A stretch of 64,000 nucleotides of DNA from a virus: IMG/VR virus record IMGVR_UViG_3300022555_000010, positions 64,001-128,000 of that record; one strand, given 5' to 3'. Each line of letters starts with the position of its first letter. Within the stretch, counting starts at the first letter, position 1. Under the pieces are notes generated by a model. It was not told the DNA's origin. It saw only the letters and a list, made by a program, of their open reading frames with translations, and did not search any database. Shown here piece after piece: positions 1-64,000 of this stretch. The translations under genes were made by a program, and so were the position numbers.

Positions 1-27
1 ACTGAAAAGTTGGATGCCTGAAAGTTT

Positions 28-774
28 TTGGAAGATAAAGAAATGATATTTGCACGATATATTGGAGTTAAACAGGATTCAGGGTTTACGGTCGGGAAAG
101 TTTACCCGGCAACTCCTGAAGTCAATTCTACAGATACGGTCTATTTCGGTTTCATAGAGATTGTGAATGATGCCGGGGTAAAGGTTCGAGTAAATCCCGT
201 GATCGAGAAGGTCAAGGGGCAGAAGACTTGCCGATACGACTTCGAGTTTGTGGAAGAGGTCTATGCGGTCATCTCGAAGCCGTTTGAAGATTTGAAGATA
301 GGACAGGTCGTGGTGGTTGATGATGCCAATTCCTTTGAGGGTCCGAAGGGTGACGGGGGGACCTGGCAAAGAATCGTCTACGGGGTCAAGGGGATAGGTT
401 TCCGGTCATCTGACGGGCTTGTCCTCCTGGACAGAACCAATATATTCCCAGGAATGATCATACGGGAGGAGGCCAAGGGCCAATGGGTCAAGGTCAAGTC
501 TGTGGATGAATGTCTGTGGGTGGTCGTGGAAGGATCTGATAACAGGCGTTCCCCGGAGGAGTTCAGATTTTGTGTAGACCGGGATGGGGATATCCTGATA
601 GAACCTCTAGCGGAATGCATTGATGTTACCGGGGCTGAAGATCAAGGATTATCTCAGGGAAAGTATTATCGGGTAATCCGGGAAGAATCGTCCGACTCGG
701 GAGTTCGCGTCTTGTTCGTAATCAACGACTTAGGCAAAGAGCAGGCTTATTTAGCCTTTAGATTTCTTATTTGA
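28..774 (+). CDS. hypothetical phage protein; C-terminal segment resembles the small ORF at 14986
   Basis: 248-aa ORF; C-terminal CID..GLSQGKYYRV..VINDLGKEQAYLAFRF resembles 14986..15198. Confidence 0.7.
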   Translation: MEDKEMIFARYIGVKQDSGFTVGKVYPATPEVNSTDTVYFGFIEIVNDAGVKVRVNPVIEKVKGQKTCRYDFEFVEEVYAVISKPFEDLKIGQVVVVDDANSFEGPKGDGGTWQRIVYGVKGIGFRSSDGLVLLDRTNIFPGMIIREEAKGQWVKVKSVDECLWVVVEGSDNRRSPEEFRFCVDRDGDILIEPLAECIDVTGAEDQGLSQGKYYRVIREESSDSGVRVLFVINDLGKEQAYLAFRFLI

Positions 775-783
775 AAATACTTT

Positions 784-811
784 CCGTATTCAGGTGGGAT
801 TCCTGCAATGT
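784..811 (+). promoter_or_regulatory. phage promoter-like motif CCGTAT-N15-GCAATGT
   Basis: one of 14 intergenic copies with invariant 15-nt spacing. Confidence 0.75.
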
Positions 812-840
812 CTTGATATAGAAACAACTGGAGAATAACA

Positions 841-2058
841 ATGGCTACGGATATTAACAAGTTGGTGAGTGATGTTGAGGGACTTCTGAGTGGAAGTGAT
901 CGAATTGAGACGGACATAAATGACGCTCAGATTTCGGTAATCCTTGACGAACTGAAAAAGGCTCGGGTTCGAGTTGAGCTCAGCAAACAAGGCGTCATCA
1001 TTGATTTCCCGCAAGGGAGTTCAACGACTCTTGTCATTCGACGGGTCACGGCACAAGCGAAGAATGCGGCCGGATCGCCGCAGCCGACCGCCAAGGTTCC
1101 TGAAAAAGAAGCCAAGGCTCCAACAAAGGTTCCCACACTTAAACGGTATCAACATACCTATGTGGTTCCGAAAATTGCCACAGACTTGATTTCAATTTTG
1201 ACTGACGATGCTTCTCATGTGGTCTGGCTTACGGGTCCGACACAATGTGGTAAGGATCGTGTGGTTCATTATGTCGGGCGTGAACTTGGTCGCAAGGTGT
1301 TTCAAATCAACTGTCGCGGCGATATGGGCAGTGAGATTTTCTTCGGGGAAAAGACCATCGTTGTTGATGAGGCTACGAAGCAGAACGTGATCAGTTTCCA
1401 GAAGGGGATTGTGGAACAAGCTCTGACTGAAGGTCTTGATGCACAGGGCAACGAAGTCGGGGCACCTGGGGTCTTGTTCATTACTGAGGCGGCTTCAATG
1501 CCGGCTCATGTGGCCATCGGAATCAATCGGCTCTTGGAGTCTGATGATGCCCGCAGGACGTTTGTGATTGATCAGGACGGGGGTCGGGTGATTCGTGGGC
1601 ACAGTGGTCTTCGGATTGTCTTTGCGGCGAACACGGTTGGACGTGGGGCGACCGGGATGGAATCATCGGCTTATTCAGCTCAGGTGGATGCTCTGGATAT
1701 TTCCTTGATCAATCGTATCTCGGTTTGTTTCCGGATGGGGTATGACAAGGAAGTGGAACGGCACATCCTGGCGGAGAAGATTGGTGATGACCGGGTATCG
1801 GCGATGGTGCTGAAATTCCGTGATGCGATTCGGGACAACATTCGAACGGGCAAGTTGACTTCGCCTTTCTCTACGGCTCACATCGTTCATATCGCGGATA
1901 TGTATCGAATCTTCGGGGATATCGGGAAGGCACTCTACTATGTGGTGTTTGAATTCCTGCTCCCGGAAGAGAAGGCCATCTACAATGAGACGGCTCAGTT
2001 GATTCTGGCGAAGGATCTGCTCAAGGAATTCACGGCGAAGAACATCGACTATATGTAA
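841..2058 (+). CDS. CobS/CbbQ/NorQ-like AAA+ ATPase
   Basis: P-loop GPTQCGKD, FAANTVGRG and LINRI motifs; GGAGA RBS. Confidence 0.75.
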   Translation: MATDINKLVSDVEGLLSGSDRIETDINDAQISVILDELKKARVRVELSKQGVIIDFPQGSSTTLVIRRVTAQAKNAAGSPQPTAKVPEKEAKAPTKVPTLKRYQHTYVVPKIATDLISILTDDASHVVWLTGPTQCGKDRVVHYVGRELGRKVFQINCRGDMGSEIFFGEKTIVVDEATKQNVISFQKGIVEQALTEGLDAQGNEVGAPGVLFITEAASMPAHVAIGINRLLESDDARRTFVIDQDGGRVIRGHSGLRIVFAANTVGRGATGMESSAYSAQVDALDISLINRISVCFRMGYDKEVERHILAEKIGDDRVSAMVLKFRDAIRDNIRTGKLTSPFSTAHIVHIADMYRIFGDIGKALYYVVFEFLLPEEKAIYNETAQLILAKDLLKEFTAKNIDYM

Positions 2059-2063
2059 GATCT

Positions 2064-2630
2064 ATGAATAAGATTACGACAAAAGATTGTGTGGAGTTCA
2101 TCGTGAGGAACACGGTGCCTGGGTCTGACCCGAAGGACTGGAAGCGGGTCAGCAAGTTTTCTGATGGATTGGATATCGTCAGGATATTTCATAGTCGCAA
2201 GAATTCGAGTCTCGGTGTGACAGTCTGCGAACAGATTACAGGTGGGAATCTACGGGCAGAATTGGTGGATTTATCAAAAGATGGTAATCATAAAGCGAAG
2301 ATCACTCCCGTTGGACATCGCCGGGTCTATTATGTCATTGTTGATTTACAACCGATGGGTGATGGGATCGCACTAGCGGTCACGGATGCCGACGAATTTG
2401 ATCGTAAAGGTTGTCAGTCGGATCACACTCCACAGATCGTCTTCGAGGAATTGAAACGAATGGGATTGAATACGGCGGAATTGACTGAGTCTGTTGTGGA
2501 GTTCTGGACACCGGTGACGGCTGTCGAACTGAAGGCAAAACTGGACAGCAGTGATGTTTTCAAGTTCAGTTCGAAGTTCCATGAGTTTATGAAACAGGGT
2601 GGCGGGGATTGGACGGTGATGGACTTATGA
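2064..2630 (+). CDS. hypothetical protein
   Basis: 188-aa ORF packed after upstream gene. Confidence 0.65.
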   Translation: MNKITTKDCVEFIVRNTVPGSDPKDWKRVSKFSDGLDIVRIFHSRKNSSLGVTVCEQITGGNLRAELVDLSKDGNHKAKITPVGHRRVYYVIVDLQPMGDGIALAVTDADEFDRKGCQSDHTPQIVFEELKRMGLNTAELTESVVEFWTPVTAVELKAKLDSSDVFKFSSKFHEFMKQGGGDWTVMDL

Positions 2631-2757
2631 GTAAGATGGAAACAGTTGATATCAACAAGTGTCTTCGGAACACCTTGATGGCATATCGTAAATTGTCGGA
2701 AAAGCCCAGAGAGATCTGCGAAAGGTATCGACTGCTCGGGGCGAAAGGGTTAATCAA

Positions 2758-2943
2758 ATGAAATACGTTGTAACGGCCGAGGAGATGAATGACAAAGGAA
2801 TGTGGGTCAAATTCTGCGAGATGATGGGACTCAGTATTTGGTGTATGAATGAAGGCAAAACGAAGTCGAGTGAGGAGTTCACATTGACGGAGACACAGGC
2901 CAAGAAACTTGGGTTGGTTCGAGAGGGAGATGACGGACGATGA
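2758..2943 (+). CDS. hypothetical protein
   Basis: short ORF with ATGA overlap to next. Confidence 0.55.
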   Translation: MKYVVTAEEMNDKGMWVKFCEMMGLSIWCMNEGKTKSSEEFTLTETQAKKLGLVREGDDGR

Positions 2944-3158
2944 ATATCAAACATCACAAGATTTCGATGACGGTTGAAGCGACGACGATCACGGATGGGC
3001 TTACGGATAAAGAGATCCAAGATGCAATTCGGGCCGAACTGAAGGAGGGAAATCAAAAATTAGTCTATAAGGATTTCCCGATGCAGATTCGTCAGTCGGA
3101 CATTGAGCATGTGACGGTTCGTGATGGGAAAGTGATTTACCCGGAATCAGGCAATTAA
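2940..3158 (+). CDS. hypothetical protein
   Basis: short ORF, coupled start. Confidence 0.55.
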   Translation: MNIKHHKISMTVEATTITDGLTDKEIQDAIRAELKEGNQKLVYKDFPMQIRQSDIEHVTVRDGKVIYPESGN

Positions 3159-3170
3159 GGGAGTTGGATT

Positions 3171-4013
3171 GTGGCAATCGGAGAAGTCTTAAAAATCGGA
3201 GATGTGGTTGTGATCAACATCCCGGATGATAACTGGTCATGGGGATTCAAGCCTGTTAAGAAGCAGAAGGGAACTCTGGCCAAAGTGCTTGGATTTGGAG
3301 AGATTTGTTATTCCAGGATTCAAAATTTCGGACGCAAGCCTGGGGTCTATGTCAATCACGCATGGTTGAATGTCAAAGTTGGCAGAGGAGAGCCTTTCCC
3401 AATCTCTTCGAGTTTTGTTGATTTGAAGGATAAGGATCAGTATGTCCGGCGTGTGAAGAAATTCCGGAAGAATGGTGGTCTTGACAATGCCAATGTCTGG
3501 CTGAGAGATCTTCCGGAAATGAAATTCTGGGAAGGGGACATCGTGAAGGTGGTCAATGGTCGTCATCCCTGGGAGGGCATTGAATTTTTCAAGATCTCCC
3601 AGATTGAATACGGATACCTTGGGCAGATGAGGAATGACGGTGTGACTCCGATGCCTGAATACAGTCTTGAACCCGAAGGCAAGGGCGGTGGCCGGGTATC
3701 GATCAATGAGTCCCAGTTGGAATTGGTGGCTCGTGGGAATGTCTGGAAACATTTCAACGGTGTGAAGCCGGTCTTCAAAGACTTGAATGAGGAAGCAGAA
3801 TTCTTCATTCTACTTGGGAAGACGAGGGAAGTTCGCAACCCGATATCTGGACTCTATTCATGGACGAAAGATGAAATTCTAAAGGCGATTCAAGATGGGA
3901 CCGTGGATGGTTTCACCGGGGGGTCCAGGATCGGGACGGTATTGTTCAATGACCGGGATCTTGGCAAGAGGGTTGCAGAGGCAACATTAAAAGGTTTTGG
4001 TTTAGGGGCTTGA
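3171..4013 (+). CDS. hypothetical phage protein
   Basis: 280-aa ORF, GGGAG RBS, GTG start. Confidence 0.7.
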   Translation: MAIGEVLKIGDVVVINIPDDNWSWGFKPVKKQKGTLAKVLGFGEICYSRIQNFGRKPGVYVNHAWLNVKVGRGEPFPISSSFVDLKDKDQYVRRVKKFRKNGGLDNANVWLRDLPEMKFWEGDIVKVVNGRHPWEGIEFFKISQIEYGYLGQMRNDGVTPMPEYSLEPEGKGGGRVSINESQLELVARGNVWKHFNGVKPVFKDLNEEAEFFILLGKTREVRNPISGLYSWTKDEILKAIQDGTVDGFTGGSRIGTVLFNDRDLGKRVAEATLKGFGLGA

Positions 4014-4045
4014 CGGGAATATAAGAGCTGGTATCCTTCCGAAAT

Positions 4046-4531
4046 ATGAAGGAACCAACATTGGAGATTCCCTCTGGCTTATTCCGAAGTGCAAAACCAA
4101 TTGCACGAAATGACCGGTATGTCGTTTATCATATGCTGAACCGGATGGTGTCATTCAAGGACCCGGCAAGTGGAACGAAGGTCGCAGGATATGTGGAGGA
4201 AGTGTACCGAGACATCTTCTCGGGCGAAGTGCGGTTGACTATCCGGGGTCATGCCTTCCGTTTTAAGGAGCCTGTAATCGTTCACGAAAACACTCATGAG
4301 ATCGTCTTTATCTATGGGGACCTGGGGAAGAAGGAAGTGTCAGACAAGAAACTGTTTTCGGAGATGAAGAAAGAGCAGTTCCGGGAGACAGTCTCGGACA
4401 CGATGACTCGTCTGGAACGAAGGCAGGTCAAAGAGACGCATTTCTCGATAGGGGATAAGAGGGCAACAAGGAAAAAACCGTTCCTGATGAGGGGAATTCA
4501 GGCAGATGTTTCAATGATGGAAACGGTTTAA
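4046..4531 (+). CDS. hypothetical protein
   Basis: 161-aa ORF preceded by TTGACG-16-TATCCT sigma70-like element. Confidence 0.65.
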   Translation: MKEPTLEIPSGLFRSAKPIARNDRYVVYHMLNRMVSFKDPASGTKVAGYVEEVYRDIFSGEVRLTIRGHAFRFKEPVIVHENTHEIVFIYGDLGKKEVSDKKLFSEMKKEQFRETVSDTMTRLERRQVKETHFSIGDKRATRKKPFLMRGIQADVSMMETV

Positions 4532-4557
4532 GACATAAGTGGTTGATATTCAACAGG

Positions 4558-4590
4558 ATCGGCAGGCTCAAAAGGCTTGCCGATTTTTTT
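4558..4590 (+). terminator. intrinsic terminator
   Basis: ATCGGCAGGC/GCTTGCCGAT hairpin followed by T-run. Confidence 0.75.
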
Positions 4591-4601
4591 GTTTATTCCT
4601 T

Positions 4602-4629
4602 CCGTATTCTGGGCAAGTTTCTGCAATGT
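4602..4629 (+). promoter_or_regulatory. phage promoter-like motif CCGTAT-N15-GCAATGT
   Basis: motif copy directly after terminator. Confidence 0.75.
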
Positions 4630-4668
4630 ATAGATGTGCAGGAAAACAAACAAACTCAGGAGATGGTT

Positions 4669-5055
4669 ATGAAAAACGAGATGACAAACGAGATGACGGT
4701 GGCTCTGGCGAAGGTGATCAAGGATGCGGCGGCGAAGGATGCCTCGGGCAAGTTGGTCGCTGGGGAATACCCGGTGGATTTCACGGTGCGGGTGAAGGGT
4801 TCCCTGAAGAAGGGTGAGAATTACGAGTCCGAGATCGTGGCGAAGGCGGACCCGTGGTTGCTGTTGGCGGCGGCTCTGAGCATGTTGAACGGAGTTTCAA
4901 TGGATGCTCTGGTGGTTCGTGCGGAATTGGCCAAAGAAGAGTTGGTTGACAGTTTGAAGTTGAAGGCCGCCGAAGCGATTCAGAAGATCAAGGCGACGAC
5001 CAAGACGCCCTGTGCCGGAAAGGTTACGACCAAGTTGGCGGTCGAACTCCTGTAA
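4669..5055 (+). CDS. hypothetical protein
   Basis: AGGAG RBS before ATG 4669. Confidence 0.65.
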   Translation: MKNEMTNEMTVALAKVIKDAAAKDASGKLVAGEYPVDFTVRVKGSLKKGENYESEIVAKADPWLLLAAALSMLNGVSMDALVVRAELAKEELVDSLKLKAAEAIQKIKATTKTPCAGKVTTKLAVELL

Positions 5056-5108
5056 GGGATCAAAGGAAACCCCGGTCGAAAGGCCGGGTGTCTCTGTTTA
5101 AGGACACT

Positions 5109-5417
5109 ATGAAAAACTTAGCACAAAACATCGTGAGTCGGGAAGAGGCTTTGAAGTTGGCCCCTGACTATGTGGCCTTCGTGGAAGGGGATCACGACAA
5201 GTTTGAGGCCGTCGAGAAGAAGTTTTCCAAATTGACTCTCGGCAAGAAGGTTTTGACCTGTTCGGATGGGATCTTTGTTTTCGCCAGGGTATCGAGCATC
5301 AAGAATGACGATCCTCGGGCTATTGATGGTCCGGTGGTTCGTGTGACGAATGGGGAATTCAGTTGGCGGGTTGACGGCAATGATTATGCTTACCCGGTGC
5401 TTGGAAAGGCAATATGA
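5109..5417 (+). CDS. hypothetical protein
   Basis: AAGGA RBS; coupled to next ORF. Confidence 0.6.
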   Translation: MKNLAQNIVSREEALKLAPDYVAFVEGDHDKFEAVEKKFSKLTLGKKVLTCSDGIFVFARVSSIKNDDPRAIDGPVVRVTNGEFSWRVDGNDYAYPVLGKAI

Positions 5418-5722
5418 GTTTCAAAGTAGAGATTATCTCAATGGGTTCGGACGGGAAGACAGAAACTGGAAATCCGATCATTCGAGAATATAAGACGGCC
5501 GTGGAAGCGATGAAGGATCTTCACGATGCCATTCAAAGAAAAGAAGGCAGGAAGAGGGTCGTTATTGATAATAGTCAAAGGTATACCATTGTGATGCCAG
5601 ATGGACGGAAACTGTCAATGGTCGAAGCCTATGAGGAGACTTTCAATGAGAGTCCCGTATTGCAGAGAAATGTGTCTGATCTATTCCCGAGACTTTATTC
5701 TAAGAGACAGAAGGCGAAATAA
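5414..5722 (+). CDS. hypothetical protein
   Basis: coupled ORF. Confidence 0.6.
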   Translation: MSFKVEIISMGSDGKTETGNPIIREYKTAVEAMKDLHDAIQRKEGRKRVVIDNSQRYTIVMPDGRKLSMVEAYEETFNESPVLQRNVSDLFPRLYSKRQKAK

Positions 5723-5925
5723 TGAGTGTTACCAAAGTCATATGGCAGAATCGTAAGGGTGAACGGATGGAACACAGTATGGGTTTCAAGTGTTCTCTGT
5801 CATATGCTCGGGACTGGTTCCGGCGGAGCATTCAGGAATGTCAGGGAGTATTGAGTCTTGATGAACGCCGGGAATCAAAGTTGAACCTGGTCGGGATTAC
5901 AAACACACAGGAAGATTCAAAATGA
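5722..5925 (+). CDS. hypothetical protein
   Basis: coupled ORF (TAATG). Confidence 0.5.
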   Translation: MSVTKVIWQNRKGERMEHSMGFKCSLSYARDWFRRSIQECQGVLSLDERRESKLNLVGITNTQEDSK

Positions 5926-6155
5926 AATGGTCACTTTACAAATTGACGGATAAGGGTTGGGCCTTTGTTTACGAAGGAACGAGTGGCGATCAATGCAAGA
6001 CTGTGGCTCGTGAGACGAACAGGTCGGAATTTTCTTCGAGTCTTCGTGGCAAGTTTCTCATTCGGACACCGGTTGGTAACAATTGGATGAAGTCGGTGGA
6101 CACTGGGTCGTGGCGTATGAAGTGGGTCTATGCAGAATCAGGAGAGAATCCTTGA
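5922..6155 (+). CDS. hypothetical protein
   Basis: coupled ORF. Confidence 0.5.
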   Translation: MKWSLYKLTDKGWAFVYEGTSGDQCKTVARETNRSEFSSSLRGKFLIRTPVGNNWMKSVDTGSWRMKWVYAESGENP

Positions 6156-6408
6156 AAAAGCAAGATATGATTGACGTGATTCAGGGGACACCTGAGATGA
6201 TGCCGGTGTTCCGGGTGGTCAAGGTGTCAAAGTCATTGACACGTCTTGGGGTAGAGAAGGGTGATACGTTCTATCGGTATCTTGAAGGATGCTGGGTGCC
6301 TTTAGAGTCAAAATGTAAGTTTAATCCGGAATTATCTTATGGACAGATCGAGTTCGTGGGATATTTTGATCGGAAACCGCAACGACTGAGGGATATGGGG
6401 TTGACACG

Positions 6409-6702
6409 ATGAAAAAGTTGAAATGGAAAGATTGTCGAATTATACCGCCGAAAAATCCCAAGGGTTTATGGTCTGTTTCAAAAACGCTTTTGTTCAAGCA
6501 TAAGAACGGGAGAATCAGTATTGGTTGTGCCACTCTCAAGACAGGCGGTCAAATCAGCAAGTGGTATCCCAGGGACATTTTGGGCAATGATTCGGAGAAT
6601 CATTCGCAGCAGGATGGATGCCGTAACCCCATAGTGAAGTGGGTGAAGTGTCCGAGTATTTCAGTGATTGGCAAAGAGTTGGAGAAGGCAGGATTATTGT
6701 AG
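6409..6702 (+). CDS. hypothetical protein
   Basis: coupled ORF. Confidence 0.5.
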   Translation: MKKLKWKDCRIIPPKNPKGLWSVSKTLLFKHKNGRISIGCATLKTGGQISKWYPRDILGNDSENHSQQDGCRNPIVKWVKCPSISVIGKELEKAGLL

Positions 6703-6709
6703 GAGACTT

Positions 6710-7192
6710 ATGAATAAGAAAATCGAGATTACTTACTGGTGGAAGTGTGAGAATTTTCCGAATGGGATTCCGAAGGGACTGGAAGACCCACTTGAGCAGG
6801 CCGCAGAAGAACGAATCAAGGAAATGCAGGAAGCGGGATATGTCTCGGGGGATATGAACGCTTATGTATTCCAGGAGGGGTTTGAAGGTAAGGCGATCCC
6901 CAAGAGTTGCATACCGTCTTCAGGATTTCATTGCCGGGGCTGGTTTGACATTGTGAAGACGGACGTGGAACCGAAGGCGACGGTGGTTGAACCGAAAAAG
7001 GTGAATGTCGATGAACTTATCATTATGGAACACCTTGAGTATTTCAAGCAGGGACTGATCAGGAATGGTGCTCCCAGCACGATAGGCAGTCGTCAGGTCG
7101 AGGCGTCTTGTGGGTTCATGGATTCGTTCCGGGCATTTCGGAGTGCATTCAAAAAGGGTATGAATCTCCGGGAACTATCAAGCAGGGACTGA
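6710..7192 (+). CDS. hypothetical protein
   Basis: AGGAG RBS before ATG 6710. Confidence 0.6.
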   Translation: MNKKIEITYWWKCENFPNGIPKGLEDPLEQAAEERIKEMQEAGYVSGDMNAYVFQEGFEGKAIPKSCIPSSGFHCRGWFDIVKTDVEPKATVVEPKKVNVDELIIMEHLEYFKQGLIRNGAPSTIGSRQVEASCGFMDSFRAFRSAFKKGMNLRELSSRD

Positions 7193-7243
7193 TCACGAAA
7201 TAGTTTCATCAAAAACTTTGTGTGGAGTGGTGTATAATAAGAG

Positions 7244-7759
7244 ATGGAGGGTTCCGATATGGATTTATATCTTGGTGATGAAGTAACGTGGCAGGCTAAA
7301 GGTAGTGATTATGTTCGCACCCGGAGAGGGAAAGTCGTGGCGATTATCCCGGCAGGACATCCGGCAGTAATCCCGGAAGGCTACAAGATGGCCCCTGGGA
7401 GCTTCGGTGGTGGCAACTCTCGCGACCACGAGTCTTATGTCGTTGCTGTGGATGTGGATGCATTCTGGCCGAAGGTGAGCGATATTAAGAAGGTAAACAA
7501 GACATTGGAGCTTGCCAATGCTCTTTCAAAATTTGTCAATGGGATGGACAACAAGGTCGAAGATGTCGTGGATATCCTGGCAGGGGAGCATCGGACGCTT
7601 CAACAGGGGATCACCCGGTTCTGCGTGGCTTGGTTGGCAGAATGCGATAAGATGCAGAAAGCCGGGCATTACGACTTGAGGAATCAGGCCAGTGTTGAAC
7701 TAGGAATGAAGTTTATGGCGAGGATGACTCCCCAGGAACGGGCGATGCCGATTATTTAA
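7244..7759 (+). CDS. hypothetical protein
   Basis: 171-aa ORF after a TATAAT element. Confidence 0.6.
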   Translation: MEGSDMDLYLGDEVTWQAKGSDYVRTRRGKVVAIIPAGHPAVIPEGYKMAPGSFGGGNSRDHESYVVAVDVDAFWPKVSDIKKVNKTLELANALSKFVNGMDNKVEDVVDILAGEHRTLQQGITRFCVAWLAECDKMQKAGHYDLRNQASVELGMKFMARMTPQERAMPII

Positions 7760-7762
7760 TTT

Positions 7763-7790
7763 CCGTATCCGAGATGACTTCCCGCAATGT
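7763..7790 (+). promoter_or_regulatory. phage promoter-like motif CCGTAT-N15-GCAATGT
   Basis: intergenic motif copy. Confidence 0.7.
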
Positions 7791-7808
7791 GGTAGGGAAG
7801 GACAAAAG

Positions 7809-8030
7809 ATGAAACATATTGGAAATTGGTGTTCATGGTGTTGCACATGGGTTGATGAGAAGGATGTCATTAACAGGAATGGAGACCTGATTCATCGGCA
7901 ATGTGGTTACGCTGTCTCAAAACGAGAAAGTACCAAGCATGTTCAACCAAGTTCTCCGACTCCCGAGGTTTTAAAAGCACAAAAGGAACATCGGAGGATG
8001 TTGAAGGATTTTATAAAGGAAGCACAATGA
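7809..8030 (+). CDS. hypothetical Cys-rich protein
   Basis: ORF after promoter motif, AAGGA RBS. Confidence 0.55.
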   Translation: MKHIGNWCSWCCTWVDEKDVINRNGDLIHRQCGYAVSKRESTKHVQPSSPTPEVLKAQKEHRRMLKDFIKEAQ

Positions 8031-8260
8031 GTGAACAAAAGAATAAAAAATTTACAATGCCTCCAGTCGAGTTCAGCAACGCGATTAACATCATTCACCC
8101 GGAATGGAATGACAATTTGAATGGGCCATCGAGTTGGATTGGTTGGGAAGATTCTAAGGCGTGGAAACTTTTCAATGCAGGTCGGGCTGCTGCGGCTCGT
8201 GGTGCCGAGAGGGACCTGAAACAGTTTGCAGAACTTTGTGAGAAAGTGGTGCGACAATGA
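8027..8260 (+). CDS. hypothetical protein
   Basis: coupled ORF. Confidence 0.5.
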   Translation: MSEQKNKKFTMPPVEFSNAINIIHPEWNDNLNGPSSWIGWEDSKAWKLFNAGRAAAARGAERDLKQFAELCEKVVRQ

Positions 8261-8574
8261 AGACGATTTCCCCCGTTGATGAAACTTGCACATTCTGGCC
8301 AAAGGGGCAATGTCAGCGTCCTTTAAATGAACGTGATTCCTGTTGGAAGTGTGCCGAAGAAGCCGCCAGGAATTGTTCACTTGAAGTGGAACCAAGGAAT
8401 CCATTGGGATGTGGTCGGATACTGGCCTGGAACAGAATTTTATTGAGTTTTGACAGATTGGAGAATGTTCATTCTCTGGACCCTAATATTTATCCCGTGT
8501 GGTATCGACCGGGTAAGAGTAAGAAATACAAGGTTCCACCGGCGAATACGGTGTATGAACAACCTGTGAACTGA
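8257..8574 (+). CDS. hypothetical protein
   Basis: coupled ORF. Confidence 0.5.
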   Translation: MKTISPVDETCTFWPKGQCQRPLNERDSCWKCAEEAARNCSLEVEPRNPLGCGRILAWNRILLSFDRLENVHSLDPNIYPVWYRPGKSKKYKVPPANTVYEQPVN

Positions 8575-8576
8575 CA

Positions 8577-8999
8577 ATGGCAACAACGCTTGATAAACCC
8601 TTGATTCGTGAGACGGGACTGATTAATAATGGTCGTCCTGTCTTCGTCATGTTGATGCCGTCTGAGATAGGTGGCTCAATCATTTTCAGGGAGAAGGGTA
8701 AGAAGGGCAAGGGGATTGAGATTACCTTGCAGAAAGTCCTGGAGTCATTGACTGGGGGAGAGAAGAAGCCGGAAGAGTCGAGAATGGTTCAGAAGGTATA
8801 TGAGCCAACTCCGGAAGGTGTGGACTTGGTGAACCTGGGGACTCTGGAGACTCGGTTGATGGTGGATGGTGAGAAGGTGATGACCCCGGATGTCAAAGGT
8901 CGGGTGTTTCAGATCATCAGGGAGATTCGAGAGGAACGCAGGGAAGAAGTTGGGGCGGCACCGTTAATCACCGGAAGAATTCAGAAGGGAAAGTTATGA
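8577..8999 (+). CDS. hypothetical protein
   Basis: 140-aa ORF. Confidence 0.6.
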   Translation: MATTLDKPLIRETGLINNGRPVFVMLMPSEIGGSIIFREKGKKGKGIEITLQKVLESLTGGEKKPEESRMVQKVYEPTPEGVDLVNLGTLETRLMVDGEKVMTPDVKGRVFQIIREIREERREEVGAAPLITGRIQKGKL

Positions 9000-9346
9000 C
9001 AAATTTGAGTAAGGGTGATTGGAGATATTCAAAGGAATACCATGAGGTTACAACCTCTCGGGTTGGGATCATCGAAGGAAGCAAGGAGATTTGCAGTTTA
9101 GCCACTTTCGACAAGTCGAAGGAAGAAGTGGAGGCGAATGGTCTGGCGATTGCGGCTGTCCCGGATATGGTCGCCTTTCTGGAGAATGTTACATTTCTTG
9201 ATGACCTGGATGACGGGGCTGATGCCGATGAGAAATTGGCGGCATTGAGATCTAAGGCTTCGAATATTTTGAACAAGATCTCGGGAAAGGGATGGCATGA
9301 AGAGGAACAAGGTAATCTTGGTTCGGGGAATTTCAGGATCTGGTAA
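8996..9346 (+). CDS. hypothetical phage protein
   Basis: coupled ORF with EANGLAIAAVPDM motif common in phage small proteins. Confidence 0.55.
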   Translation: MTNLSKGDWRYSKEYHEVTTSRVGIIEGSKEICSLATFDKSKEEVEANGLAIAAVPDMVAFLENVTFLDDLDDGADADEKLAALRSKASNILNKISGKGWHEEEQGNLGSGNFRIW

Positions 9347-9776
9347 GTCTACGCAGGTTTTTGCTTTGAGGAAGAAATATGAGATGAACACGGGGACTGG
9401 GCCAGACTTCGTGACCTGTAGTGCCGATTACTTCTTCATGGACAGAGGGATTTACAATTTCGATCCGATTCGCCTTGGACAGGCTCATTCGTGGTGTCTG
9501 TCGAGTTATGTGGATGCCATCATGAAACGGACAAGTGTGATCGTGGTGGACAATACTTTCATTCATCACTGGGAGATGAAGAACTACCTTGAGGCGGCAC
9601 GGTTGGCAGGACATTACGATGTTGAGGTTCAAGAGATTCAGGTGAAGACGGTTGAGCAGTTAAAGACCTGTGTTCGCCGGAATACTCACAAGGTTCCTGG
9701 GGAAATCATTTTCCGGATGGCAATGGAATTTGATCCGTGGCCTGGGGCGACAATTATCCCATTCGGAGGCAAGTAA
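9297..9776 (+). CDS. AAA_33 / N4BP2-like P-loop (polynucleotide) kinase
   Basis: LVRGISGSGKST, CSADYFF, VIVVDNT, RNTHKVP motifs. Confidence 0.8.
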   Translation: MKRNKVILVRGISGSGKSTQVFALRKKYEMNTGTGPDFVTCSADYFFMDRGIYNFDPIRLGQAHSWCLSSYVDAIMKRTSVIVVDNTFIHHWEMKNYLEAARLAGHYDVEVQEIQVKTVEQLKTCVRRNTHKVPGEIIFRMAMEFDPWPGATIIPFGGK

Positions 9777-10021
9777 TGATTGTCGCTGTTCTTGAGCATT
9801 CGCATAGGCACGGGACAGATGTCAAAGTGGCCTTGGTTGATTCCAGGGCTTCGATGGACAATGAGGAAGCCATTAAGAAGGCGATGGTCAAAACTTACGG
9901 GATTGATTTCGAGAAAGATCGGGATGAAACCCTGGAGTTGAGATTGTATGGCCGGGAGGAGATCAAGACGATTAAGATTGATCTTCCGGCAGAGATCCCT
10001 GAGAAGAATTTGAGAAAATAA
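9776..10021 (+). CDS. hypothetical protein
   Basis: coupled ORF. Confidence 0.5.
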   Translation: MIVAVLEHSHRHGTDVKVALVDSRASMDNEEAIKKAMVKTYGIDFEKDRDETLELRLYGREEIKTIKIDLPAEIPEKNLRK

Positions 10022-10030
10022 ATATTCCTT

Positions 10031-10058
10031 CCGTATTCTGGGCAAGTTATGGCAATGT
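10031..10058 (+). promoter_or_regulatory. phage promoter-like motif CCGTAT-N15-GCAATGT
   Basis: intergenic motif copy. Confidence 0.75.
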
Positions 10059-10110
10059 GTAGGTATAAGAGGCATTTGGGCAAGTTAAACAAACAACTGG
10101 AGATATAGGC

Positions 10111-11229
10111 ATGACAACGAAAGAGATGGGATTTGGGGTTAATGTGTGGTGGACGCTTCCGGAAACATCGATTGATGGCATCCGAGCACAAACGCTTCTA
10201 CAGAAGCACGGCTTTGAAGCATCGGATATGAAACTCCCTTCCAAGATTGAGGAAGTTTCTCGGGCAGTTCAATCTTTCCACGACCGTCGGAGCAAAAACA
10301 ACCGCCGCATCGTCGAAAAGGTTCTGGACACCCCGGATGAAGTGATTTACGGGATTCTGGATCGAACCCAGTCAGGCGAGAAAGTCGCCTTCTCTCAAAA
10401 GACCACGGTCCGTATGGACAAGAATACGGGTTCAGTCACGGTCGAAGGAACCTTACAGGACGAAGTCTACAAAGTCCTTCCCGAGTTCAAGGGCAAAATC
10501 ACGGACCAGGATGTCCGGGGTTTTCTTCGTGATGTAATCAAGATGTGTTTCGGGGTGGCCAAGCGTCCTTCCGGTGGCATCTATTTCGTTCCCGCGAAGT
10601 TCGCCGGGATCGTCGAACAGGCTCAGGCTCTCCTGTCAGAAATCAACGGGGGTGCGAGAATCTATGTGGAACGCATTATGGACGGAACCCACGAACGTCA
10701 GAACGTGTGGGAATCTGTCGAGGCCGATGTGGAAAGTCGTCTGGCAGAAGCAGTTGCGGCTATCGGACAGATCGAACGTCGGGCATCTGCGGTCATGGGA
10801 CAACGGGACAAGATCACTGAGGCGGCTAATCTGATGAAGGTGTATCAGGCACTTCTCGGGGAAGAAGCCAAGTATGAGTCTCTGGCTGAGAAGATTGAGG
10901 AAGCGGTCAAGGTGGTTACGGACAAGATGAACGAGATCCAACCTGGGGTGCCGAACACTACCACGGCCAAAAAGGCCGGGAAGGCACCTGTGGCGGGCAA
11001 GGCGAGGGCCGGGGGAACGGTCGTGGCGGCTGTGTTGCAGGTTCTCGTAAACACCGGGAAGGCCATGACCTCGAAGGAGATTATGGATGAGGCGGTGAAA
11101 CTCGGTCTGTATTCGTCTGATTGTGCGGCTCCGTATGAGGCCTTTGTTTCCAGTTTCACGAAGGCGATGGCCAAGGGTGAGAAGAGGATCAAACGGATAG
11201 GTCGGGGGATTTATCAGATCGCGGCTTAA
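10111..11229 (+). CDS. conserved phage protein (RPSGGIYFVP motif) with C-terminal HARE-HTH-like winged helix
   Basis: coiled region plus AAVLQVL..GKAMTSKEIMDEA..RIGRGIY C-terminus. Confidence 0.6.
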   Translation: MTTKEMGFGVNVWWTLPETSIDGIRAQTLLQKHGFEASDMKLPSKIEEVSRAVQSFHDRRSKNNRRIVEKVLDTPDEVIYGILDRTQSGEKVAFSQKTTVRMDKNTGSVTVEGTLQDEVYKVLPEFKGKITDQDVRGFLRDVIKMCFGVAKRPSGGIYFVPAKFAGIVEQAQALLSEINGGARIYVERIMDGTHERQNVWESVEADVESRLAEAVAAIGQIERRASAVMGQRDKITEAANLMKVYQALLGEEAKYESLAEKIEEAVKVVTDKMNEIQPGVPNTTTAKKAGKAPVAGKARAGGTVVAAVLQVLVNTGKAMTSKEIMDEAVKLGLYSSDCAAPYEAFVSSFTKAMAKGEKRIKRIGRGIYQIAA

Positions 11230-11261
11230 GAAGATGGGTTGAAAATAACCGGCATCAGATT

Positions 11262-11289
11262 CCGTATTCTGGTGTCGGTTTCGCAATGT
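11262..11289 (+). promoter_or_regulatory. phage promoter-like motif CCGTAT-N15-GCAATGT
   Basis: motif upstream of ligase. Confidence 0.75.
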
Positions 11290-11319
11290 ATAGGTGTCGG
11301 AATCGTAACAGGAGAAACA

Positions 11320-13281
11320 ATGAACGAAAAAGAGATAGCAATTAAAATACTGGAACTGGCAGAACAGGTTCAATATCATTCGGATCTTTATTACAACAAG
11401 GCCAAGCCGGAACTCACTGACGCGGAATATGACGCGATGGTCGAAGAACTGAAGGCGGCGGTGGCTGAACTTGAAAAGAAAGATCCTTCCGCTCCTGAAA
11501 TCTCTCAGGGCAAAATCGTTTTGAGTAATGTCGGGTCTGTCCCGTCATACGGTGAAAAGGTCACTCATGCCTCAATCATGGGTTCCTTGGACAAGGACAC
11601 GAAGGTTTCCGGGATTGTGGCGTGGTATAACAAGTATGCTCCCAAGGGAGGATGCAAGTTGGTCGTGACTCCGAAGATTGACGGGTGTGCCAGTCGCATC
11701 AACTATGAAGACGGCAAACTTGTGAAGGCGGCAACTCGTGGGGATGGTTCGGTCGGAATGAATGTGACTGACAATATCCTGGCGACAAAGAGTATCCCGA
11801 AGTTCATCGGGGCAGGGAAGACCATCGAAGTTCGTCCAGAAGTATATATGCCTCGTTCAGTTTTCAATCGTCTCAAGGCGGCAGGGGCCAAGGGGGAAAA
11901 TCCCCGGAACCTTGGAACAGGCAGTTTGATGGCTCAAGATCCGAAGGAAACCGCAAGCCGGGACCTTTCGATTCTTGCCTATGATGTTCAGGGCGGACCT
12001 CAATTCAAGACGGAGACGGCGAAGCGGACTTGGATGGAAGCCAATCTTCCGGGTATCCCGTTGGTGGATATGCAGGTGATCGATGTCAGCGAGTTCGAGG
12101 CCGTGGCTCTGGAATGGGAAGCCAAGCGTCCAACACTGGATTACGAGATTGATGGTCTGGTGATTGCTCTGGACTCGATTGAAGCTCAGGAAGAAGCCGG
12201 TTGGAATGGTAAACGTCCCAATGGCAAGATCGCCTTTAAGTTCCCTCCAGAACAGAAGACGGCGAAGATCCTGGGGATTGACTGGCAGGTCGGTCGGACA
12301 GGTCGGTTGACACCGATGGCTCGTATTGAGCCGACACGGTTGGCCGGCAGCACTATTCGGAATATCACTCTTCACAATGCGGCGAATGTCGTGGCAATGG
12401 ATGTCGGAGTGGGTGACGAGGTCTTGATTGAGAAGGCCGGGGATATCATCCCGCAGGTCGTCCGGGTCGTGGATCGTCCGGCAAATCGAGATGCCAATGT
12501 GTTCGTGACGGAATGTCCTTCCTGTGGTGGTCCGGTATTCGCGGACGATCAGAAGGTCAATCTGTGGTGTGAGAGCACCAATTGTCCCGCACAGTTGGAA
12601 CGCCGAATCCTTCACTGGATCAAGACTTTGGACATTTTGGGAGTCGGGCCTGGAATCATTCGTGAGCTCTGTCAGCAGGGTTTCGTGAAGGATGTTCCGG
12701 ATCTGTATTTCCTGACGGAAGAACAGTTGGTGTCGGCTACGGGTGGTAAGTCGAGTGCTCAGAAGGTGCAGACGGTAATTCTGGAGAAGTCCGAGATTCC
12801 TCTGGCAGTCTTCCTGGATGCTCTGGGAATTGACGGCCTGGGGACGACTTCATCGAAGGAAGTTGCCAAGGCATTCAAGACTTTGGGCGGGGTACTTCAC
12901 GCGACGATGGACGAGTTAGATGCTCTGCCGGATATCGGGGCTACGACTGCCAATAACATTGTGGAAGGTCTGAAGGCTTTGACTCCGATGATTGATCGGT
13001 TGGTTCAGACTCTTGATGTTCAGGAAATCGTGGAGAAGACGGGGCCTTTGACCGGGATGAGTTTCGTTCTGACGGGTGCGATGAGCAAACCCCGGAAAGA
13101 AATCGAGCACAACATTGAGATGGCCGGTGGCGAGAACAAGGGTAGTGTCGGCAAGGGTGTGACATACTTGGTTCAGGCTGATGCCAATAGCACCTCCTCG
13201 AAGACGGAGAAGGCGAAGAAGGTCGGGACACTGGTAATCAGTGAGGACAAACTGTGGGAGATGATTGGAGGACAGGTATGA
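11320..13281 (+). CDS. ligA: NAD-dependent DNA ligase
   Basis: KIDG adenylation motif, TRGDG, DYEIDGLV, GRTG, TLHN, Zn finger, HhH, BRCT; AGGAG RBS at 11320. Confidence 0.95.
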   Translation: MNEKEIAIKILELAEQVQYHSDLYYNKAKPELTDAEYDAMVEELKAAVAELEKKDPSAPEISQGKIVLSNVGSVPSYGEKVTHASIMGSLDKDTKVSGIVAWYNKYAPKGGCKLVVTPKIDGCASRINYEDGKLVKAATRGDGSVGMNVTDNILATKSIPKFIGAGKTIEVRPEVYMPRSVFNRLKAAGAKGENPRNLGTGSLMAQDPKETASRDLSILAYDVQGGPQFKTETAKRTWMEANLPGIPLVDMQVIDVSEFEAVALEWEAKRPTLDYEIDGLVIALDSIEAQEEAGWNGKRPNGKIAFKFPPEQKTAKILGIDWQVGRTGRLTPMARIEPTRLAGSTIRNITLHNAANVVAMDVGVGDEVLIEKAGDIIPQVVRVVDRPANRDANVFVTECPSCGGPVFADDQKVNLWCESTNCPAQLERRILHWIKTLDILGVGPGIIRELCQQGFVKDVPDLYFLTEEQLVSATGGKSSAQKVQTVILEKSEIPLAVFLDALGIDGLGTTSSKEVAKAFKTLGGVLHATMDELDALPDIGATTANNIVEGLKALTPMIDRLVQTLDVQEIVEKTGPLTGMSFVLTGAMSKPRKEIEHNIEMAGGENKGSVGKGVTYLVQADANSTSSKTEKAKKVGTLVISEDKLWEMIGGQV

Positions 13282-13544
13282 GTTTGCATAAGTATTTGGT
13301 CAAGGCCTCGATGGATCTTTCCGTTGATCTCCAAAAATCATTGTGTTATGGTAATTTGAAGGAGTTTCAAGATGGGTTCCGTCTGCCCGATTATGTCCGT
13401 GGGGTCATTCAAGAGGCTTACGCAGTTGGGAAGGAAGATGGTAAGACCCAGGAGAAGCGTCGGCTGCGAAAACGGGCTGACAAGGCATTCTACGGTGTCT
13501 CAGGTAGTGCGAAGTCACAGGCTATCGAGAACATCTTCGGTTAA
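13278..13544 (+). CDS. hypothetical protein
   Basis: ATGA overlap with ligA. Confidence 0.5.
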   Translation: MSLHKYLVKASMDLSVDLQKSLCYGNLKEFQDGFRLPDYVRGVIQEAYAVGKEDGKTQEKRRLRKRADKAFYGVSGSAKSQAIENIFG

Positions 13545-13548
13545 TCAT

Positions 13549-13675
13549 GGGGCTGTAGCTCAAATGGCAGAGCGGTTAATCACCAGGGGTTCCCGCTACC
13601 ACAGGCAGGGGTTATTTTCCCCCTAGCAGTGGGTGAGGGAATCTCAATATGCGGGTTCGAGGCCCGCCGGCTCCA
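13549..13675 (+). ncRNA. tRNA-Ala-like RNA with a long hairpin replacing the anticodon arm
   Basis: GGGGCTG/CGGCTCC acceptor with G3-U70, canonical D arm, T arm GCGGG-TTCGAGG-CCCGC; about 75 nt between D and T arms; no encoded CCA. Confidence 0.6.
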
Positions 13676-13689
13676 ACAGGATTTGAAAT

Positions 13690-13926
13690 ATGAGAACAGA
13701 TACAAAAATAGGTTCAGAGCATCTCGGCAAGTTTATGGTAATGAACGCCGGGGGACTCAGGTCGCTCCCGGTAAGGATCACGGCTGTCGGGAACGGGATG
13801 GTCGAGTGGGATGTCCTGGAGAAGGATATCCCATTGAGGAGTGGAAAGAGTCTGTATAAGGGTGAGACGGTCACGATTTATGACAGCCCGAAAGAAGCAT
13901 TGAATTGGGAGAATAAGGACTTATGA
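13690..13926 (+). CDS. hypothetical protein
   Basis: ORF, coupled to next. Confidence 0.5.
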   Translation: MRTDTKIGSEHLGKFMVMNAGGLRSLPVRITAVGNGMVEWDVLEKDIPLRSGKSLYKGETVTIYDSPKEALNWENKDL

Positions 13927-14270
13927 GTAATTTAAATATTTTGGTTCTGGGAAAGAAGGGTCACGCGAGGAGCATTGCGGCAACGATTTGTTATGTGGCA
14001 CTTCATAATGCCGGTTTCATTGTGGCCAAGCCTGAAGATAAGGATTGGTTGATGCCTGGGCCATTTACCAAGAGGCTTCAGAGGTTGAAGAGGGAAAAGA
14101 AGACGAGTGCTACAGTCATACTGGGGGAGGACAAGGTAAGTGTCTCCAAGGGCAGACTGACCCCGGCGGAACGTGCCAAGGGACGGAGTGAGAGATATCA
14201 CGAGATGTCTCCAAGGGATCAATGGGAAGAGGACAAGAGTTTAGGCCTCCTGGATTGGGACGGGAAGTAA
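13923..14270 (+). CDS. hypothetical protein
   Basis: coupled ORF. Confidence 0.55.
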   Translation: MSNLNILVLGKKGHARSIAATICYVALHNAGFIVAKPEDKDWLMPGPFTKRLQRLKREKKTSATVILGEDKVSVSKGRLTPAERAKGRSERYHEMSPRDQWEEDKSLGLLDWDGK

Positions 14271-14272
14271 CG

Positions 14273-14470
14273 ATGGACACAAGACTTGAAGAAGAGGATT
14301 TGTATCATTGCCATAAGGTGATGACATCAGATATTGGAGAATGCAATGTTTTTCTCGGAATGAATCCGGATGAGGAAACGAGACAGAGGTATCTGAAGCG
14401 GATAAAGGACGATGAACGGGTTATTCGAAGGATCGAGAGAACCCTGGGATTGACATTGACCTGGAGTTGA
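14273..14470 (+). CDS. hypothetical protein
   Basis: short ORF. Confidence 0.45.
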   Translation: MDTRLEEEDLYHCHKVMTSDIGECNVFLGMNPDEETRQRYLKRIKDDERVIRRIERTLGLTLTWS

Positions 14471-14471
14471 G

Positions 14472-14876
14472 ATGAAGTTGCATAAGAATTCCAAGTTGTA
14501 TCAGAAACTTTTTCCACCGATGAAGGAGATGGAAGATTGTGAGCCGGAGTTGCTTGGACCGACAGGTCAACTTGGTCCAGAGATGCCATTCAAAAAGCAA
14601 GACAAGCCACCCTTGGGACTAACTCCAAGGTATCTTGCCGAAGAGAAACGTCTACGGGAAGTCAATGAGGCGATTGATCGATATCTGAAAGCCAAATTGA
14701 ATGTCCCGATGGATTGGTTGAATGAGCAGAATTATTTGGAGACTCAGGCGAGGAAGCATCACAAGAAGGTGACTGGAATAAGTTTTATGGTTAAGGGCAG
14801 AACGGTCACGAGTGATGTTTCGGTCGGGAATGGACAGAATACCCGGAGATTAATCCTCCGACCTTCAAAGGGTTGA
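14472..14876 (+). CDS. hypothetical phage protein (KPPLGLTPR motif)
   Basis: ORF with GGAG RBS. Confidence 0.55.
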   Translation: MKLHKNSKLYQKLFPPMKEMEDCEPELLGPTGQLGPEMPFKKQDKPPLGLTPRYLAEEKRLREVNEAIDRYLKAKLNVPMDWLNEQNYLETQARKHHKKVTGISFMVKGRTVTSDVSVGNGQNTRRLILRPSKG

Positions 14877-14985
14877 AGGACTGGATGGATATCAAGGTAA
14901 ATGGGCAGGATTCCTCGAAACTGGATGAGCATGGGGGATTTGATCCTCATTTGGTGAATTACGGAAAGGGTATCAGTTTTGGGTT

Positions 14986-15198
14986 ATGACTGAGGCTGAG
15001 TATTTGGTATCTAAGCCGGTCAAGGCAGGGGCGAAGAAGGAGACACAGAAGGTTGTTTGTGTGGATGATGTAGGGGACTGTGGGTTGACGAGTGGTAGGG
15101 AGTATGAGGTTGAGTGGCAGAAGGGTGGGATGGTGACGGTGACGAATGACAGGGGAGAGGTTCAAGAATACTTCCTGGAAAGATTTCGGTTTGTCTGA
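14986..15198 (+). CDS. small SH3-like hypothetical protein
   Basis: VVCVD..LTSGREYEV..VTNDRG..ERF. Confidence 0.55.
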   Translation: MTEAEYLVSKPVKAGAKKETQKVVCVDDVGDCGLTSGREYEVEWQKGGMVTVTNDRGEVQEYFLERFRFV

Positions 15199-15208
15199 AG
15201 AATACTTT

Positions 15209-15236
15209 CCGTATTTAGACGACAATTCTGCAATGT
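15209..15236 (+). promoter_or_regulatory. phage promoter-like motif, leaderless (ATG 6 nt downstream)
   Basis: CCGTAT-N15-GCAATGT then ATG 15243, no RBS. Confidence 0.75.
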
Positions 15237-15242
15237 ATCGAT

Positions 15243-17192
15243 ATGAACATACCAAAAACAGCAATTTCAATGGACTTAAGGAAGTTTCGCCAAAGTGGCT
15301 TTAAAGAGGAATTTATCCTCGACGGAGGGATCTATGTCCCTCGTGAGATGCAGATAGAGGCCATCCACGAACACCAGGATTCGCGATACGCGATGATCGT
15401 GGGTCCTACAGGGAACGGCAAGTCTAAGGCTATCTGGACCATTTCCATGATTCAATTGAATCGGAAATTGATTCGCAAGGCGGTTGTTCTCGTACCTCAG
15501 ACGATTATTGGCAAGTCATACGACGATGGGATTATGAGGGTCGATGGTATCGGGGATGTGGAATGGATTGTGGCCCCGAAGGATCGGCTCACAAGCCCTA
15601 CGACCTCTGACATTGTCAAGACGGCTCATGTTAAGGAGTTCTTGAGGTCGAAACGAAAGACTCTCGTCTGCACTTATCATTCATTTGTGGCGGCATACAA
15701 GTCTTTGTCGAAGAAGGATAAGAAGGCCTTGTTTGCCGGTGTGATGGTGTGGGTGGATGAGTGTCATCATCTGGCTTTCGCAAAGAACGGCCAACGGGCA
15801 GAGTTCAATTGCCTGGGACATATCATTGATGAGTTGATGGAAAATGTTCCGACTTGTCGTATTGGAATGGCAACGGCGACATATTGCCGGGGAGATTTAG
15901 GGGCTATCCTTAAGCCTGAGACATACTCGAAATTCAAGGTCTACGAGTATTCGTATGACCGGTACTTCAAGGCGATGAAGTATCTGGAGACATTCGAGTT
16001 CAAGTTTATTCCCTATCAGAGAAAGAAGGGGGAATTTCCTCCCGCAAAGATTATTGCTGAAATGTTCGACAAGTGGAATGCCAAGACAATTGCTTATGTT
16101 CCTTCCGTGAACAGTTCTTGTTCTCATGGTAAGGATCACGAAGTTCAGAAAATTATGGAGGCTCTCGGGACTGATGAGGCCGGAAAGACGGAATATCCGG
16201 AAGACGAAAACGGAATAATTCACATTACTCGGCCTGATGGTACAAAACTGAAGGTGATGAATCTTGTGGCCGAAGAAGGTCGGAATGTTAAGAAGGCCTA
16301 TATCGAGGAGATTCGGAATGACAAGGACCCGGAGATCCGTGAGAGAAATCGGCAGAAGCTGGATATGATCATTGCTCTCGGAATGTTCAAAGAGGGTGCT
16401 GACTGGGAGTTCGCTGAACGGTCAGTCATTATCGGGTATCGCGGAAGTCTTGTTGAGATGGTTCAGATTACGGGACGACTGTTTCGGGATATTCCCGGAA
16501 AGAAGCATGTTGAGGTCAACAATCTGATTGAGGCGACCCTGGCGACACAAACAGACGAGTTCGAGGGGGACCTCAACAAGGTAATGTTGTCGATATTTGG
16601 AGTGATGCTGATGGAGGATGTGTTCAGTCCGATTCGGATGGAGTCAGAACGGTCGGACAAGCCCGGCAGTAAAGACGGATATTTTGATTATCTGGCGGCG
16701 GCAATCCCGGCTGACAAGCGACAAGATTTCTTCGGTTCGGTGTTCTCTGATGTCATCAACAAACTCAAGAATTGTAATGATGGGGCTGTTGTAGAACGGT
16801 TTCGTGATGAAGAGTTTGAAGGGATTGTTAAGAAACATCTCAAAGATGGAGGATTTGACGACTCTCATCTGGACTTGATCTCGGAAAAGGTCTGGCGGAT
16901 GTTCACCAGAAGGGGTCTGAGGACTCAGGGGCTGGATATTAATGATGTTGGGATTAAAATCATTCGCCGGTCAAACCCATTGGCAGGGATTGTTGAATAC
17001 CTTTCTGACAAAAGGAACAGTGAAAGTCTGGAAATGATTAAGAAGGCATTCCAGGATAGTCGGATTACGCCGGAGGAATGGGTTCACATTGCGGAACTCC
17101 TGGAGAAAAAAAATGGTGGGTCACTCCCTTGTAATTCAGAAATGATAAGGATGAGGGAGCATAATAGTTTTATGGCGGAATTAAATAAATAG
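15243..17192 (+). CDS. SF2 DExH helicase/ATPase ending in half a copy of the neighbouring 55-aa repeat
   Basis: GPTGNGKS, DECHH, TAT, QITGRLFR; C-terminal TPEEWVHIAELLEKKNGGSLP. Confidence 0.85.
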   Translation: MNIPKTAISMDLRKFRQSGFKEEFILDGGIYVPREMQIEAIHEHQDSRYAMIVGPTGNGKSKAIWTISMIQLNRKLIRKAVVLVPQTIIGKSYDDGIMRVDGIGDVEWIVAPKDRLTSPTTSDIVKTAHVKEFLRSKRKTLVCTYHSFVAAYKSLSKKDKKALFAGVMVWVDECHHLAFAKNGQRAEFNCLGHIIDELMENVPTCRIGMATATYCRGDLGAILKPETYSKFKVYEYSYDRYFKAMKYLETFEFKFIPYQRKKGEFPPAKIIAEMFDKWNAKTIAYVPSVNSSCSHGKDHEVQKIMEALGTDEAGKTEYPEDENGIIHITRPDGTKLKVMNLVAEEGRNVKKAYIEEIRNDKDPEIRERNRQKLDMIIALGMFKEGADWEFAERSVIIGYRGSLVEMVQITGRLFRDIPGKKHVEVNNLIEATLATQTDEFEGDLNKVMLSIFGVMLMEDVFSPIRMESERSDKPGSKDGYFDYLAAAIPADKRQDFFGSVFSDVINKLKNCNDGAVVERFRDEEFEGIVKKHLKDGGFDDSHLDLISEKVWRMFTRRGLRTQGLDINDVGIKIIRRSNPLAGIVEYLSDKRNSESLEMIKKAFQDSRITPEEWVHIAELLEKKNGGSLPCNSEMIRMREHNSFMAELNK

Positions 17193-17195
17193 ACC

Positions 17196-18338
17196 ATGAA
17201 TGATCAGGACATCATCGATATAGCCATCAGAGGTCGGGCAACTGGGAGTGGATTGTGGCACGCAATGCGGAGTAATCCAAAATTGTTTGCACATCTCAAA
17301 CAAGAATGTAAGCGAGGCAAAACACCGGAAGAATGGGTCGTTATTGCCGAAAAACTGGCGGAAGAACACAATGGAATATTGCCTCGTCCTATCTGGTTAG
17401 AGGCAAATGGTTACAAAGGATTGTATGCTTGTATTCGTCGGTGTCCAAGTTTTTTCAAGCATATCAAACAGGATAGAAAACAGAGGCCTATCGAGGAGTG
17501 GGTGTCGATTGCCGAGGGAATAGCCAAAGATCATGATGGAGTCATTCCTAGGCCAAGATGGTTGATTGAAAATGGGTACAGTGGACTAGCCAGGATGATG
17601 AAAGAGAATCCCGATGAGTTTAAACACATAAGTCAAAACAAGATGATTAAAATAAAGCCTGAGTCATTGGTTCCCGTTGTCGAAAAACTGGCAAAAGACA
17701 ATGGTGGGATTTTACAAAAACAATGTTGGCTTCATAGTAATGGGTATTCAGGAGTGGTTGCCGCGATAAAAAGACATCCTGAGTTGTTTACCCACATTCA
17801 AATGGAAAGAGTTATATACCGCAATTTGGATGAGTGGGTGGTGTTTGCCGAGAAATTGGCTGAAGAAAACGGTGGAGTGATTCGGGCCGGTGAATGGTTG
17901 AATAAGAATGGGCATTACGGACTTAAACGGATGATGAAGAAGTTCCCGGAGAGATTTGCCCACATTAAACAAGAACGGGAAAATTTGTCGGTCGATGATT
18001 GGGTTGTGGTTGCTGACAGATTAGCAGTAGAACACGAAGGTCTGTTGCCTCATTATGATTGGTTGGCAAACAATGGTTACACTGGTTTGTGTCGGGCGAT
18101 CAGGTTTAATCCTGACAAGTTTTTACATCTTCTTCGTGATGTAAGACGAAGGACACCGAAAGCCTGGGTCATCATTGCTGACAAATTGGTAGAGGAGAAT
18201 AATGGTATTTTCCCAACGCAAGAGTGGTTGAAAAAGAATGGATACGGTGGCCTATCTTGTTGTGTTTGTAAGCACCCCGAATTTTTCAAACACATCAAGC
18301 GTAATAAGCCTTGCGAGAGAGTGGCGAAGGCGGCATGA
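17196..18338 (+). CDS. tandem ~55-aa helical repeat protein (6 repeats), putative DNA binding
   Basis: repeat EEWxxIAEKLAxENGGILxxxxWLxxNGYxGL..P.LFKHI. Confidence 0.8.
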   Translation: MNDQDIIDIAIRGRATGSGLWHAMRSNPKLFAHLKQECKRGKTPEEWVVIAEKLAEEHNGILPRPIWLEANGYKGLYACIRRCPSFFKHIKQDRKQRPIEEWVSIAEGIAKDHDGVIPRPRWLIENGYSGLARMMKENPDEFKHISQNKMIKIKPESLVPVVEKLAKDNGGILQKQCWLHSNGYSGVVAAIKRHPELFTHIQMERVIYRNLDEWVVFAEKLAEENGGVIRAGEWLNKNGHYGLKRMMKKFPERFAHIKQERENLSVDDWVVVADRLAVEHEGLLPHYDWLANNGYTGLCRAIRFNPDKFLHLLRDVRRRTPKAWVIIADKLVEENNGIFPTQEWLKKNGYGGLSCCVCKHPEFFKHIKRNKPCERVAKAA

Positions 18339-18448
18339 TTTAGCCGCGTTGGAGACTTGTGTCTACAGACATCCAGGTTGTTCAAACACATTCCCCAGGA
18401 TCGGAGACGGTGGACCCGGAATCGACTTGAAAAAGTTGCATAATCTTT

Positions 18449-18476
18449 CCGTATTTATGACAAGTTTTCGCAATGT
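18449..18476 (+). promoter_or_regulatory. phage promoter-like motif, leaderless
   Basis: motif then ATG 18483 six nt later. Confidence 0.75.
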
Positions 18477-18482
18477 ATTGGT

Positions 18483-19622
18483 ATGAATGAGAAAGATGTC
18501 ATAGATACAGCCATTAGAGGAAAAGCAACTGGACCTGGATTGATAAGATTCATGTTTAATAATCCAGAACTTTTCAAGCACATATCGCGTGACCATAAAC
18601 ATAATTCCGCAGAAGAGTGGGTTCCCATTGCTGAGAAGTTGGCAAAAGAAAATGGTGGAATACTACAGAGTAGGGGCTGGTTGCAGAAAAACGGATACAG
18701 TGGTTTGTCCAGGGTATTGATAAATTGTCCCAAACTTTTCAAACATATCAAGCAGGAAAAAATGAAAAGGTCACGAATGGAATGGATACCCATCGCCGAG
18801 AAACTGACAAAAGAGAATGGTGGAATACTGCCTTGTAAGCATTGGTTGGTAAAGAACGGTTATTGGGGACTATCAGACTGTATTCGGAAGTTTCCTAAAC
18901 TTTTCAAACATATTAAACAGGAGAAGCGGGGAGGCAAGTCACCGAAAGAGTGGATTCACATTGCCGAGAAATTGGCAAAAGAAAATGGTGGAATACTACC
19001 TTATGGGCGTTGGTTGGGAAAGAATGGATACAATGGATTGTTGTGTGCTATTCGTACTTATCCGGAACTTTTCAAACATATTAAACAGGAGAAGCGGGGA
19101 GGCAAGTCACCGAAAGAGTGGATTCACATTGCCGAGAAATTGGCAAAAGAAAATGGTGGAATACTACAGAATAGTGGGTGGTTGCAGAAAAACGGATACA
19201 GTGGTTTGTCTGCGGTATTGATAAGTTGTTCGGAACTTTTCAAACATATTAAACAGGAGAAGCGGGGAGGAAAGCCGCCTGAAGAGTGGATTCCAATTGC
19301 TGAGAAGTTGGCAAAAGAAAATGGTGGAGTATTACAAAATCATTTTTGGTTGTGTCAGAATCAGTACAGTGGACTTTCGGCTTGTATTAAAAATAATCCG
19401 GAAATGTTCAAGCATCTCAAGGTTGAAAAATGCGTTAAAAGAATAGAAGAATGGCTTCTGATTGCGAAGAGATTAACAAAAGAGAATGGTGGAGTCCTGC
19501 CGACTCATTTGTGGATTAGAGAGAATGGATACTGTGGGTTGTCGTCTTGCATATTAAAGAATCCGGAAATGTTTAAGCATCTCGGGTTACGATTAAAGCC
19601 GCAAAGAAGGTCCAAGGCATGA
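18483..19622 (+). CDS. tandem ~56-aa repeat protein (6 repeats), paralogue 2
   Basis: same repeat; ~98-bp identical DNA blocks 168 bp apart. Confidence 0.8.
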   Translation: MNEKDVIDTAIRGKATGPGLIRFMFNNPELFKHISRDHKHNSAEEWVPIAEKLAKENGGILQSRGWLQKNGYSGLSRVLINCPKLFKHIKQEKMKRSRMEWIPIAEKLTKENGGILPCKHWLVKNGYWGLSDCIRKFPKLFKHIKQEKRGGKSPKEWIHIAEKLAKENGGILPYGRWLGKNGYNGLLCAIRTYPELFKHIKQEKRGGKSPKEWIHIAEKLAKENGGILQNSGWLQKNGYSGLSAVLISCSELFKHIKQEKRGGKPPEEWIPIAEKLAKENGGVLQNHFWLCQNQYSGLSACIKNNPEMFKHLKVEKCVKRIEEWLLIAKRLTKENGGVLPTHLWIRENGYCGLSSCILKNPEMFKHLGLRLKPQRRSKA

Positions 19623-20602
19623 AAGAGAAGGATGTCATAGAGATAGCGGTTCGTGGTCAGGCGACGGGATTGGGACTTATCGGTGCAATGCGTCGGCATC
19701 CAGATCTTTTTATTCATATTGAAAAAGACAGCAAAGACGGAAAGACGCCCCAAGAGTGGGTTTTAATTGCTGAAAAGATGTCTGAAGATAATGGTGGAAT
19801 ATTACAGTCAAATGGTTGGCTTCAAAACAATGGGTATGCGGGATTAGCAAATGCCATTAGAGAACATCCCGAACTTTTCAAGAGCGTTAAGCGAGAATTT
19901 AAAGGTGGCAAGACGAGAGGAGAATGGGTGAGGATTGCTGGGGAAATAGCGAAAGGGAATAATGGCAAGTTGCCGACTAATGCTTGGCTTATTGAAAATG
20001 GATATGGAAAGATGGTATCCGTGAGGTATAAATGGCCAGAACTTTTCAATCACATCGGGCAGGAAAGGAAAGTGAAGACATTAAAAGAATGGGTAGCCAC
20101 AGCAGAGAGGTTGGCAAAAAAGAACGATGGAATAATACCTTGTGACGGGTGGTTGAGAAAGAATGGATATGTTGGGCTACATTCTTGTATGTATAAACAT
20201 CCAGATTTTTTTAAACATCTAAAACAAGATTTTAATGGTGGTAAAAAACCAGACGAGTGGGTAAAAGAGGCGGAAAAATTGGCATCGTTAAATGAAGGGA
20301 TTTTACCGAGTGGAACATGGCTTCGTAATAATGGGTTTACAGGATTGCGTAATACGATTTATAAGTGGCCAGAACTTTTCCAGAATATTAAACAGGACCA
20401 TCAAAGGAAGTCGGCGGAAGAATGGGTTGTTTTGGCAGAGGGACTGGCAAGAGATAATGGAGGAATGTTGCCCAACAGTGGCTGGCTTCAGAGGAATGGA
20501 TATTTTGCATTATATCGTGTTTTCAGGATGAATCCGAATTTGTTCGGTCATATTAAATGTTGGAAGAGGAGTAAAGGTGAGAGAAATGAGCAGGTTAAGT
20601 AG
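19619..20602 (+). CDS. tandem ~55-aa repeat protein (5 repeats), paralogue 3
   Basis: same repeat and same N-terminal cap. Confidence 0.8.
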   Translation: MKEKDVIEIAVRGQATGLGLIGAMRRHPDLFIHIEKDSKDGKTPQEWVLIAEKMSEDNGGILQSNGWLQNNGYAGLANAIREHPELFKSVKREFKGGKTRGEWVRIAGEIAKGNNGKLPTNAWLIENGYGKMVSVRYKWPELFNHIGQERKVKTLKEWVATAERLAKKNDGIIPCDGWLRKNGYVGLHSCMYKHPDFFKHLKQDFNGGKKPDEWVKEAEKLASLNEGILPSGTWLRNNGFTGLRNTIYKWPELFQNIKQDHQRKSAEEWVVLAEGLARDNGGMLPNSGWLQRNGYFALYRVFRMNPNLFGHIKCWKRSKGERNEQVK

Positions 20603-21296
20603 TTCATCAATAGGGTTCAGGAACAAGGACTGGGGGTCAGAAAAGAAGAAGGCGGCACGGTCGCAATCCATTTTCGGGGTCTATCGTCAGGTCATGGAAC
20701 GAGAATCTCTCCCGGATGACAAACAGTATTGGACATTGGCCGGGAAACACACAAGTCCTGGGTGTGAACTACCACACGCCATCAGTGACGGTCTTATTCA
20801 TTCTCATGATCAGTTTCACGGCGTAGACTATGAGGCAGATGTTGTTAGGCACAATCGAAAGAGTTACCCGGAGGCTCATTGGCACAAGGACGAGTTTACT
20901 TGTGCCTTGGAGAAAGCCAAGTCGTTCAATCCTGGTCTGATTAACTTTGATATGGTCTGTATGGTAGACAATGCTTGTCTGGGCATAGCCCAAGCATTAC
21001 ACATCTTGGTAGAAAGAGAAGTTTCCGGGGTAATGATGGCGGCGAACTTCTTGTTGAACAATCCGAGGGAGGTTTCCGCGATGTGTCATTCCCCATTGGA
21101 TGTTTGGGAATGGTTCTATCGGTCAGCAAGTCAGGGAAATACGCTCAGGAGGGCGATGAACCGGGGATGGGAAGTTCATACAAAGGCATATCTGTATGAC
21201 GGAGCCGACAAGGTTTCAAGGTCGTATATGCAGACAGTGTATTTCTTCCGCAAGGAAGAGAGTGGCGAGAGTATAATAAGGAAACAAGGAGAATAA
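20586..21296 (+). CDS. hypothetical protein, possible SAM-dependent methyltransferase fold
   Basis: YWTLAG, FHGVD, LINFDM pattern resembles class I MTase strands (weak). Confidence 0.4.
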   Translation: MSRLSSSSIGFRNKDWGSEKKKAARSQSIFGVYRQVMERESLPDDKQYWTLAGKHTSPGCELPHAISDGLIHSHDQFHGVDYEADVVRHNRKSYPEAHWHKDEFTCALEKAKSFNPGLINFDMVCMVDNACLGIAQALHILVEREVSGVMMAANFLLNNPREVSAMCHSPLDVWEWFYRSASQGNTLRRAMNRGWEVHTKAYLYDGADKVSRSYMQTVYFFRKEESGESIIRKQGE

Positions 21297-21299
21297 AGC

Positions 21300-21926
21300 A
21301 TGAAGAAGTCAAAAGGTACGTTGGCGGCAGAGAAGGCATGGAAGACAATGAAGGAACAGGAGGCTACTATGACTCCCAAACAGTTGAAGGAATTACACCT
21401 GAAACGAAGTAATGCTTCAAAAAGGGCGTGGAAGACAATGAGGGCGGACAAGGTTCATAATTATCTTGGCAAGCCAGCCGCAGGATTTGTAAAAATTGCC
21501 GAGAAGTTGGCAAAAGACAATGGTGGGGTATTACCTCGTATGGATTTGATGGCGAAGTTTGAAACATTCTCAGTGTTCCGAGGATTCGGCGGGGGATGTG
21601 TCGCTCACGGAATGAGCCTAGTTGCTAGATTTTTGGCCACTGATCCCAGGAACGCTGCTGAGACGGCAGCCAAGAAGATGAAAATCAAGTTGGACCCAAA
21701 GCAACAGACTCTTTCTTCGTTCAGGACGGACACACTCAAGGAGCCAGTCTCGTTGTCATATTTCTTCGAGGAGAATGACGGTGAAGAGATCATTGTGGTT
21801 CTTGAAGGCTCATTTTCAGAAAATGAGGCTGACGATATCGTTGAAAAGGACTTTGCCAGATACACCGCGAAACGAGAAGCGGCACTCAAGGCCTGGAAGA
21901 CGATTCGCAAAAACAAGGCTGCATGA
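21300..21926 (+). CDS. basic protein with three AWKT motifs and a half repeat
   Basis: AEKAWKTMK, SKRAWKTMR, ALKAWKTIR; IAEKLAKDNGGVLP. Confidence 0.6.
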   Translation: MKKSKGTLAAEKAWKTMKEQEATMTPKQLKELHLKRSNASKRAWKTMRADKVHNYLGKPAAGFVKIAEKLAKDNGGVLPRMDLMAKFETFSVFRGFGGGCVAHGMSLVARFLATDPRNAAETAAKKMKIKLDPKQQTLSSFRTDTLKEPVSLSYFFEENDGEEIIVVLEGSFSENEADDIVEKDFARYTAKREAALKAWKTIRKNKAA

Positions 21927-22552
21927 ACACAGCACAGCAGGAACTTGATATCCGGAAGAAGGATCTCGCCCGTAAGAGGTCAGAGAATGCCCTCCTCAAC
22001 AGGCAGATCGATACTTCCGAAAAGAGAATCCTTGAGTTAGTTGCCAGTCTGGATCTAGCCAAGGATGCTCTCGTCTTCCTCACCGACCTGGCAGACGGTC
22101 GTCGGGGAGCAATGAAGGGTAAGATCGAAACGGTCGTCACAGAGGCTCTCAGACTCATCTACGGGAATTCCTACCGTATCGAGTTGTCATACTCCGTGAA
22201 GAACAACCGGTCTAACCTGGAAATAGAGATGGTCCGGGATACGGCAACCGGGGAAGTTCGACGGGATATGAACGGTTTCGGGGGTGGTGTCGCAGATACA
22301 ATCAGTGTCCCGCTTCGTTTAATGGTCCTGGTTGGCTCCAGGAAGACTGACAAGGTATGTATCCTTGATGAGTGCTGGAAACACATTGATGCAGGCAGGA
22401 TCGAACTCGTGGGCAAGTTCTTGAGGGCATTGTCGGAGCAACTGGGGATGCAGGTGATTTTCGCAACACATCATCTTCCGTTACAGCAATTTGCGGATCA
22501 GGTTTATCATACGAGTGAGAAAGATGGTAAGTCGGCAGTCAAAGTTGCGTAA
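21923..22552 (+). CDS. SbcC/Rad50-like ABC ATPase, C-terminal half only
   Basis: coiled coil, FGGG signature, ILDE Walker B, ATHH H-loop; no Walker A. Confidence 0.75.
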   Translation: MNTAQQELDIRKKDLARKRSENALLNRQIDTSEKRILELVASLDLAKDALVFLTDLADGRRGAMKGKIETVVTEALRLIYGNSYRIELSYSVKNNRSNLEIEMVRDTATGEVRRDMNGFGGGVADTISVPLRLMVLVGSRKTDKVCILDECWKHIDAGRIELVGKFLRALSEQLGMQVIFATHHLPLQQFADQVYHTSEKDGKSAVKVA

Positions 22553-22619
22553 GATTTGGGTATAGTGAATCAACAGCCGGTAATTCCGGTTGGCAATATT
22601 AAACAATAGGAGTTGAAGA

Positions 22620-23153
22620 ATGGCAAAGCGAGAGATTAAGGCAGTTGAAGCGTCGGCAGATGTCGCCGCGATTATCGACCGGGGTTCAGACGTTGATATT
22701 CAGATTAAGAACCTCTCAAGTGAGGACAAGGGTTTGAAAACCAAGATTACTGAGGCGGCTCAGAATCAGTTAAATCCTGGGGAGTTGAGTGTCAGGTTAC
22801 TCGGCAAGACGGCCGCAGCGGTCGTCAGTGGGGTAGAGAAGATTGACCTCGATGTGAATGCGGAACAGTTCCCGGTCGTCCGTGAGGCCATATTGAACGG
22901 CTTGATGGGTGGGATTGTGGAACGAAATGTCTGTCTGGTGGTCCCTCCGGGAGATATCGAGAAGGCGGCGGGAATCTTGACGGCGGCGGGTATCAGGGCA
23001 ACGGTGACGGAATCAATCAAGGTTGTCGATGCTGCTGTTCTGACGGGTAATGCTGGTTATGCTGTGACGGTTCAGGCAGGGCAAGCGATTGAGGCGTTGA
23101 AGAAGTGTGTGAAGAAGGATGTTTCATTCAGGGTTAAATACGAGAAGGCGTAA
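22620..23153 (+). CDS. hypothetical protein
   Basis: AGGAG RBS, 177 aa. Confidence 0.65.
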   Translation: MAKREIKAVEASADVAAIIDRGSDVDIQIKNLSSEDKGLKTKITEAAQNQLNPGELSVRLLGKTAAAVVSGVEKIDLDVNAEQFPVVREAILNGLMGGIVERNVCLVVPPGDIEKAAGILTAAGIRATVTESIKVVDAAVLTGNAGYAVTVQAGQAIEALKKCVKKDVSFRVKYEKA

Positions 23154-23161
23154 GGTTTATT

Positions 23162-24436
23162 ATGGCACCGAAAAAAGATACTGAGCAGGAGATTTCGTTC
23201 GCGGGTTGTTACGGGGAAAAAGTAACCTATGAGCAGCTCGATGATTTCCTTGTTGATGCATTCGCTTCAAACCGGGACTCGGAAGAGTCAAAGTCGGATG
23301 AGCGTTTCTCAACTTGTATTTGGGGACACGCCGGGATTGGCAAGACGGCCAAGGTTAAGCAACATTGCCGGAAACCGTTGACTTGGAATGGGAAGAAATA
23401 TCCGGGATACAAGGTGTTCGATGTTCCGATTGCCCAGTTCGAGGAAATGGGAGATCTTCACGGTATGCCTTCCCGGCATATGAAGGTGGCCAAAGCCGGA
23501 GACGGAGCACCACAGGAGATTTGGGTTCCTGAAGAAGTTCACCAGAGTTGGTTGAAGGACGGATGGGAGATCATGCCTTCGGCTGGGGTGCGGACAATGT
23601 ATGCTCCTCCTGACTGGGTGCCGGCAGAAGCGGGTCCGAGCATTCTTCTGTTGGATGACTGGAATCGTGCATCGGTTCGTATCATCAAGGGAATCATGCA
23701 GTTGCTTCAGAACTACGGGATGGTATCTTGGAAGTTACCGCCTGGGTGTAACATTGTTCTGACGGCAAACCCGGATGAGCAGGACTATCTTGTGACGTCA
23801 ATTGACAATGCCATTCTGACTCGAATTCGGAGTATCACATTGAAGCATGATGCGAAGGAATGGGCGATTTGGGCACAGGCGGACAATCTGGACCCTCGTG
23901 GGATCAACTTCCTGCTTCGGTATCCGGAGATGATGATTGGTAATGCTCGGACGAATCCCCGGACGCTGGCACAATGTTTCCGGGATATGCGTCGAATTCC
24001 CGAACTGAAGTCGAAGGAAGATCAGATGCGTTTCAAGACGATGGCGATGTCTCTTCTGGACGAGGAGACGGTTTCATCGTTGATTGTCTTTATGGAGCGT
24101 GATGTCGAGTTAATCATCGAGCCGGATCAGATTCTGGCCGGTCAGGATTGGCAGTGGATTGAAGGGCATGTCGCGAAACTGATGGGAAGTCGTGAGAAGC
24201 GTGTGGATGTCCTGGGGGTCATTTGTGACCGTTTGTTTGCTCACTTGGTTCAGCCGGGGACAAAGGCAGATGAAACGTCAGTGAAGAACTTTCAGAGGTT
24301 CCTTACGATGGACGATATTCCGGAGGATTTGAGGCACAATCTCTGTATGAGGCTTTCACGGGTGAAGAACCAGAAGGATCATCAGTGGATTCTGAGAAAC
24401 GAAAAACTGACCAAACTTATTATGCAGGTCATTTGA
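23162..24436 (+). CDS. MoxR-like AAA+ ATPase
   Basis: GHAGIGKT, PPDWVP, LLLDDWNRA, LTANP, TNPRT. Confidence 0.85.
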   Translation: MAPKKDTEQEISFAGCYGEKVTYEQLDDFLVDAFASNRDSEESKSDERFSTCIWGHAGIGKTAKVKQHCRKPLTWNGKKYPGYKVFDVPIAQFEEMGDLHGMPSRHMKVAKAGDGAPQEIWVPEEVHQSWLKDGWEIMPSAGVRTMYAPPDWVPAEAGPSILLLDDWNRASVRIIKGIMQLLQNYGMVSWKLPPGCNIVLTANPDEQDYLVTSIDNAILTRIRSITLKHDAKEWAIWAQADNLDPRGINFLLRYPEMMIGNARTNPRTLAQCFRDMRRIPELKSKEDQMRFKTMAMSLLDEETVSSLIVFMERDVELIIEPDQILAGQDWQWIEGHVAKLMGSREKRVDVLGVICDRLFAHLVQPGTKADETSVKNFQRFLTMDDIPEDLRHNLCMRLSRVKNQKDHQWILRNEKLTKLIMQVI

Positions 24437-24972
24437 TGGATCGGAAAGAATATAATCGAGAATATCATTTAATCCATAAGAAAGAGCATAATATTCGATC
24501 AAAGGCATGGTATCAGGACCATAAGGATATTATCTCAATAGATGGAAAGGCATGGAGAGATTCTAATCCCGAAGTTGTGAGCAAGAAGAATAAGTTGTAT
24601 GTATTAAATAATAAAGAAAAGCATAAGAAGAGATGTCGAGATTATCAGAGAGATCGAAGGTCAGTAGATCCTTGTTTTAAGTTGTTGTCAAATTTAAGAA
24701 GAAGGGTTTGTCATGCGATCACTGATGGGCATCGTTCTTTTCACACAAAAGAACTGGTCGGTTGCGATATTAAAGAATTGATGAGACATCTTGAGTCTAA
24801 ATTTCAGTCGGGAATGACTTGGGAAAATTATGGAGAATGGCACGTTGATCATATCAAGCCTTGTTCTTCTTTTGATTTGACCGACATTAATCAACAAAAG
24901 ATGTGTTTTAACTGGATGAATTTGCAACCATTGTGGGCATTAGAGAATATCAGGAAGAGTAATAAGATTTAA
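24436..24972 (+). CDS. HNH/endonuclease VII-like endonuclease
   Basis: GMTWENYGEWHVDHIKPC..NLQPLWALENIRKSNK; AT-rich; TGATG overlap. Confidence 0.8.
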   Translation: MDRKEYNREYHLIHKKEHNIRSKAWYQDHKDIISIDGKAWRDSNPEVVSKKNKLYVLNNKEKHKKRCRDYQRDRRSVDPCFKLLSNLRRRVCHAITDGHRSFHTKELVGCDIKELMRHLESKFQSGMTWENYGEWHVDHIKPCSSFDLTDINQQKMCFNWMNLQPLWALENIRKSNKI

Positions 24973-24975
24973 GGA

Positions 24976-25911
24976 GTGAATATGATTATCAAAAGTAGAG
25001 TGACGGGGAAGAATGTCTTGGAAGTCCTGGAGAATTTCAGGATGGATGTGACATTGCCGAAGTTTGCAAGGCCGAAGCAGGAGACGACTAATCATTCCAA
25101 CTATAATGGGGCTGTGAAGATGTCCAGTATGTCCGGTATGGCAGGGTTCGGAATTGAACCGTCTGACGATGGAGTGTCAGAATCCTGGGACATAGCAACT
25201 ACTCCGATGTTCTTCAATACAGCCCAGAGCATAAATGGAGACTCTAAGACGGCCTACAGTATTGGTTGGAAGCGTCGGTTGGTGAAGAGGCTTGAGAAGA
25301 TGCTCAAGTTGAACAGGGAAGAGAAGAGGATTTACGGCAAGGTGAGTCCGATTGATATCTTCCTGTCGGCTCGTGGTTCCTTACAGGAGATCAAGGACTA
25401 TATTGACCGGGTGAAGATCTATGACGCGGTCATCAAGGATGCAATGTTGGCTGGGCAAATTGGTCGGGCGGATCAGTTGAAGAAGGCACGGAAGATTGTT
25501 CAACAGGAGAGTGTGCTTCGGGCAGCCGGGTTTAAGACCTTTCTGTCTGAGGAGACAGTCATTGACTTTGCGATCAAGTGTGAGAAGGGGTTGAGATTGG
25601 ATTGGGTTGCCAATTTTAATCGTCCCGTGCCGGCAGAGGTTTTGGCTAAGAAGGTTGAGGCAGATGCCTTGAAGATGTTTGACAACTATGCCATCCTGCA
25701 TTATGACCCGAGTCAATCGGCGTTTGTCTTGACCCCGGCAGAGGTTCAAAAACGGAAGGACCCGATCTTGTTCGGACTCCTGGAGAATTCCCGGAAACTG
25801 TATTTCATTGGAGACTGGAAAGACGATGTCTGTCAGTTGACGATGGAGGAAGTTGCTCGGGTCCTGGGGCATCCGGCAGGGGAGATCCCGGAAGATCCCA
25901 CGGCCATTTAG
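24976..25911 (+). CDS. conserved phage hypothetical protein
   Basis: 311 aa, FDNY.ILHYDP..KDPILFG..LYFIGDW. Confidence 0.7.
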   Translation: MNMIIKSRVTGKNVLEVLENFRMDVTLPKFARPKQETTNHSNYNGAVKMSSMSGMAGFGIEPSDDGVSESWDIATTPMFFNTAQSINGDSKTAYSIGWKRRLVKRLEKMLKLNREEKRIYGKVSPIDIFLSARGSLQEIKDYIDRVKIYDAVIKDAMLAGQIGRADQLKKARKIVQQESVLRAAGFKTFLSEETVIDFAIKCEKGLRLDWVANFNRPVPAEVLAKKVEADALKMFDNYAILHYDPSQSAFVLTPAEVQKRKDPILFGLLENSRKLYFIGDWKDDVCQLTMEEVARVLGHPAGEIPEDPTAI

Positions 25912-25935
25912 CCGGATCGTCATATTAAAGTTGAA

Positions 25936-25976
25936 GTGCTCGACCTCGGGAAAACTGGGGGCGAGCATTTTCTTTT
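25936..25976 (+). terminator. intrinsic terminator
   Basis: GTGCTCG..CGAGCAT hairpin followed by T-rich tract. Confidence 0.6.
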
Positions 25977-26004
25977 CCGTATTCTGGAGTTGTTTCTGCA
26001 ATGT
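25977..26004 (+). promoter_or_regulatory. phage promoter-like motif
   Basis: CCGTAT-N15-GCAATGT after terminator. Confidence 0.75.
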
Positions 26005-26046
26005 ATAGATGTGCAGGTAACAAATAACAATAACGGAGAAGAAAAG

Positions 26047-26532
26047 ATGACCTTGACTATAAATGACTTGAAGGTGGGTTCGTTGGTGGTTGGGATGAAT
26101 GGTAAGATGGGTGTTGTGGTTGGGCATGAGTTGAATCGCCCGAAACATCCGATTATGTATAAGAACAGTCCGGATGGGGCTACTTATATCGCCGGGGCGG
26201 ATTATTTCAAGGCGATTCTCGGGTCGGTGGATATGGATGCCTTTAACAATGCGGCGATTAAAATGCCGATTTTCCCGAATATCCCTGCCTTTGTCCCGGC
26301 CTCACGAGAGCCTCTGTTTGGAACGGATATTGAGCACATCGGGATCGTTCCCGTCCAGATTGCAGAGATGAAACTAAAGTCTGGCGACCAGATTCAGGTC
26401 AGACACGGGTCACGAGTGATTACGGTCGAGTTCTCGGGGTTCAACTGGAACCGTCCGAAATACCCGGTGTCTTACACCATCAACGGGAAGAAATGGAAAG
26501 GGCCTTTGTCAGTAATCATCGGTAAGGCCTAA
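26047..26532 (+). CDS. hypothetical protein
   Basis: GGAG RBS; internal repeat NRPKHPI/NRPKYPV. Confidence 0.6.
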   Translation: MTLTINDLKVGSLVVGMNGKMGVVVGHELNRPKHPIMYKNSPDGATYIAGADYFKAILGSVDMDAFNNAAIKMPIFPNIPAFVPASREPLFGTDIEHIGIVPVQIAEMKLKSGDQIQVRHGSRVITVEFSGFNWNRPKYPVSYTINGKKWKGPLSVIIGKA

Positions 26533-26554
26533 GAAGCCTTCAGAAGACGAGTTG

Positions 26555-26600
26555 TAAAGCCCTGTAGTCCAACCTGATACGGGGCTTTATATTTTCACTT
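26555..26600 (+). terminator. intrinsic terminator
   Basis: TAAAGCCCTGTA/TACGGGGCTTTA hairpin followed by T-rich tract. Confidence 0.6.
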
Positions 26601-26605
26601 TTCTT

Positions 26606-26633
26606 TCGTATTATAGTCAGGTTTCGGCAATGT
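26606..26633 (+). promoter_or_regulatory. phage promoter-like motif variant (TCGTAT), leaderless
   Basis: ATG 26640 six nt downstream. Confidence 0.7.
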
Positions 26634-26639
26634 ATAGGT

Positions 26640-26786
26640 ATGAACATTACATTCGATCTTGGACCGGACATTGAGGTTGAGGGTGACGAGTGGGAATCGC
26701 TAAAGATGGCCTTGGATGACATTGAACGGTTGGAAGATGAACGGAAATTGGGAGAGTTTCTCTCAGGATATCAGGTGCAATTATGA
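26640..26786 (+). CDS. 48-aa acidic leaderless ORF (not in ORF track)
   Basis: MNITFDLGPD..QVQL*, ATGA overlap with 26783. Confidence 0.55.
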   Translation: MNITFDLGPDIEVEGDEWESLKMALDDIERLEDERKLGEFLSGYQVQL

Positions 26787-26998
26787 CCAATGAAAGACAG
26801 GCTTTTAAACAGGGTGAGATTATCTCGTATTGTGGAGACACCTTTGAGGTTATCGAGAACTTCGGGGATACTGGGACGGTTAAAGAGACCGGGAAGGGTG
26901 GCACAGTGGTCACTGGGTTCCATTGGAACTTTGCCGGGGAGAAGAGTGTCAGGTTGGATTCGTGTGAAGCCTTGAGGATTCTGGACGGTGTGAAATGA
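26783..26998 (+). CDS. hypothetical protein
   Basis: coupled ORF. Confidence 0.5.
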   Translation: MTNERQAFKQGEIISYCGDTFEVIENFGDTGTVKETGKGGTVVTGFHWNFAGEKSVRLDSCEALRILDGVK

Positions 26999-27291
26999 GT
27001 CAAATCGGTGAAATAGCGAAGGAATGGCTGAAAGTTAAAAAAGCCAGTTTGGGGACTCGGGATGGACTTCCTGGGGAATTTCATCAAGAATACCTGTTTG
27101 CCGGGATCAAGGTCGGTTCCAGGGTGGCTATCAAGACAACTCACGGCAGTCTTTTAGAGGGTCGGGCGGTAATGAGGGGGCCGGCAGGGTGGGTCTTGAA
27201 CCTGGGAGGGGATCACGGGACTCCTGGGATAGCTTCGGAACGGAATGTGGTTTGGGTGACTGGGGCAAGCAAGATCCTGGGGTTCAAATAA
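26995..27291 (+). CDS. hypothetical protein
   Basis: coupled ORF. Confidence 0.55.
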   Translation: MSQIGEIAKEWLKVKKASLGTRDGLPGEFHQEYLFAGIKVGSRVAIKTTHGSLLEGRAVMRGPAGWVLNLGGDHGTPGIASERNVVWVTGASKILGFK

Positions 27292-27298
27292 AAACCTT

Positions 27299-27326
27299 CC
27301 GTATTGGGGTGTAAATCTGGCAATGT
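27299..27326 (+). promoter_or_regulatory. phage promoter-like motif, leaderless
   Basis: ATG 27333 six nt downstream. Confidence 0.75.
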
Positions 27327-27332
27327 ATAGGT

Positions 27333-28019
27333 ATGAAAAGGAACAACAACATGAAAGAGAATATCTTGAGAGTGACATTCGTCGTGCTGCTGTCGATTGT
27401 AGGATATGCCACCTATGACATCGCGGACTCGGTCTTCAACCCGGTGGTTGCTGATAAACCTGTTCTGACGAACACGGTTGCCAAAGTAACTGCGGTTCAA
27501 ACCGTTGTAACGAACAAGCCTTTACCGGTGGTAGCACCAAAGAAGGTTTCACCTGTGGTCAAGCCGAAAAAGTTTCTGATGGTTGCGGCCGACTTTGATC
27601 TGCCAGGGATTGACGGGAATCGGTTGATTGACTGGTTGGAGACGGCAGAGAATCCTGATGGGGACCCGGACATGGTTGGAGATACAAATCTTCGGCATCA
27701 TGCTTATGGAACTTTACAGATTCGGCAACCTTATTTAACGGATGTGATTCGTTTCGCCAAGAAGGACATGATCAAGAAATATGGTCGGGTTCTGACGATT
27801 AAGGATATGAAGGACCGGCAGAAGGCACGATGGGTTGCTCGGGTTTATCTTCATTGTTACGGGAAAGAATACACTCGGCGGACAGGTAAGATTCCGACCT
27901 ACAAGATTTATGCGAAGATACACAATGGGGGACCGGAAGGTTGGCATCCTCGGAATCTTGACACGAAACGGTATTGGGCGATGGTGGTTCGGGTGAATGG
28001 ATTGGAAGGGACGGTATAA
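27333..28019 (+). CDS. membrane-anchored lysozyme-like muramidase (i-type/transglycosylase-like)
   Basis: N-terminal TM; AE..GD..AYGTLQIRQPY..IHNGGPEG..YW. Confidence 0.7.
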   Translation: MKRNNNMKENILRVTFVVLLSIVGYATYDIADSVFNPVVADKPVLTNTVAKVTAVQTVVTNKPLPVVAPKKVSPVVKPKKFLMVAADFDLPGIDGNRLIDWLETAENPDGDPDMVGDTNLRHHAYGTLQIRQPYLTDVIRFAKKDMIKKYGRVLTIKDMKDRQKARWVARVYLHCYGKEYTRRTGKIPTYKIYAKIHNGGPEGWHPRNLDTKRYWAMVVRVNGLEGTV

Positions 28020-28418
28020 ATGTTGGACTTTTATAAAACAGGTGCAGGTCGAAGGTTCTGTGATTCGACGGTTCCAGATCTTGTGGAACAGATGAAGAGG
28101 CTCGCGGACGAGATGAGTCGGGCGAACAATCTGAAAGAGATGGAGTTGAAGAACATTGGACCGTTGTCTGCGACGACTCCTGGGGATATCGCGAAGGAAT
28201 TCATTCAGCCGACAAACAATTGGAATGAAGACACTCTGTTTGTGGAAAAGATATTAAAGAGTGTTGATTCCGAAGGAGGAAGTATCATTCTTCTCGGAGA
28301 AGATTATGAAAAGATCCGTGGCATAAATATTCGTGGAATGCTTTTGGCAGCCGGAGTCAAAATTGAACAAGATGACGATATGAATGAGGCAACCTTAACA
28401 AAGGATGAAGGCGGTTGA
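28020..28418 (+). CDS. hypothetical protein
   Basis: ORF abutting upstream gene. Confidence 0.55.
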   Translation: MLDFYKTGAGRRFCDSTVPDLVEQMKRLADEMSRANNLKEMELKNIGPLSATTPGDIAKEFIQPTNNWNEDTLFVEKILKSVDSEGGSIILLGEDYEKIRGINIRGMLLAAGVKIEQDDDMNEATLTKDEGG

Positions 28419-28420
28419 TT

Positions 28421-28861
28421 ATGAATAAGACAGAAATAATGGCAGCGGTTATGAGGACGATGAACAAGGCGAAGTCGGCGGTAAAGCCGGTCCCTGTGGT
28501 TCCGGAGATTCAAGCAGTGGGTGGAACAGTCTCCCCGGCAATGAATCAACAGGAGATTCAAACAGTATTGAGACAGGTCAAGGGAGCCTCGGGGATTCAG
28601 AATGTCCAGGACGGGACTCGGGTTCATATTCATTACAAATCATTTGGGGTTCCGACTCAACAGGGGATTCGATGTGCCTCTCGTGCGGCTGAACTGGGAT
28701 TGTCTCGGGATCGGTACACGGGCAGGATTCACCGGGTCTGGACTTCCTCTAAGGGTGATCAATGTGTCACGATGTGGGTGGAACTGGAACGGGATCATAT
28801 GTATCGAACATTGAACCTGGACAAGGGTGAAGTTTACAAGTTCATCATTCTCGGGGAGTAA
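28421..28861 (+). CDS. hypothetical protein
   Basis: ORF. Confidence 0.6.
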   Translation: MNKTEIMAAVMRTMNKAKSAVKPVPVVPEIQAVGGTVSPAMNQQEIQTVLRQVKGASGIQNVQDGTRVHIHYKSFGVPTQQGIRCASRAAELGLSRDRYTGRIHRVWTSSKGDQCVTMWVELERDHMYRTLNLDKGEVYKFIILGE

Positions 28862-28879
28862 TCCTGGGTATAATGGGTT

Positions 28880-29749
28880 ATGTATTCACTTCCGGTAGGC
28901 ATCTCAGTATTGACGAATGGGCAGAGATTGTCGAAACTCAAGGAGACTCTCGACAGGTTTCTGTCCTATTGTTATTACCGTCCGCTCGTTATCGGGATCT
29001 TCAATAACGGTTCAACAGATGATACAAAGCAGTGGTTGTATCAGTTACAGGCCAGTGATCCTCCCTATGGAGTGACTTACAAGATTGAACAGTCAGATGT
29101 GGACCTTGGTTGTGCGGAAGGCACGAATCGTGCATGTGGTCTGGTTCGTGCCTGTGAGTTCGCGATACACCTGGAGTCAGATTTCTATCCTCTGTCCAAT
29201 GAGCAATCAGGAGAGGATAAGTTATGGTTGAGACGGGCGATAGAGTTTATGCAGACGGTGGATTGCAATTATCTCTATTTGAGAAGGATGGTCGGGGAGT
29301 GGGAGATGATGGCTCACTATTGGTCACAATGGATGCCCAGGATTACGGAGCAGAGGGGAAAGTATTTGAATTGTCCGGATTTCTGGTGGAGTAACAATCC
29401 GGCGATACGACGAAATGAGGCTCTTTACAAGAACGGGACATTGCCATTGGATGTCACGAAGGACGGTCCGAAGGGGACACCAGCATGGAGCCAGCCGGAA
29501 TTGACAACGAAGGCACCTGGTCGAACCTGGATACATCAGTGGGGATTATTCATCCATGATCGGGAACTTCACGGGGATATTTTCGACAGACTGACTTGCA
29601 AGAAGATAGGAAAGCAGTGTAAGTATGGGTTTTTCAAGGATGGATCGAAAGAAGATCCGTTCTGTGAGTTGTGTGCGAATACTGAGGGTGGGTACAGGGA
29701 GATGCCGGAACACGAGGTTTGTTTCCGGGATTCATTAAGGGGTAAATGA
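28880..29749 (+). CDS. GT2-like glycosyltransferase
   Basis: IFNNGSTDDT, LG..GTN, HLESDF. Confidence 0.7.
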   Translation: MYSLPVGISVLTNGQRLSKLKETLDRFLSYCYYRPLVIGIFNNGSTDDTKQWLYQLQASDPPYGVTYKIEQSDVDLGCAEGTNRACGLVRACEFAIHLESDFYPLSNEQSGEDKLWLRRAIEFMQTVDCNYLYLRRMVGEWEMMAHYWSQWMPRITEQRGKYLNCPDFWWSNNPAIRRNEALYKNGTLPLDVTKDGPKGTPAWSQPELTTKAPGRTWIHQWGLFIHDRELHGDIFDRLTCKKIGKQCKYGFFKDGSKEDPFCELCANTEGGYREMPEHEVCFRDSLRGK

Positions 29750-32700
29750 AAGTTGTTTTCGTAAATACTGTTGATTCTGACCAGCCTTCGGGTGGGGCCA
29801 AGCAGGCTTATCGGCATATTGATGTCCTCAATCAGTTGGGGATTGATTCCTGTTTCGCACATCCGACGCCGGGATTCAGGTATACCTGGTTCGACAATAA
29901 TACTCCTACGATTCACACGGATGATGTGGAATTGACGGCAGACGACTTTATGATCTTCGGGGAACTGGTTCATGAGGTTCCCAGGGTCAAGGGGTGGGAC
30001 AGGTGTGGAAAGGTCGTTCTATGTCAGAATGACTATAATGCTTTGGGTGGATTCAAGTTGGACTTGGCGAATACCCGGCAGACCTATCGGGAGGCGGCAG
30101 CAATCTTGTGTCCTTCTGAGAATGCGGTCAGCAACATCCAATTCATATTTCCATCGGCCAGGGTGATGAGATTCAAGTATTCATTTGATCGGGCACCACT
30201 GGAATTTAGTGCTGAAAAGGAATCACTTGTCGCGGTGATGCCCCGGAAGAGAGGGCACGAGATTGACGCTGTGCTGGCAGTGATTGGGATTCGATGGGTT
30301 CCCCCAGGATGGAATCTGCTACGATTGGACAATATGTCTGAAAAGGATGTCGCCAGAGCATTGAAGAGATGTGCAGCATTTTTGTCTCTGGGAGAGAAGG
30401 AAGGATTTGGGATGCCACCGGCAGAGGCTATGGCCTGTGGGTGTATTACGGTCGGTTATACGGGGTATGGTGGAAATGAGTTTATGTTGCCGGGTATTTC
30501 ATTCCCGGTGCCGGATGGGGACTTTATCGGGTTGTCTCGGGAGTTGATGAGGATTTTCAAGATGCCCCAAGAAGAACGGCTGGAGATTGCTCATAAGGCG
30601 TCAACCTTCATTCGGGCGACATATTCTACAAAGGATGAAGTGGAGAGTATCAAGGAGGCTTGGGGGAAGATTACGAGGCCGGTGATAGATCTTCGTTCAG
30701 ATGCCAGGTCAAGGATGAGGAAAGAGGTCGCGGCTTATGTCCCGGTATACAATGAGGGACCGTATCTGGAGAACATCCTGAAGTGGCTGATACCGCGTGT
30801 GGGAGAGATCTTTGTGGCGGAGAGTATTATTCCATGGTCGCCGAATGCGAAGGCAGGAGGGGAATCGAAGGCTATTGTGGACAAGGTGTTGGCTGAATGT
30901 CCGGAATCCAAGAATGTCATCCGTTATATGAGGGTTGGGGATCAGGAGGACAAGGATGACCCATTGCTTCGAGAGGCGAAGCAGAGGAATTCGATTTTGG
31001 AGAAGATCAGGGAATACGGATTCAAGTTCGTGTGGATGGTCGAGGCCGACGAGTTCTACCGTGACAATGAGGCAGAGGAGATGTGGAGTTGGTTCTTTGA
31101 CCGGGTGACGGAAGGAGCCAGGACTGCGAATTGCCATTGGCATACTTATTGGCGGTCGATTCATTGGAGGATTGATCCACCGGAGAATTTCAGACCGAAT
31201 GTCGCGTTTTTATCCGATTGCAAGTTCAGGCACGGAAGGATTCTGGAAGCCAAAGACGAGCAGATGTCTGTGGAAGTCCCGGACCGGGTTTGCATGATTA
31301 GGCATTATTCGTGGGCAAGGACTCCGGCTGACGTGAAGAACAAGTTGGCAGCCTGGGGACATTCAAAGGAATTGGACCCGGATTGGTATGAAAAGAAGTT
31401 CATGGCTTGGAAGCCAGGGGACGATATGTTCAATGTTCATCCGACGAATCCTGAGAGTTACAAGATGATTGTTCGGTGTGACTTGCCATTGCCGGAAGCG
31501 ATGAAGGGTCATCCATTCATTGACATGGAGATTATTGAAGATAAGAATAAGGAAGTTTTCGTTATGCCAGAAGTAAAAGAGTCTGTGAAGGTTAGGACGA
31601 ATCGGATTAAGGTGGTCATTATGCACCACAACAAGCCGGAGAATGCTGACAAACTCTGGGAGCAATTGTCTCCGGTGTTCGATGATGTTGAGATCTTTGA
31701 CAATGGTTCTGATCCTGGGAAGGTTCCGATTCACACAACTCGTTCAAGGGAGAATGTTTATTGGACAGGGACTTGGAATGAGGTCATGGCAACTTGCCAC
31801 GAGTATGATGCTGTCTGGGTCATTGGGTGTGATATCGAATTGATGTATCAGCCTGAAGACTATCGGACGGCGATTGAGAGCAGTTTGCCGTTTGGATGTT
31901 GGAGTCCCTGCATTGATGGTCGGGCACACGACTTTATGCAGGAAAAACACTATGGAGACAAGCATCCAGAAGAGGTTAAGAACATTGAGGGAATGGCCTT
32001 GGCGATGTCTGGGAGTCTGATGAGACAGATCGGGGAACTGGTTCCAGGGAGTAAGATTGGTTTCGGGCAGGATTTCTGGATGTGTTATCGTTCGAGGAAG
32101 GCCGGGATGAGGAACATCATTGATGGTCGGGTGTCGGTTCATCATCCTGAAGGGATAGGGTATAATGAGGCAGAGGCTCATCGGCAAATGGAGGAAACAT
32201 TCGGCCGGGCGTATGGTCCAGACTTTAGAACCACTATTTTTGAATATGATCAGAGATTTGAGAAGAATATAATCGGGGAGACGAAGATGCCAGAGGGAAA
32301 GAGATTTACGATTGTCACGGTCGATAATGGCTGGGGATTATCAGAGTTTATTCGGGTTACGTCGAAGTTTCCTGACATTCGCAGGATTGTGATGAGGAAG
32401 GGAGTGATTGACAACATTCAGATGCCTGGGATTGAGTTTGTCGAATACAATGAGGATTTGAAGGGACTTGTGGATCAGGCGGATATCGCGTTATTCCCTC
32501 GGGTTGGCGTGGCGAATAAGGATGATTATCAGAAGTTATTGAAGGCGGGGGTTGCTACGGTCGTGAGGGAGTCTTGTTCTCAAGGGATGATCGAGCATAT
32601 GAAGACCGGGTGGTTTTTCCGGGATGAACTCTGGGCAGAACATTGGTTGGCATTTTTGATGAACAACCCGAAAGAGATCTCCAGGATTCGTGAGGAGGCT

Positions 32701-33354
32701 GGACAGGCTCCCAAAGTGGAAATCAAGAAGGAAGAGAAGCCGGCCGTGATTCGATGCAAGGTGACAGTTATCACTCCGACTTATAAGCGTGATCCGGCTG
32801 TGATTCGTCGGTGTCTGGGAAGCATGTTGATGCAGACGGAGACAGATTGGGAGCAATTCGTGTGTTCTGACGGTGCCTTGGAAGAACCCGCTCGTGATCT
32901 TGTAAATAAGATTGGAGATCCACGGATTCGGTATTTTTACACGGAAGGCAAGAAGGAAGGGGACTACGGGAACACGGTCAGATCGGAGATGATGAAGTAT
33001 GCCAGGGGGAAATATGTCCTATTCCTTGATGACGACAACCTGATTCTTCCTCATTACCTGGCGACGATGGTATCAAAGATGGAGAATTCCCCGGACTGTC
33101 AATTCGCAGTTTGCCAGATTATGCATTTTGGTCCATTGAATGAACAGGAAGAGGGGAAGGCTCCAAAAGTGTTGCTTGGGGACCCGGTAAAGTTGTATCA
33201 TATTGATCCATTGCAGGTTCTGGTCCACCGGGATATAATGCAAAAGGTTGGTTGGGACACAAAAGTTGGGTATTTATCTGATGGAGTGTCATTAGAACGA
33301 TTAGCGTCCTACAAGCTCGTTCGGGTGAATGAGGTATTGGGGATTCATATGTAA
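29746..33354 (+). CDS. multidomain glycosyltransferase (GT4/GT-B plus several GT2-like domains)
   Basis: SGG..HID; EGFGMPPAEAMACG; PVYNEG..VEADEFY; FDNGSD; ITPTYKR..FLDDDN. Confidence 0.85.
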   Translation: MKVVFVNTVDSDQPSGGAKQAYRHIDVLNQLGIDSCFAHPTPGFRYTWFDNNTPTIHTDDVELTADDFMIFGELVHEVPRVKGWDRCGKVVLCQNDYNALGGFKLDLANTRQTYREAAAILCPSENAVSNIQFIFPSARVMRFKYSFDRAPLEFSAEKESLVAVMPRKRGHEIDAVLAVIGIRWVPPGWNLLRLDNMSEKDVARALKRCAAFLSLGEKEGFGMPPAEAMACGCITVGYTGYGGNEFMLPGISFPVPDGDFIGLSRELMRIFKMPQEERLEIAHKASTFIRATYSTKDEVESIKEAWGKITRPVIDLRSDARSRMRKEVAAYVPVYNEGPYLENILKWLIPRVGEIFVAESIIPWSPNAKAGGESKAIVDKVLAECPESKNVIRYMRVGDQEDKDDPLLREAKQRNSILEKIREYGFKFVWMVEADEFYRDNEAEEMWSWFFDRVTEGARTANCHWHTYWRSIHWRIDPPENFRPNVAFLSDCKFRHGRILEAKDEQMSVEVPDRVCMIRHYSWARTPADVKNKLAAWGHSKELDPDWYEKKFMAWKPGDDMFNVHPTNPESYKMIVRCDLPLPEAMKGHPFIDMEIIEDKNKEVFVMPEVKESVKVRTNRIKVVIMHHNKPENADKLWEQLSPVFDDVEIFDNGSDPGKVPIHTTRSRENVYWTGTWNEVMATCHEYDAVWVIGCDIELMYQPEDYRTAIESSLPFGCWSPCIDGRAHDFMQEKHYGDKHPEEVKNIEGMALAMSGSLMRQIGELVPGSKIGFGQDFWMCYRSRKAGMRNIIDGRVSVHHPEGIGYNEAEAHRQMEETFGRAYGPDFRTTIFEYDQRFEKNIIGETKMPEGKRFTIVTVDNGWGLSEFIRVTSKFPDIRRIVMRKGVIDNIQMPGIEFVEYNEDLKGLVDQADIALFPRVGVANKDDYQKLLKAGVATVVRESCSQGMIEHMKTGWFFRDELWAEHWLAFLMNNPKEISRIREEAGQAPKVEIKKEEKPAVIRCKVTVITPTYKRDPAVIRRCLGSMLMQTETDWEQFVCSDGALEEPARDLVNKIGDPRIRYFYTEGKKEGDYGNTVRSEMMKYARGKYVLFLDDDNLILPHYLATMVSKMENSPDCQFAVCQIMHFGPLNEQEEGKAPKVLLGDPVKLYHIDPLQVLVHRDIMQKVGWDTKVGYLSDGVSLERLASYKLVRVNEVLGIHM

Positions 33355-33367
33355 TACTGGAGGTCTT

Positions 33368-33610
33368 ATGGCAAAGAAAGAGAAGAAGAGAGTTGTCAAT
33401 GGACGATTGATCCGAGTCTTCGAGTCCAAGAGACCTAAGTTTACGCATGTGTCGAAGGAATGGGACGCAGTTCAGGTTGAGGATGTGAATGGACACAATA
33501 GTCGTTGTCTGTTGTTTACGGCCGGTGAGATTGCGGAAGCACAAAAGAGGGCTGCGAACAATGTTGAGGAGTTGACGAAGGAAGGTTTCATAATAGAGAT
33601 TCTTGAATGA
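33368..33610 (+). CDS. hypothetical protein
   Basis: GGAGG RBS. Confidence 0.6.
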   Translation: MAKKEKKRVVNGRLIRVFESKRPKFTHVSKEWDAVQVEDVNGHNSRCLLFTAGEIAEAQKRAANNVEELTKEGFIIEILE

Positions 33611-33632
33611 TAGACCTGCATAATTTCTTGTT

Positions 33633-33665
33633 GTGCCAGGTCTGCGAACCTGGCACTTTTGTTTT
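33633..33665 (+). terminator. intrinsic terminator
   Basis: GTGCCAGG/CCTGGCAC followed by TTTTGTTTT. Confidence 0.7.
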
Positions 33666-33666
33666 C

Positions 33667-33700
33667 GGGCCTTTAGCTCAGATGGTCAGAGCAGGAAATT
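33667..33700 (+). pseudogene. tRNA 5' half (Ile2/Met-like), truncated at the anticodon loop
   Basis: GGGCCTT TA GCTC AGATGGTCA GAGC A GGAAA TT, then unrelated sequence. Confidence 0.7.
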
Positions 33701-33744
33701 AAATTATACTTGAGGTCGCTCTTACCAATTGATATGCTGTAAGG

Positions 33745-34230
33745 ATGAAAAGAAATGATGCTTTGTTACCGTATGACAATTATTGGATTTACAATCCAGT
33801 TGTAAGTGTGTCTTCAGGAAGAAGAGTTTGTGTTTTAGTTTCAAAGAAGGATGGATGTAAGACAAGTATTAGCTATGCTCGATATTTGATGTCAGTCGCT
33901 ATCGGAAGAATATTGGATTCAAAAGAGTTTGTAGATCATAAAGATGAAGACAAGTTGAATGATGACATCTTGAATTTACAAATATTGTCTCGTGGTGATA
34001 ATAATCGAAAATATAGAATATGTGCTGGGATAAAGCCTGTTAGATTTAAATTTCGATGTCCCAGTTGTAAGTGTGTGTTCGAGAAAGATAAAAGACAGTC
34101 TCATCTTTCAAAAGGAGGAGTTTTTACGGCATGTTCAAGATCTTGTGCTGGAAAAATTCGGGCAATGATGGGTCATGGATTTTTTATTGATGTCTCAGGA
34201 AATGTAATAGGGGAAATCAAGGACCCGTAG
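33745..34230 (+). CDS. HNH homing endonuclease
   Basis: VDHKDEDKLNDDILNLQIL..N, C-terminal CPSC..CSRSC. Confidence 0.8.
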   Translation: MKRNDALLPYDNYWIYNPVVSVSSGRRVCVLVSKKDGCKTSISYARYLMSVAIGRILDSKEFVDHKDEDKLNDDILNLQILSRGDNNRKYRICAGIKPVRFKFRCPSCKCVFEKDKRQSHLSKGGVFTACSRSCAGKIRAMMGHGFFIDVSGNVIGEIKDP

Positions 34231-34297
34231 CTTAATTGGTCAAAGCAGTTCTCTCATAAGGAATTGAGTCTCAGTTCGAGTCTGGGCGGGTCCACCA
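34221..34297 (+). tRNA. tRNA-Ile2/Met (CAT)
   Basis: full cloverleaf, loop CT CAT AA, CCA end. Confidence 0.9.
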
Positions 34298-34342
34298 ATA
34301 TGAAAAAAAGAAGAGACGGATAAGACTTGTCCTATTTGCAGG

Positions 34343-34741
34343 ATGATTCTTGGATTCAAACCCGGTCGCGGGGACAGATGCCAGGAATGTAAAAACACGG
34401 TAGGTGTTGAAGATGCTTATGCCTGGTATAAGATGGAACGTCAGATGGAACTACAGTCGAAGGCTTATGTCTACTTGTTTCCAGCATTGATGATTGTGGC
34501 GATGTTTGAAAGAATCTATGTTTACAAAGGTGGATACACCTTGAGGTCATTCTTGATTTACGACCTTGTTCCCTGGGGATTGTGGGTATTCAATGTATTC
34601 TTCTTATGGCCTGGGAAAGGGGTAAGTATCCCAGGGATGAAGGATAGATTAAAGAGGGCAAAGGATGATTTGTTTTTGAAGAAGTTGGGTGGCGAGCCAG
34701 TTCGTAAAAAAGGTGATTACGATGGGTTCGGGGAGTTGTGA
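34343..34741 (+). CDS. hypothetical membrane protein
   Basis: two hydrophobic segments. Confidence 0.5.
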   Translation: MILGFKPGRGDRCQECKNTVGVEDAYAWYKMERQMELQSKAYVYLFPALMIVAMFERIYVYKGGYTLRSFLIYDLVPWGLWVFNVFFLWPGKGVSIPGMKDRLKRAKDDLFLKKLGGEPVRKKGDYDGFGEL

Positions 34742-34796
34742 TACAGAAGGCATTTCAGGCGTTTTTGTATGGTAATAAAAATAGTTAAAAGATTTG

Positions 34797-34826
34797 TTGC
34801 ATCGCGATTCGCGAATAGCGTATAGT
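34797..34826 (+). promoter_or_regulatory. sigma70-like promoter of the tRNA cluster leader
   Basis: TTGCAT-18-TATAGT, ATG 6 nt downstream. Confidence 0.6.
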
Positions 34827-34832
34827 GAACGC

Positions 34833-34907
34833 ATGAAGACATCGTTGTCATATCTCTATCTGGTGAGTTGCTTATTTAATAGCAACTTCCGTAGGGGTAT
34901 GTCCTGA
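34833..34907 (+). CDS. candidate attenuator leader peptide MKTSLSYLYLVSCLFNSNFRRGMS
   Basis: 24 codons matching downstream tRNA anticodons; followed by terminator. Confidence 0.65.
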   Translation: MKTSLSYLYLVSCLFNSNFRRGMS

Positions 34908-34934
34908 TCTGACTTCATAAAACAGGATGTAGAC

Positions 34935-34973
34935 AAGCCCCACGGAGAGATCCGGAGGGGCTTTTGTGTTTTT
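34935..34973 (+). terminator. intrinsic terminator (candidate attenuator)
   Basis: AAGCCCC-A-CGGA-GAGA-TCCG-GA-GGGGCTT followed by TTGTGTTTTT. Confidence 0.75.
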
Positions 34974-35050
34974 GGGATTTGGGTTTGTCGTGACAGAATG
35001 TCGTGAGAAGTGTCGCGAGATGATATTCGCGAATAGAGAATGAATAGATT

Positions 35051-35127
35051 GGTGGGGTAGCTCAGTCTGGTAGAGCGTCGGCCTGAAGAGCCGAGCGTCG
35101 GGGGTTCAATTCCCTCCCTCACCACCA
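35051..35127 (+). tRNA. tRNA-Phe (GAA)
   Basis: cloverleaf, TCGGC-CTGAAGA-GCCGA, CCA. Confidence 0.95.
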
Positions 35128-35141
35128 AAGTTGAATAGATT

Positions 35142-35227
35142 GCTCGAATGGTGGAATGGCAGACACGTAGCCCTCAGAAGGCTATGGCCGTAAGGTTGTG
35201 GAGGTTCAAGTCCTCTTTCGAGCACCA
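35142..35227 (+). tRNA. tRNA-Leu (CAG)
   Basis: TAGCC-CTCAGAA-GGCTA, long variable arm, CCA. Confidence 0.95.
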
Positions 35228-35306
35228 GTGGATAGGGTGGAATTCCCTCGTGGGTCCGAATCCCACTCCGAGCAATCGGATGGCTGAGTGGTTTAAGGCA
35301 ATCCAC
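35228..35306 (+). ncRNA. minimal circularly permuted tRNA-like RNA
   Basis: GTGGAT/ATCCAC closing stem, V arm, T arm, TCCGA-GCAA-TCGGA closed acceptor, D arm. Confidence 0.7.
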
Positions 35307-35312
35307 AGTTTT

Positions 35313-35349
35313 GGAAGGATGGCAGAGTGGTCTAATGCGGCGGTCTTGA
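35313..35349 (+). pseudogene. 5' half of interrupted tRNA-Ser (TGA)
   Basis: GGAAGGA..GCGGTCTTGA; joins with 35960..36010 into a full tRNA. Confidence 0.9.
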
Positions 35350-35417
35350 TTATTGCAATTAAAAGTTGATAATTCAACTCTTGTAGAGAGTAGTCAATAC
35401 TATAAGGGAGAATTATT

Positions 35418-35879
35418 ATGCCAAGCAGGCTGTATTCGAGGGAAGTTCTTGAGCCGGTTGTTATAAATAGCAGATCTTTTCGAGATTTGACGATAAGGCT
35501 GGGTAAGAAACCACATGGAGGGTTGATAAATCATATAAAAAAGATTGTTGTTGGATTGGGAATAGATTGTTCGCATTTCAATCGTGGGGCTTGGAATAAG
35601 GGAGTGGTTTGGACTGGAAGAAGATCGGCTGAGGAAATTTTTTCGGGAGGAAAGATAGAGCCTGCCTATCGGTTGAAGAGGGCGTTATTAGAGATAGGTC
35701 GTGAGTGGAGTTGCGAGGTTTGTGGAATTAAAGATTGGATGGGGAAAGAAATAGACTTTGAGATTCATCATATTGATGGGGACAAAAAGAATAATACAAT
35801 TGTAAATTTGAGGATTGTTTGTCCTAATTGTCATTCTCAGAGTGGAAATTCAAGATTCAAGGGAAGGAAACATGGCTGA
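35418..35879 (+). CDS. HNH homing endonuclease
   Basis: CEVC..EIHHIDGDKKNN..NLRIVCPNCH. Confidence 0.9.
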   Translation: MPSRLYSREVLEPVVINSRSFRDLTIRLGKKPHGGLINHIKKIVVGLGIDCSHFNRGAWNKGVVWTGRRSAEEIFSGGKIEPAYRLKRALLEIGREWSCEVCGIKDWMGKEIDFEIHHIDGDKKNNTIVNLRIVCPNCHSQSGNSRFKGRKHG

Positions 35880-35954
35880 GTGGTCTAAGGCGGGTGTTTT
35901 GAAAACATCAGATGTTAATAGCATCCGTAGGTTCAAATCCTACTGTTTCCGCCA
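35866..35954 (+). tRNA. tRNA-Ser (TGA)
   Basis: GGAAACA/TGTTTCC-GCCA, loop TT TGA AA. Confidence 0.92.
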
Positions 35955-35959
35955 GTTGA

Positions 35960-36010
35960 AAACCGGAGTACCGAGAGGTATCGGGGGTTCAAATCCCTCT
36001 CCTTCCGCCA
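35960..36010 (+). pseudogene. 3' half of interrupted tRNA-Ser (TGA)
   Basis: AAACCGG, V arm, T arm, TCCTTCC-GCCA complementary to GGAAGGA at 35313. Confidence 0.9.
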
Positions 36011-36013
36011 GTT

Positions 36014-36101
36014 TTTCGAGGATCTTTTCGAGGCATTTAACTCGTTGAGATTCAAATGTTTGTGAGAATTTTCAGTCAAGATTTCGAGGATCTTTTCGAG
36101 G
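36014..36101 (+). repeat. 20-bp direct repeat TTTCGAGGATCTTTTCGAGG x2
   Basis: copies at 36014-36033 and 36082-36101, internally 12-bp periodic. Confidence 0.7.
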
Positions 36102-36211
36102 ATCTGATTGAAGACCTTATCCCTGGTGGATATTGTAATGGCAAATTGACAACTGAATAGTGAATAGCAAGGCGGCTGATCCGGGTTCTTGTACCGGGTC
36201 AGTCGTTGTAT

Positions 36212-36288
36212 GGGCGATTAGCTCAATTGGTCAGAGCGTCTGGTTTACACCCAGAAGGTTATCGGTTCGACCCCGGTATTGCCCACCA
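36212..36288 (+). tRNA. tRNA-Val (TAC)
   Basis: TCTGG-TTTACAC-CCAGA, CCA. Confidence 0.93.
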
Positions 36289-36300
36289 TTTTTTTTATTT

Positions 36301-36328
36301 CCGTATTCTGGGGAAGTTATGGCAATGT
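36301..36328 (+). promoter_or_regulatory. phage promoter-like motif, leaderless
   Basis: ATG 36335 six nt downstream. Confidence 0.75.
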
Positions 36329-36334
36329 GTAGGT

Positions 36335-36616
36335 ATGAACTACTACGATGAAATGAATAAAGTGCCGGAACATCTCAAGGGGATTGCTGATGTCGTTAAG
36401 ACACACACCCATCGAGATGTAAATGAGAAAGAGGCGTCCGAGATTGCCTTCGCACTCTTAGAGCTTGAAGGGAATAAAGTCATAATCAAAAAGATTGCGG
36501 ATTACATTCAGAGTCAGAATCAGCAGTTGCGATGGGCTTACGAGAGACACAACAAGTTCGCCGATGATGTTTTTCAATGGGTTCGCTGGGCGGCTAATTG
36601 GACATTGAGGAAATAA
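36335..36616 (+). CDS. hypothetical protein
   Basis: leaderless start after motif. Confidence 0.55.
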   Translation: MNYYDEMNKVPEHLKGIADVVKTHTHRDVNEKEASEIAFALLELEGNKVIIKKIADYIQSQNQQLRWAYERHNKFADDVFQWVRWAANWTLRK

Positions 36617-36625
36617 GGGAAATAT

Positions 36626-37072
36626 ATGGCACACAAACGCAAAGACACTTTGACGAAGTCTCCGGACTGGTGGAGACATCTTCGGCCTTTCAACAAACGG
36701 AAGGTGGCCAAGGCGGAACGTCGTGCAGCCAGGGCGGAAATCACGGAAGAGGACTATGAGGATGCCAAGGGGCTTGGTCTTCACAAAGAGCCATCGAAGA
36801 TGAGATGGTTGAGGGAGACGGATGGGGATTCGATTATTCCCCAGGGTTGTTACTGTTACGATCAGAAGGGAATTTGTCCTTACTGGGACAAGGCGGAGAA
36901 TAAACAGGAACAGAATAACGGGTATTGCTGGTTTCAGATGAGCGGGGATTGGGACGAGAAGGGCTGTGATCTTCTTTGGGATCAGTGTAAAAACTGCGGG
37001 AAGAACGATGTTGATGTTCCCGAGGGTATAATACAGGTGATAGCAGAGAAAGATGAGGAACCAAAATGTTAG
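36626..37072 (+). CDS. hypothetical Cys-rich protein
   Basis: IPQGCYCY..CPYW..GYC..LLWDQCKNCG. Confidence 0.6.
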   Translation: MAHKRKDTLTKSPDWWRHLRPFNKRKVAKAERRAARAEITEEDYEDAKGLGLHKEPSKMRWLRETDGDSIIPQGCYCYDQKGICPYWDKAENKQEQNNGYCWFQMSGDWDEKGCDLLWDQCKNCGKNDVDVPEGIIQVIAEKDEEPKC

Positions 37073-37341
37073 AAGTTGATTTAAGGAATGCTTTTGAGCC
37101 GGGGAGTAATGCTGACAATTTCTCGGTGTTGTTGCTTCGGTTGATTGCCAAGGCAGACGGGGACAACAAACTGAAGTTAAGTTTGGGTTATCCTGTTCAT
37201 GTGAAGGCAGTTTGGATTTATCAGAATCAGTGTCCGTATCGGGATATGAATCGGAGTGTGGTTGACTGGGCGGCAATCGCAACCCAGGCTTCCGAAGGAA
37301 AGGATTGTGATGAATGTCAAAATCATTTGGAGAGGCTTTAA
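37066..37341 (+). CDS. hypothetical protein
   Basis: GAGGA RBS. Confidence 0.5.
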   Translation: MLEVDLRNAFEPGSNADNFSVLLLRLIAKADGDNKLKLSLGYPVHVKAVWIYQNQCPYRDMNRSVVDWAAIATQASEGKDCDECQNHLERL

Positions 37342-37667
37342 GCCAGGGCATCCCGATAGTGTTGCTTCGTAAGGGTGATTGTCCGGAGGTTATTGGTGAG
37401 CCGGGGAAGGAACCAGAGGCTTTGGATACTTTGGATAAGATGAAGATAGTGAAGTTGACACGACCCCAGGATGGTCGAAAACCGAAGGGTGCGATACAGA
37501 ATTTCTCCGAGAAGCCGGTTCTGACAGATGAGGAACTTCTGGAAGAGTATGGTTGGGAGATGGAATGCTTGAGTCCGTTTGAGTTGAGGCATAAGGATGG
37601 GTCATTCTTATGCGGGAATCAGGCGAAAGATCTATTGAGGCAGTATCGAGAGGATGAGAAGAAATGA
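37314..37667 (+). CDS. hypothetical protein
   Basis: ORF. Confidence 0.5.
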   Translation: MSKSFGEALSQGIPIVLLRKGDCPEVIGEPGKEPEALDTLDKMKIVKLTRPQDGRKPKGAIQNFSEKPVLTDEELLEEYGWEMECLSPFELRHKDGSFLCGNQAKDLLRQYREDEKK

Positions 37668-37669
37668 TT

Positions 37670-37705
37670 CCCCGCATGGTGAAATTGGCAGACACAACGG
37701 ACTTA
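37670..37705 (+). pseudogene. 5' half of tRNA-Leu (TA-), truncated within the anticodon
   Basis: CCCCGCA TG GTG AAATTGGCAGA CAC A ACGGA CT TA. Confidence 0.8.
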
Positions 37706-37765
37706 CAATGCAGTGATGTCTTAATTATTATTTTATAATTCTTATCATAGTAGGGAGATACTACT

Positions 37766-38326
37766 ATGAAAAAGACTGATAATGAGATACGTGAGGCGGT
37801 TGTTGGATCTATTACGTATGCCGGGATTTTGATTAAATTAGGTCTTGTCCCAATGGGGGGAAATTACAAGACAATAAAGAGAAGAATACGAATTCTTGGT
37901 ATTTCGACAGAACATCTTAAGGGGAAGTCATGGAATCGGGGAGGAGTTGGAAAACGAAGTTATGCGAAGAAGTCCTTGGAGAGTGTAATGATAGAAGATT
38001 CTTCGTATTCGACTTTTAAACTCAAGAAGAGATTGTTCAGAGAGGGAATTTTTAAGAAAAAATGCAACAAGTGTGGAGGAGAACAGTGGCTGGGAAAGCC
38101 AATGCCATTAGAATTAGAACATAAAAATGGGAATAGTCACGATCACAGGATAGAGAATTTAGAGATACTTTGTCCCAACTGTCATTCTTTTACGGATACA
38201 TATCGAGGTCGGAAGTCTCGTGGGAAAAAGATTATGAAGGAAGAACGACGATGTTCTAACTGTAATGGTCGGGTGTCGTTAGGGTCGAAATCTGGATTGT
38301 GCTATTTATGTTCTCCAAAGTTTTGA
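37766..38326 (+). CDS. HNH homing endonuclease
   Basis: CNKC..LELEHKNGNSHDHRIENLEILCPNCH; similar to 35418. Confidence 0.9.
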   Translation: MKKTDNEIREAVVGSITYAGILIKLGLVPMGGNYKTIKRRIRILGISTEHLKGKSWNRGGVGKRSYAKKSLESVMIEDSSYSTFKLKKRLFREGIFKKKCNKCGGEQWLGKPMPLELEHKNGNSHDHRIENLEILCPNCHSFTDTYRGRKSRGKKIMKEERRCSNCNGRVSLGSKSGLCYLCSPKF

Positions 38327-38330
38327 AAAT

Positions 38331-38407
38331 GCCGGAGTGGTCCAATTGGCAGAGGCAACAGTTTTAAAAATTGTGTGTTGCGGGTTCGACTCCCGCCTTC
38401 GGCACCA
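38331..38407 (+). tRNA. tRNA-Leu (TAA), short variable loop
   Basis: ACAGT-TTTAAAA-ATTGT, 77 nt, CCA. Confidence 0.85.
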
Positions 38408-38537
38408 AGGAGAAACAAGATGACGGACGAGGAGATCGGACGGAGGTTGTTGAATATTGACGCCATTGCATATTCTCAATGGAGTTATTTGACAAGAACT
38501 TTGGGATGTATTGTGGTTGATGACGAAAGAGACTTTT

Positions 38538-38996
38538 ATGAAATTCAAGATACCGTGTGAGTGGACGGTGAGGACGGTCGAGGTGATCGAAGCCAAAAAT
38601 TTGGTAGATGCACAAGATAAGGCTTTCAAGTTGACTCGACCAAAGACATTGGAAGGCTGCAAGATTGAAGATCCTATTGGTGGGGGTCTGGATTGGAAGA
38701 CATTCAACAAGATGTATCCACCAAAGCCTCCGGCTGATCCGATGGAGGGTTGGACAAGGACAACTGATCCTGGGCCGTATCAGGGCGGGCAATGGGTGAA
38801 GGAGGCGAATGGGTGTGAGGTATTTGTCACCGGGGATACTGGGCCGATAGAGGTCGGGATGGGAATGACAACCTATTCGTGGAGTGTGTCGAAGCCTGGT
38901 CGTAATGACACTCTAACCTCGAAGAAGGATTTCGATAGGATTGAAGAAGCTCGTGATGCGGCATTGAAGGCATCGGAACGATGGAGTAAGATGTGA
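38538..38996 (+). CDS. hypothetical protein
   Basis: ORF. Confidence 0.55.
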   Translation: MKFKIPCEWTVRTVEVIEAKNLVDAQDKAFKLTRPKTLEGCKIEDPIGGGLDWKTFNKMYPPKPPADPMEGWTRTTDPGPYQGGQWVKEANGCEVFVTGDTGPIEVGMGMTTYSWSVSKPGRNDTLTSKKDFDRIEEARDAALKASERWSKM

Positions 38997-39169
38997 AGCC
39001 TGAAGTGATTAAGGGGATCAGGAAGCAGTCTGGGATGACTCAGACGGAGTTTGCAAAGGCGATGAGAGTATCATTCGCGACTGTAAACAGATGGGAGAAA
39101 GGACATTTTGTTCCACTCCCGGACAGACTGGATCGTTTGAAAGAGTTTAAACAAGGAATCGTGAAATGA
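38993..39169 (+). CDS. small XRE/Cro-like HTH regulator (58 aa, not in ORF track)
   Basis: IRKQSGMTQTEFAKAMRVSFATVNRWEKG; GTG start overlapping upstream stop. Confidence 0.75.
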   Translation: MKPEVIKGIRKQSGMTQTEFAKAMRVSFATVNRWEKGHFVPLPDRLDRLKEFKQGIVK

Positions 39170-39537
39170 AAAACAGGTTTGCGGAGATCGCGGAGAGAGT
39201 GGCGGCTAAGTATCAAGACATTGGTCATCAGCCTGGAGATAGACTCTGGTGGGTTGGCAATGATGGTAAGGTCAAGACCTTGGTGTCAACTGGTAAGGAG
39301 TTCCACCACGATATTGACGAGAATATCGATATGGATGCTCGGTGGCGTGGCCGTTTGGAAAAGGGTGGTATGTGTACTCTGTTACCACCGGTGCATCTGT
39401 ATGCGAAGTTCAAGGATGTGGAGGATATGCCTCTCCCGGATTCAGCGATGACGAAGTTGGAGAAACTGGGAGCGAAGCACTTCTATCTGGATACTCAGCG
39501 GGGTATGAATCGGATCAGTAAGACGGTTGTCCGGTGA
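39166..39537 (+). CDS. hypothetical protein
   Basis: coupled ORF. Confidence 0.55.
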   Translation: MKNRFAEIAERVAAKYQDIGHQPGDRLWWVGNDGKVKTLVSTGKEFHHDIDENIDMDARWRGRLEKGGMCTLLPPVHLYAKFKDVEDMPLPDSAMTKLEKLGAKHFYLDTQRGMNRISKTVVR

Positions 39538-39549
39538 ACTGGAGATTTT

Positions 39550-39585
39550 GGAAGAATGCCGTAACTGGTAGCGGGTCTGATTCGA
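39550..39585 (+). pseudogene. 5' half of tRNA-Ser (CGA), truncated after the anticodon
   Basis: GGAAGAA TG CCG TAACTGGTAG CGG G TCTGA TT CGA. Confidence 0.8.
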
Positions 39586-39630
39586 TTGTAATAATTGTTT
39601 GATATTTGCACCTAAAGTGGAGGTGCGAAT

Positions 39631-40479
39631 ATGAATAAGTGCAGATTTTGTGGAAAAGGCGGATTTGAAAAGCGGGGACTTCGAGAACACGAGAAGTATT
39701 GTCGGATAGTTCATCGTTATGTTGATATTGCGAAGGAAGAACTGGAAACAGGATTGTTGCTATGTGAGACGGGATGTGGTCTGCCAGCCAGATTTACATT
39801 GAAAGTTGGAAAGGTTTGTTGTTCTGAGTTTGTTCAGTCTTGCCCGGAGACAAAACGAAAAAACAGCCTTTCAAAGAGTGGTGAGCATAATCCAAGAGGC
39901 ATGTTGGGTAAAAAGACCGGAAGACTCGGAAGGAAGAATGTGGATGTCTTTGGTGTTGTCGTGGCAGGTCGAATAAGTAAAAAGATTTCCAATAGGTTGA
40001 CTGGTAAAGTTACAGGGATGGCATCAACAGTTGGAAATGAGATTGAGAGAGTTCGTAAGATTTCTGATGCGGCAAAAAAGAATACTTACGGAAATTATGG
40101 AGGATACAAGAGGGGAGCAGGAAGAGGGAGACACGGATGGTATAAAGGTATCTGGTTTGACTCTTCCTGGGAATTAGCGTGGATCATATTCAATATTGAT
40201 CACGGGATTCAGTTTGAGAGAAATAGTGATAGGTTTGAATATCAATGGGATGGAAAGACTCATAAGTATCTTCCAGACTTCAAAATGGCTGATGGGAAGT
40301 ATGTAGAAGTTAAATCGTGGTTGAATGACAAGGTGGTTGCAAAATTAAAGGCGTGTCCAGGAGTTCTTGTTTTAATGAAGAAGGAGATGGAGCCGTTTAT
40401 TCAGTATGCAATTAGAAAATATGGTAAAGACTTTGTTAAGGATTTTGAGATTAAAAGGAAGAATGTCCGAACTGGATAA
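39631..40479 (+). CDS. PD-(D/E)XK-type putative homing endonuclease
   Basis: DSSWEL..YLPDF..YVEVK; N-terminal Cys motifs. Confidence 0.75.
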   Translation: MNKCRFCGKGGFEKRGLREHEKYCRIVHRYVDIAKEELETGLLLCETGCGLPARFTLKVGKVCCSEFVQSCPETKRKNSLSKSGEHNPRGMLGKKTGRLGRKNVDVFGVVVAGRISKKISNRLTGKVTGMASTVGNEIERVRKISDAAKKNTYGNYGGYKRGAGRGRHGWYKGIWFDSSWELAWIIFNIDHGIQFERNSDRFEYQWDGKTHKYLPDFKMADGKYVEVKSWLNDKVVAKLKACPGVLVLMKKEMEPFIQYAIRKYGKDFVKDFEIKRKNVRTG

Positions 40480-40544
40480 GGAGTCTGCCTCGAAAGCAGA
40501 TGTACCGAAAGGTATTGGGGGTTCGAGTCCCTCTTCTTCCGCCA
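40457..40544 (+). tRNA. tRNA-Ser (CGA)
   Basis: TCTGC-CTCGAAA-GCAGA, V arm, GCCA. Confidence 0.92.
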
Positions 40545-40747
40545 CACCGAGTGAGATTGTTTATATCAGTAAGGGAGTTTTGTTGAAGGAGATGGCGGAT
40601 CTGGGCATCAATATCAACAGTGTTACGGCTGATGGGATAGTGAGTTCGGCAAAGATGGTGATTGTTGATGGGATTGTGGTGAAGAATCGGGATGGTAAGA
40701 CCGGGGCGAATGTCTCGGGAACGATAGTGGTCGATGATGAGAAAGAT

Positions 40748-40822
40748 TGGCGAGTAGCTCAATGGTAGAGTATCCGGCTGTTAACCGGGTTGTTGGAGGT
40801 TCAAGTCCTCTCTCGCCAGCCA
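40748..40822 (+). tRNA. tRNA-Asn (GTT)
   Basis: TCCGG-CTGTTAA-CCGGG, GCCA. Confidence 0.93.
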
Positions 40823-40828
40823 AATATT

Positions 40829-41152
40829 ATGAAACAAGAACTGATAGATCTATGGCAGCAGATGGCCGATCTGACAAAGGAAAAGTGTCAGAAGTCCTGT
40901 AGGAATATGGGAGCATGTTGCAGTGGAGAATACTGTGAACTCGCCGCCGAGACGATGGAGAAGGCCGGTGAGAAGGTTCCCCCGATGCCTTTCGTAGTGG
41001 ACGGGAAGTGTTCTATTCCTCCTCATTACAGGCCGATATGTGCATTACATCAGTGTGATATTGGCAGTCTTGGGTTTATGAAGGGGGACCCGGACTTGAC
41101 AAAGAGATATTTTGATTTGAGATTCAAGTTGGAAGACTTGGCAGAATTTTAA
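40829..41152 (+). CDS. hypothetical Cys-rich protein
   Basis: C..C..CC..C..RPIC..C cluster. Confidence 0.55.
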   Translation: MKQELIDLWQQMADLTKEKCQKSCRNMGACCSGEYCELAAETMEKAGEKVPPMPFVVDGKCSIPPHYRPICALHQCDIGSLGFMKGDPDLTKRYFDLRFKLEDLAEF

Positions 41153-41315
41153 TTCCGATAGTACCTTCAGCAATGGGATACTTCTAAAAAAACAGGTGCC
41201 CGAAAGGGCGTGAAGGTTCGAGTCCTTCCTCTGTGGCTAATAACTGCGGAGTGGTGGAATTGGCAGACACGCCTGCAAAAAAAGACCCATTGTGATTTTC
41301 GGTATTGTAGGAATT
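41151..41315 (+). ncRNA. YrlA-type Y RNA-like RNA (long terminal stem plus permuted tRNA-Leu-like domain)
   Basis: terminal stems AATTCC/GGAATT, ATAGTACC/GGTATTGT, CAATGGG/CCCATTG; inner order V arm, T arm, closed acceptor, D arm. Confidence 0.75.
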
Positions 41316-41321
41316 TTATTT

Positions 41322-41349
41322 CCGTATTGAGACAAGACATCTGCAATGT
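41322..41349 (+). promoter_or_regulatory. phage promoter-like motif
   Basis: CCGTAT-N15-GCAATGT. Confidence 0.75.
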
Positions 41350-41371
41350 ATGTGCATTAGGAGATGAGATT

Positions 41372-41590
41372 ATGTTGGGACTTAAAAAGAGGGCTGAGGA
41401 TCGTAAACTGGAAAATGATCTATACTTATCTCGTCGTGGGTATGATTACGCGGCCGGGAGATTGTTACGAGGTGGGAATGTCAAGAATCTCTATGAGGAG
41501 GCGGCGAGATGTGATGATCATAGAGAGCCTTTTACGATTGGGGTTTGTGATGCAGTCAGGGACTGGGAGAAGAAAGGGAAAGTGGGATGA
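41372..41590 (+). CDS. hypothetical protein, paralogue of 43484
   Basis: MLGLKKRAE..RRGYD..AG..LRG. Confidence 0.55.
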   Translation: MLGLKKRAEDRKLENDLYLSRRGYDYAAGRLLRGGNVKNLYEEAARCDDHREPFTIGVCDAVRDWEKKGKVG

Positions 41591-42336
41591 AAGTGTTTTT
41601 AACGAGTGGGGGAACAAAGACCCCGATAGACAGTGTCAGGCACGTAGGGAATATGTCAAAGGGGACATTTGGTTGTCATCTCTGTAATGCCTTTTTGAAA
41701 ATGGGGCATACGGTTCACTATTTTTACGCCAAGGACAGTAAGGCACCTCACGATTTCAGGCTGAATCTCAAAGAGGTTGGTTCGAGAGAAGCGATGGAGA
41801 CATTATTGGAGAGCTATGATTTCCTCGATGATTTTGGGGATCGATACATACCAATGGAATATTCTGATTTCAACTCCTATGCAGAAGGTCTGAAAAAGAT
41901 GCTTGGTTCTGGTTTGTTTGATTTGCCGGATGTTGTGGTTTTAGCGGCGGCAGTAAGTGATTATGCCCCGGTAAAGCACGAAGGCAAGATCAGTTCGGAT
42001 CTGGATAAGATGGTCATCGAGTTCGAGAAGACTCCGAAGTTGATCAGGCAGATTCGGGATTTCTGTCCGAAAACATTCCTGGTGGGGTTCAAGTTGCTTG
42101 TTGGAAGCACCCAGGACGAGTTGCTGGAGGCGATGAAGAAGCAGATGAAAGTTGCGAAGACGGATATGGTTGTCGGGAATGACCTGAGGGATATCCGGGC
42201 GGACAAACATTCGTTGACTATTTTGAGGGCAGACGGGGGAATCTCCGGGTTCTCTGGGATGTCGGGTGATAAATTGGCGGAATATCTTGTGGGATCTATT
42301 GATATCTTACAGGGAAGAAAGAAACGGTTGGCATGA
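41587..42336 (+). CDS. coaB: phosphopantothenate-cysteine ligase (CoaB-like)
   Basis: LTSGGT..IDSVR..NMSKGTFG, AAAVSDY, KISS, LVGFKL, VVGND. Confidence 0.85.
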   Translation: MKVFLTSGGTKTPIDSVRHVGNMSKGTFGCHLCNAFLKMGHTVHYFYAKDSKAPHDFRLNLKEVGSREAMETLLESYDFLDDFGDRYIPMEYSDFNSYAEGLKKMLGSGLFDLPDVVVLAAAVSDYAPVKHEGKISSDLDKMVIEFEKTPKLIRQIRDFCPKTFLVGFKLLVGSTQDELLEAMKKQMKVAKTDMVVGNDLRDIRADKHSLTILRADGGISGFSGMSGDKLAEYLVGSIDILQGRKKRLA

Positions 42337-43481
42337 ATATTTTACTTGGATTGACAGGAAGTGTGGCGACAAAGATTGCCCCGAAGATCATTGAGGCTTT
42401 GGAGGCGATTCCGAATTGTTCTGAGGTCAGGGTGATAATGACTGACAAGGCGGCAATGTTTTACAACCCGGAGGCATTGGCCAGGGTTTCAGGGGTCAAG
42501 GTCTACACGGAGGGAGACGAGTGGACCTGGCGGAAGGAAATCAAGGCGATCGGTCATGCTACGGTTCAATGTCTTGCAACAGACAAATGGGAAAAGGGAC
42601 TACCCATTCAGCATATTGAGTTGGTGAAGTGGGCTTCTTGTCTGGTGATTGCTCCGGCGACGGCGAACACGATTGGGAAGATGGCCAATGGGCTGTGTGA
42701 CAATCTGCTGACTTCGGTGTTTACGGCCTGGGATCGGAATCGGCCGGTGATTATGGCACCGGCGATGAACACCATGATGTTACATTCGCCTGCGGTAGTT
42801 CATAATATGGAGACGTTGCAGAAGATGGGTGTTCTGATGGTGCCGACAGTCAAGAAGGAATTGGCTTGTGGGGACACAGGAGATGGGGCCTTGGCAGATG
42901 CCTCGGATATTGCTCGGGTGGCCGCCAGGGAGATTCAGTGGCTATTTCCGTTCAATCTGGTGTCACCGATCAGGGGAATCCCGGTTGGGAGTCACCCAGG
43001 AGCCTTTGGAGCAATGAGGAAGCATGACAGACATTGTGGAGTGGACTTGTATTGCAACAATGGGACGCCGGTTGTTTTGGTTGAAGATGGCCGGGTGGTA
43101 AGCATTGAACCATTCACCGGGAAAGATGCTGGATGTCCTTGGTGGCTGGATACGAAGGTTGTGAAGGTGGAAGGGGCCAGTGGGGTCGTTTGTTACGGAG
43201 AGATTGAGCCTCGGGACTATGTTCAGGTTGGAAAGGTGTATCGGAAGGGGTGTCAGATTGGGAATGTGATCCCGGTGTTGAAGCCGGAGAAGCATCGTCC
43301 GGATATCCCTGGGCATTCGTGTTGTATGCTTCATCTTCAGATGTTCAGTCACGGGACATATAATCTGAAGGATGAGTTCAACAGTCACGAAGAATTGCCG
43401 GACTATATCATTGATCCGACACCGTATCTGTTGGGGGCGGTTGGGGCAAAGGATATTAAGAAGTTGGATGTGAAGGTGTAA
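42333..43481 (+). CDS. coaC: phosphopantothenoylcysteine decarboxylase (CoaC) fused to an M23 peptidase-like domain
   Basis: GLTGSVA, HIEL, APATANT, PAMN, LACGDTGDG; C-terminal HCGVD..MLH. Confidence 0.8.
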   Translation: MNILLGLTGSVATKIAPKIIEALEAIPNCSEVRVIMTDKAAMFYNPEALARVSGVKVYTEGDEWTWRKEIKAIGHATVQCLATDKWEKGLPIQHIELVKWASCLVIAPATANTIGKMANGLCDNLLTSVFTAWDRNRPVIMAPAMNTMMLHSPAVVHNMETLQKMGVLMVPTVKKELACGDTGDGALADASDIARVAAREIQWLFPFNLVSPIRGIPVGSHPGAFGAMRKHDRHCGVDLYCNNGTPVVLVEDGRVVSIEPFTGKDAGCPWWLDTKVVKVEGASGVVCYGEIEPRDYVQVGKVYRKGCQIGNVIPVLKPEKHRPDIPGHSCCMLHLQMFSHGTYNLKDEFNSHEELPDYIIDPTPYLLGAVGAKDIKKLDVKV

Positions 43482-43483
43482 CA

Positions 43484-43699
43484 ATGTTTGGATTTAAGAA
43501 AAGAGCCGAGGCAAAGAGGCACGAAGAGAACCCGAGTCCTAGGAGGAGAGGATATGATTCTATCGCAGGGGGAATATTGAGGGGTTGGAATATTGATTCA
43601 CACATTGATAATTTTATGTTGGAGGGACCGGGAAGTGTTGAGGATGGCGAGGAAGAGGCGATAAGGGATTGGATGAAAATGAGAGGATTTAAACAATGA
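43484..43699 (+). CDS. hypothetical protein, paralogue of 41372
   Basis: MFGFKKRAE..RRGYD..AG..LRG. Confidence 0.55.
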   Translation: MFGFKKRAEAKRHEENPSPRRRGYDSIAGGILRGWNIDSHIDNFMLEGPGSVEDGEEEAIRDWMKMRGFKQ

Positions 43700-43828
43700 G
43701 AAAGTCTACAGCGAGTCCAAAGAGTACGAAGATCAAGAATGGTTGCACTCGGACGAAGAGGAGTTCAGGGTGTGTCGGGTCGGCAATTGCTCGGACTCGT
43801 GAACGAAGGAAGTGTCGGTAAGTATTTT

Positions 43829-43858
43829 GACGGGTTAGCCAAGTGGTTAGGCAGGTCT
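43829..43858 (+). pseudogene. 5' half of a tRNA-Cys-like gene, truncated at the anticodon loop
   Basis: GACGGGT TA GCC AAGTGGTTA GGC A GGTCT; same layout as the downstream Cys tRNA. Confidence 0.7.
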
Positions 43859-43915
43859 TGAAAAAGCATTGACTTGACAGGCCAGTAATAGCATTATTCA
43901 GGGAATGGAGGTGCT

Positions 43916-44629
43916 ATGAAAAAGAACGAAGAAATTAAAATCAAGGCAAGAGATTTGAGGTCGCTCGGATTATCTGTTGGAGATATTTCAAAAAAACTTT
44001 CAGTCTCTTATGGCTCAGTTGGTAACTGGGTTCGTGACATTATTCTGGACGAAGAACAGAAGAAGAATATCTCAAATATTCGTCAAAAGGAAGTTCAGCG
44101 TGTTTTCGATCTTCCCTTAGAGATTTTTGATAAAATGATTGAAGACGGCTTAAGCCAGAAAATGATTGCTGATAAATTGGGAGTATCTTTGGGAATAATG
44201 AGTCGAGTGTTCAAATCGAAGGGGCTATCAGGAAGAACGCCTAAAGGTCAGAGACCCGTATTTGGTTTGAGCGATTGTAAGATTTGTGGAGTTCCCAGAA
44301 AAACATGGCGAGGAGGAACTTGTCCTACTTGTGTGTCGAAAATTAGACGTTTAAAAACGAAGATTAGGGCAGTAAAGGAGTTGGGTGGGAAATGTAAAAG
44401 TTGTTCGTGGGAACCAACAAGTCGTGAGGTTGCGGCGATGGAATTCCATCATAAAGGTGGAGATAAAAAAGAATTTGAGATAGGTAAGAAGATGAATCAT
44501 AAGTGGGAAACTTTACTTCCAGAAATCAGGAAGTGTAAATTGTTGTGTTCTCGATGTCACAGGATTGAGCACAGTCGAGTAGATCCATTGTTTGATTTTA
44601 TATTTGATCAAGATGATAAGATGCGATGA
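43916..44629 (+). CDS. HTH plus HNH homing endonuclease
   Basis: two HTH-like segments; CKSC..MEFHH..KEF..CKLLCSRCH. Confidence 0.8.
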   Translation: MKKNEEIKIKARDLRSLGLSVGDISKKLSVSYGSVGNWVRDIILDEEQKKNISNIRQKEVQRVFDLPLEIFDKMIEDGLSQKMIADKLGVSLGIMSRVFKSKGLSGRTPKGQRPVFGLSDCKICGVPRKTWRGGTCPTCVSKIRRLKTKIRAVKELGGKCKSCSWEPTSREVAAMEFHHKGGDKKEFEIGKKMNHKWETLLPEIRKCKLLCSRCHRIEHSRVDPLFDFIFDQDDKMR

Positions 44630-44693
44630 CCGAGAGGTTAGGTGGTTCTCTGCAAAAGAACATAGGCTGGTTCGAGTCCAGTTCGCATCTCCA
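44620..44693 (+). tRNA. tRNA-Cys (GCA)
   Basis: GTTCT-CTGCAAA-AGAAC, TCCA end. Confidence 0.93.
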
Positions 44694-44702
44694 AAATTTT
44701 TC

Positions 44703-44789
44703 GGGGAGTTAGCCAAGCGGCAACGGCGGCAGACTGTAAATCTGTTTCTCTAACGAGGTTCAAAGGTTCGAGTCCTTTACTCCCCACCA
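44703..44789 (+). tRNA. tRNA-Tyr (GTA)
   Basis: GCAGA-CTGTAAA-TCTGT, V arm, CCA. Confidence 0.93.
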
Positions 44790-44827
44790 ATTATTAGTGA
44801 TCAGTAATATATCGGTGAACAGTAATA

Positions 44828-45073
44828 ATGAGCAGAAGGATCAGATACACCAAGCAGAGAGCCTTATTGGGATCTTTGATTACAAGGGATGGTCTAAAAT
44901 GTCACTGGTGTCATAGGGAATGTGACCCGAAGGCTAATAATGGAAGTCCTGGATATCCGACCGTGGAGCATCTGAAGAGGCAATGTGAGGGTGGAACGGA
45001 TGACCCGGTGAATCTGGTGGTGGCTTGTTTGAAGTGTAATAGTGGGAGACATTTGCCTGGGTGGACTCCGTGA
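44828..45073 (+). CDS. small HNH endonuclease
   Basis: RDG..CHWC..TVEHL..GGTDD..NLVVACLKCN. Confidence 0.8.
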   Translation: MSRRIRYTKQRALLGSLITRDGLKCHWCHRECDPKANNGSPGYPTVEHLKRQCEGGTDDPVNLVVACLKCNSGRHLPGWTP

Positions 45074-45293
45074 TTGATGGAGTGGTCAATGGATTGATTC
45101 AGGAAGCGTCCTACCCGGATTGCAGTTATTGGCAGTTGCATATTTGTGGATGTGGGCAGGCTTCGGTTCGGCATCTTGTTGAGGGAGATCACAAGGGCTG
45201 GATCATGGGATGTAATTGTCGGACCGGGCTGGATTTGTTGGGATGGTTGCCGATAGGAGTTGTCCCGGCAGTGGATGAGGTAGATGAGTCGTT

Positions 45294-45383
45294 GGAAGGA
45301 TGGCAGAGTGGTAATGCAGCGGTTTGCTAAACCGTACAAGGTGTAAAAGTCTTGCGTGAGTTCAAGTCTCACTCCTTCCGCCA
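45294..45383 (+). tRNA. tRNA-Ser (GCT)
   Basis: GCGGT-TTGCTAA-ACCGT, V arm, GCCA. Confidence 0.93.
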
Positions 45384-45415
45384 AAATGTGTTTGGGGTGG
45401 AACCCTGATATAACG

Positions 45416-45539
45416 GTCCGTGATGCTGAAAGCTGAAGCGGGTAGCTGTTGATTGCTTCCAAAGCGACACAGAAAGTCGGTTGACTGTAGTGCGAGGTCA
45501 GCCTTTTAAATAGGCAGTAAAAACCTGCATCGGACGCCA
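45416..45539 (+). ncRNA. structured tRNA-like ncRNA candidate ending in GCCA
   Basis: GTCCG..CGGAC-GCCA terminal stem, hairpin with TTCCAAA loop, GGTTGAC/GTCAGCC hairpin. Confidence 0.4.
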
Positions 45540-45547
45540 ATTATCTT

Positions 45548-45575
45548 CCGTATTCTGTGGTACAATCTGCAATGT
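45548..45575 (+). promoter_or_regulatory. phage promoter-like motif, leaderless
   Basis: ATG 45582 six nt downstream. Confidence 0.75.
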
Positions 45576-45581
45576 CTTTAT

Positions 45582-45752
45582 ATGAAACTCCCAAACTACT
45601 TCTTAGATGATTGCTGTAAGAAGAAGCCGGGAGTCGAGTGGGATGGTGGGGAGATCACGGCTAAGTGCCGCAAGTGTGGGGACTTGGTCACAAATCGAGA
45701 GATGTGGAAATTGATGATTGCCTGGAATAAGAAAAAAAGAGGGTTGAAATGA
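45582..45752 (+). CDS. 56-aa Cys-containing leaderless ORF (not in ORF track)
   Basis: MKLPNYFLDDCC..CRKC..AWN; ATGA overlap with next gene. Confidence 0.55.
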   Translation: MKLPNYFLDDCCKKKPGVEWDGGEITAKCRKCGDLVTNREMWKLMIAWNKKKRGLK

Positions 45753-46117
45753 AGGACCAATCGGACTGGATATCGTTGATGAATGACAATGCTTTCATCT
45801 CTCTTGCAGATGTTAAGAAATGGTTGAATATTGGAACGGCCTGGCAAATGAGGAGATTGGTTGAGTATCAGTCGTTTCCGATGCCGGCATATGGGACTTC
45901 TCAAACGGCCAGGATGTCTCGGGGATGTCGGTGGAGAGTCGGAGATATCAGGGAATGGTTGAAGACGGGTAAATGTGTGAATGGTTGTGCTGAGATGTCA
46001 GAAAGACTTACGACCAGGATTGCGTCGGCTGAACGCAGAAGGTTGAACGGGAATCGGATTGCGAAGATTTACAGGGATTTGGATAGTAAGGGGTTAAAGC
46101 TTGGCGATAGGCCTTAA
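45749..46117 (+). CDS. AlpA/excisionase-like DNA-binding protein
   Basis: SLADV..FPMP..RWRVGDIREWL. Confidence 0.55.
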   Translation: MKDQSDWISLMNDNAFISLADVKKWLNIGTAWQMRRLVEYQSFPMPAYGTSQTARMSRGCRWRVGDIREWLKTGKCVNGCAEMSERLTTRIASAERRRLNGNRIAKIYRDLDSKGLKLGDRP

Positions 46118-46127
46118 GGGATAATTT

Positions 46128-46322
46128 ATGAAAGCGTATGGAGTTCCTCGGATTTGTGATGCTGAGTATTGTGACAAGGCGGATATCAAGAAGTACGGCA
46201 GGGCGACCGTGGATCGGTGTTCTCGGGCGGACAGGGGTAAGAACACGGCTCGTCGTATCTGGGCTAAAAAGGCTCGTCGTGATGGTAAAAAGGAAACGAT
46301 TCTTTCCGTATCGGCAGCCTAA
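46128..46322 (+). CDS. small basic hypothetical protein
   Basis: MKAYG..KKARR. Confidence 0.5.
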   Translation: MKAYGVPRICDAEYCDKADIKKYGRATVDRCSRADRGKNTARRIWAKKARRDGKKETILSVSAA

Positions 46323-46333
46323 TTCGGCAATGT
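46306..46333 (+). promoter_or_regulatory. phage promoter-like motif, leaderless
   Basis: ATG 46340 six nt downstream. Confidence 0.75.
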
Positions 46334-46339
46334 ATAGGT

Positions 46340-46597
46340 ATGAAAATGACAATACAAGGACAGGTTAAGGAATGTGCGGTCGCGATTCTGTATGCAAACC
46401 GTGGCAAACTGGGTGGAATCAACTTCCGGTACAATCTGAATCATTTTGGTGAGGCGATGCGTAAACACATGGCAGGGATCAAAGAGGAAGGTCTTGCGGT
46501 TCCCCAGGCGACTCTCAAGCTCGTGGCACGGGCTGAGAAGGTCTTGAATGAAGAATGTGACGGTAAGGATTGTTCATTTCAGAAGGTGGCAGTATGA
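46340..46597 (+). CDS. hypothetical protein
   Basis: leaderless start. Confidence 0.55.
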   Translation: MKMTIQGQVKECAVAILYANRGKLGGINFRYNLNHFGEAMRKHMAGIKEEGLAVPQATLKLVARAEKVLNEECDGKDCSFQKVAV

Positions 46598-47019
46598 GTA
46601 AATTAACGATAAAGGTGATGAGGCATGTTCGGGATCAGATTGAACAGGCGACCAAAGAACTTAAGGCGATGGATGCCAAAAAGGGAAAGTATCATGGGGC
46701 ACTTGCCTTCAGTCATTGGGCGGAATGGAATCTGATGGCTTATGTAAATCAAGAGGCTCGGTTGGCTGAATGGGAACAGTTCAAGGCGAGCATCGAGGCT
46801 CGGCTCAAAGAGGGATATGAGGACGATAACATTGTTCGTTGGATTGAGGGTTGGCGAGATGGTCTGGTGGAGATAGTCATGGGTGGGTATGCTCAACACA
46901 GCACGAATCAGATCGCCAACATGATCGAGGCTGAGAAGATTGATGTGAAGCGAAAGATGGCCGGGATGAGGATGATTGACTCGGGATCTTTGGAAGAACT
47001 GCTTTCAAATTTAAAATAA
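46594..47019 (+). CDS. hypothetical protein
   Basis: ATGA coupled. Confidence 0.55.
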   Translation: MSKLTIKVMRHVRDQIEQATKELKAMDAKKGKYHGALAFSHWAEWNLMAYVNQEARLAEWEQFKASIEARLKEGYEDDNIVRWIEGWRDGLVEIVMGGYAQHSTNQIANMIEAEKIDVKRKMAGMRMIDSGSLEELLSNLK

Positions 47020-47059
47020 ACAATCTCGGGGATGTTCCGGGAGTGTATAATGTGACTTG

Positions 47060-47342
47060 GGAAAGAGACGAGCGTTCGCTTTGATGAGTCCGATAAATCA
47101 TGGCTGCGAGTGTGAGTCTGGCACAAGCGGGGGCAATTAGAAGTTCCTGGGTTATCCCCAAAGGTGGTTCAGGACAATAGACCAATGGCTATGAAGAATG
47201 AGAGTATATGTTCAAAAGACATATATAGCCATACCGTGCGAGAAGCGTCAGTCTGATAAACGGCATCTTTAGTCGGTGAACCGTGGCGTTGAAATAATAC
47301 GTCAGCAAAAAGGACAGTGGAAAACCCACCTCGTCTCTTTCC
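47060..47342 (+). ncRNA. ~283-nt structured ncRNA candidate
   Basis: perfect 13-bp closing stem, internal hairpins, upstream TATAAT, downstream T tract. Confidence 0.65.
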
Positions 47343-47383
47343 TTTTCTGTTTTCGTTTTTATGATATTGTGGGTGAGTAGATT

Positions 47384-47466
47384 GCAGGTATGGCGAAATT
47401 GGCAGACGCACCAGACTCAAAATCTGGCGAGAAATCATGTGGGTTCAAGTCCCTCTACCTGTACCA
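47384..47466 (+). tRNA. tRNA-Leu (CAA)
   Basis: CCAGA-CTCAAAA-TCTGG, CCA. Confidence 0.93.
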
Positions 47467-47593
47467 AAGTTATTCGGAGGAGAGGATAATCCGTTAGGAC
47501 GGGAGATAGTAAACGGACCCTCATGAGAATACGAAAGCGTCGGTCGCACCCCGTATGCGGACTTCGGCTAACCAGTTACACTCAGGAGAAAAT

Positions 47594-48226
47594 ATGAACG
47601 TAAAATTAGTATGGATCACACCGGACGCCGAGAAATTTATCGCTTATTGTGCAAGGGTTTCGAATCCGGCCAACCAGGATAACCCGGATATTGAAGGTCT
47701 GATTCGGTATTGCATCAAGCACAAGCATTGGTCACCATTTCAGATGGCGAATGTCTGTGTCGAGGTAAATACGAGCCGGGCGATTACGGCTCAGATTGCC
47801 AGACACTCATCGTTGTCTATTCAGGAATTCAGTCAACGGTATGCCAAGGTTCAATCATTTGAGCCGATAGAAATCAGGAGACAGGACACGAAGAACCGGC
47901 AGAATTCGATTGATGACTTGCCTGTTGACCTCAAGGAATGGTGGAAGACAGAATGTGATAAGGTCCTGGAAGGGGCATCAAAGTTGTATTCTGAGGCGGT
48001 GGCGAAGGGGATAGCGAAAGAGTGTGCCAGGTTTGTTCTCCCGATGGCGTCTTCGAGTCGTATGTATTTGAATGGGAACGTCAGATCGTGGTTGCACTAT
48101 CTTGAAGTGAGGACAGGGCCTGACACACAGAAGGAGCATCGGGATATTGCTTTTGCGATTAAGGACATTATGACAGAACAGATGCCGTTGATAGCGAGGG
48201 CGACCGGGTGGACCGTTGATCATTAA
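47594..48226 (+). CDS. thyX: FAD-dependent thymidylate synthase
   Basis: HWSPF, QIARHSSLSIQEFSQRY, ECARFVLP, TQKEHR; AGGAG RBS. Confidence 0.93.
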   Translation: MNVKLVWITPDAEKFIAYCARVSNPANQDNPDIEGLIRYCIKHKHWSPFQMANVCVEVNTSRAITAQIARHSSLSIQEFSQRYAKVQSFEPIEIRRQDTKNRQNSIDDLPVDLKEWWKTECDKVLEGASKLYSEAVAKGIAKECARFVLPMASSSRMYLNGNVRSWLHYLEVRTGPDTQKEHRDIAFAIKDIMTEQMPLIARATGWTVDH

Positions 48227-48240
48227 TTATGAGATAATTT

Positions 48241-48326
48241 GCTCGGGTGGTGAAATGGCAGACACATCAGTTTGAGGGGCTGATGACCGCAAGGTCGTGG
48301 GGGTTCAAGTCCCCCTTCGAGCACCA
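48241..48326 (+). tRNA. tRNA-Leu (GAG)
   Basis: TCAGT-TTGAGGG-GCTGA, V arm, CCA. Confidence 0.93.
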
Positions 48327-48335
48327 GGTTGAATT

Positions 48336-48419
48336 GCCGGTATGGTGAAATTGGCAGACACGTTAGCCTTAGAAGCTAATGCCGTAAGCGTGGGGGTTCA
48401 AGTCCCTCTACCGGCACCA
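48336..48419 (+). tRNA. tRNA-Leu (TAG)
   Basis: TTAGC-CTTAGAA-GCTAA, CCA. Confidence 0.93.
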
Positions 48420-48620
48420 TTTAGAAAGAGAAGGTAAAGATGAAATGCTGTATATGTAACGAAGAAGTGGACACAACGGTCAGTCAGATTCCTCCGACAT
48501 GGTATGGAACATTTCGAGGTGAGAAGATGTTGGCAGTTATACACGACAAGTGTATTGAGGAGCCTGGAGTCCGTGATCGCTGGATCAAGGGAGAGTTTTA
48601 CGACCTTGCTAAAGAGTAAT

Positions 48621-48708
48621 GGAAGAATGCTGTAATTGGTTAGCAGGCATCGTTGGAAACGATGTGTGGTGAAAGCCATTGTGAGTTCGAGTCTCACTTC
48701 TTCCGCCA
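48621..48708 (+). tRNA. tRNA-Ser (GGA)
   Basis: CATCG-TTGGAAA-CGATG, V arm, GCCA. Confidence 0.93.
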
Positions 48709-49049
48709 CAAAAAGGATGATATGAATAACACTTACGATATTAAGGTTTCTTCTCCCCTATTAAGACCAGGGATGGTCATCAGGACAACGTGTAGTGAGA
48801 AATATGTTGTCCCGGTCGTCAATAAAATGATGGATATGGTTCGGGAGATTAATACTCCGAAGCCGGAGAAAGGGAAGAAGAAATGACATACGAACAAGTA
48901 TTTACAAAAGAGGCTGTGGAACAGATGGTCAAGGATGAGTTGACTGTTCCGACGAAGGAAAGGATGACCTGCACGACTTGTGCGGATAATCAGACCTGTG
49001 AATTCGCCTGGGATCTTTATAATACGGATGGGGATTGTCTGGCGGTAAA

Positions 49050-49343
49050 ATGAAGACCGAGGAAAGACAAGAATGGGTTTATCGTTCCGGGCTTAAGCCT
49101 GAATGGGTTTATTGTGTCTATCTCTTGGAGTGTAAGGACAAGACTCTGTATTGTGGGATCACCAAGGACATTGTGAGGCGTTTAAGACAGCACAATGCCG
49201 GCAAGGGGGCCAAATACACTCGGGGCCGACTACCAGTCAGTATTTTAAGACGGAGTGTCCTGATGGGGCACGGAGATGCCTTGAGGCTTGAAATGAAGAT
49301 CAAGAAGCTGCCTCGGGATCAGAAATTGGCCGCCTTGTTGTGA
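49050..49343 (+). CDS. small GIY-YIG nuclease (UPF0213/YazA-like)
   Basis: VYLLECKDKTLYCGIT..RL.QHN.GKGAKYTRGRLP..ALRLE..IK. Confidence 0.85.
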   Translation: MKTEERQEWVYRSGLKPEWVYCVYLLECKDKTLYCGITKDIVRRLRQHNAGKGAKYTRGRLPVSILRRSVLMGHGDALRLEMKIKKLPRDQKLAALL

Positions 49344-49600
49344 AAAGTAAGTTCGAGATTGCTCACGTCTTTGGGAAGTCTTGCAGAAAGTGTAGAAAAA
49401 TTTACAGTTCTTGCAAGGTTTGTCCTGATTGTCAGGGAGATGTGGTTGTTGTGATGTGTCCGGTAAAGGTTCCCAGGGGTTGCATTTTGGTGTGGGATGA
49501 TGGTACAGTACCCGGAAATGATTTTTGGGCTGAGATGTCTGATCTCGAATTTGGGATGTTTCAAGAGGCGATTGTTCATAAGAGGCCTGGAAGAAGTTGA
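49340..49600 (+). CDS. hypothetical Zn-ribbon protein
   Basis: CRKC..CPDC. Confidence 0.5.
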   Translation: MKSKFEIAHVFGKSCRKCRKIYSSCKVCPDCQGDVVVVMCPVKVPRGCILVWDDGTVPGNDFWAEMSDLEFGMFQEAIVHKRPGRS

Positions 49601-49607
49601 TTTTTTT

Positions 49608-49682
49608 GCGTCGTTAATTCAGTGGTAGAATGACTCGTTGCCAACGAGTATGTCATCGGTTCAAGCCCGATACGACGCTCCA
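49608..49682 (+). tRNA. tRNA-Gly (GCC)
   Basis: ACTCG-TTGCCAA-CGAGT, TCCA. Confidence 0.93.
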
Positions 49683-49704
49683 AAACTAAAAGGAGAAACA
49701 AGGT

Positions 49705-50229
49705 ATGAAGAAGATTGGCACATTGATTGGATGGGGTTGGTTGGGTGGGGTTGTATTGGCTGGAATTCTGATGGTTGGGTGTACTCAGCCACAGGTGCAA
49801 GCCGTTGCTACGCAGGCAGGTATGGTGGCATCGGTTCTCTGGATTGGGGCGGACAATCCGACTCCGGATCAGAAAATGGTGGCAGCAACTATTGTCTCTC
49901 AGATCAAAAAGAGTTCAGCGACTATTTCGGCAAGTAATAGTACATATTACGCGGTGTTGTCCCCGGTGATTGATGCTTACATTGCGAAGAATGTTGTGTC
50001 GAATCAGGTCGCGATCGCGAAGATTACTGAGATCTGGGTATTGACGAGTATTGACACGATGTTTGCGATGAATACATCCTGGATGGGAAATGTTTCGATG
50101 GTATCGATAGGGGTGACATCTTTTTGTGATGGGGCACAGGTTGGTTTGGGATTACCGGCAGACAGTCCGGCGATCAAGGCGATTACCCAGGGATCGAAAG
50201 CTCGGAAGGTGGCTCTCAAATTGAAATAG
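49705..50229 (+). CDS. putative lipoprotein
   Basis: signal peptide with MVGC lipobox; AGGAG RBS. Confidence 0.6.
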   Translation: MKKIGTLIGWGWLGGVVLAGILMVGCTQPQVQAVATQAGMVASVLWIGADNPTPDQKMVAATIVSQIKKSSATISASNSTYYAVLSPVIDAYIAKNVVSNQVAIAKITEIWVLTSIDTMFAMNTSWMGNVSMVSIGVTSFCDGAQVGLGLPADSPAIKAITQGSKARKVALKLK

Positions 50230-50253
50230 CCTTTTCTGGGTGATGATGGATTG

Positions 50254-50292
50254 AAGGCCGGCAGGTGGGAACACTTGTCGGCTTTTTGTTTT
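50254..50292 (+). terminator. intrinsic terminator
   Basis: AAGGCCGGCAGGTG-GGAA-CACTTGTCGGCTTT followed by T tract. Confidence 0.75.
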
Positions 50293-50378
50293 ACTGTGCG
50301 GAATCTTTTATATTTCTCTCATAGTTGAAGGCCAAACTCCGGGATCGGGGTGGGGCATAATTCTATTTAAGGACGACC

Positions 50379-52337
50379 ATGAGAGTATATCGAAGTAAGA
50401 TGCGGTTCTTCTGTGCTCCGCTAAAGGCTTATATTCCTGTCGGGGCGACAATTGCTCGATATGAATATGCTGTCCGTTTGGTCATCAATTTAGATCCTAC
50501 CGGGATTACAACGGATGAGCTTCTTGGCATTGGGATGGTTGTTGAGGACCCGGAAGAAGTCAAGTGGTTCTACAAACTTGAGCCGCCACCGTTTGGAGAT
50601 GACACGGGGCATTTTGTCTATCTTGAATCTTATCCTGAAGATTCTTATGGAAATGTGGAAGCTGGTGGGGCCGGATTCCAAGGACCTCAAGGTCCGGCAG
50701 GTTCAGGCGGTGGTGGGGTACAAGGACCTCAAGGTCCGGCAGGTTCAGGCGGTGGTGGGGTACAAGGACCTCAAGGTGTTCGTGGGGTGAATGGATCGGC
50801 TGGCACTCAAGGCACTCAGGGATTTCAAGGTCATCAAGGTAATCAGGGTTCACAGGGCAATCAAGGCGTTGGGGGTTCACCCGGATCTATTGGGACACAA
50901 GGCAATCAGGGTTTTGTGGGAGTTATTGGTCTTCAGGGTCTTCAAGGAAATCAAGGTTTGGTTGGAACTGGAACACAAGGGCCGGCTGGCAATCCAGGAG
51001 GACCACAAGGTAATCAGGGACTACAAGGTATTACTGGTAATGATGGTAGTCCTGGCGGGTATCAGGGGCCGCAAGGCAAGCAAGGTATTCAAGGATTACA
51101 AGGTAATGGGATTCAAGGATTCCAAGGTCTTCAGGGAACAACGGGATCGTCTGGTGGTTCTGGTTCACAAGGGTCACAAGGTAATCAAGGTTTGGTTGGA
51201 ACTGGAACACAAGGTTCTCAGGGGACACAAGGTTCTCAGGGGAATCAAGGTTCTCAGGGGAATGTCGGTATTCAGGGAAATGCAGGCTTTACAGGTGCTA
51301 CTGGTCTTCAAGGTTCTCAGGGGCCACAAGGACTGCAAGGTTCTACTGGTCTTCAAGGCTTCCAAGGGCATCAGGGATTCCAGGGAAATCAGGGGTTTCA
51401 GGGAAATCAAGGTCTTCAAGGATTTCAGGGACTTCAAGGGTTGCAAGGGTTGCAAGGTGCTGATGGTCAGCAAGGTTTTCAAGGTAATCGGGGAGTTGTG
51501 GGATCATCCGGATCTCAAGGCAACCAGGGATCTCAAGGATTTCAGAGTTCTGTTGGTGTTCAAGGAAACCAAGGATTTCAGGGTATTCCAGGGACTGTGG
51601 CAGGACCACAAGGTGTTCAAGGGAACACGGGATCTGCGGGAGGCACCGGTCTTCAAGGTAATCAAGGATTTCAAGGATATCAGGGAACTGGGGTTCAAGG
51701 AACGACAGGTGCTACTGGGGTTCAAGGTAATCAAGGTTTCCAAGGTTTTCAGGGAACAACGGGATTAATAGGTCCTCAAGGATTTCAGGGATTCCAAGGT
51801 TATCAGGGATTCCAAGGATTACAAGGAACAGGTCCTCAAGGTGTTCAGGGATTCCAAGGTTATCAGGGATTCCAAGGATTACAAGGAACAGGTCCTCAAG
51901 GTGTTCAAGGATTCCAAGGGCTACAGAGTAGTGTTGGATTACAAGGACTTCAGGGGCCATTAGGCACTCAGGGTAATGTTGGTACGACAGGACCGCAGGG
52001 TGGCGTAGGATTTTCTTCAATTGTGCCTTTGGGAAGTGTTTCGGGGAATGTCAATACGGACATGAGGCTGGGGAACATTTTCAAGGCAACGCTTACGGGT
52101 AATATAACATTGATGAATCCGACCGGGTATGTTGATGGGCAATCTATCAGTTGGTATTTGAAACAGGATGGTTCTGGAGGACATGGAATCACCTTAGATT
52201 CGAAAATCAATATCCCGACGAGTGCTTCTAGCCCACTTTCGTTTTCAACTGATCCAGGCAAGATGGATATTTTAGTTGTCAGGTACGATGGTGCCGCAGA
52301 CAAGTTTCAAGTTCTATCTATGGTCCCAGGGTATTGA
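50379..52337 (+). CDS. collagen-like (G-x-Q) fibre protein
   Basis: long Gly-X-Gln triplets; C-terminal LKQDGSGG fibre-type domain. Confidence 0.85.
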   Translation: MRVYRSKMRFFCAPLKAYIPVGATIARYEYAVRLVINLDPTGITTDELLGIGMVVEDPEEVKWFYKLEPPPFGDDTGHFVYLESYPEDSYGNVEAGGAGFQGPQGPAGSGGGGVQGPQGPAGSGGGGVQGPQGVRGVNGSAGTQGTQGFQGHQGNQGSQGNQGVGGSPGSIGTQGNQGFVGVIGLQGLQGNQGLVGTGTQGPAGNPGGPQGNQGLQGITGNDGSPGGYQGPQGKQGIQGLQGNGIQGFQGLQGTTGSSGGSGSQGSQGNQGLVGTGTQGSQGTQGSQGNQGSQGNVGIQGNAGFTGATGLQGSQGPQGLQGSTGLQGFQGHQGFQGNQGFQGNQGLQGFQGLQGLQGLQGADGQQGFQGNRGVVGSSGSQGNQGSQGFQSSVGVQGNQGFQGIPGTVAGPQGVQGNTGSAGGTGLQGNQGFQGYQGTGVQGTTGATGVQGNQGFQGFQGTTGLIGPQGFQGFQGYQGFQGLQGTGPQGVQGFQGYQGFQGLQGTGPQGVQGFQGLQSSVGLQGLQGPLGTQGNVGTTGPQGGVGFSSIVPLGSVSGNVNTDMRLGNIFKATLTGNITLMNPTGYVDGQSISWYLKQDGSGGHGITLDSKINIPTSASSPLSFSTDPGKMDILVVRYDGAADKFQVLSMVPGY

Positions 52338-52348
52338 GGAGGCTAATT

Positions 52349-54805
52349 ATGGCAACTCTCTACTTTCAGGATACGAGATCACCGGGTCCAGCAGATTATG
52401 CGTGGGATACTGCTGGAAACTGGTGGCATAGTTGTGACAATTTAGGGGTCGTTTCAAATCCCAATGGGGCGATCCCGCTTGTAAATGACAACATCTATAT
52501 TGTCGGACAAATGGACCACGGACCATCAGTTCCTATAAGTCTTATCGCGATTAATGTTGGAGCAATAAGGTATGGTGGTGCTTATGTGCCAGTAGGAGGA
52601 ACATTCCAAGTCGATTGCACTCGTGCATCAACTGATGAAATCATGTTTAGGGGATGGTCGAGTAATAAGGGGTCAATCTATCATTCTTCGTTTTACGATT
52701 ATGCTGGAAATCAACCAACCGGAATAATTTACGGTTGGGGATATTTCAATCAAGGGTCATTTAACGAAGGAGAGATCATTGGAGATGGTGGATATTTCGC
52801 AAACGACTCCATGAATGGAACTTTGGCACATATCAATGGAAGTGGAAGTTTTGACAATAACTCGGCGAATCTGGGACTCATAGACTTTTTCTCAGTCTTC
52901 TATGAAAACACTTTCAATGATGCCACAGGATCAATTGGAAGCGGGGAGTTTTTCGACACTTCGTTTAATGCTGGTATTTGCCTGAAGAGAATTGTAGGAG
53001 GAATCCCATTCAGTTCCGGGGATGCTATTTTCTATAGCACTTCATACAATCACACCACGGGGGATGTTCAGGGAACAGCATCCTATTACAATGACACAAT
53101 CAATTATTCAAATACATATCCAAGTGTCCGGCACGCAGAGTTCTATGACTCGTCAATAAATGAGTATGGTTCGAGCATATCGGATGCTCTTTTCTATAAC
53201 AATTCCAATAACAATGGCCAGGTAGGGTCATCACAATTTTGGAATAACTCGTTTAATGCCAACTATGGGGTGCTTATAACGACTTCGGAATTCCATGACT
53301 CGGCATACAATCAAACATTGAATTCGGGCGGGACCGAGGTTGTTTATTTTTATGATTATTCGTTCAACAATGGGAGAGCGGGAACTTGTTATTTTGAAAA
53401 CTATTCCGTAAATCATGGTTATGGATTGTATGTTTACTTTGACGATTATTCATACAACTACAGTTATGGTGCTGCGGCGACAGGCGTGTTCAGGAGTGGA
53501 GACACATATAATTCTGGTGAAGTTGATACCGGGTATTTTCATCTGTCGTCTCAGAACTTTGGATACCTTTGGAATTATGCGGAATTTTACGATACTTCGG
53601 AAAATCACGGTCCGTATGTGTATGGATTGACTACGACTTGTTATTTCTACAATGCTTCAAAGAACTTTGCACATGAATATGCTGGATATTTCTATTCAAC
53701 ATCTGAGAACCAAGGTTCTGTAGACCATGCAGAGTTTCACGATAGTTCATACAACACAGTGGATGTTGGATATGATGTTTCATTCTTTGACACGTCACAT
53801 AATGCTGTGGGTGGATGGATCGGGTCAAGGGGATGGGGGACTGTCAATTTTTATGGATCATCGGTAAATTATGGTTATGTCCAATATGAGGCATATTTTG
53901 AAAACACCTCAATTAATGACACGACAGGGTTAGTCGTAACTGGGCATTTTGACACGACATCTTACAATTTGGGAACAGTAACTACGGGAACATTCAATAA
54001 TAGTTCGTCGAATCGTTTGGGTGGCCATGTGTCTACGGGGGATTTCCACAATACGACTTACAATGCGGGGATAACTGATTCCGGGTCGTTTTATGATACG
54101 GCCTACAATTCACATCAGGTGGGTTCTGGTTATTTTCATAATTCTTCTAAAAATACTGGGAGTGTTGAGACGGGGGAATTTCACGATTCGGCGTATAATG
54201 ACACGACAGGAACTTGTAGTCCAAATGATGCCCTGTTTTATGACACTTCTCAAAATCGCGGTATCGCGGATTCAGCCGATTTTTACGACTCATCGCAAAT
54301 GACGGCTCCGGGATCTTGTAGTACTGCCAACTTTTGGGCATCCTCAAAGAATTACGGAAGTGGCAACTCTTGTTCTTTTCACGACACTTCTGAGAATCAC
54401 GGGACGATTCCGACACTTGCCGGTTTCTATGATTCGTCGTTGAATAAGCACTTAATACCTACAGGGGTTTTCCATCATAATTCAACCAATCATACGAGTG
54501 GAACGGTTACGGCTGCGACATTCTATGATTTTTCAGGAAACAATGGAGCGGTCAACAATTCGGTATTCAATAATGACTCATACAATGGATTGACCGGGAA
54601 TGTTTCAGGGACGGCGACGATGAGGGATTCAAGTTATTCGATGAATACATCAGGAATGACGACAAAGGTATGGAGAGATACCGGGAATGTAATCGTTCCA
54701 GAACTTCATCAGGTAGCACCAGGAGTTCATTATGGGACGGGGCTGGCTCAAGTTGGGACAGCGAAGAATGGAATAAGGGGGACAGGAGTCCTCGGATTTT
54801 TATAA
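52349..54805 (+). CDS. beta-helix/solenoid repeat protein, likely fibre or spike
   Basis: about 16-aa repeats FxDxSxNxG; GGAGG RBS. Confidence 0.75.
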   Translation: MATLYFQDTRSPGPADYAWDTAGNWWHSCDNLGVVSNPNGAIPLVNDNIYIVGQMDHGPSVPISLIAINVGAIRYGGAYVPVGGTFQVDCTRASTDEIMFRGWSSNKGSIYHSSFYDYAGNQPTGIIYGWGYFNQGSFNEGEIIGDGGYFANDSMNGTLAHINGSGSFDNNSANLGLIDFFSVFYENTFNDATGSIGSGEFFDTSFNAGICLKRIVGGIPFSSGDAIFYSTSYNHTTGDVQGTASYYNDTINYSNTYPSVRHAEFYDSSINEYGSSISDALFYNNSNNNGQVGSSQFWNNSFNANYGVLITTSEFHDSAYNQTLNSGGTEVVYFYDYSFNNGRAGTCYFENYSVNHGYGLYVYFDDYSYNYSYGAAATGVFRSGDTYNSGEVDTGYFHLSSQNFGYLWNYAEFYDTSENHGPYVYGLTTTCYFYNASKNFAHEYAGYFYSTSENQGSVDHAEFHDSSYNTVDVGYDVSFFDTSHNAVGGWIGSRGWGTVNFYGSSVNYGYVQYEAYFENTSINDTTGLVVTGHFDTTSYNLGTVTTGTFNNSSSNRLGGHVSTGDFHNTTYNAGITDSGSFYDTAYNSHQVGSGYFHNSSKNTGSVETGEFHDSAYNDTTGTCSPNDALFYDTSQNRGIADSADFYDSSQMTAPGSCSTANFWASSKNYGSGNSCSFHDTSENHGTIPTLAGFYDSSLNKHLIPTGVFHHNSTNHTSGTVTAATFYDFSGNNGAVNNSVFNNDSYNGLTGNVSGTATMRDSSYSMNTSGMTTKVWRDTGNVIVPELHQVAPGVHYGTGLAQVGTAKNGIRGTGVLGFL

Positions 54806-54824
54806 GTAAAAAGGAGAAGAGACA

Positions 54825-55262
54825 ATGCAAGTAGACATCAATAAGACAGTAAGTTACGAGGTTGCAAAGGTTGAGGTAATGGGGGTCAACATCGGCAAGA
54901 ATGCAGACGGAAGCATGATCTTCATGGTCCCGTATTGTTGGTTGGCAGCAGATGGTTCTGTCATTCGGCAGAATACTGGTCGTTATTCCGCTGCGGAATT
55001 GACCGCAGCCCTGGGTGGAGGCCAAGATGCGATAGATATGATGACAAAGATTGCATCTCTATTCCCGGAAGGAGATCGTCCTTCTTTGAGTATTAGGACA
55101 ATGCTGGACAAGGTTGTGGTATATGCAGGGCACAATGAGACGGTAGACGGCAAGCCGAAGCCCGTTGTCGTTCAGTACACTGACGCGGATCTTACGGCCA
55201 AGGGTGTGACTGAGGCGATGATTGTCGCTGTGATTCAACAGTTGGCAGTGGTATTGGTATAA
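54825..55262 (+). CDS. hypothetical protein
   Basis: AGGAG RBS, lies between fibre paralogues. Confidence 0.65.
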   Translation: MQVDINKTVSYEVAKVEVMGVNIGKNADGSMIFMVPYCWLAADGSVIRQNTGRYSAAELTAALGGGQDAIDMMTKIASLFPEGDRPSLSIRTMLDKVVVYAGHNETVDGKPKPVVVQYTDADLTAKGVTEAMIVAVIQQLAVVLV

Positions 55263-55316
55263 TAAATCGGTCAGGACTTCAGGCATCTAAATGGTGCCTG
55301 GGGACTGAGGAGAATT

Positions 55317-56528
55317 ATGGCTAATATATACTTTGAGGATAAACAGGGATCACCAGACTACAAATGGGACACGGTTGTTAATTGGTGGACAGATACTGCT
55401 CGGACTATTTCAGCAGGAGCACTCCCTATTGCGGGAGACTCAATATTCATTGCAGGTGGAATACATCATGGTCCTTCTGTTTCTCTGACATTCTCAAGTA
55501 TTAAGGTTGCAGATGTTTCAACTGGCGGTGGGTCTTTTAATGCATTATTTACCGGGGCACTTGGACCAGTGTTTTTTTATGATCATACCTATAATTATGG
55601 AACACTCGACGATGCTACTTTCTATGATTACTCTGTGAACAATGGAACGGTAACTAATGGGGTTTTTAACAATGATTCTTCGAATTTGCTGTATGCGACG
55701 AATGGAATATTTAACAACCAATCATTTAATAATGGTTTTTCGACGACAGGCACTTTTAATTCCGGTTCCAAAAACTATTTCAATGTAACTACCGGAATTT
55801 TCAATGATTCGGCACGGAATATGGGTTCAGTATCTTCCGCAAAGTTTTATTTTATTGCAATCAACAACTCTTTTTTTGTATTGCCCGAAGGGGATTTTTA
55901 CGGAATATCCTGGAATGAAAGTCAGGTGACTATTGGAAATTTTCATGATTCGGCTTCAAACCAGAATGGGGGAGGTTTGGTTACAACGGCCAATTTACAT
56001 AACACTTCTTACAATATTGGGACAATTACAACTGGAAACTTTTACAATTCATCGTTGAATCATGTGATCTTCACGATTCGTGGGATTGTAGGAACAGGTA
56101 ATTTCTATGACACATCTGTAAATCAAGCAGATGCGACAACGGCGAATTTCCATAACAACTCTTATTACGATATTGGATCTACAGCAACAACTGCAAATTT
56201 CTACGATATAACTTACAACTTGGGGACAGTTCCAACTGCAAATTTCTACGATGTGTCATATAATCTGGGAACGGTCACAACTGCGTTTTTTTACAACAAT
56301 TCCTATAATGATATGGGAGGGACAGTTTCAGGGACTGCAACTTTTAGAGACTCAAGTTATGTAAAGGACACCAGTTCTGTCACGACGAAGGTATGGAGAG
56401 ACACCGGGTTTATCACGCAGCCTGACCCAAGTAATGTTGTTGGAGGAACAGCATATGGGACAGGTTCAAGTTTGATGGGAACCAGGGGTAGTGGGATCAA
56501 TGGGACCGGGTTTTCCGGAACATATTGA
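55317..56528 (+). CDS. beta-helix repeat protein, shorter paralogue of 52349
   Basis: shared N-terminal YF.D..DY.WDT..NWW and C-terminal VSGTAT.RDSSY..TTKVWRDTG. Confidence 0.75.
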   Translation: MANIYFEDKQGSPDYKWDTVVNWWTDTARTISAGALPIAGDSIFIAGGIHHGPSVSLTFSSIKVADVSTGGGSFNALFTGALGPVFFYDHTYNYGTLDDATFYDYSVNNGTVTNGVFNNDSSNLLYATNGIFNNQSFNNGFSTTGTFNSGSKNYFNVTTGIFNDSARNMGSVSSAKFYFIAINNSFFVLPEGDFYGISWNESQVTIGNFHDSASNQNGGGLVTTANLHNTSYNIGTITTGNFYNSSLNHVIFTIRGIVGTGNFYDTSVNQADATTANFHNNSYYDIGSTATTANFYDITYNLGTVPTANFYDVSYNLGTVTTAFFYNNSYNDMGGTVSGTATFRDSSYVKDTSSVTTKVWRDTGFITQPDPSNVVGGTAYGTGSSLMGTRGSGINGTGFSGTY

Positions 56529-56606
56529 TTCTACCGCTTGACGGATATTGAATAGTGTTAGTAGACTAATTAGGTCGGAAGAGGCAAGTTTCTTGGACTA
56601 AATCTG

Positions 56607-57383
56607 ATGAGGTGGAATATGTTTGGAATAGAATTTTCGAGTGGTGTGTTGAAGGATAGGGCGGCCGGAGGTATCATCGCCTCCATAATTCTTATTCTCC
56701 TATTGGTCGTCAAAAGATCGTGGAGAAAGATACGGATGGCATTTAGCCGGTTTGACACCACACATCCTGTTATTTTAGAGGTGGAACAAAATTGGGATGT
56801 ATACACAGACATCGTAGAGTTGAGAGCACTTGCGAATGCTGACCGGGCTTATGTCTTAGGATTTCATAACGGAACGGAATTTCTGCCAAGTCGTCCGGTT
56901 TGGAAGCTAAGTTGCACTCATGAGGTTGTTAGACCGGGTGTATCCTATCAGGCGGCAAGGCTTCAGGGTATTCTCGTTTCATTGATTCCGGAAATCATTA
57001 GTGCGGTTCTTGCAGGTTCTTCTCATCATACAGGGATTATGACTCCGGAATGCACAGAGTGTAATCACAAAATTCTTTGTCGGAAGAACAATAAGAGGGT
57101 TGTGGTATTCCAGGTCGAGGATATGGATGACAGTTTCAGCAAACACCATTTCGAGGAAAAGAACATCAAGACTACGATTCTTGGCGGAATTACAAAGAAT
57201 GGTTCAGTCAATGCGATGGTTGGCATAGATTATTGCGGTACAAGGCTTTCTGACGATCTGGTGAAAAAAATGATAGCAATTGTTTGTCATTCAACAGATG
57301 TGGTTCAGTATCACTTACAATCAAAGAAAGATCAGGCTGGGACCAATAGTCCTGAACGTCCGATTCCTTCTTATCCTGTTTAA
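56607..57383 (+). CDS. membrane-anchored GAF-like protein (T4 holin T-like architecture)
   Basis: single N-terminal TM; ADRAYVLGFHNG..SCTHE..VGIDY. Confidence 0.5.
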   Translation: MRWNMFGIEFSSGVLKDRAAGGIIASIILILLLVVKRSWRKIRMAFSRFDTTHPVILEVEQNWDVYTDIVELRALANADRAYVLGFHNGTEFLPSRPVWKLSCTHEVVRPGVSYQAARLQGILVSLIPEIISAVLAGSSHHTGIMTPECTECNHKILCRKNNKRVVVFQVEDMDDSFSKHHFEEKNIKTTILGGITKNGSVNAMVGIDYCGTRLSDDLVKKMIAIVCHSTDVVQYHLQSKKDQAGTNSPERPIPSYPV

Positions 57384-57422
57384 TTTTTGTCAAACAATTC
57401 TCATTCCGGCGTATAATGGGGA

Positions 57423-57719
57423 ATGGCAGCAATTGGTTGGACAGAAATAAGAGGACAGAAATTCTCCGAATCGGAAGCACGAGAGGCTTCCGACTTTAAC
57501 GAGATTCTGTCCAATTTTGCTCTTGACCCCCAAATGGTATACACGTTATTTCATCAGGAGAACTTATCAGTGGCGAAACGGTTAGTTCTGGCTGAGACAA
57601 TCCCACTGGATGAAGCATCGGCCATGTTATTTACGGATTCAGATTCAAGGATTAGAGAAGTTATTCAAGTTCGATTACGGGAGGACAGGCTCAATGCCAC
57701 CGGCAATATTATCTGTTGA
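57423..57719 (+). CDS. hypothetical protein
   Basis: ORF just after TATAAT. Confidence 0.5.
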   Translation: MAAIGWTEIRGQKFSESEAREASDFNEILSNFALDPQMVYTLFHQENLSVAKRLVLAETIPLDEASAMLFTDSDSRIREVIQVRLREDRLNATGNIIC

Positions 57720-57727
57720 GAGTAGTT

Positions 57728-58510
57728 ATGAGTATATTTACGACAAAAGATGTTGATGCGGCTGGGGTTGTTCGTCCAGGTACGGGGACTTGTGGGGTTT
57801 ACGGCATTGGGAATATTGTCAATGGCAAGTGGTATATTGGTAGTAGCAAACATATTTGGCACAGGTGGAAGGCACATATTTCTTCTCTTCGGTGTGGTAA
57901 ACATCGTAATAATTTTCTCCAAAATGCTTGGAATAAACATGGAGAGGGATGTTTTGAATTTATTATTCTCGAAGAGTGTCTGGCCAGCGAAAGAATGATA
58001 CGTGAGAATATATGGATGGGAACTCATCGTTCTTTGGTTGAACTATCTGGGTATAATCTAAAGACGGCTGATCCTGAAAATACGGTTTATTCGGAGAAGG
58101 CCAAGATTAAGATGCGGCTGACAAAGAGCACTCCGGAGTGGAAGGCAAAGGCTAGTGCAGCACAGATGGGACATAAAACGAGTCAAGAGACCAAGGACAG
58201 GATTCGTGAAGCCCATATTGGTCAAAAGGCTTCAGCGGCAACTAGGGAAAAGATGAGTAAGGCCAGGTTGGGTAAAAAACATTCAGAAGAATGGAAACTC
58301 AAGCAGAGTGTTGCCATGAATACTTCTGAATATAAGGATAAGATGAGTTCATCTTTGAGGGTTCAATGGAAGAAGCCGGAATTTAGGGATAAGGTGATGG
58401 CTGGACGCAATACGCCAGAGTGTAAAGCAAAAATCAGAAGCCCGAAATCTGACAAGCATCGGGAAAATATGAGGGCATCGTGGGTTCAGAGGAGACTGAA
58501 GATAAAATAG
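57728..58510 (+). CDS. GIY-YIG homing endonuclease with NUMOD3-like repeats
   Basis: GVYGI..WYIGSS..RW..H..GYN; GKKHSEE-type repeats. Confidence 0.85.
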   Translation: MSIFTTKDVDAAGVVRPGTGTCGVYGIGNIVNGKWYIGSSKHIWHRWKAHISSLRCGKHRNNFLQNAWNKHGEGCFEFIILEECLASERMIRENIWMGTHRSLVELSGYNLKTADPENTVYSEKAKIKMRLTKSTPEWKAKASAAQMGHKTSQETKDRIREAHIGQKASAATREKMSKARLGKKHSEEWKLKQSVAMNTSEYKDKMSSSLRVQWKKPEFRDKVMAGRNTPECKAKIRSPKSDKHRENMRASWVQRRLKIK

Positions 58511-58552
58511 TTGGTGTAATGGGATTGGAGAGCATCCTGTCGGGATGATATT

Positions 58553-59761
58553 ATGGCAAGTAATTCTATAAATATTTCGAAAGAGTTGATAAAAGGGATT
58601 GTAGACATTGCTCGTCACAAAGAGTTTTACGGGCATATCATACAACAAATGGAACGGATCTTCGTGGAGGATGATCATACCGTTCAGACGGCAGCGGTCG
58701 GACGGGTTCCAGGGGACAGATTCGTTAAGATGTATCTGAGCCGAAAATTCTTTAGAGACATTTTCGAGGAACACGGTAAAACAAAAGGATGGACCTTTAT
58801 GTTGGGAGTCCTTGAACACGAAATCATTCATATCGTTTTTGGACACCTATTTCTAATTTTCGAGGACCATACCAGGGGGAATGTGGCAAAGGACCTCGTG
58901 GTCAATGGGATTATTCCCAATGACACTTTGCCGGGGAATTATGTCATTCCGGAACATTACGGATTTGAACGAGGTAAATCTTCGATGTGGTATTACACCC
59001 ATCTTCAAGACAATCCGAAATATAAAAAGCAGTGTGCTGATGGACAATTTGGAAAGGGCGGGATTCTGTCTCACATTATGTCTTCACATGGAATGTGGGA
59101 GGATATTAAGGACGATCTTGTGGCCAAGGAGTTTGCAAAGGATATTGTTCGCAAGGCACAAGATCTTTGCAATAATAGTTACGATAATATTCCTGGGGCT
59201 GTTCTGGCACAGATTGAAGACTTGCTCAAGAAGGAAAAGTCTATCATTCCTTGGGCAAAGGTGCTGAGGATGTTTGTGGCGTCTTGTGCCGAGAGCATTC
59301 TGGACTATACGGTTAAGAGAATCAGTAGAAGGTTCAATACAAGGCCTGGGACTCGCAAGGGGGACGTCTTGAACCTTGCCGTGGGGGTTGACACCTCCGG
59401 ATCAATATCCGATCAGGAATTGGCCATATTTTTTAATGAGATCAAGTGGCTATGGAAAAATGGGGTTACGGTTACGGTTTATGAAGCTGACTGTGCGGTT
59501 TGTGCTGTGTATAAGTACAAGGGCAAATTCACAGGGAAGGTTCATGGGAGAGGTGGTACTAACCTGGAGCCGGTGCTGAAGGAGACGGAAGGCAAGTATG
59601 ATGCTCTGATTTACTTCACCGACTTCGAGGCCCCGACCATCACCAAGAGGTACAGGATTCCGATATTGTGGGTTTTGAGATCGGATATGGGTCCGGATCG
59701 TTATCCCTATAAATGGGGCAGATGTATTCGGATTAACAATGACAAAGCAGTGGCGGCATAA
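58553..59761 (+). CDS. DUF2201-type metallopeptidase-VWA protein (MoxR partner)
   Basis: HEIIH, DTSGS MIDAS, GRGGT, YFTD. Confidence 0.85.
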   Translation: MASNSINISKELIKGIVDIARHKEFYGHIIQQMERIFVEDDHTVQTAAVGRVPGDRFVKMYLSRKFFRDIFEEHGKTKGWTFMLGVLEHEIIHIVFGHLFLIFEDHTRGNVAKDLVVNGIIPNDTLPGNYVIPEHYGFERGKSSMWYYTHLQDNPKYKKQCADGQFGKGGILSHIMSSHGMWEDIKDDLVAKEFAKDIVRKAQDLCNNSYDNIPGAVLAQIEDLLKKEKSIIPWAKVLRMFVASCAESILDYTVKRISRRFNTRPGTRKGDVLNLAVGVDTSGSISDQELAIFFNEIKWLWKNGVTVTVYEADCAVCAVYKYKGKFTGKVHGRGGTNLEPVLKETEGKYDALIYFTDFEAPTITKRYRIPILWVLRSDMGPDRYPYKWGRCIRINNDKAVAA

Positions 59762-59785
59762 AGCCGGGAATAAAGGGAGAACAGT

Positions 59786-60154
59786 ATGAAAAGTATGTTT
59801 GTAGTATCAGGGTCGTTTGTGAATAAGCATGTTGGGAAAGAGTATGATGTGATCGTCGAGGTTGCCGATGAGCCTACGACTGAGAACATTCAGGTCTATG
59901 CTGATCAGGTGATGGGAAAGATCAAGGAGTTGTGGGATATGGAGGTTGCGACACCTTATTCTGATTTAGCAGAACGAAAGGTTGTGGTTCATCTTCATGC
60001 GGCACCGCCTTTTGCGGCGATGCTTGTCAATCTCCAGATCATTCTGAAGGCACAGAGTGGGATTGTTGTGGAACTTCCGTGGGAAACACCTCCGGATGTG
60101 ACGAAGTTGGATGCAGAGTCCCAGGAGATTCTGAGGAAGTTGGAGAACAAATGA
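59786..60154 (+). CDS. hypothetical protein
   Basis: GGAG RBS. Confidence 0.6.
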   Translation: MKSMFVVSGSFVNKHVGKEYDVIVEVADEPTTENIQVYADQVMGKIKELWDMEVATPYSDLAERKVVVHLHAAPPFAAMLVNLQIILKAQSGIVVELPWETPPDVTKLDAESQEILRKLENK

Positions 60155-60636
60155 AGATAAACCAAGTTGGGATTACGGAGTTTGCTCTCCCTGTTGGGGC
60201 TATCGCAATCATTTCTGGTAACACGTTAGAACTTCACATGGGCAAGTCGGTTGATGGGTATAAATTACCCAGTGAGCCAAAGTGTACCAGGACGGAACTG
60301 GGAAAGATGATTCCGATAAAACAAACTCGGAATCGCAAGGTGTTTATTCCGTTCTATGAATTGGCCGTGAATGCTGTGATTCCAGGAGAGAGGCTCCAGG
60401 ACATTATGAGGCGACTGGAGAAGAAGAATAAGAAAGAGATTGCCGCCGCCGTTCTGGATATGGCGAGGTTCAGTCTCTTGTTTGAAGATCAGAAGCAAAC
60501 ATCAGAAATGATGAGAGCTGGTAAATGTTCTTGGGTTCTCAAGGTGTTTCGCAGTTGGCCTATGGCTATTCGGGCTGATGGTAGCGGTAATTTGGGGGCC
60601 TGTGCGTATCAGCAGTTGTTAGTGATTGGTGGATGA
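60151..60636 (+). CDS. hypothetical protein
   Basis: ATGA coupled. Confidence 0.55.
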   Translation: MKINQVGITEFALPVGAIAIISGNTLELHMGKSVDGYKLPSEPKCTRTELGKMIPIKQTRNRKVFIPFYELAVNAVIPGERLQDIMRRLEKKNKKEIAAAVLDMARFSLLFEDQKQTSEMMRAGKCSWVLKVFRSWPMAIRADGSGNLGACAYQQLLVIGG

Positions 60637-60666
60637 GTCGGTAAACAAAATAAGGAGTAATTAGGT

Positions 60667-61245
60667 ATGTCGAAGTTTGTAGATTTCTATAGTGACCGTG
60701 AAGTTCAAGACATCATGGAGGCGTTTGTCGAGCGTTTCCCGTCGATGTTTGAGGGGTTTGATGCCTCCAAGATTGGGTTCGTAACCACGAAGAAGAAGGG
60801 CAAGAAGACTGGGCCGGCATTGAAGATGCATAAGGTGGCCTATCCTCAAAACGTGTGGCTCTCGAAGGCCTACATTTGTGAGGCTCAAGACGGGGCCTGG
60901 AAGCGGTTGGATGCCAAGAAGAAGAATCTGTCGGTGTTCCGTTCTATGTGTGCGGTTCCGGCGGGTGGATTCGATGAGCAGTCGAAGTCTTACGGGAAAT
61001 TGCTTACCCCGGACATCAAGATGTTTATGCGGGAATTCGCGGCATCTGGTGGTGTTCCGAACTGGGAAGAGAATCCTTCGGCAACTGACCCGATGGAGCA
61101 GACGGTGGAAGGAATTGCCAAGGCGATGCCTATCGTTGAAGCGATCCCGGCCGAAGACGGTGTTGAACGCAAGGCTGTCACGGCGGCTGATGTGGCGTCG
61201 GTGGTGCCCAAGGGCAAGGGTGCCGCGATGCCTGTCAAGAAGTAG
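60667..61245 (+). CDS. putative phage metallopeptidase-like protein lacking HExxH
   Basis: overall pattern (W..LD.KKK.L..F..PDI..F..E) resembles the family; metal motif absent. Confidence 0.45.
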   Translation: MSKFVDFYSDREVQDIMEAFVERFPSMFEGFDASKIGFVTTKKKGKKTGPALKMHKVAYPQNVWLSKAYICEAQDGAWKRLDAKKKNLSVFRSMCAVPAGGFDEQSKSYGKLLTPDIKMFMREFAASGGVPNWEENPSATDPMEQTVEGIAKAMPIVEAIPAEDGVERKAVTAADVASVVPKGKGAAMPVKK

Positions 61246-61268
61246 GATAACATCCAAGGGGGACAGCG

Positions 61269-61877
61269 ATGCCTGTTAATAGGCCAGACGATTATCTGGA
61301 AATGCCGGATTACAAACGCAGACAACTACGTTTGCAGAAGAAAATCAGGCACTACGAGAAACATGATCGTCCAGAGCTGTCTCCCGAGGATCTCTTGAAA
61401 TATCTCAGGGATCATAAGATTCGATCATCCAAAGTCCTTGAAAAGACTCGTGCTCCAACAGATCCAAATACCAATGATTTCCGGAAGGCTTTTGGCAGTT
61501 GGTCCGAAGCAGTGAGAAAAGCGTTTGGAAGTGGTATTGCTTTTGATGTGGATAAGGACTACATTCTCAAATCTGTTCCCCAGTTTAATTTATGGTCGGT
61601 GAAAAGATTTAGGGAAGCTCGTAAAGTAGACCCGGTGAGTGTGCCTTCTTGGAGGTCCATAAGAAAGAACTGGGGAACTTACAAAAATTTGATAGAGTGT
61701 GCTCGCCGTCAGAATTTGAAACTGCTTTTGTATGAATACTTGAAGTTGAAACGGAAGTTAGGACACATCCCGAGCCTTGAAGAACTCCGGGAAGCCAATA
61801 TAAGGATGGACGAAGCAATCCTCTTTTACGGAAGTAAAAAGCAGATGGATGAGTTTGTCGTCACTATGGAAGGATAA
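61269..61877 (+). CDS. homing-endonuclease-associated-repeat protein (DNA binding)
   Basis: FRKAFGSWSEA, PSW..IRKNWGTY, LGHIPS repeats. Confidence 0.6.
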   Translation: MPVNRPDDYLEMPDYKRRQLRLQKKIRHYEKHDRPELSPEDLLKYLRDHKIRSSKVLEKTRAPTDPNTNDFRKAFGSWSEAVRKAFGSGIAFDVDKDYILKSVPQFNLWSVKRFREARKVDPVSVPSWRSIRKNWGTYKNLIECARRQNLKLLLYEYLKLKRKLGHIPSLEELREANIRMDEAILFYGSKKQMDEFVVTMEG

Positions 61878-61878
61878 T

Positions 61879-62328
61879 ATGAGAGACCGACAAGAAGTTG
61901 TTGACAGGTATATTGAATTGAGAGACAGGTATCTCAAGGAACGTAAGGAACAGTATCTTGGTAAACTACCTATCAATTGTTCCCATAATGTCAGACTTCG
62001 AGTGAAGGGCAAGGGGCAACTGGGATTCTGTCAGAACCCCCAAGTGTTATCCAAGTGTGGTCCCCACAAAATGTTTTTATGTAATGAGCCAGATACGGCA
62101 CAACGATGTCGTGTCTTCAATTGCCGGAACACAGAGGTTACAGTGGAGGCCGAGATGAAAGAGATCATGGGATCTCCGGCCAGGTGTGGTAATGATTATC
62201 CGAAATTGGCGATGTTGATCTGGTTTCTTCAGGAGGATGTTGTCGGGAAAACAAAGAGTTTTTGGAAGAAGGCTGATAAAATTCTCTGGAAAATCCCAAG
62301 ACTGATAGCCACAGGGCGTTGGAAATGA
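61879..62328 (+). CDS. hypothetical Cys-rich protein
   Basis: ORF, AAGGA RBS. Confidence 0.55.
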   Translation: MRDRQEVVDRYIELRDRYLKERKEQYLGKLPINCSHNVRLRVKGKGQLGFCQNPQVLSKCGPHKMFLCNEPDTAQRCRVFNCRNTEVTVEAEMKEIMGSPARCGNDYPKLAMLIWFLQEDVVGKTKSFWKKADKILWKIPRLIATGRWK

Positions 62329-62909
62329 ATAAAATTTGGGTATGTCTTATGGTGAGTAGGACATTGTCCAACACCAACCTGAAAGCCATCTCCAGGGAAC
62401 TAACAGTAGTTTTCAGGGATGATCTTTTGGGTTTTAAAGTTGTTTGCAATGACCAGATGTCGGCTTCTGGGGAGTATTACATTTTCGTAAATTGTGATAA
62501 TTACCGGGAACATATTGAGGCGATCAATCGTTGTCATTTTATTACGAGTGTGGTTCCTGACCGTGAATCTCCACATCCTTTTACTCCAAAAGAAATTGTT
62601 GAATTTTTAACTTCCGCTGGATTAAAGGAAGAACCGAGTGGCACCCTGGAGAACGGAGATGTCGTTTTAGTAAAGGATGGATATCTCAAGGGATTGTATG
62701 GGGTTGTTACAAAAGAAATGCCACGCAAAAAGTTCAAAGTTTTCTTCAGTTTTTATGTTCGACAATTTACCGAGTCTTTACGCGTGACATCATTGGAATT
62801 TATCGGTAAGGTATCTGGATATGAATTTCCGTCGGAAGTCGTTGGTAAACCAATTGTTATAGGGGCTCACGTTGTCCACCACCGTAAGTTACATAGGCCA
62901 GAAAGTTGA
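62325..62909 (+). CDS. NusG-family transcription factor (NGN plus KOW)
   Basis: EYYIFV; GDVVLVKDGYLKGLYGVV KOW motif. Confidence 0.7.
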   Translation: MNKIWVCLMVSRTLSNTNLKAISRELTVVFRDDLLGFKVVCNDQMSASGEYYIFVNCDNYREHIEAINRCHFITSVVPDRESPHPFTPKEIVEFLTSAGLKEEPSGTLENGDVVLVKDGYLKGLYGVVTKEMPRKKFKVFFSFYVRQFTESLRVTSLEFIGKVSGYEFPSEVVGKPIVIGAHVVHHRKLHRPES

Positions 62910-63450
62910 TAATCTCAGATCGTCAAATACGACTGAAGAAGGTATTCTTCCATATTTCAGTGTCGAGCAGGTTAGAGCTTTCAGGTCAGTTTTTGGCTTT
63001 TTGAATGATAAGGACCGGGATATTCTATATCTCATCTTTGTCTCTCGAAAGAAGCAGAAGGACGTTCAGCGGATCATGAACCGGTCCCAGCCGTCACTTT
63101 GCTATGATATCAAGCGTATTCGTCGCCGGCTTCGATATATCTTCTACATTCACTCCGTATTTGACATCTTCGTGAACTTTACCCAGGAGAAGGTTTCTTT
63201 CTTTACCCCGGAAGAGATGGAGATTCTCACATTGATGTTCTACACCAGTAGTTTCACAGTTACGGCCGAGATGATGAATCTGTCCCAGGTGAGGACTCGA
63301 TATGCCTATAATAAGTGCCTACGGAGGATGGAAGCCCTGGGAATGTGGGAGTCTTACGAGATCTTCATGGTCATCCGGGAGAACTTGAATGCCATAAGAA
63401 GGGTCTATAAGGGAGATTCTTGTGGTTTAAAGGCTCTTGAGTTGGTGTAA
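62872..63450 (+). CDS. sigma-70 region-4-like tandem HTH protein
   Basis: LNDKDRDIL.L..QKDV..SQP..IRRRL and FTPEEMEIL..AEMMNLSQ..CLRRM; start uncertain. Confidence 0.55.
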   Translation: MSTTVSYIGQKVDNLRSSNTTEEGILPYFSVEQVRAFRSVFGFLNDKDRDILYLIFVSRKKQKDVQRIMNRSQPSLCYDIKRIRRRLRYIFYIHSVFDIFVNFTQEKVSFFTPEEMEILTLMFYTSSFTVTAEMMNLSQVRTRYAYNKCLRRMEALGMWESYEIFMVIRENLNAIRRVYKGDSCGLKALELV

Positions 63451-63490
63451 GTTTTTATTGATATTCTGGTGTTAGTAGGAGGACATTGCT

Positions 63491-63763
63491 GTGAACGAAG
63501 AAATTTTTGAGGGCTTTTGCTGGCATAGTTCCATCGGAATCGATTCGACTCTGGATGGAAATAAGAAGTTTGTGACTCGACTCCCAAACAGTCGTCAGGC
63601 CCTGTCTATGTTCACAGCGTCCGGGAATAACCTGTTGATCCATAAGACAACGAGGTGTTTATGGAAAATGTCCGAGGATAAGAAGACCATCGAACCTGTA
63701 TTCAGCTCAGATGTTCTTTCAACTGACGAGGTTAAGGCGGCTATGGAGGGATCTGAACAATGA
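63491..63763 (+). CDS. hypothetical protein
   Basis: AGGAGG RBS, GTG start. Confidence 0.6.
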   Translation: MNEEIFEGFCWHSSIGIDSTLDGNKKFVTRLPNSRQALSMFTASGNNLLIHKTTRCLWKMSEDKKTIEPVFSSDVLSTDEVKAAMEGSEQ

Positions 63764-64000
63764 ATTTAGAAGCTATTTTTAGAAAAGATGCGGCGATTGA
63801 AGATCACTCACTTGTGGACCATTCCTGGCTAAAGGACGGATCAATCTTGAATATCGAGTCAATGAGGAACCCGAACAACATTAAGCCACAGGTTGAGGTT
63901 GAATGGGGTCTGGGCGGTCCAGATATCGATATCGACGAGCCTGCGGGTGCAGTCAAGCGTAACATCCCGGAAGAGAACCTGGGGGATGCTGGGGCCGTTA
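63760..64000 (+). CDS. hypothetical protein, runs off the window
   Basis: ATGA coupled, open to window end. Confidence 0.5.
   Translation, partial: MNLEAIFRKDAAIEDHSLVDHSWLKDGSILNIESMRNPNNIKPQVEVEWGLGGPDIDIDEPAGAVKRNIPEENLGDAGAV

Follow-up and report, generated by a model that had tools for sequence, protein, structure and literature searches.

A large freshwater phage contains five nuclease-ORF cassettes, each at the anticodon loop of one of the phage's own tRNA genes. We consider it probable (roughly 75%) that each cassette pairs a free-standing homing endonuclease gene, in tight linkage, with a replacement tRNA that is probably uncuttable by the accompanying nuclease, and was acquired by double-strand-break repair; both cleavage and resistance are inferred. 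This reading builds on the observed anatomy of the cassettes, the intact native genes of a relative, the divergence of the replacements, the recurrence of the arrangement and the relationship of one nuclease family to enzymes encoded by introns at the same tRNA position. If correct, it describes an apparently unpublished, splice-free route by which selfish elements enter an RNA gene with no loss of the tRNA to the phage; no published description of such cassettes was found in the literature. The cassettes (c1 to c5, with nucleases H1 to H5) lie in the 64,000-nucleotide stretch of viral DNA analysed here, hereafter the window (positions 64,001 to 128,000 of IMG/VR record IMGVR_UViG_3300022555_000010).

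The same order was observed in all five cassettes: a tRNA 5' stub that breaks off within anticodon-loop positions 33-36, an AT-rich spacer of 45-68 nt, a nuclease ORF and a complete same-anticodon tRNA (Table 1). The earlier note had claimed five such half-tRNA/nuclease/tRNA arrangements, and all were recovered, position for position. The nuclease ORFs end between 4 nt before the downstream tRNA and 23 nt inside it; four of the five terminate within it (H1 with a TAG at tRNA positions 8-10, and H2, H4 and H5 with stops 14, 23 and 10 nt into the tRNA, respectively), and the fifth, H3, falls 4 nt short, a feature that the earlier note had overlooked. Each stub was aligned locally with a library of 571 tRNA 5' halves, and the background was defined by 150 random tRNA-free 150-nt stretches (95th percentile of scores, 25; 99th percentile, 30). 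The best library matches were Met-CAT for c1, Ser-TGA for c2 (all 37 positions matched), Leu-TAA for c3 and Ser for c4; the match of the c5 stub is confined to the D-arm, and its identity as Cys comes from synteny. The stub anticodon is readable in c2 (TGA), c4 (CGA) and partially c3 (TA), and in every case it is that of the next tRNA, confirming the match reported earlier for these three cases (two of three nucleotides in c3). The native tRNA 3' half is absent from c1, c3, c4 and c5 and present in c2. No ribozyme match was found in the window, nor is there space for one, given spacers of only 45-68 nt and ORFs that directly adjoin the tRNAs. The GC content of the five nuclease ORFs was 35-40.5%, compared with a median of 47% for window ORFs. 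The earlier claim that unrelated nuclease families are used stands in that several families are present; however, H2 and H3 form a single HNH family, so that the families number four rather than five, three of them HNH-type.

Table 1. Coordinates of cassette components and associated tRNA debris in the window.
Feature	Coordinates	Strand	Evidence
c1 5' stub, native tRNA-Met	33667-33699	+	acceptor strand, D-arm, 5' anticodon-stem strand; break ~33/34; library score 39
c1 spacer, AT-rich	33700-33744	+	GC 0.36
H1, HNH endonuclease, 161 aa	33745-34230	+	Pfam HNH_3 E 1e-5; phrog_14913 E 7e-28; GC 0.35
c1 replacement tRNA-Met(CAT)	34221-34297	+	ARAGORN; Rfam 65.2 bits
Older tRNA debris	35228-35312	+	Leu-like tRNA 3' fragment, then Ser/Leu-like 5' fragment; read from sequence
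c2 5' half, native tRNA-Ser(TGA), end CTTGA	35313-35349	+	library score 49
c2 spacer	35350-35417	+	GC 0.27; conserved 6-bp hairpin
H2, HNH endonuclease, 153 aa	35418-35879	+	Pfam HNH E 2e-6; phrog_10822 E 2e-37
c2 replacement tRNA-Ser(TGA), carried with H2	35866-35954	+	ARAGORN; Rfam 55.5 bits
c2 3' half, native tRNA-Ser(TGA), loop TTGA to CCA	35956-36010	+	read from sequence; nhmmer E 2.8e-4
c3 5' stub, native tRNA-Leu(TAA), end CTTA	37670-37705	+	library score 45, Leu-TAA 5' half
c3 spacer, AT-rich	37706-37765	+	GC 0.27; promoter-like match 37702-37731
H3, HNH endonuclease, 186 aa, family of H2	37766-38326	+	phrog_10822 E 2e-45
c3 replacement tRNA-Leu(TAA), 77 nt	38331-38407	+	ARAGORN; Rfam 51.8 bits
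c4 5' stub, tRNA-Ser(CGA), end TTCGA	39550-39585	+	library score 31
c4 spacer	39586-39630	+	GC 0.33
H4, PD-(D/E)XK-like endonuclease, 282 aa, Cys-rich N-terminal fingers	39631-40479	+	
c4 replacement tRNA-Ser(CGA)	40457-40544	+	ARAGORN; Rfam 53.1 bits
c5 5' stub, native tRNA-Cys, break just 5' of anticodon	43829-43859	+	library score 32
c5 spacer	43860-43915	+	promoter-like match 43869-43897 (TTGACT, 17 nt, CATTAT)
H5, HTH + HNH endonuclease, 237 aa	43916-44629	+	phrog_2255 E 3e-17; Pfam HTH matches weak
c5 replacement tRNA-Cys(GCA)	44620-44693	+	ARAGORN; Rfam 53.4 bits

Comparison with a syntenic relative, L001, revealed intact native tRNA-Met, tRNA-Leu(UAA) and tRNA-Cys genes directly after homologous upstream ORFs, where the window has stubs; empty alleles with the intact original tRNA, which the earlier note had called for, thus exist for these three tRNAs. 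At the Met site the downstream ORF is homologous too (L001 8869-9246 to window 34343-34741), and homology picks up again right past the CCA end of c1, the stub of which is much closer to the 5' half of the native L001 tRNA-Met (29/33 identical, 88%) than to its own replacement (22/32, 69%). The c3 stub follows ORF 37314-37667 and the c5 stub starts 8 nt past ORF 43696-43821; the L001 homologues of these ORFs are followed by the intact tRNA-Leu(TAA) and by the intact tRNA-Cys(GCA), respectively, the latter matching the c5 stub at 26 of 36 positions. For c4, no strict empty allele was found in L001, because L001 is rearranged there. The four replacement tRNAs compared with native L001 isoacceptors were 60-65% identical (c1, 60%; c3, 62% to an 84-nt native gene; c4, 65%; c5, 62%), whereas ten backbone tRNA pairs were 69-84% identical, all above the four replacement pairs. 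The replacement tRNAs and the nucleases are thus divergent and non-orthologous, and these identities, together with the low GC content of the nuclease ORFs, are signs that the cassettes are foreign to the genome.

Several components carry further features. The c3 replacement lacks the long variable arm usual in tRNA-Leu, and the c4 stub agrees with the 5' half of its replacement at 30 of 35 positions (86%), with the same acceptor strand. In the family alignment, H3 shares 29% identity with H2; by tblastn it is 31-33% identical to H2 homologues in L001-L004. In the H4 family alignment E181, P215-D216, E226 and K228 are invariant or nearly so, and profile comparison matched H4 to T7 endonuclease I (E 5.6e-4), alongside weak Pfam and PHROG endonuclease matches. 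Promoter-like matches overlap the c1 spacer (33683-33710) and were obtained for the c2 spacer (35346-35373 and 35391-35419), whose hairpin and flanks are kept in L001. The older debris upstream of c2, missed by the earlier note, includes a weak 3'-half match at 35241-35273 and is the same at the equivalent place in L001. A sixth HNH, likewise not in that note, lies at 44828-45073 and has no stub.

The Ser(TGA) cassette is common to the window and L001, and in both the dead native halves flank the insert. The native 3' half, previously overlooked, lies directly downstream of the replacement tRNA in the window and was also found in L001 and, in part, in a third lineage, L119, where the neighbouring genes differ from those at the other two loci. 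In all three, an HNH gene plus tRNA splits the native gene at the same loop position, and the two halves pair (in the window, acceptor strand GGAAGGA with TCCTTCC), the 7:66 pair being A-T, C-G and G-C, respectively. Between the window and L001 the T-arm is identical, and the variable-arm stems are different yet paired in each; the L119 3' half has no anticodon-stem strand. Judged from these comparisons, the HNH gene and its tRNA behave as a unit. H2 is 69% identical to the L001 copy (neighbouring proteins, 35-66%) and 58% to the L119 copy, and its tRNA is 87% identical to that after the L001 HNH gene, the highest value among all window/L001 tRNA pairs. The cassette is about as diverged as the backbone, which suggests that it may be old and vertically inherited. 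Among the contigs shown, of 23 read with an identical H1 protein (many samples), no layout difference was visible; in no contig of this phage are the flanks of a cassette joined directly, and cassette polymorphism was not seen in its own population, so that nothing points to ongoing mobility.

Each of the four nuclease families adjoins tRNAs in other phages too. Among 84 H2/H3-family HNH ORFs on viral contigs, 35 have an ARAGORN tRNA that begins at most 40 nt from the ORF stop (a count that takes in H2, H3 and L001); most genes of this family are without a stub. Where a stub and an adjacent tRNA occur together in this family (c2, c3, the L001 Ser-TGA cassette, L078 Val-TAC and L103 Arg-CCT), the anticodons match, and the rule of same-anticodon halves therefore survived the wider survey that the earlier note had proposed. 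In cultured phages, the HNH gene 149 of Gordonia phage GodonK overlaps a tRNA-Glu and mistaenkt_113 of Escherichia phage mistaenkt ends 1 nt before a tRNA-Leu. Outside the window, an H1 homologue lies in a nested stub/HNH/tRNA array; in L114, 8 nt separate the H1 homologue P0108 from the tRNA downstream. H4 homologues precede tRNA-Ser in other contigs, one of them (P0098) a tRNA-Ser(GGA) with Ser debris, and in L118 a tRNA-Cys(GCA) begins 2 nt downstream of the H5 homologue P0112 (37% identity). The HNH phylogeny and tRNA identity were only modestly linked (25 changes versus a shuffle minimum of 26). Furthermore, H2/H3-family members occur within group I introns at U34/A35 of tRNA-Leu(UAA) in L039 (Intron_gpI, 35.7 bits, E 2.6e-7), L035 and L025 (weaker matches), the position at which c3 is broken; this fits the contrast between splicing and replacement drawn in the earlier note.

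Local duplication followed by decay could also yield a stub beside a full tRNA: a SegB-like nuclease would drive tandem amplification of tRNA plus nuclease and partial deletion would leave a fragment, the two tRNAs being paralogues of the same genome. Tandem repeats of tRNA-Tyr and segB that are driven by SegB and joined at microhomologies have been described (PMC13096335), and the c4 stub and tRNA resemble each other as such paralogues would; nevertheless, we regard this origin as unlikely, given that the native L001 tRNAs are nuclease-free at three sites, that the c1 stub is far nearer to the L001 gene than to the adjacent tRNA, that the replacements are further from L001 isoacceptors than any backbone pair and that the nucleases are compositionally foreign. 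Decayed group I intron tRNA genes, with the stubs as 5' exons, the ribozyme and 3' exon lost and the full tRNA an array neighbour rather than cargo, would account for the c3 breakpoint and for the H2/H3 family in introns at that same loop position. This seems no less improbable, and if anything more so, as the window has neither a ribozyme match nor room for one, the next tRNA shares the stub anticodon in every readable case with the ORF stop inside it in four of five, and HNH and Ser tRNA occur together in three lineages.

That the split gene is still used, at least for native tRNA-Ser(UGA), through removal of the insert at the RNA level or because the halves are selected for another role, would explain why both halves are kept in three lineages with compensated 7:66 pairs, and why the variable-arm stems of the window and L001 differ yet pair while the T-arm is identical. 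It is very unlikely: a 3' half is entirely absent from four of the five cassettes, the insert contains an ORF and a whole tRNA, no ribozyme, complementary leader or bulge-helix-bulge was found, the L119 3' half lacks its anticodon-stem strand, and independent homing into already diverged native genes accounts for the compensated pairs without selection. Chance adjacency in large-phage tRNA arrays littered with tRNA fragments and nuclease genes is barely credible. Nuclease-free debris does exist (35228-35312, and in L001 near 15035-15110) and stub-less HNH genes predominate in the H2/H3 family, but each of the five nuclease ORFs is preceded by a stub at a distance of 45-68 nt, when ~1-2% of 150-nt stretches would be expected to reach a stub-like score; moreover, the stub ends are all confined to one set of four loop positions, and the anticodons agree.

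Under the preferred reading of homing with a replacement tRNA, the mobile unit would comprise the AT-rich spacer, probably holding its own promoter (promoter use is inferred), the nuclease ORF and the tRNA, whose first bases supply the last codons and stop of the ORF in four of five cassettes. The nuclease is inferred to cut the native same-anticodon tRNA gene in or next to the anticodon loop, and the break would be repaired, by a pathway likewise inferred, from a cassette-carrying genome. On the left side, the broken 5' half would be retained; its initial joining to the spacer would proceed by one-sided, microhomology-type repair, after which the stub itself would act as a homology arm. On the right side, repair would run through the cassette tRNA into the tRNA 3' end or the downstream flank, removing the native 3' half in c1, c3, c4 and c5 while c2 keeps it; the loss in four of five cassettes needs an added assumption on resection or recombination. 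The different anticodon stem of the replacement presumably escapes the nuclease, and phage decoding would be maintained because the cassette supplies a tRNA of the same anticodon. The earlier proposal of splicing-free homing with a substitute isoacceptor is thus supported by the empty alleles of L001 and by the survey, with cleavage and resistance as inference only.

Among known systems, inheritance of the tRNA region of T4 is driven by SegB, a nuclease that cuts tRNA genes (PMC2330249). Like the window nucleases, SegB of T4/T6 is encoded by a free-standing gene in a phage tRNA array, targets tRNA genes of relatives without segB with co-inheritance of neighbouring tRNA genes, and belongs to nucleases widely associated with tRNAs (PMC2330249, PMC13096335). 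However, SegB is a GIY-YIG enzyme that recognises a T-psi-C stem-loop sequence, whereas the window nucleases are HNH or PD-(D/E)XK-like with breakpoints in the anticodon loop, and no broken target stub, same-anticodon replacement tRNA or ORF stop inside a tRNA has been described for SegB. A second system is exemplified by the intron of tRNA-Leu(UAA) and by I-Ssp6803I, a PD-(D/E)XK enzyme in a cyanobacterial tRNA-fMet intron. Group I introns that carry homing endonuclease genes sit in bacterial and phage tRNA genes at the anticodon loop (review PMC3984707). They share with the cassettes the insertion position, the use of both HNH and PD-(D/E)XK nucleases and, in L025, L035 and L039, the H2/H3 family itself; in the window, by contrast, there is no ribozyme and therefore no restoration of the interrupted gene by splicing, which is replaced by a second complete tRNA gene.

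In Allomyces, an organelle endonuclease gene is inserted at the end of atp6 together with a second copy of the part it displaces. For free-standing endonuclease genes in the organelles of fungi and algae, partial duplications have been noted (PMC5626475). These elements likewise cut, insert and bring a substitute, leaving a dead remnant of the original beside them, but theirs are in-frame C-terminal replacements of protein-coding genes, whereas those in the phage are whole RNA genes with the 5' part left behind. One-sided illegitimate double-strand-break repair is documented in T4 homing (PMC2988022) and offers a tested entry route with homology on a single side and microhomology junctions, albeit on engineered td-intron substrates and not for the window cassettes. 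Integrase-borne islands and prophages also target tRNA genes, which they restore by a carried copy. In both cases carried sequence preserves a functional tRNA; the islands, however, use a tyrosine recombinase, att repeats and a 3' duplication and are reversible, whereas the window cassettes, without a recombinase gene, have a nuclease instead, carry the whole tRNA and leave a 5' stub.

The fivefold arrangement that an earlier note had read from the sequence alone, a tRNA 5' fragment followed by a spacer of 45-68 nt, a nuclease ORF and a complete tRNA, was confirmed in the window for tRNA-Met(CAT), Ser(TGA), Leu(TAA), Ser(CGA) and Cys(GCA) (cassettes c1-c5, with nucleases H1-H5, respectively; coordinates of the features discussed are collected in the table). 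The stubs, that is, the dead 5' halves of the native tRNAs, end at anticodon-loop positions 33-36 in 5/5 cassettes, and the nuclease ORF stops inside the next tRNA in c1 (10 nt), c2 (14 nt), c4 (23 nt) and c5 (10 nt) and 4 nt before it in c3; for annotation, the stubs are to be marked as pseudogenes and the ORF/tRNA overlaps treated as real. The anticodon stem of the replacement tRNAs, the complete tRNAs 3' of the nuclease ORFs, differs from that of the stubs. The spacers have a GC content of 27-43%, and four of the five contain sigma-70-like matches on the + strand, as judged by a consensus scan only and with AT-richness as a confounder. Local alignment of the regions upstream of the nucleases with 571 distinct tRNA 5' halves from 84 phage loci gave stub scores of 39, 49, 45, 31 and 32 for c1-c5, relative to a 95th percentile of 25 and a 99th percentile of 30 for 150 random tRNA-free 150-nt stretches. 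The best library matches were Met-CAT for c1, Ser-TGA over all 37 positions including the anticodon for c2, Leu-TAA up to CTTA for c3 and Ser for c4, with a match to the D-arm only for c5. This library replaced a generic nhmmer profile of tRNA 5' halves, which failed to recover even the stubs of the window, and whole-locus blastn-short, which was too insensitive for stubs; its threshold is conservative, as the stub at locus L114, which carries an H1 homologue, was missed.

Coordinates of the features discussed in the text
Feature	Window	Other contig or locus
tRNA-like gene, 127 nt	13549-13675	
tRNA array (ARAGORN)	34221-49682	
Disturbed ORF start after tRNA-Met	34300-34345	
ORF after tRNA-Met (c1 site)	34343-34741	L001 8869-9246
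tRNA debris	35228-35312	L001 9777-9880
Native tRNA-Ser(TGA) 3' half (c2)	35956-36010	
ORF before c3 stub	37314-37667	L001 12551-12883
Replacement tRNA with anticodon TAA (c3)	38331-38407	
CoaB-like (DFP) and CoaC-like (Flavoprotein) genes	41587-43481	
Small ORF before c5 stub	43696-43821	L001 15174-15302
Sixth endonuclease insertion	44828-45330	
HNH ORF of the sixth insertion	44828-45073	
tRNA-Ser(GCT)	45294-45383	
Two HNH_3 ORFs with tRNA stub		L114 2021-2994
Halves of split tRNA-Lys(TTT)		L094 3529-3560 and 4196-4245
Three tRNA matches		L094 5634-6020
tRNA-Leu(UAA) with insert		L064 3612-3741
tmRNA gene		L103 4288-4631
tmRNA gene		L025 470-893

All five cassettes of the earlier account were thus present, but it had missed the native 3' half in c2, a stretch of tRNA debris and a sixth, stub-less HNH gene. 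The debris consists of a 3' and then a 5' tRNA fragment between tRNA-Leu(CAG) and the Ser stub; its position is conserved in the window and in the syntenic relative L001, and it therefore derives from earlier events common to both lineages. The sixth insertion lies between tRNA-Tyr and tRNA-Ser(GCT), where the L001 spacer is just 5 nt. It has no stub and a GC content that is not unusual; downstream of its HNH ORF (81 aa), and overlapping it, lies an 89-aa ORF without a family match whose stop is inside tRNA-Ser(GCT).

The same note had attributed the cassettes to unrelated nuclease families, which requires correction: H2 and H3 are both phrog_10822 proteins, sharing 29% identity when aligned with their family, so that four families account for the five cassettes, and three of the four are HNH-type. 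HNH models in Pfam or PHROGs match H1, H2, H3 and H5, among which H1 is HNH_3-type (phrog_14913) and H5 combines N-terminal helix-turn-helix motifs with an HNH domain (phrog_2255). H4 showed weak matches to endonuclease and resolvase families; in an alignment of its family (12 homologues), E181 and P215-D216 do not vary and E226 and K228 hardly do, which corresponds to the PD-(D/E)XK pattern (E...PD...ExK), and its profile matched T7 endonuclease I (E 5.6e-4). The AlphaFold model of H4 (pLDDT 72) had no significant Foldseek match in the PDB; the weak matches, none with E <=0.001, were nearly all PD-(D/E)XK-type nucleases, including Bax1, TnsA, a Cas4-family protein and influenza PA-N. The GC content of the nuclease ORFs is 35-40.5%, relative to a median of 47% and a 5th percentile of 40.3% for the long frames of the window.

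The source record is a 151.8-kb IMG/VR virus with an estimated completeness of 72%, the window (bases 64001-128000) having all its large ORFs on the + strand and a strong GC skew. ARAGORN predicted 16 tRNA genes in the array, all of them supported by Rfam (45-68 bits). Genes for coenzyme A biosynthesis are unusual cargo for phages; a CoaB-like and a CoaC-like gene, the latter with a weak M23 peptidase match too, lie within the array. The same uncultured phage was found in freshwater and lake metagenomes of several studies; of the 23 contigs read that encode an identical H1 protein, those shown do not differ in gene layout. The contigs of four runs from four studies, two of which hold most of the window, reproduce the cassettes, and they contained neither a cassette-free form of this phage nor a contig of it joining across a cassette; many apparent joints at 35328-35982 in the runs came from other organisms with an intact tRNA-Ser gene. 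Viral contigs scanned for the flanking glycosyltransferase, CoaB, H1 and H5, one protein at a time, yielded no relatives, and megablast of the region against a phage collection returned a 63-nt match only.

The tRNA array of contig L001, to which the H2 homologue P0002 (69% identity) led, is syntenic with that of the window, and none of H1, H3, H4 and H5 is encoded there. Cassette-free alleles with an intact original tRNA, which the earlier note had called for in related phages, were found in this contig at the Met, Leu(TAA) and Cys sites, their orthology being set by protein comparison of the window with L001. The ORF that precedes the c3 stub in the window has a match in L001 with an intact 84-nt tRNA-Leu(TAA) no more than 3 nt behind it, and the L001 match of the small ORF upstream of the c5 stub is followed by an intact tRNA-Cys(GCA). 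The ORF after tRNA-Met at the c1 site matches one that itself follows an intact tRNA-Met in L001, homology restarting directly after the CCA end, and the c1 stub is identical to the L001 tRNA-Met at 29/33 positions, compared with 22/32 for the full tRNA-Met of the window. No strict empty allele is available for c4, because L001 is rearranged at that locus. The window Met, Leu(TAA), Ser(CGA) and Cys tRNAs are 60-65% identical to the L001 isoacceptors, below every one of the ten backbone tRNA pairs (69-84%); judged by these identities, the replacement tRNAs are not orthologues of the L001 isoacceptors.

Two further features of these sites were noted. Bacterial tRNA-Leu has a long variable arm; the 77-nt replacement tRNA with anticodon TAA is without one, carries the discriminator base A73 and has Thr and Asn tRNAs as its nearest library relatives. 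Relative to L001, the ORF after the window tRNA-Met has a disturbed start, with seven consecutive A and a change of frame; its conserved Cys-rich N-terminus reads in frame only from 34322, and either a real frameshift or an error in sequencing may lie behind this.

The Ser(TGA) cassette is the only one with a native tRNA 3' half, which lies directly after the replacement tRNA; its acceptor strand (TCCTTCC) can pair with that of the stub (GGAAGGA), and both junctions carry TTGA. L001 has the same layout, with debris, 5' half, a spacer containing the same hairpin, HNH, tRNA-Ser(TGA) and 3' half. A third lineage, L119, encodes an HNH protein with 58% identity among different neighbouring genes, in the order of a 5' half ending in CTTG, HNH, a related tRNA-Ser(TGA) and a partial 3' half. 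The dead halves pair in each lineage, with 7:66 pairs of A-T (window), C-G (L001) and G-C (L119), and no tRNA shared by the window and L001 is better conserved than the cassette tRNA-Ser(TGA) (87%). The simplest reading of this comparison is that HNH and tRNA moved together, as one unit, into different native Ser(TGA) genes. A single old insertion, kept with selection on its halves, is not excluded for the window and L001, because the cassette is about as diverged as the backbone. The 18-nt spacer hairpin matched 19 viral loci, none with the nuclease, and these were dismissed as chance matches; a pattern scan of metagenome contigs for an ORF/tRNA overlap of the c2 type recovered only the L119 contig again.

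The distribution of the arrangement was surveyed with a profile of the H2/H3 family, which yielded 80 loci on viral contigs. An ARAGORN tRNA starts <=40 nt from the HNH stop, often overlapping it, in 35 of the 84 HNH ORFs examined (including the two of the window and that of L001). The anticodon rule of the earlier note, that stub and adjacent tRNA agree, held in every case with both (L001 Ser-TGA, L078 Val-TAC, L103 Arg-CCT, c2 and c3). The arrangement of HNH and tRNA extends to cultured phages, as gene 149 of Gordonia phage GodonK overlaps tRNA-Glu and mistaenkt_113 of Escherichia phage mistaenkt lies 1 nt before tRNA-Leu, both encoding HNH proteins of this family. In a tree of 39 members, tRNA identity changed 25 times compared with 26 or more in 300 shuffles, and partners are therefore kept over short and switched over long distances. 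Homologues of the other nucleases have similar neighbours: that of H4 precedes tRNA-Ser(GGA) with Ser debris at two loci (L104 and L105), and that of H5 lies 2 nt before tRNA-Cys(GCA) in L118. At the H1-homologue locus L114, a first HNH_3 ORF stops inside a tRNA 5' stub, followed by a promoter-like spacer, a second HNH_3 ORF and a tRNA with anticodon TAT, which looks like a nested invasion.

Other tRNA-associated structures were observed on the surveyed contigs. In L094, an HNH splits tRNA-Lys(TTT) into complementary halves with no adjacent replacement, and three further tRNA matches, 117-134 nt long, may represent insert-bearing tRNAs. In L064, the anticodon loop of tRNA-Leu(UAA) is interrupted between CTT and AAAA by ~50 nt that include a separate T-arm-like hairpin and look like a mini-insert in the shape of a tRNA; an H2/H3-family HNH gene begins ~70 nt downstream. 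tmRNA genes are present on the cassette contigs L103 (Rfam 68 bits), directly after the replacement tRNA-Arg(CCT), and L025 (73.6 bits).

A group I intron in the window was also considered. Three loci (L025, L035 and L039) encode an H2/H3-family HNH inside a group I intron of tRNA-Leu(UAA), between U34 and A35, and the c3 stub of the window ends exactly at that position. Both tRNA exons are present and complementary at these loci, and Intron_gpI matched at 35.7 bits (E 2.6e-7) in L039 and, with a ribozyme split by the ORF, at 25.1 and 19.9 bits at the remaining two loci. None of the five window nucleases lies in an intron or intein: a search at 30000-52000 returned no group I or group II intron at E up to 5, and the spacers of 45-68 nt and the ORFs abutting the tRNAs leave no room for a ribozyme. 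A group I intron was thus ruled out, there being no ribozyme core between exons, as was the joining of intron exons to a tRNA, since no tRNA 3' half was found in c1, c3, c4 or c5 and the c2 insert contains a whole tRNA. An archaeal-type split tRNA was rejected on inspection by eye, as the sequence before the c2 3' half belongs to the replacement tRNA, being its 3' end, and lacks the complementarity to the spacer after the 5' half that a bulge-helix-bulge requires. An integrase-borne island, which would have a recombinase gene and att direct repeats of the tRNA 3' part, was rejected too: each insert is one nuclease ORF without a recombinase domain, and only a 5' portion of the tRNA was left behind. 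In their matches to homing-endonuclease families (for H4, the motif and the T7 endonuclease I profile match), their position outside introns and inteins and their sporadic occurrence, with H1, H3, H4 and H5 missing from the otherwise syntenic L001, the window nucleases fit free-standing homing endonuclease genes of the T4 Seg/Mob type.

The nearest described system is SegB, like the cassette nucleases a free-standing nuclease in a tRNA cluster, which cuts tRNA genes and drives their inheritance (PMC2330249); SegB, however, recognises the T-loop, and neither a stub nor a same-anticodon cargo has been described for it. Intron-encoded tRNA endonucleases have the site and, here, the protein family in common with the cassettes but depend on splicing, and the organellar endonuclease genes that supply a substitute for the end of a gene follow the same logic but target protein genes. 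No paper describing an arrangement of stub, nuclease and replacement tRNA came up in a full-text literature search.

Taken together, the comparisons favour the interpretation of the earlier note, a splicing-free homing strategy, with cleavage, cut site and resistance remaining inferences for which the ends of the stubs at loop positions 33-36 and the altered anticodon stems of the replacement tRNAs are indirect evidence only. In a mechanism built on established intronless homing (PMC2330249, PMC2988022), the nuclease would cut the native isoacceptor gene in the anticodon loop in a cassette-free genome, and the break would be repaired from a cassette-carrying genome. At the left end the 5' half would be kept, the first entry joining it to the spacer by one-sided microhomology repair, as known from T4 intron homing with one exon missing (PMC2988022), and in later rounds the donor stub itself would serve as homology arm. 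At the right end, recombination would take place in the tRNA 3' end or the downstream flank, and in c2 at the 3' half. The ORF/tRNA overlap would make nuclease and tRNA hard to separate by recombination, and the different anticodon stem of the replacement tRNAs would be the likely basis of immunity. A broader reading is tentative, and we give it a probability of only about 0.35: that the cassettes form a distinct, widespread class of selfish elements, a drive against RNA genes made of an obligately linked nuclease and immune tRNA, and a main engine of tRNA-gene turnover in large phages. Several nuclease families would have reached this design independently, at least one of them being interconvertible with intron-encoded tRNA endonucleases; the broken halves would act as portable arms, letting the element jump between phages without shared flanking genes, and in the strongest form of this reading the paired, compensated tRNA-Ser(UGA) halves would be kept by selection.

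For harmless entry into essential genes, homing endonucleases are thought to depend on an intron or intein, the alternative being to stay intergenic. The cassettes suggest a third way, in which the gene is destroyed and a working copy is brought along that the nuclease probably cannot cut, resistance again being inferred. With five cases and four nuclease families in one genome, together with an HNH family in both intron and cassette form, the relation between the strategies becomes directly testable. The pattern would explain the tRNA fragments that fill phage tRNA arrays, unexpectedly divergent isoacceptors in related phages and the many annotated HNH genes that overlap tRNA genes; furthermore, it offers natural nucleases whose specificity is presumably for tRNA-gene sequences, as well as a naturally occurring model for gene drives of the replacement type.

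Elsewhere in the window, a tRNA-like gene (Rfam tRNA 34.7 bits, fold z-score -4.1) has a normal acceptor stem, D-arm and T-arm, and a 3-bp mini-hairpin and an extra arm of roughly 60 nt replace the normal anticodon/variable region.

Follow-up and report, generated by a model that had tools for sequence, protein, structure and literature searches.

A predicted leader-peptide attenuator carrying codons for phage-encoded tRNAs upstream of a phage tRNA gene array

In the enterobacterial thr leader the regulatory codons are those of Thr and Ile, and in the leaders of ilvGMEDA and ilvBN they are those of Ile, Leu and Val. These leaders combine a short promoter-proximal ORF, in which runs of regulatory codons are used, with the helices 1:2, 2:3 and 3:4 and an intrinsic terminator; multiple amino acids are sensed, and when the ribosome stalls on a regulatory codon the antiterminator is released. 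The decision of the trp attenuator, the classical case, is kinetic. The pheST attenuator of E. coli, with its pheM leader, senses one amino acid and has a synthetase as its output. T-box elements contain no ORF and bind one uncharged tRNA directly via a specifier codon and the T-box sequence. A full-text search of the literature found no description of a leader-peptide attenuator placed before tRNA genes.

The element analysed here precedes the tRNA gene array of a phage and is probably a ribosome-mediated (leader-peptide) attenuator that gates the tRNA operon through the decoding of the codon set of the phage tRNAs. In its mode of action it would come closest to the multivalent leaders of thr and ilv, with which it shares the short promoter-proximal ORF, the three alternative helices with an intrinsic terminator and, as predicted, the sensing of multiple amino acids; the same stalling logic is proposed for it. 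Unlike these leaders, it is phage-borne and the genes that it would regulate are tRNAs, not biosynthetic enzymes. Its codons are mostly single, in contrast to the runs of the known leaders, and represent 13–14 tRNA species of 8 amino acids, among them synonymous codons that different isoacceptors decode. The phage leader has no sequence or Rfam kinship with the thr and ilv leaders. With pheST it would share leader-peptide attenuation of a component of the translation apparatus, whose output raises the charged tRNA sensed as short, but the output of the phage element would be the tRNAs themselves, and many species would be sensed. Like the T-box, it would answer to tRNA status by transcription antitermination ahead of genes for translation supply; it differs from the T-box by an ORF that is predicted to be translated and by the lack of a T-box motif. 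The T-box family RF00230 (stem I specifier loop, T-box sequence) gave no Rfam match, neither at the gathering threshold nor at E values as high as 10. The Rfam leader families (Leu, Thr, His, Trp, Phe and others) gave no match either, and only chance-level matches to unrelated families were obtained, the best covariance-model match being RcsR1, with 19 bits vs a gathering score of 60.

The window, that is, the whole stretch of DNA analysed (64,000 nucleotides), comprises bases 64001–128000 of the 151.8-kb IMG/VR virus record IMGVR_UViG_3300022555_000010. The same phage is also represented by metagenome contigs as long as 342 kb. The sequence of positions 34797–34973 matches the preliminary description of this DNA to the base. 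The features of the locus, in window coordinates, are the following.

34797..34826, plus strand: sigma-70-type promoter, TTGCAT at 34797–34802, an 18-nt spacer and TATAGT at 34821–34826, with an A/T-rich stretch upstream
34807..34818, no strand assigned: copy 1 of ATTCGCGAATAG (10-bp palindrome ATTCGCGAAT), within the promoter spacer
34833..34907, plus strand: leader ORF, 24 codons and TGA, predicted leaderless; the proposed sensing zone is codons 4–19
34850..34863, plus strand: segment 1 (AUAUCUCUAU..GG), 5′ arm of the anti-antiterminator helix 1:2 in the MFE fold
34865..34888, plus strand: inner hairpin GAGUUGCU / AGCAACUU, inside the ORF
34889..34910, plus strand: segment 2 (CCGUAGGGGUAUGUCCUGAUCU), which can pair with segment 1 or segment 3 and holds the last codons and the stop
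34923..34945, plus strand: segment 3 (CAGGAUGUAGACAAGCCCCACGG), 3′ strand of the antiterminator, overlapping the 5′ arm of the terminator
34935..34973, plus strand: intrinsic terminator, AAGCCCC-A-CGGA-GAGA-UCCG-GA-GGGGCUU followed by UUGUGUUUUU
35025..35036, no strand assigned: copy 2 of ATTCGCGAATAG, 14 nt upstream of tRNA-Phe
35051..49682, plus strand: block proposed to be regulated, 15 tRNA genes with interspersed HNH endonuclease and other ORFs
50257..50292, plus strand: next strong intrinsic terminator, −19.1 kcal/mol, followed by TTTTTGTTTT

On re-reading of the sequence, the anatomy given in the preliminary description proved to be accurate. The promoter TTGCAT-18-TATAGT is base-exact; the frame, the ATG and the TGA of the 24-codon ORF are as described; the hairpin AGTTGCT/AGCAACT is present in the ORF, and the terminator at 34935–34973 folds at about −19 kcal/mol. 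The coding sequence of the leader is MKTSLSYLYLVSCLFNSNFRRGMS, with the stop TGA at 34905–34907. Since the −10 hexamer TATAGT ends 6 nt before the ATG at 34833, the leader mRNA is predicted to be leaderless, and the ORF, which has no Shine–Dalgarno (SD) sequence, would need leaderless initiation from the predicted start site. The terminator hairpin occupies positions 34935–34963, with a folding energy of −19.3 kcal/mol, and its U-tract extends up to 34973. A search of this genome with nhmmer gave a single match to the leader and no second copy.

The whole genome contains 16 tRNA genes, as predicted by ARAGORN and Rfam, and every one of them is inside the window. One of them, for tRNA-Met-CAU, precedes the leader, and the remaining 15 follow it as Phe-GAA, Leu-CAG, Ser-UGA, Val-UAC, Leu-UAA, Ser-CGA, Asn-GUU, Cys-GCA, Tyr-GUA, Ser-GCU, Leu-CAA, Leu-GAG, Leu-UAG, Ser-GGA and Gly-GCC. 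The first of these genes, tRNA-Phe at 35051, is separated from the terminator by a 77-nt spacer, in which a consensus scan found no promoter. A terminator scan found no intrinsic terminator on the plus strand between 34973 and 50257, and therefore all 15 tRNAs can share one transcript. The terminator at 50257..50292 is likely to be the end of the tRNA transcription unit, and internal promoters may operate within the 15-kb array beside the shared transcript.

The search for relatives in the GenBank phages, using DNA and the neighbouring 1202-aa protein, gave merely distant tRNA or domain matches. In IMG/VR, no match was found for the exact leader 22-mer, the upstream 132-aa ORF or the glycosyltransferase. 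The 132-aa ORF had only identical copies in the protein collection, and the leader was 100% identical in all eight contigs read; as the contigs with the identical ORF carry the identical leader, they give no comparative information. The 1202-aa glycosyltransferase encoded 1.4 kb upstream has about 25 full-length metagenome homologues with 44–72% identity. The common gene order of their contigs is glycosyltransferase, tRNA-Met, a few ORFs and the tRNA array, and the arrays of the relatives start, as in the window, with Phe-GAA, Leu-CAG, Ser-UGA, Val-UAC, Leu-UAA, Ser-CGA, Asn, Cys and Tyr. A leader-like ORF with a terminator before the array was found in this way at seven loci (L010, L012, L014, L017, L018, L020 and L021). 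Besides, metagenome contigs were scanned with a degenerate 20-mer motif that represents the ORF end (AGGGGTNTGYYCTGAYCTGA). The scan detected 28 loci, including 18 chance matches and 10 loci with a leader, counted as five new distinct sequences and five full or partial copies of known leaders; the distinct leaders added were L022, L024, L032, L036, L040 and L043. The resulting family comprises 14 distinct leaders, namely that of the window and 13 homologues from related uncultured phages, and the glycosyltransferase identity of the leader-bearing relatives is 46–72%. Being homologous to one another, the 14 leaders are no independent samples, and the statistics given below reflect what selection has kept and not independent inventions.

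The conservation of the ORF before homologous tRNA clusters, the absence of which had been set in advance as grounds for abandoning the proposal, is thus borne out by 13 further homologues. They keep the SD sequence and the start codon, the structural position of the stop, the terminator, both alternative helices and the codon repertoire. The ORF has 24–28 codons in all 14 leaders, and its frame is retained despite many indels and substitutions. An SD sequence (GGAG, AGGAG, GAGGA or AAGGA) is located 5–12 nt upstream of the ATG or GTG in 13/13 relatives, where the 5′ UTR measures 24–80 nt; the window phage alone is without a UTR. A short promoter-proximal ORF with start signals is therefore found upstream of the tRNAs throughout the family, with an SD sequence in 13 of the 14 leaders and a leaderless AUG in the window. 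Every ORF is closed by the motif TGA-YCTGA, situated at the 3′ end of segment 2. A TTGCAx/TTGACG-17/18-TATAGT-like promoter, sitting behind an A/T-rich stretch, precedes all 14 leaders (12 detected by an automatic scan and two by eye). An intrinsic terminator, consisting of a GC-rich hairpin of −17 to −30 kcal/mol and a U-tract, lies between the ORF and the tRNAs in each of them.

In nine of the 13 relatives (L010, L014, L020, L021, L022, L024, L032, L036/L043 and L040) the first tRNA or its remnant begins 0–16 nt past the U-tract, the remnant being a 5′ half left by the insertion of a homing endonuclease. This leaves no space for another promoter, so that transcription of the tRNAs must cross the terminator. 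A terminator that abuts a tRNA in this way is hard to square with a plain gene end.

The equilibrium fold is the same in all 14 leaders and consists of a long hairpin within the ORF followed by the terminator. The long hairpin encloses the inner hairpin by the pairing of segment 1 (..AGUCUCUUU..) and segment 2 (..GGGAGGGGU..). RNAalifold, applied to a plain MAFFT alignment, gave a consensus of the inner hairpin and the antiterminator with 9 compensatory pairs. In helix 2:3, 87.7% of cells are paired and 11 are double-change cells, values of which neither was reached by any of 500 shuffles, and the pairing is best at slide 0. Helix 1:2 with the inner hairpin is 83.5% paired vs at most 58% when slid, includes 8 double-change pairs and is likewise best at slide 0; for the inner hairpin, 95% of cells are paired and 3 pairs are changed on both sides. 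The helices 1:2 and 2:3 share alignment columns 73–84 and hence exclude each other. Thus, two mutually exclusive helices are conserved with compensatory changes.

The consequences of ribosome stalling were simulated by masking the ribosome footprint and folding the transcript before the 3′ arm of the terminator exists. In the simulation of a stall at codons 3 to ~17, segment 2 takes 11–18 nt of the 5′ arm of the terminator. When the ribosome has arrived at the final codons or the stop, 0–1 such nt are paired in 13 of the 14 leaders and 5 in L014, the leader with the weakest terminator and antiterminator. The antiterminators of the family range from −22 to −34 kcal/mol, compared with −17 to −30 kcal/mol for the terminators, and in 11/14 leaders the antiterminator is better than that of dinucleotide shuffles of segment 2 at the level of 2.5% or below.

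In the window itself the antiterminator is the weakest of the family: 9 bp and GGGG:CCCC across a bulge, the version of the preliminary description, give −14.3 kcal/mol, and an alternative register gives −16.6 kcal/mol, or −19.3 kcal/mol with three further pairs. The pairing proposed in the preliminary description stood with one amendment. The 9-bp helix 34898–34906/34923–34931 exists, but on folding it alone coexists with the terminator, and the antiterminator pairing GGGG(U):(G)CCCC competes with the terminator only before the 3′ arm of the latter is transcribed. At equilibrium, the fold of the full-length window leader keeps the terminator under every ribosome mask, so the predicted decision in this phage must be kinetic, as in trp. 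The equilibrium fold was also considered as counter-evidence to the switch, and this objection was dropped: folding before the 3′ arm is made yields the antiterminator, and the antiterminators of the relatives are far stronger.

The codons of the leader are the second line of evidence. Codons 4–19 of the window leader are all decoded by tRNAs encoded downstream, GTG via wobble of Val-UAC; all four Leu and all five Ser codons differ, and 14 of the 15 tRNA species are covered, CTA being missing. In these points, too, the preliminary description was confirmed on the sequence. For a scan of coverage, each codon was mapped to its primary phage tRNA in six frames over the whole genome. Among about 303,000 stretches of 21 codons in the six frames of the 151.8 kb, the stretch starting at codon 4 of the leader is the unique maximum with its 14 species, and 13 species are reached at one other, unrelated place only. 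The run of 16 codons belonging to the set read by the phage tRNAs (in-set codons) is the second longest of the genome, and only 32% of codons in the long ORFs of the phage are in-set. The probability of covering 14 species is P < 2e-5 with random genome codons, P = 0.001 when 18 in-set codons are sampled according to genome usage and P = 0.004 with the peptide fixed and synonymous codons resampled by phage codon usage. The tRNA-species coverage of the window leader exceeds chance.

Each of the 14 leaders covers 13–14 of the 15 tRNA species of the window, and CTA is never used. Given the number of in-set codons alone, the evenness of coverage has P = 0.001–0.035 in 13 of the 14 leaders; the synonymous choice, conditional on the peptide, is significant in some leaders only. 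In a codon-aware alignment, where the sensing zone corresponds to columns 4–23 and variants beyond the commonest codon of each column were counted, 55 of the 60 variant codon types (92%) remain in the phage-tRNA set, compared with an expectation of 55% for single-nucleotide neighbours (P = 6e-10). Two of the five out-of-set types are the Val codons GTC and GTT. The amino acid often changes (S/N/L/C/G/V/Y/F) while the codon stays in-set, as in the columns S/L/T/N, S/N/G/L/C and L/V/N/C. As the codons stay in-set despite chemically unrelated residues, selection seems to act on membership of the set and not on the peptide. The unpaired positions (the hairpin loops and codons 4–7) are also in-set, and therefore RNA pairing fails to explain the pattern.

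The zone in which a stall is productive and the in-set codons overlap (Fisher P = 9e-7), whereas segment 2, made up of the final five or six codons, is exempt from the constraint. The amino acids of the sensing zone are almost exclusively Leu, Ser, Val, Phe, Tyr, Cys, Asn and Gly, that is, those of the phage tRNAs, and Ala, Ile, Thr, Pro and charged residues are lacking. Codons cognate to the tRNAs of the array are thus sited where the simulated footprint yields the antiterminator. The features by which a leader-peptide attenuator is recognised at the level of sequence are all present.

The expectation that leader codons co-vary with tRNA content in related phages did not hold as a one-to-one match in the one relative concerned, G001, the sole relative whose full tRNA set was read, the other loci being partial. 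G001 has 13 downstream tRNAs, of which its leader covers 11. This leader contains TCC and GGT without the genes of Ser-GGA and Gly-GCC, and lacks TCG despite a gene of Ser-CGA; in the window, CTA is unused although tRNA-Leu(UAG) is present. The mismatch in G001 indicates that the match is one of a shared repertoire, not of a strict one-to-one list.

The trp/his-type attenuation logic of the preliminary description is therefore supported by the conservation, the alternative helices, the codons kept within the set and, in most relatives, the absence of space for another promoter. In the proposed mechanism, transcription would start from the TTGCAT/TATAGT promoter and a ribosome would read the 24-codon leader. 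A ribosome that reaches the last codons or the stop would cover segment 2 (..GGGGUAUGUCCUGA..), the terminator would form, and the polymerase would halt before tRNA-Phe. With no ribosome, segments 1 and 2 would pair, and the terminator would likewise form. A ribosome lingering at codons ~3–16 would hold segment 1 and leave segment 2 free for segment 3, the 5′ arm of the terminator; with 2:3 formed, no terminator would arise and the polymerase would enter the tRNA array. Both the translation of the leader and the kinetic competition between the helices are predicted from the sequence and from the modelled folds.

Slow decoding of any codon of the set would then raise tRNA synthesis, and an ample supply would shut it off, the net result being a demand-driven feedback loop on tRNA supply. 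With an ORF composed almost entirely of phage-tRNA codons and a switchable terminator, the tRNAs are probably made only under slow reading. The trigger in the cell would be slow decoding of the set, for which host shut-off, tRNA decay or turnover, amino-acid limitation and a tRNA-cleaving defence nuclease are candidate causes; cleavage by anticodon nucleases, named in the preliminary description, is one of several possibilities. It is also quite possible, and we hold this more tentatively than the attenuator itself, that the leader is a multiplex sensor of tRNA availability, in which any one loss would turn on the whole replacement array and recovery would turn it off again. Such a leader would have been selected to hold one or two codons for nearly every phage tRNA species.

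An architecture of the helices 1:2, 2:3 and 3:4 would work with any slow codon, and the element could be a generic translation-coupled attenuator that senses ribosome availability, the pace of the ribosome with the polymerase or global starvation, the codons being a by-product of the structure and of a Leu/Ser-rich peptide. The imperfect fit to the tRNA content agrees with this, as does the pairing, which fixes several codons (AGU CUC UUU in segment 1, UGC UAU UC / AAU AGC in the inner hairpin). However, the unpaired loops and codons 4–7 are in-set too, the variant codon types stay in-set across amino-acid changes, in 13 of the 14 leaders the tRNA species are covered with uncommon evenness, and neither a structure-driven sequence nor a hydrophobic peptide needs to avoid Ala, Ile, Thr, Pro and charged residues. 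We regard a generic attenuator as unlikely. The same data bear on the view that the locus is a separate small gene for a micropeptide of 24–28 aa or an sRNA of ~140 nt, with an unregulated terminator and the tRNAs supplied by constitutive leak-through or other promoters. A promoter, ~140 nt and a terminator are indeed the anatomy of an sRNA gene, the fold has a z-score of −3.9, and the peptide has the conserved core SLFS.SCYS..NS..GRGLL. Moreover, activity in trans is possible for the terminated RNA of an attenuator and for its leader peptide, rnTrpL/peTrpL being the example (PMC6614838, PMC7298713). The lack of selection on a reading frame that would mark a stand-alone sRNA is not what the family displays, as frame, start and stop are retained in all 14 leaders, and no Rfam family was matched. 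Unrelated residues are tolerated at peptide positions if the codon is in-set, the tRNAs abutting the U-tract in nine of 13 relatives place the terminator inside the tRNA transcription unit, and a conserved compensatory helix competing with the terminator would be pointless for a plain one. The small-gene view is accordingly rated as improbable.

Control by a protein, with a DNA- or RNA-binding protein of the phage or host setting tRNA expression and the ORF being secondary, would have a candidate site in the palindrome ATTCGCGAAT, which brackets the leader. The 12-nt motif ATTCGCGAATAG occurs only twice in the 151.8-kb genome, once within the promoter spacer and once 14 nt upstream of tRNA-Phe, and the palindrome in the promoter spacer is possibly an operator or a recombination scar. 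It is absent from the promoters of the relatives, and all of them lack the motif while still keeping the ORF and the alternative helices, so the palindrome would be at most an extra layer in this phage; a protein-controlled switch appears very improbable. The leader-peptide attenuator responding to the decoding of the phage-tRNA codons is the preferred reading.

Why phages carry tRNA genes is still debated, and the switch described here bears on this question. The roles proposed for phage tRNAs include codon compensation and the sustaining of translation during host tRNA decay. Escape from tRNA-cleaving defences is also among the proposed roles (PMC10264068, PMC12409363). If the attenuator is real, the tRNA supply of these phages would be regulated by demand and not constitutive, and a shortage of these particular tRNAs would be a selective problem for them. 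It would extend classical attenuation to tRNA genes and to a new codon logic, with one codon per isoacceptor vs runs. With its length of ~180 nt, the element allows a direct test of what phage tRNA genes do, and it may represent a natural biosensor of tRNA availability. For the phages themselves, it would constitute a phage-encoded, self-limiting answer to tRNA depletion.

No intrinsic terminator was found on the + strand across window positions 34973-50257, a stretch of 15.3 kb which contains all 15 tRNA genes and about 25 ORFs. Strong terminators flank it at each end, at 33633-33657 and 50257-50283. The tRNA-Met(CAU) gene (34221-34297) is located upstream of the leader ORF of the proposed attenuator, both in the window phage and in its relatives, and is therefore beyond the control of the attenuator. 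Throughout the window (1-64000), the GC skew is strongly positive, ranging from +0.15 to +0.34, and all long ORFs are carried by the + strand.

Two genes within the tRNA array, at 41587-43481, are CoaB-like (PF04127, the C-terminal domain of DFP) and CoaC-like (PF02441), the second encoding a flavoprotein. The C-terminal M23-peptidase domain match of the latter is weak and sub-threshold in Pfam; for a phage, this pairing is odd. A 652-aa protein encoded shortly downstream of the tRNA operon (50379-52337) possesses collagen triple-helix repeats (PF01391) in five stretches.

The 12-mer ATTCGCGAATAG, containing the 10-bp palindrome ATTCGCGAAT, is present in only two copies in the 151.8-kb genome, which flank the leader on both sides:

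34807-34818, copy 1, in the promoter spacer
35025-35036, copy 2, 14 nt 5' of tRNA-Phe

It is absent from the relatives. The pair may represent an operator pair or a scar of the event that deleted the 5' UTR in the window phage.

The array is full of homing-endonuclease cassettes, in which tRNA fragments adjoin HNH endonuclease genes and are followed by intact tRNA copies. One fragment (approximately 35313-35349) is the 5' half of a tRNA-Ser and stops in the anticodon loop. The fragments and HNH cassettes lie in the window at:

35228-35349
35418-35879
37766-38326
43916-44629
33745-34230

The relative L021, whose neighbouring glycosyltransferase is 46% identical, has a tRNA with the amber-reading CUA anticodon, a tmRNA-like gene and a tRNA-like sequence, not called by ARAGORN, which begins immediately past the leader terminator (jointly, 15726-15799, 23360-23510 and 20664-20745).

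In two other relatives, the tRNA-Phe immediately abutting the leader terminator is represented by its 5' half only:

L014 16523-16553, tRNA-Phe 5' half
L020 16541-16566, tRNA-Phe 5' half

In both loci an HNH gene is inserted and an intact tRNA-Phe copy is found beyond it, which indicates that the first regulated tRNA has been displaced from the attenuator by the insertion.

Follow-up and report, generated by a model that had tools for sequence, protein, structure and literature searches.

A phage tRNA-Ser(UGA) gene interrupted in its anticodon loop by an HNH endonuclease gene and a complete tRNA-Ser(UGA): a probable DNA-level scar of cassette invasion

The split tRNA-Ser(UGA) gene and the content of its insert

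At the locus described here, a tRNA-Ser(UGA) gene is interrupted in its anticodon loop, and its two halves enclose a leader, an HNH homing-endonuclease gene, and a second, complete tRNA-Ser(UGA) gene; these, the adjoining tRNA remnants, and the other cassettes of the window lie on the plus strand. The locus belongs to a 151,773-bp IMG/VR virus record with an estimated completeness of 72%, of which we analyzed bases 64001 to 128000 (a stretch of 64,000 nucleotides [nt], hereafter the window). The GC skew of the window is strongly positive along its whole length. All 16 tRNA genes of the record are found between 34.2 and 49.7 kb of the window, and 10 of them encode long-arm tRNAs (five Leu, four Ser, and one Tyr); away from the split gene, further orphan 3' tRNA pieces lie at about 41170 to 41230. 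A phage database search recovered no close relative of the record among deposited phages, the matches being short and limited to tRNA and HNH genes, and searches with three flanking proteins recovered no phage relatives.

The 5' half of the outer gene (35313 to 35349; tRNA positions 1 to 36) ends in the anticodon loop with ...GGTCTTGA, and the 3' half (35960 to 36010; positions 37 to 76 and the CCA) is also matched by an nhmmer 3'-half profile (E = 0.007). The original prediction held that these two pieces together form an 88-nt tRNA-Ser with a perfect acceptor stem and a single anticodon-stem mismatch. ARAGORN bears this out, reading the joined 37 + 51 nt as an 88-nt tRNA-Ser(tga) with a 7/7 acceptor stem and a G27.G43 opposition at the top of the anticodon stem; the joined gene is a long-variable-arm cloverleaf with a UGA anticodon and is colinear with known tRNA-Ser genes. 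Intact comparators were collected with a degenerate pattern derived from the 5' half and the anticodon arm, which matched more than 120 times in metagenomes and more than 120 times in named bacterial genomes; the matches listed are all ordinary tRNA-Ser(UGA) genes of bacteria belonging to many phyla. The best full-length matches among those listed come from Kiritimatiellia and Verrucomicrobiota and are too weak for naming a host. The closest of the matches listed, an intact Kiritimatiellia tRNA-Ser(UGA) gene (L188), aligns with the join without a gap at 79 of 88 positions, and the two differ by a compensatory change that involves both acceptor-stem strands. Because this alignment is gapless and includes a paired acceptor-stem change, we take the halves to be one former gene that was cut exactly once and not chance look-alikes. 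Neither exact searches of IMG/VR and the JGI metagenomes nor sequencing runs yielded an uninterrupted allele of the phage gene, and no contig from the sequencing runs joins 35349 to 35960, the listed joints carrying other letters and deriving from other tRNA genes. Logan contigs from other samples, belonging to three studies, span both junctions of the split gene with zero differences, one of them covering 35062 to 36108.

A TTGA motif is present at both junctions, as had been predicted. The left copy (35346 to 35349) corresponds to tRNA positions 33 to 36, i.e., U33 and the anticodon UGA, and the right junction consists of a G followed by the second copy (35955 to 35959, with TTGA at 35956 to 35959); intact tRNA-Ser(UGA) genes contain this motif once. 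The insert is accordingly the predicted 610 bp (35350 to 35959). The further claim that TTGA defines the boundaries of the element holds as far as the positions of the junctions go, but these are resolved only to within the 4-nt ambiguity of the motif itself. A 4-nt match at two junctions is expected by chance about once in 256 at a fixed register. The sequence CCAGTT is also found 3' of the outer tRNA (36008 to 36013), and part of the right junction may, to judge from these letters, derive from the tRNA trailer of the donor; the apparent TTGA duplication may likewise be in part a coincidence, as GTT also follows the outer tRNA. Across many bacterial phyla, tRNA-Ser(UGA) genes conserve the interrupted stretch, CGGTCTTGAAAACCGG, and conserved sites of this kind are favored by homing endonucleases.

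The insert begins with an A+T-rich leader of 68 nt (35350 to 35417), which carries a ribosome-binding site, AAGGGAG, 7 nt 5' of the ATG; sigma-70-like matches in it are weak only, and it matches no RNA family in Rfam. The HNH gene that follows (P0001; 35418 to 35879) encodes 153 amino acids and is recognized by Pfam HNH/HNH_3 (HNH, 2e-6, above the cut-off) and by phrog_10822 (2e-37). Its product combines an N-terminal DNA-binding part with an intact C-terminal CxxC...HH...N...CPNCH motif, and all 12 residues that are invariant in the family are present, including both CxxC pairs, H118, and N130. Judged by these features, P0001 is a homing-endonuclease-family open reading frame (ORF) with an intact catalytic motif and would be presumed capable of cleavage and mobility. 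Its closest relatives (P0003, P0004, and P0006) are 69%, 58%, and 53% identical to it, respectively; P0003 is absent from IMG/VR, and a sequence search of the PDB with the HNH protein gave nothing useful. The flank at 36011 to 36211 was considered as a decayed HNH gene and rejected, its gap-tolerant alignment being no better than that obtained with unrelated HNH genes (z = 2.3).

The TGA stop codon of P0001 (35877 to 35879) lies 12 to 14 nt inside the inner tRNA gene (35866 to 35954), an 89-nt tRNA-Ser(UGA) that is complete, has an encoded CCA, is called as tga by ARAGORN, and scores 55.5 bits against the Rfam tRNA model, within the range of the other array tRNAs. Its placement inside the insert, part of the original prediction, thus stands, and it is the sole intact Ser(UGA) gene of the 151.8-kb record. 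Together, the ORF and the inner tRNA cover 537 of the 610 nt, leaving 68 + 5 = 73 nt. The inner and outer tRNAs are 74% identical and differ in their acceptor stems. In its acceptor stem and first 19 nt, the outer tRNA is identical to the tRNA-Ser(GCT) of the phage at 45294, and its 3' half is 82 to 88% identical to that of the tRNA-Ser(CGA) at 40457; the inner tRNA has the lowest G+C content of all 16 tRNAs (0.45). Because the outer gene resembles tRNA-Ser(GCT) and the inner one is an outlier in both G+C content and acceptor stem, the former looks resident and the latter imported. A donor search with the inner tRNA sequence found nothing.

Immediately upstream, two further tRNA remnants adjoin the split gene. 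An orphan 3' piece of a Leu-type tRNA (35228 to 35275; variable arm, T arm, and acceptor strand, with a weak nhmmer 3'-half match at 35246 to 35272) lies directly 3' of tRNA-Leu(CAG). It is followed by a truncated and older remnant of the 5' part of a Ser-type tRNA (35276 to 35312), which abuts the outer 5' half and is 95% identical in its stretch 35280 to 35299 to positions 7 to 26 of the inner tRNA. The position and sequence of this second piece suggest a nested scar, in which case at least two successive replacements would have taken place at the site.

Comparable cassettes in the array and HNH relatives in other phages

The window contains four more loci of similar layout, and the split tRNA-Ser(UGA) locus with P0001 is the second of the series (C2). 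Cassette 1 (C1; 33667 to 34297) consists of a 5' tRNA half at about 33667 to 33699, an HNH ORF (33745 to 34230; phrog_14913), and a tRNA-Met(CAT) gene (34221 to 34297). Cassette 3 (C3; 37670 to 38407) has a 5' half of tRNA-Leu(UAA) ending in ...GGACTT|A, an HNH ORF of the same family as P0001 (37766 to 38326; phrog_10822), and a 77-nt tRNA-Leu(TAA) gene (38331 to 38407). In cassette 4 (C4; 39550 to 40544), a 5' half of tRNA-Ser(CGA) ending in ...TTCGA| (39550 to 39585) precedes a 282-aa ORF (39631 to 40479) and a tRNA-Ser(CGA) gene (40457 to 40544); this ORF has no HNH match, and its endonuclease matches are weak only. Cassette 5 (C5; 43829 to 44693) comprises a 5' half of a type II tRNA with a ...GGTCTTGAAAA loop (43829 to 43866), an ORF with helix-turn-helix and HNH domains (43916 to 44629; phrog_2255), and a tRNA-Cys(GCA) gene (44620 to 44693).

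In all five cassettes, the 5' tRNA half lies 45 to 70 nt upstream of the nuclease start and ends in the anticodon loop. The break falls after position 36 in C2 (...CTTGA) and C4 (...TTCGA) and at 34/35 in C3 (...CTT|A), and it is less distinct in C1 and C5; that of C3 coincides with U34/A35, the group I intron site of tRNA-Leu(UAA). The 5' half resembles the 5' half of the tRNA downstream of the nuclease in C1 to C4 (z = 4.2 to 10.9, with 4.2 for C1, 4.8 for C3, and 7.3 for C4), and the resemblance is marginal in C5 (p about 0.03). Since the nucleases of the five cassettes belong to at least three families, with the phrog_10822 HNH occurring twice, the common layout points to a common process and not to common gene ancestry. 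An upstream 5' tRNA half was found at none of the 11 free-standing HNH relatives in other phages.

C2 is the only one of the five to retain a 3' half: BLAST and an nhmmer 3'-half profile recovered none directly after the tRNAs of the other four, in agreement with what had been noted for them. The tRNA of C4 is 82 to 88% alike to the outer tRNA-Ser(UGA) in its 3' half and 68% alike in its 5' half, and by this measure its halves look as would be expected of a recombinant tRNA.

We then surveyed relatives of the P0001 HNH protein at 33 IMG/VR loci, 26 of them distinct. When an array was defined as at least three tRNAs within 3 kb, 19 of the 26 distinct relatives were located in tRNA arrays, and in 10 of the 26 a tRNA of varied isotype starts between -35 and +10 nt from the HNH stop codon. 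Two of the 26 (L011 and L008) lie inside a tRNA-Leu(UAA) gene split at U34/A35. In L011, a group I intron core is found directly 3' of the ORF (Rfam Intron_gpI, 61 bits); in L008, the ORF sits in a loop of the same core as read by eye, with no Rfam match among those listed. At two further loci (L024 and L029, the latter duplicated as L030), an HNH gene and one complete tRNA, here in the order tRNA-HNH, are enclosed by a split tRNA, the two halves of which pair over 7 bp in the acceptor stem. Such cases were sought with the long-intron mode of ARAGORN, which produces many false pairings of array neighbors, and we retained a case when it enclosed a nuclease and had an orphan half at either end. 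P0001 aligns with the intron-borne HNH proteins of L011 and L008 over its full length, with 31 to 32% identity and 12 invariant residues. On the strength of this full-length alignment, a single HNH family occurs in introns, as free-standing genes before tRNAs, and in tRNA-inside-tRNA layouts.

Origin of the interrupted gene

We consider it probable that the locus is a DNA-level scar left by the invasion of a free-standing HNH homing-endonuclease cassette, with the spare tRNA taking the place of the gene that was broken. A resident phage tRNA-Ser(UGA) gene would have been broken within its anticodon-loop DNA, at positions 33 to 36, most likely by the P0001 HNH enzyme or a close relative, and repair would have copied in a foreign unit of leader, HNH gene, and diverged tRNA-Ser(UGA). 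Both resident halves would have been kept and TTGA duplicated, so that the split outer gene would now be dead and the inner tRNA would provide tRNA-Ser(UGA), presumably without the cleavage site. What we infer in this scenario is that the site is cleaved, that the inner tRNA is immune, that the unit is mobile, and how the repair took place; the position of the cut would follow from where the 5' halves end (positions 34 to 36 in C2, C3, and C4). Because the two tRNAs are 74% alike, at least the right join is likely to have been made by end joining, microhomology, or fill-in of a 4-nt stagger, and not by homologous recombination within the tRNA. The duplicated TTGA is consistent with a 5' stagger of 4 nt that spanned positions 33 to 36 and was filled in; it also fits annealing on a microhomology of 2 to 4 nt, CCAGTT being found after the outer tRNA as well. 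As for transposition, the HNH gene is the only ORF of the insert and no terminal inverted repeats are seen, the 4-bp direct repeat alone being compatible with it.

The same scenario could be extended to a general route. The nuclease would cut the anticodon-loop DNA of a sensitive tRNA allele, after which the 3' side of the break would pair with the donor tRNA and copy leftwards, first through its 5' part and then through the nuclease gene. On the left, where no homology extends beyond the tRNA, the break would be closed by end joining, which would give the order 5' half, nuclease, and tRNA, and the resident 5' half could then serve as the left homology arm for later homing. In the other four cassettes, which would represent the commoner outcome, recombination in the 3' part of the tRNA would have removed the 3' half, so that the scar consists of the 5' half alone. 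The tRNA that entered at C2 would have been too diverged for internal recombination, and the right side may have been closed without homology after the CCA-G(TT) of the donor, so that the 3' half stayed in place.

A rearrangement unrelated to the nuclease, by illegitimate recombination or replication slippage between tRNAs of the array with the HNH gene as a passenger, appears to us rather unlikely. It would draw on short homologies for template switching such as TTGAAAAC and CCGCCAGTT, which are common to the inner and outer tRNAs, and the array does contain tRNA fragments with no adjacent nuclease (35228 to 35312 and 41170 to 41285). However, random recombination between tRNAs should prefer their longest shared stretches, in the D arm and the T arm, and not positions 33 to 36, whereas all five cassettes, as well as L024 and L029 of unrelated phages, have the break in the anticodon loop, each time directly beside a nuclease gene. 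This loop is also the target of the family members that reside in introns.

The second alternative is that the insert is a functional intron, with 610 nt removed from the transcript, the outer halves rejoined, and both tRNAs functional, through either a degenerate or unrecognized ribozyme or cuts made by tRNA-processing enzymes at the inner tRNA followed by RtcB sealing. Both outer halves are still intact, the phage encodes RtcB RNA ligase, and HNH proteins of the same family reside within group I introns of phage tRNA-Leu(UAA) genes (L011 and L008). We nevertheless regard an intron as distinctly improbable, in keeping with the original prediction of an insertion scar. A search of 33000 to 50500 for group I, group II, or other Rfam families (tRNA aside) gave none at E values up to 10, and as a control the same search recognized the core of the relative L011, with a score of 61 bits. 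That core needs about 196 nt; since the ORF and the inner tRNA leave 73 nt of the insert, there is no room for a ribozyme. A 5' exon ending in U together with an intron ending in G is found in none of the five junction registers within TTGA, and the fold of a 721-nt pre-RNA model is no better than those of shuffled sequences (z = -0.97). An intron of the bulge-helix-bulge kind fares no better: the record has no match to a splicing endonuclease (tRNA_int_endo), register 37/38 is impossible, the fold has no helix that joins the junctions, and the outer tRNA is of the bacterial type. No match to T4-type RNA ligase families was found in the record, the search with PF09511 being blank in control genomes too and hence uninformative.

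The processing route meets further difficulties, as the inner tRNA sits at the 3' end of the insert and does not span its ends. From established enzymology, the expected RNase P cut is at 35865/35866, which lies 516 nt from the 5' junction, and the 3' half would still carry GTTGA after 3' trimming. The ends that RNase P and RNase Z produce have a 3'-OH and a 5'-phosphate; such ends are not substrates of RtcB, which could therefore not join them. Moreover, the 3' half is missing altogether in four of the five cassettes. Taken with the junctions and the fold, this leads us to expect that the split tRNA-Ser locus is not spliced. Finally, an assembly artefact, in which two strain variants or different tRNA-Ser genes were wrongly joined, is so very unlikely that it can be set aside, because independent contigs of three studies run through both junctions and show no difference there. 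Although tRNA genes are repetitive and the same metagenomes contain many other tRNA-Ser genes that have this 5' part (loose ends at 35349), the sequence shared at the junctions is just 4 to 11 nt, which should be far under assembler word sizes (the run index uses 31-letter words).

Returning to invasion by an endonuclease cassette, we advance tentatively, as a possibility that we would rate somewhat below even, that "split and replace" could be a general homing strategy. Several endonuclease families would bring along a cleavage-immune spare tRNA and not a ribozyme, and the 5' half and the spare tRNA would act as portable homology arms for any phage or array with a similar tRNA, irrespective of its flanks. 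At least the phrog_10822 lineage, on the same proposal, would have arisen from the endonucleases of tRNA-Leu(UAA) group I introns by swapping the ribozyme and the 3' exon for a whole tRNA. Such cassettes would, if so, be a chief cause of turnover in phage tRNA arrays and of the fragments and "enigmatic introns" found there.

Relation to known systems

To our knowledge, homing endonucleases are thought to persist in essential conserved genes only within self-splicing introns or inteins, or else between genes. The locus would represent a third route in unusually clean form, in which the gene is broken and its replacement is carried along. By keeping both halves, C2 fixes the insertion point (positions 33 to 36) and the content of the cassette, and the joined outer gene and the inner gene offer concrete substrates for the enzyme. 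The occurrence of one family in introns, as free-standing genes, and in split tRNAs could help test the interconversion of mobile introns and free-standing endonucleases. Such scars would also account for the tRNA fragments of phage genomes and for tRNAs falsely called there with long introns, and they have a bearing on the turnover of phage tRNA repertoires, which is relevant to host defenses that target tRNAs.

A full-text literature search recovered no paper on a split tRNA gene that contains a nuclease gene together with a spare tRNA of the same anticodon and none that links such a layout to intron-borne relatives; the published precedents (T4 SegB, the T5 F-Tfl enzymes, and the "enigmatic introns" of Lak phages) are partial only. 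Group I introns with homing endonuclease genes are found in the anticodon loops of bacterial tRNA genes, classically at U34/A35 of tRNA-Leu(UAA). Those of L011 and L008 share with C2 the HNH family and the targeted region of the tRNA gene. The window cassettes, in contrast, have no ribozyme and carry a complete tRNA where L011 has its ribozyme core, and while the introns keep the gene functional by splicing, the window cassette would do so by gene replacement.

A free-standing endonuclease gene, mobE, reportedly lies inside nrdA of Aeromonas phage Aeh1, an essential gene that is thereby fragmented with no intron involved. PMC2330249 mentions MobE, and "fractured genes" are treated in PMC2677866. 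In these cases, the protein pieces reassemble or split inteins rejoin them, whereas at the window locus the broken gene would be bypassed by the spare copy that came with the insert. The tRNA introns of Lak megaphages are described as "enigmatic" and in one case as maybe tRNA-encoding (Devoto et al. 2019; PMC6784885). The passages on these inserts read them as introns and name no endonuclease gene (PMC6784885); the window insert, in contrast, carries an HNH gene, and the data favor a DNA scar.

Among nucleases, the GIY-YIG enzyme SegB of T4/T6 cuts inside tRNA genes and drives the inheritance of its own gene along with neighboring tRNA genes, and even the amplification of the latter, while processing of the tRNAs in the common transcript is believed to restrict expression (PMC2330249 and PMC13096335). 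C2 resembles this arrangement in that the stop codon of the HNH gene lies inside the next tRNA. SegB differs in cutting near the tRNA 3' end (T arm), in being located between intact genes, and in leaving no tRNA halves; in the window, it is the anticodon loop in which the scars end, and at C2 the resident gene is split with both halves present and a spare tRNA of the same anticodon stands beside the nuclease, whose cleavage and homing are presumed. HNH genes also accompany bacterial tRNA arrays (PMC8421152). In T5, F-TflI/II/IV are HNH enzymes of the tRNA region, according to Akulenko et al. 2004 as cited in PMC2330249. Like SegB and the window nucleases, they are encoded among phage tRNA genes and outside introns, and the HNH genes of T5-like phages are weakly similar in DNA sequence to the HNH gene of cassette 3.

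An RNA ligase and the tRNA complement of the phage

Among the phage genes that lie outside the window is one for an RtcB-type RNA ligase (positions 1422 to 2483 of the whole virus record; 476-aa open frame), which scores 162 bits over the Pfam cutoff. The combination of this ligase with a tRNA set rich in Leu, Ser, and Tyr suggests that the phage may repair or replace tRNAs against host tRNA-cutting defenses.

Fragments and atypical members of the tRNA array

At 41170 to 41285, an orphan 3' tRNA piece comprising the variable arm, T arm, and acceptor strand stands 4 nt ahead of an orphan Leu-type 5' half, with no nuclease gene alongside these fragments. A sixth HNH ORF, small in size (81 aa; 44828 to 45073), lies between tRNA-Tyr and tRNA-Ser(GCT), with no tRNA half alongside it. 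The tRNA of cassette 3 with a TAA anticodon (38331 to 38407) is only 77 nt long and has a short variable arm, both unusual for a leucine tRNA, and its identity is therefore uncertain. Distant from the array, the region from 13549 to 13675 (127 nt) matches the Rfam tRNA model with 34.7 bits; ARAGORN called no tRNA there at default settings, and its intron mode returned a poor tRNA fold whose anticodon loop holds an insert of 36 nt.

A repeated 12-mer around the split tRNA-Ser

Only three copies of the 12-mer GATCTTTTCGAG are present across the 64-kb window, and they all fall within a span of 630 bp. One lies in the HNH ORF of the insert (35473 to 35484), and the other two form a repeat with a 68-bp spacing just 3' of the outer 3' half (36021 to 36032 and 36089 to 36100). 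A reading of the flank downstream of this half as a decayed HNH gene was not supported.

Relatives of the HNH protein of the insert

Among the related loci, a phage tRNA-Asn(GTT) gene (L006, 2019 to 2301) carries a 206-nt insert without an ORF 3' of the anticodon. As judged by eye, this insert is similar to the group I core of L008 and L011, two loci with HNH relatives inside split tRNA-Leu(UAA) genes; no Rfam intron match to it was present among the matches listed. Elsewhere, phage tRNA arrays with a relative of this HNH contain a ROOL RNA (L014, 1875 to 2456; 311 bits) or a tmRNA gene (L023, 5106 to 5455; L027, 639 to 1012). Beyond phages, relatives of 216 to 220 aa with ~40% identity (P0010 to P0044) are found in many Streptomyces chromosomes.
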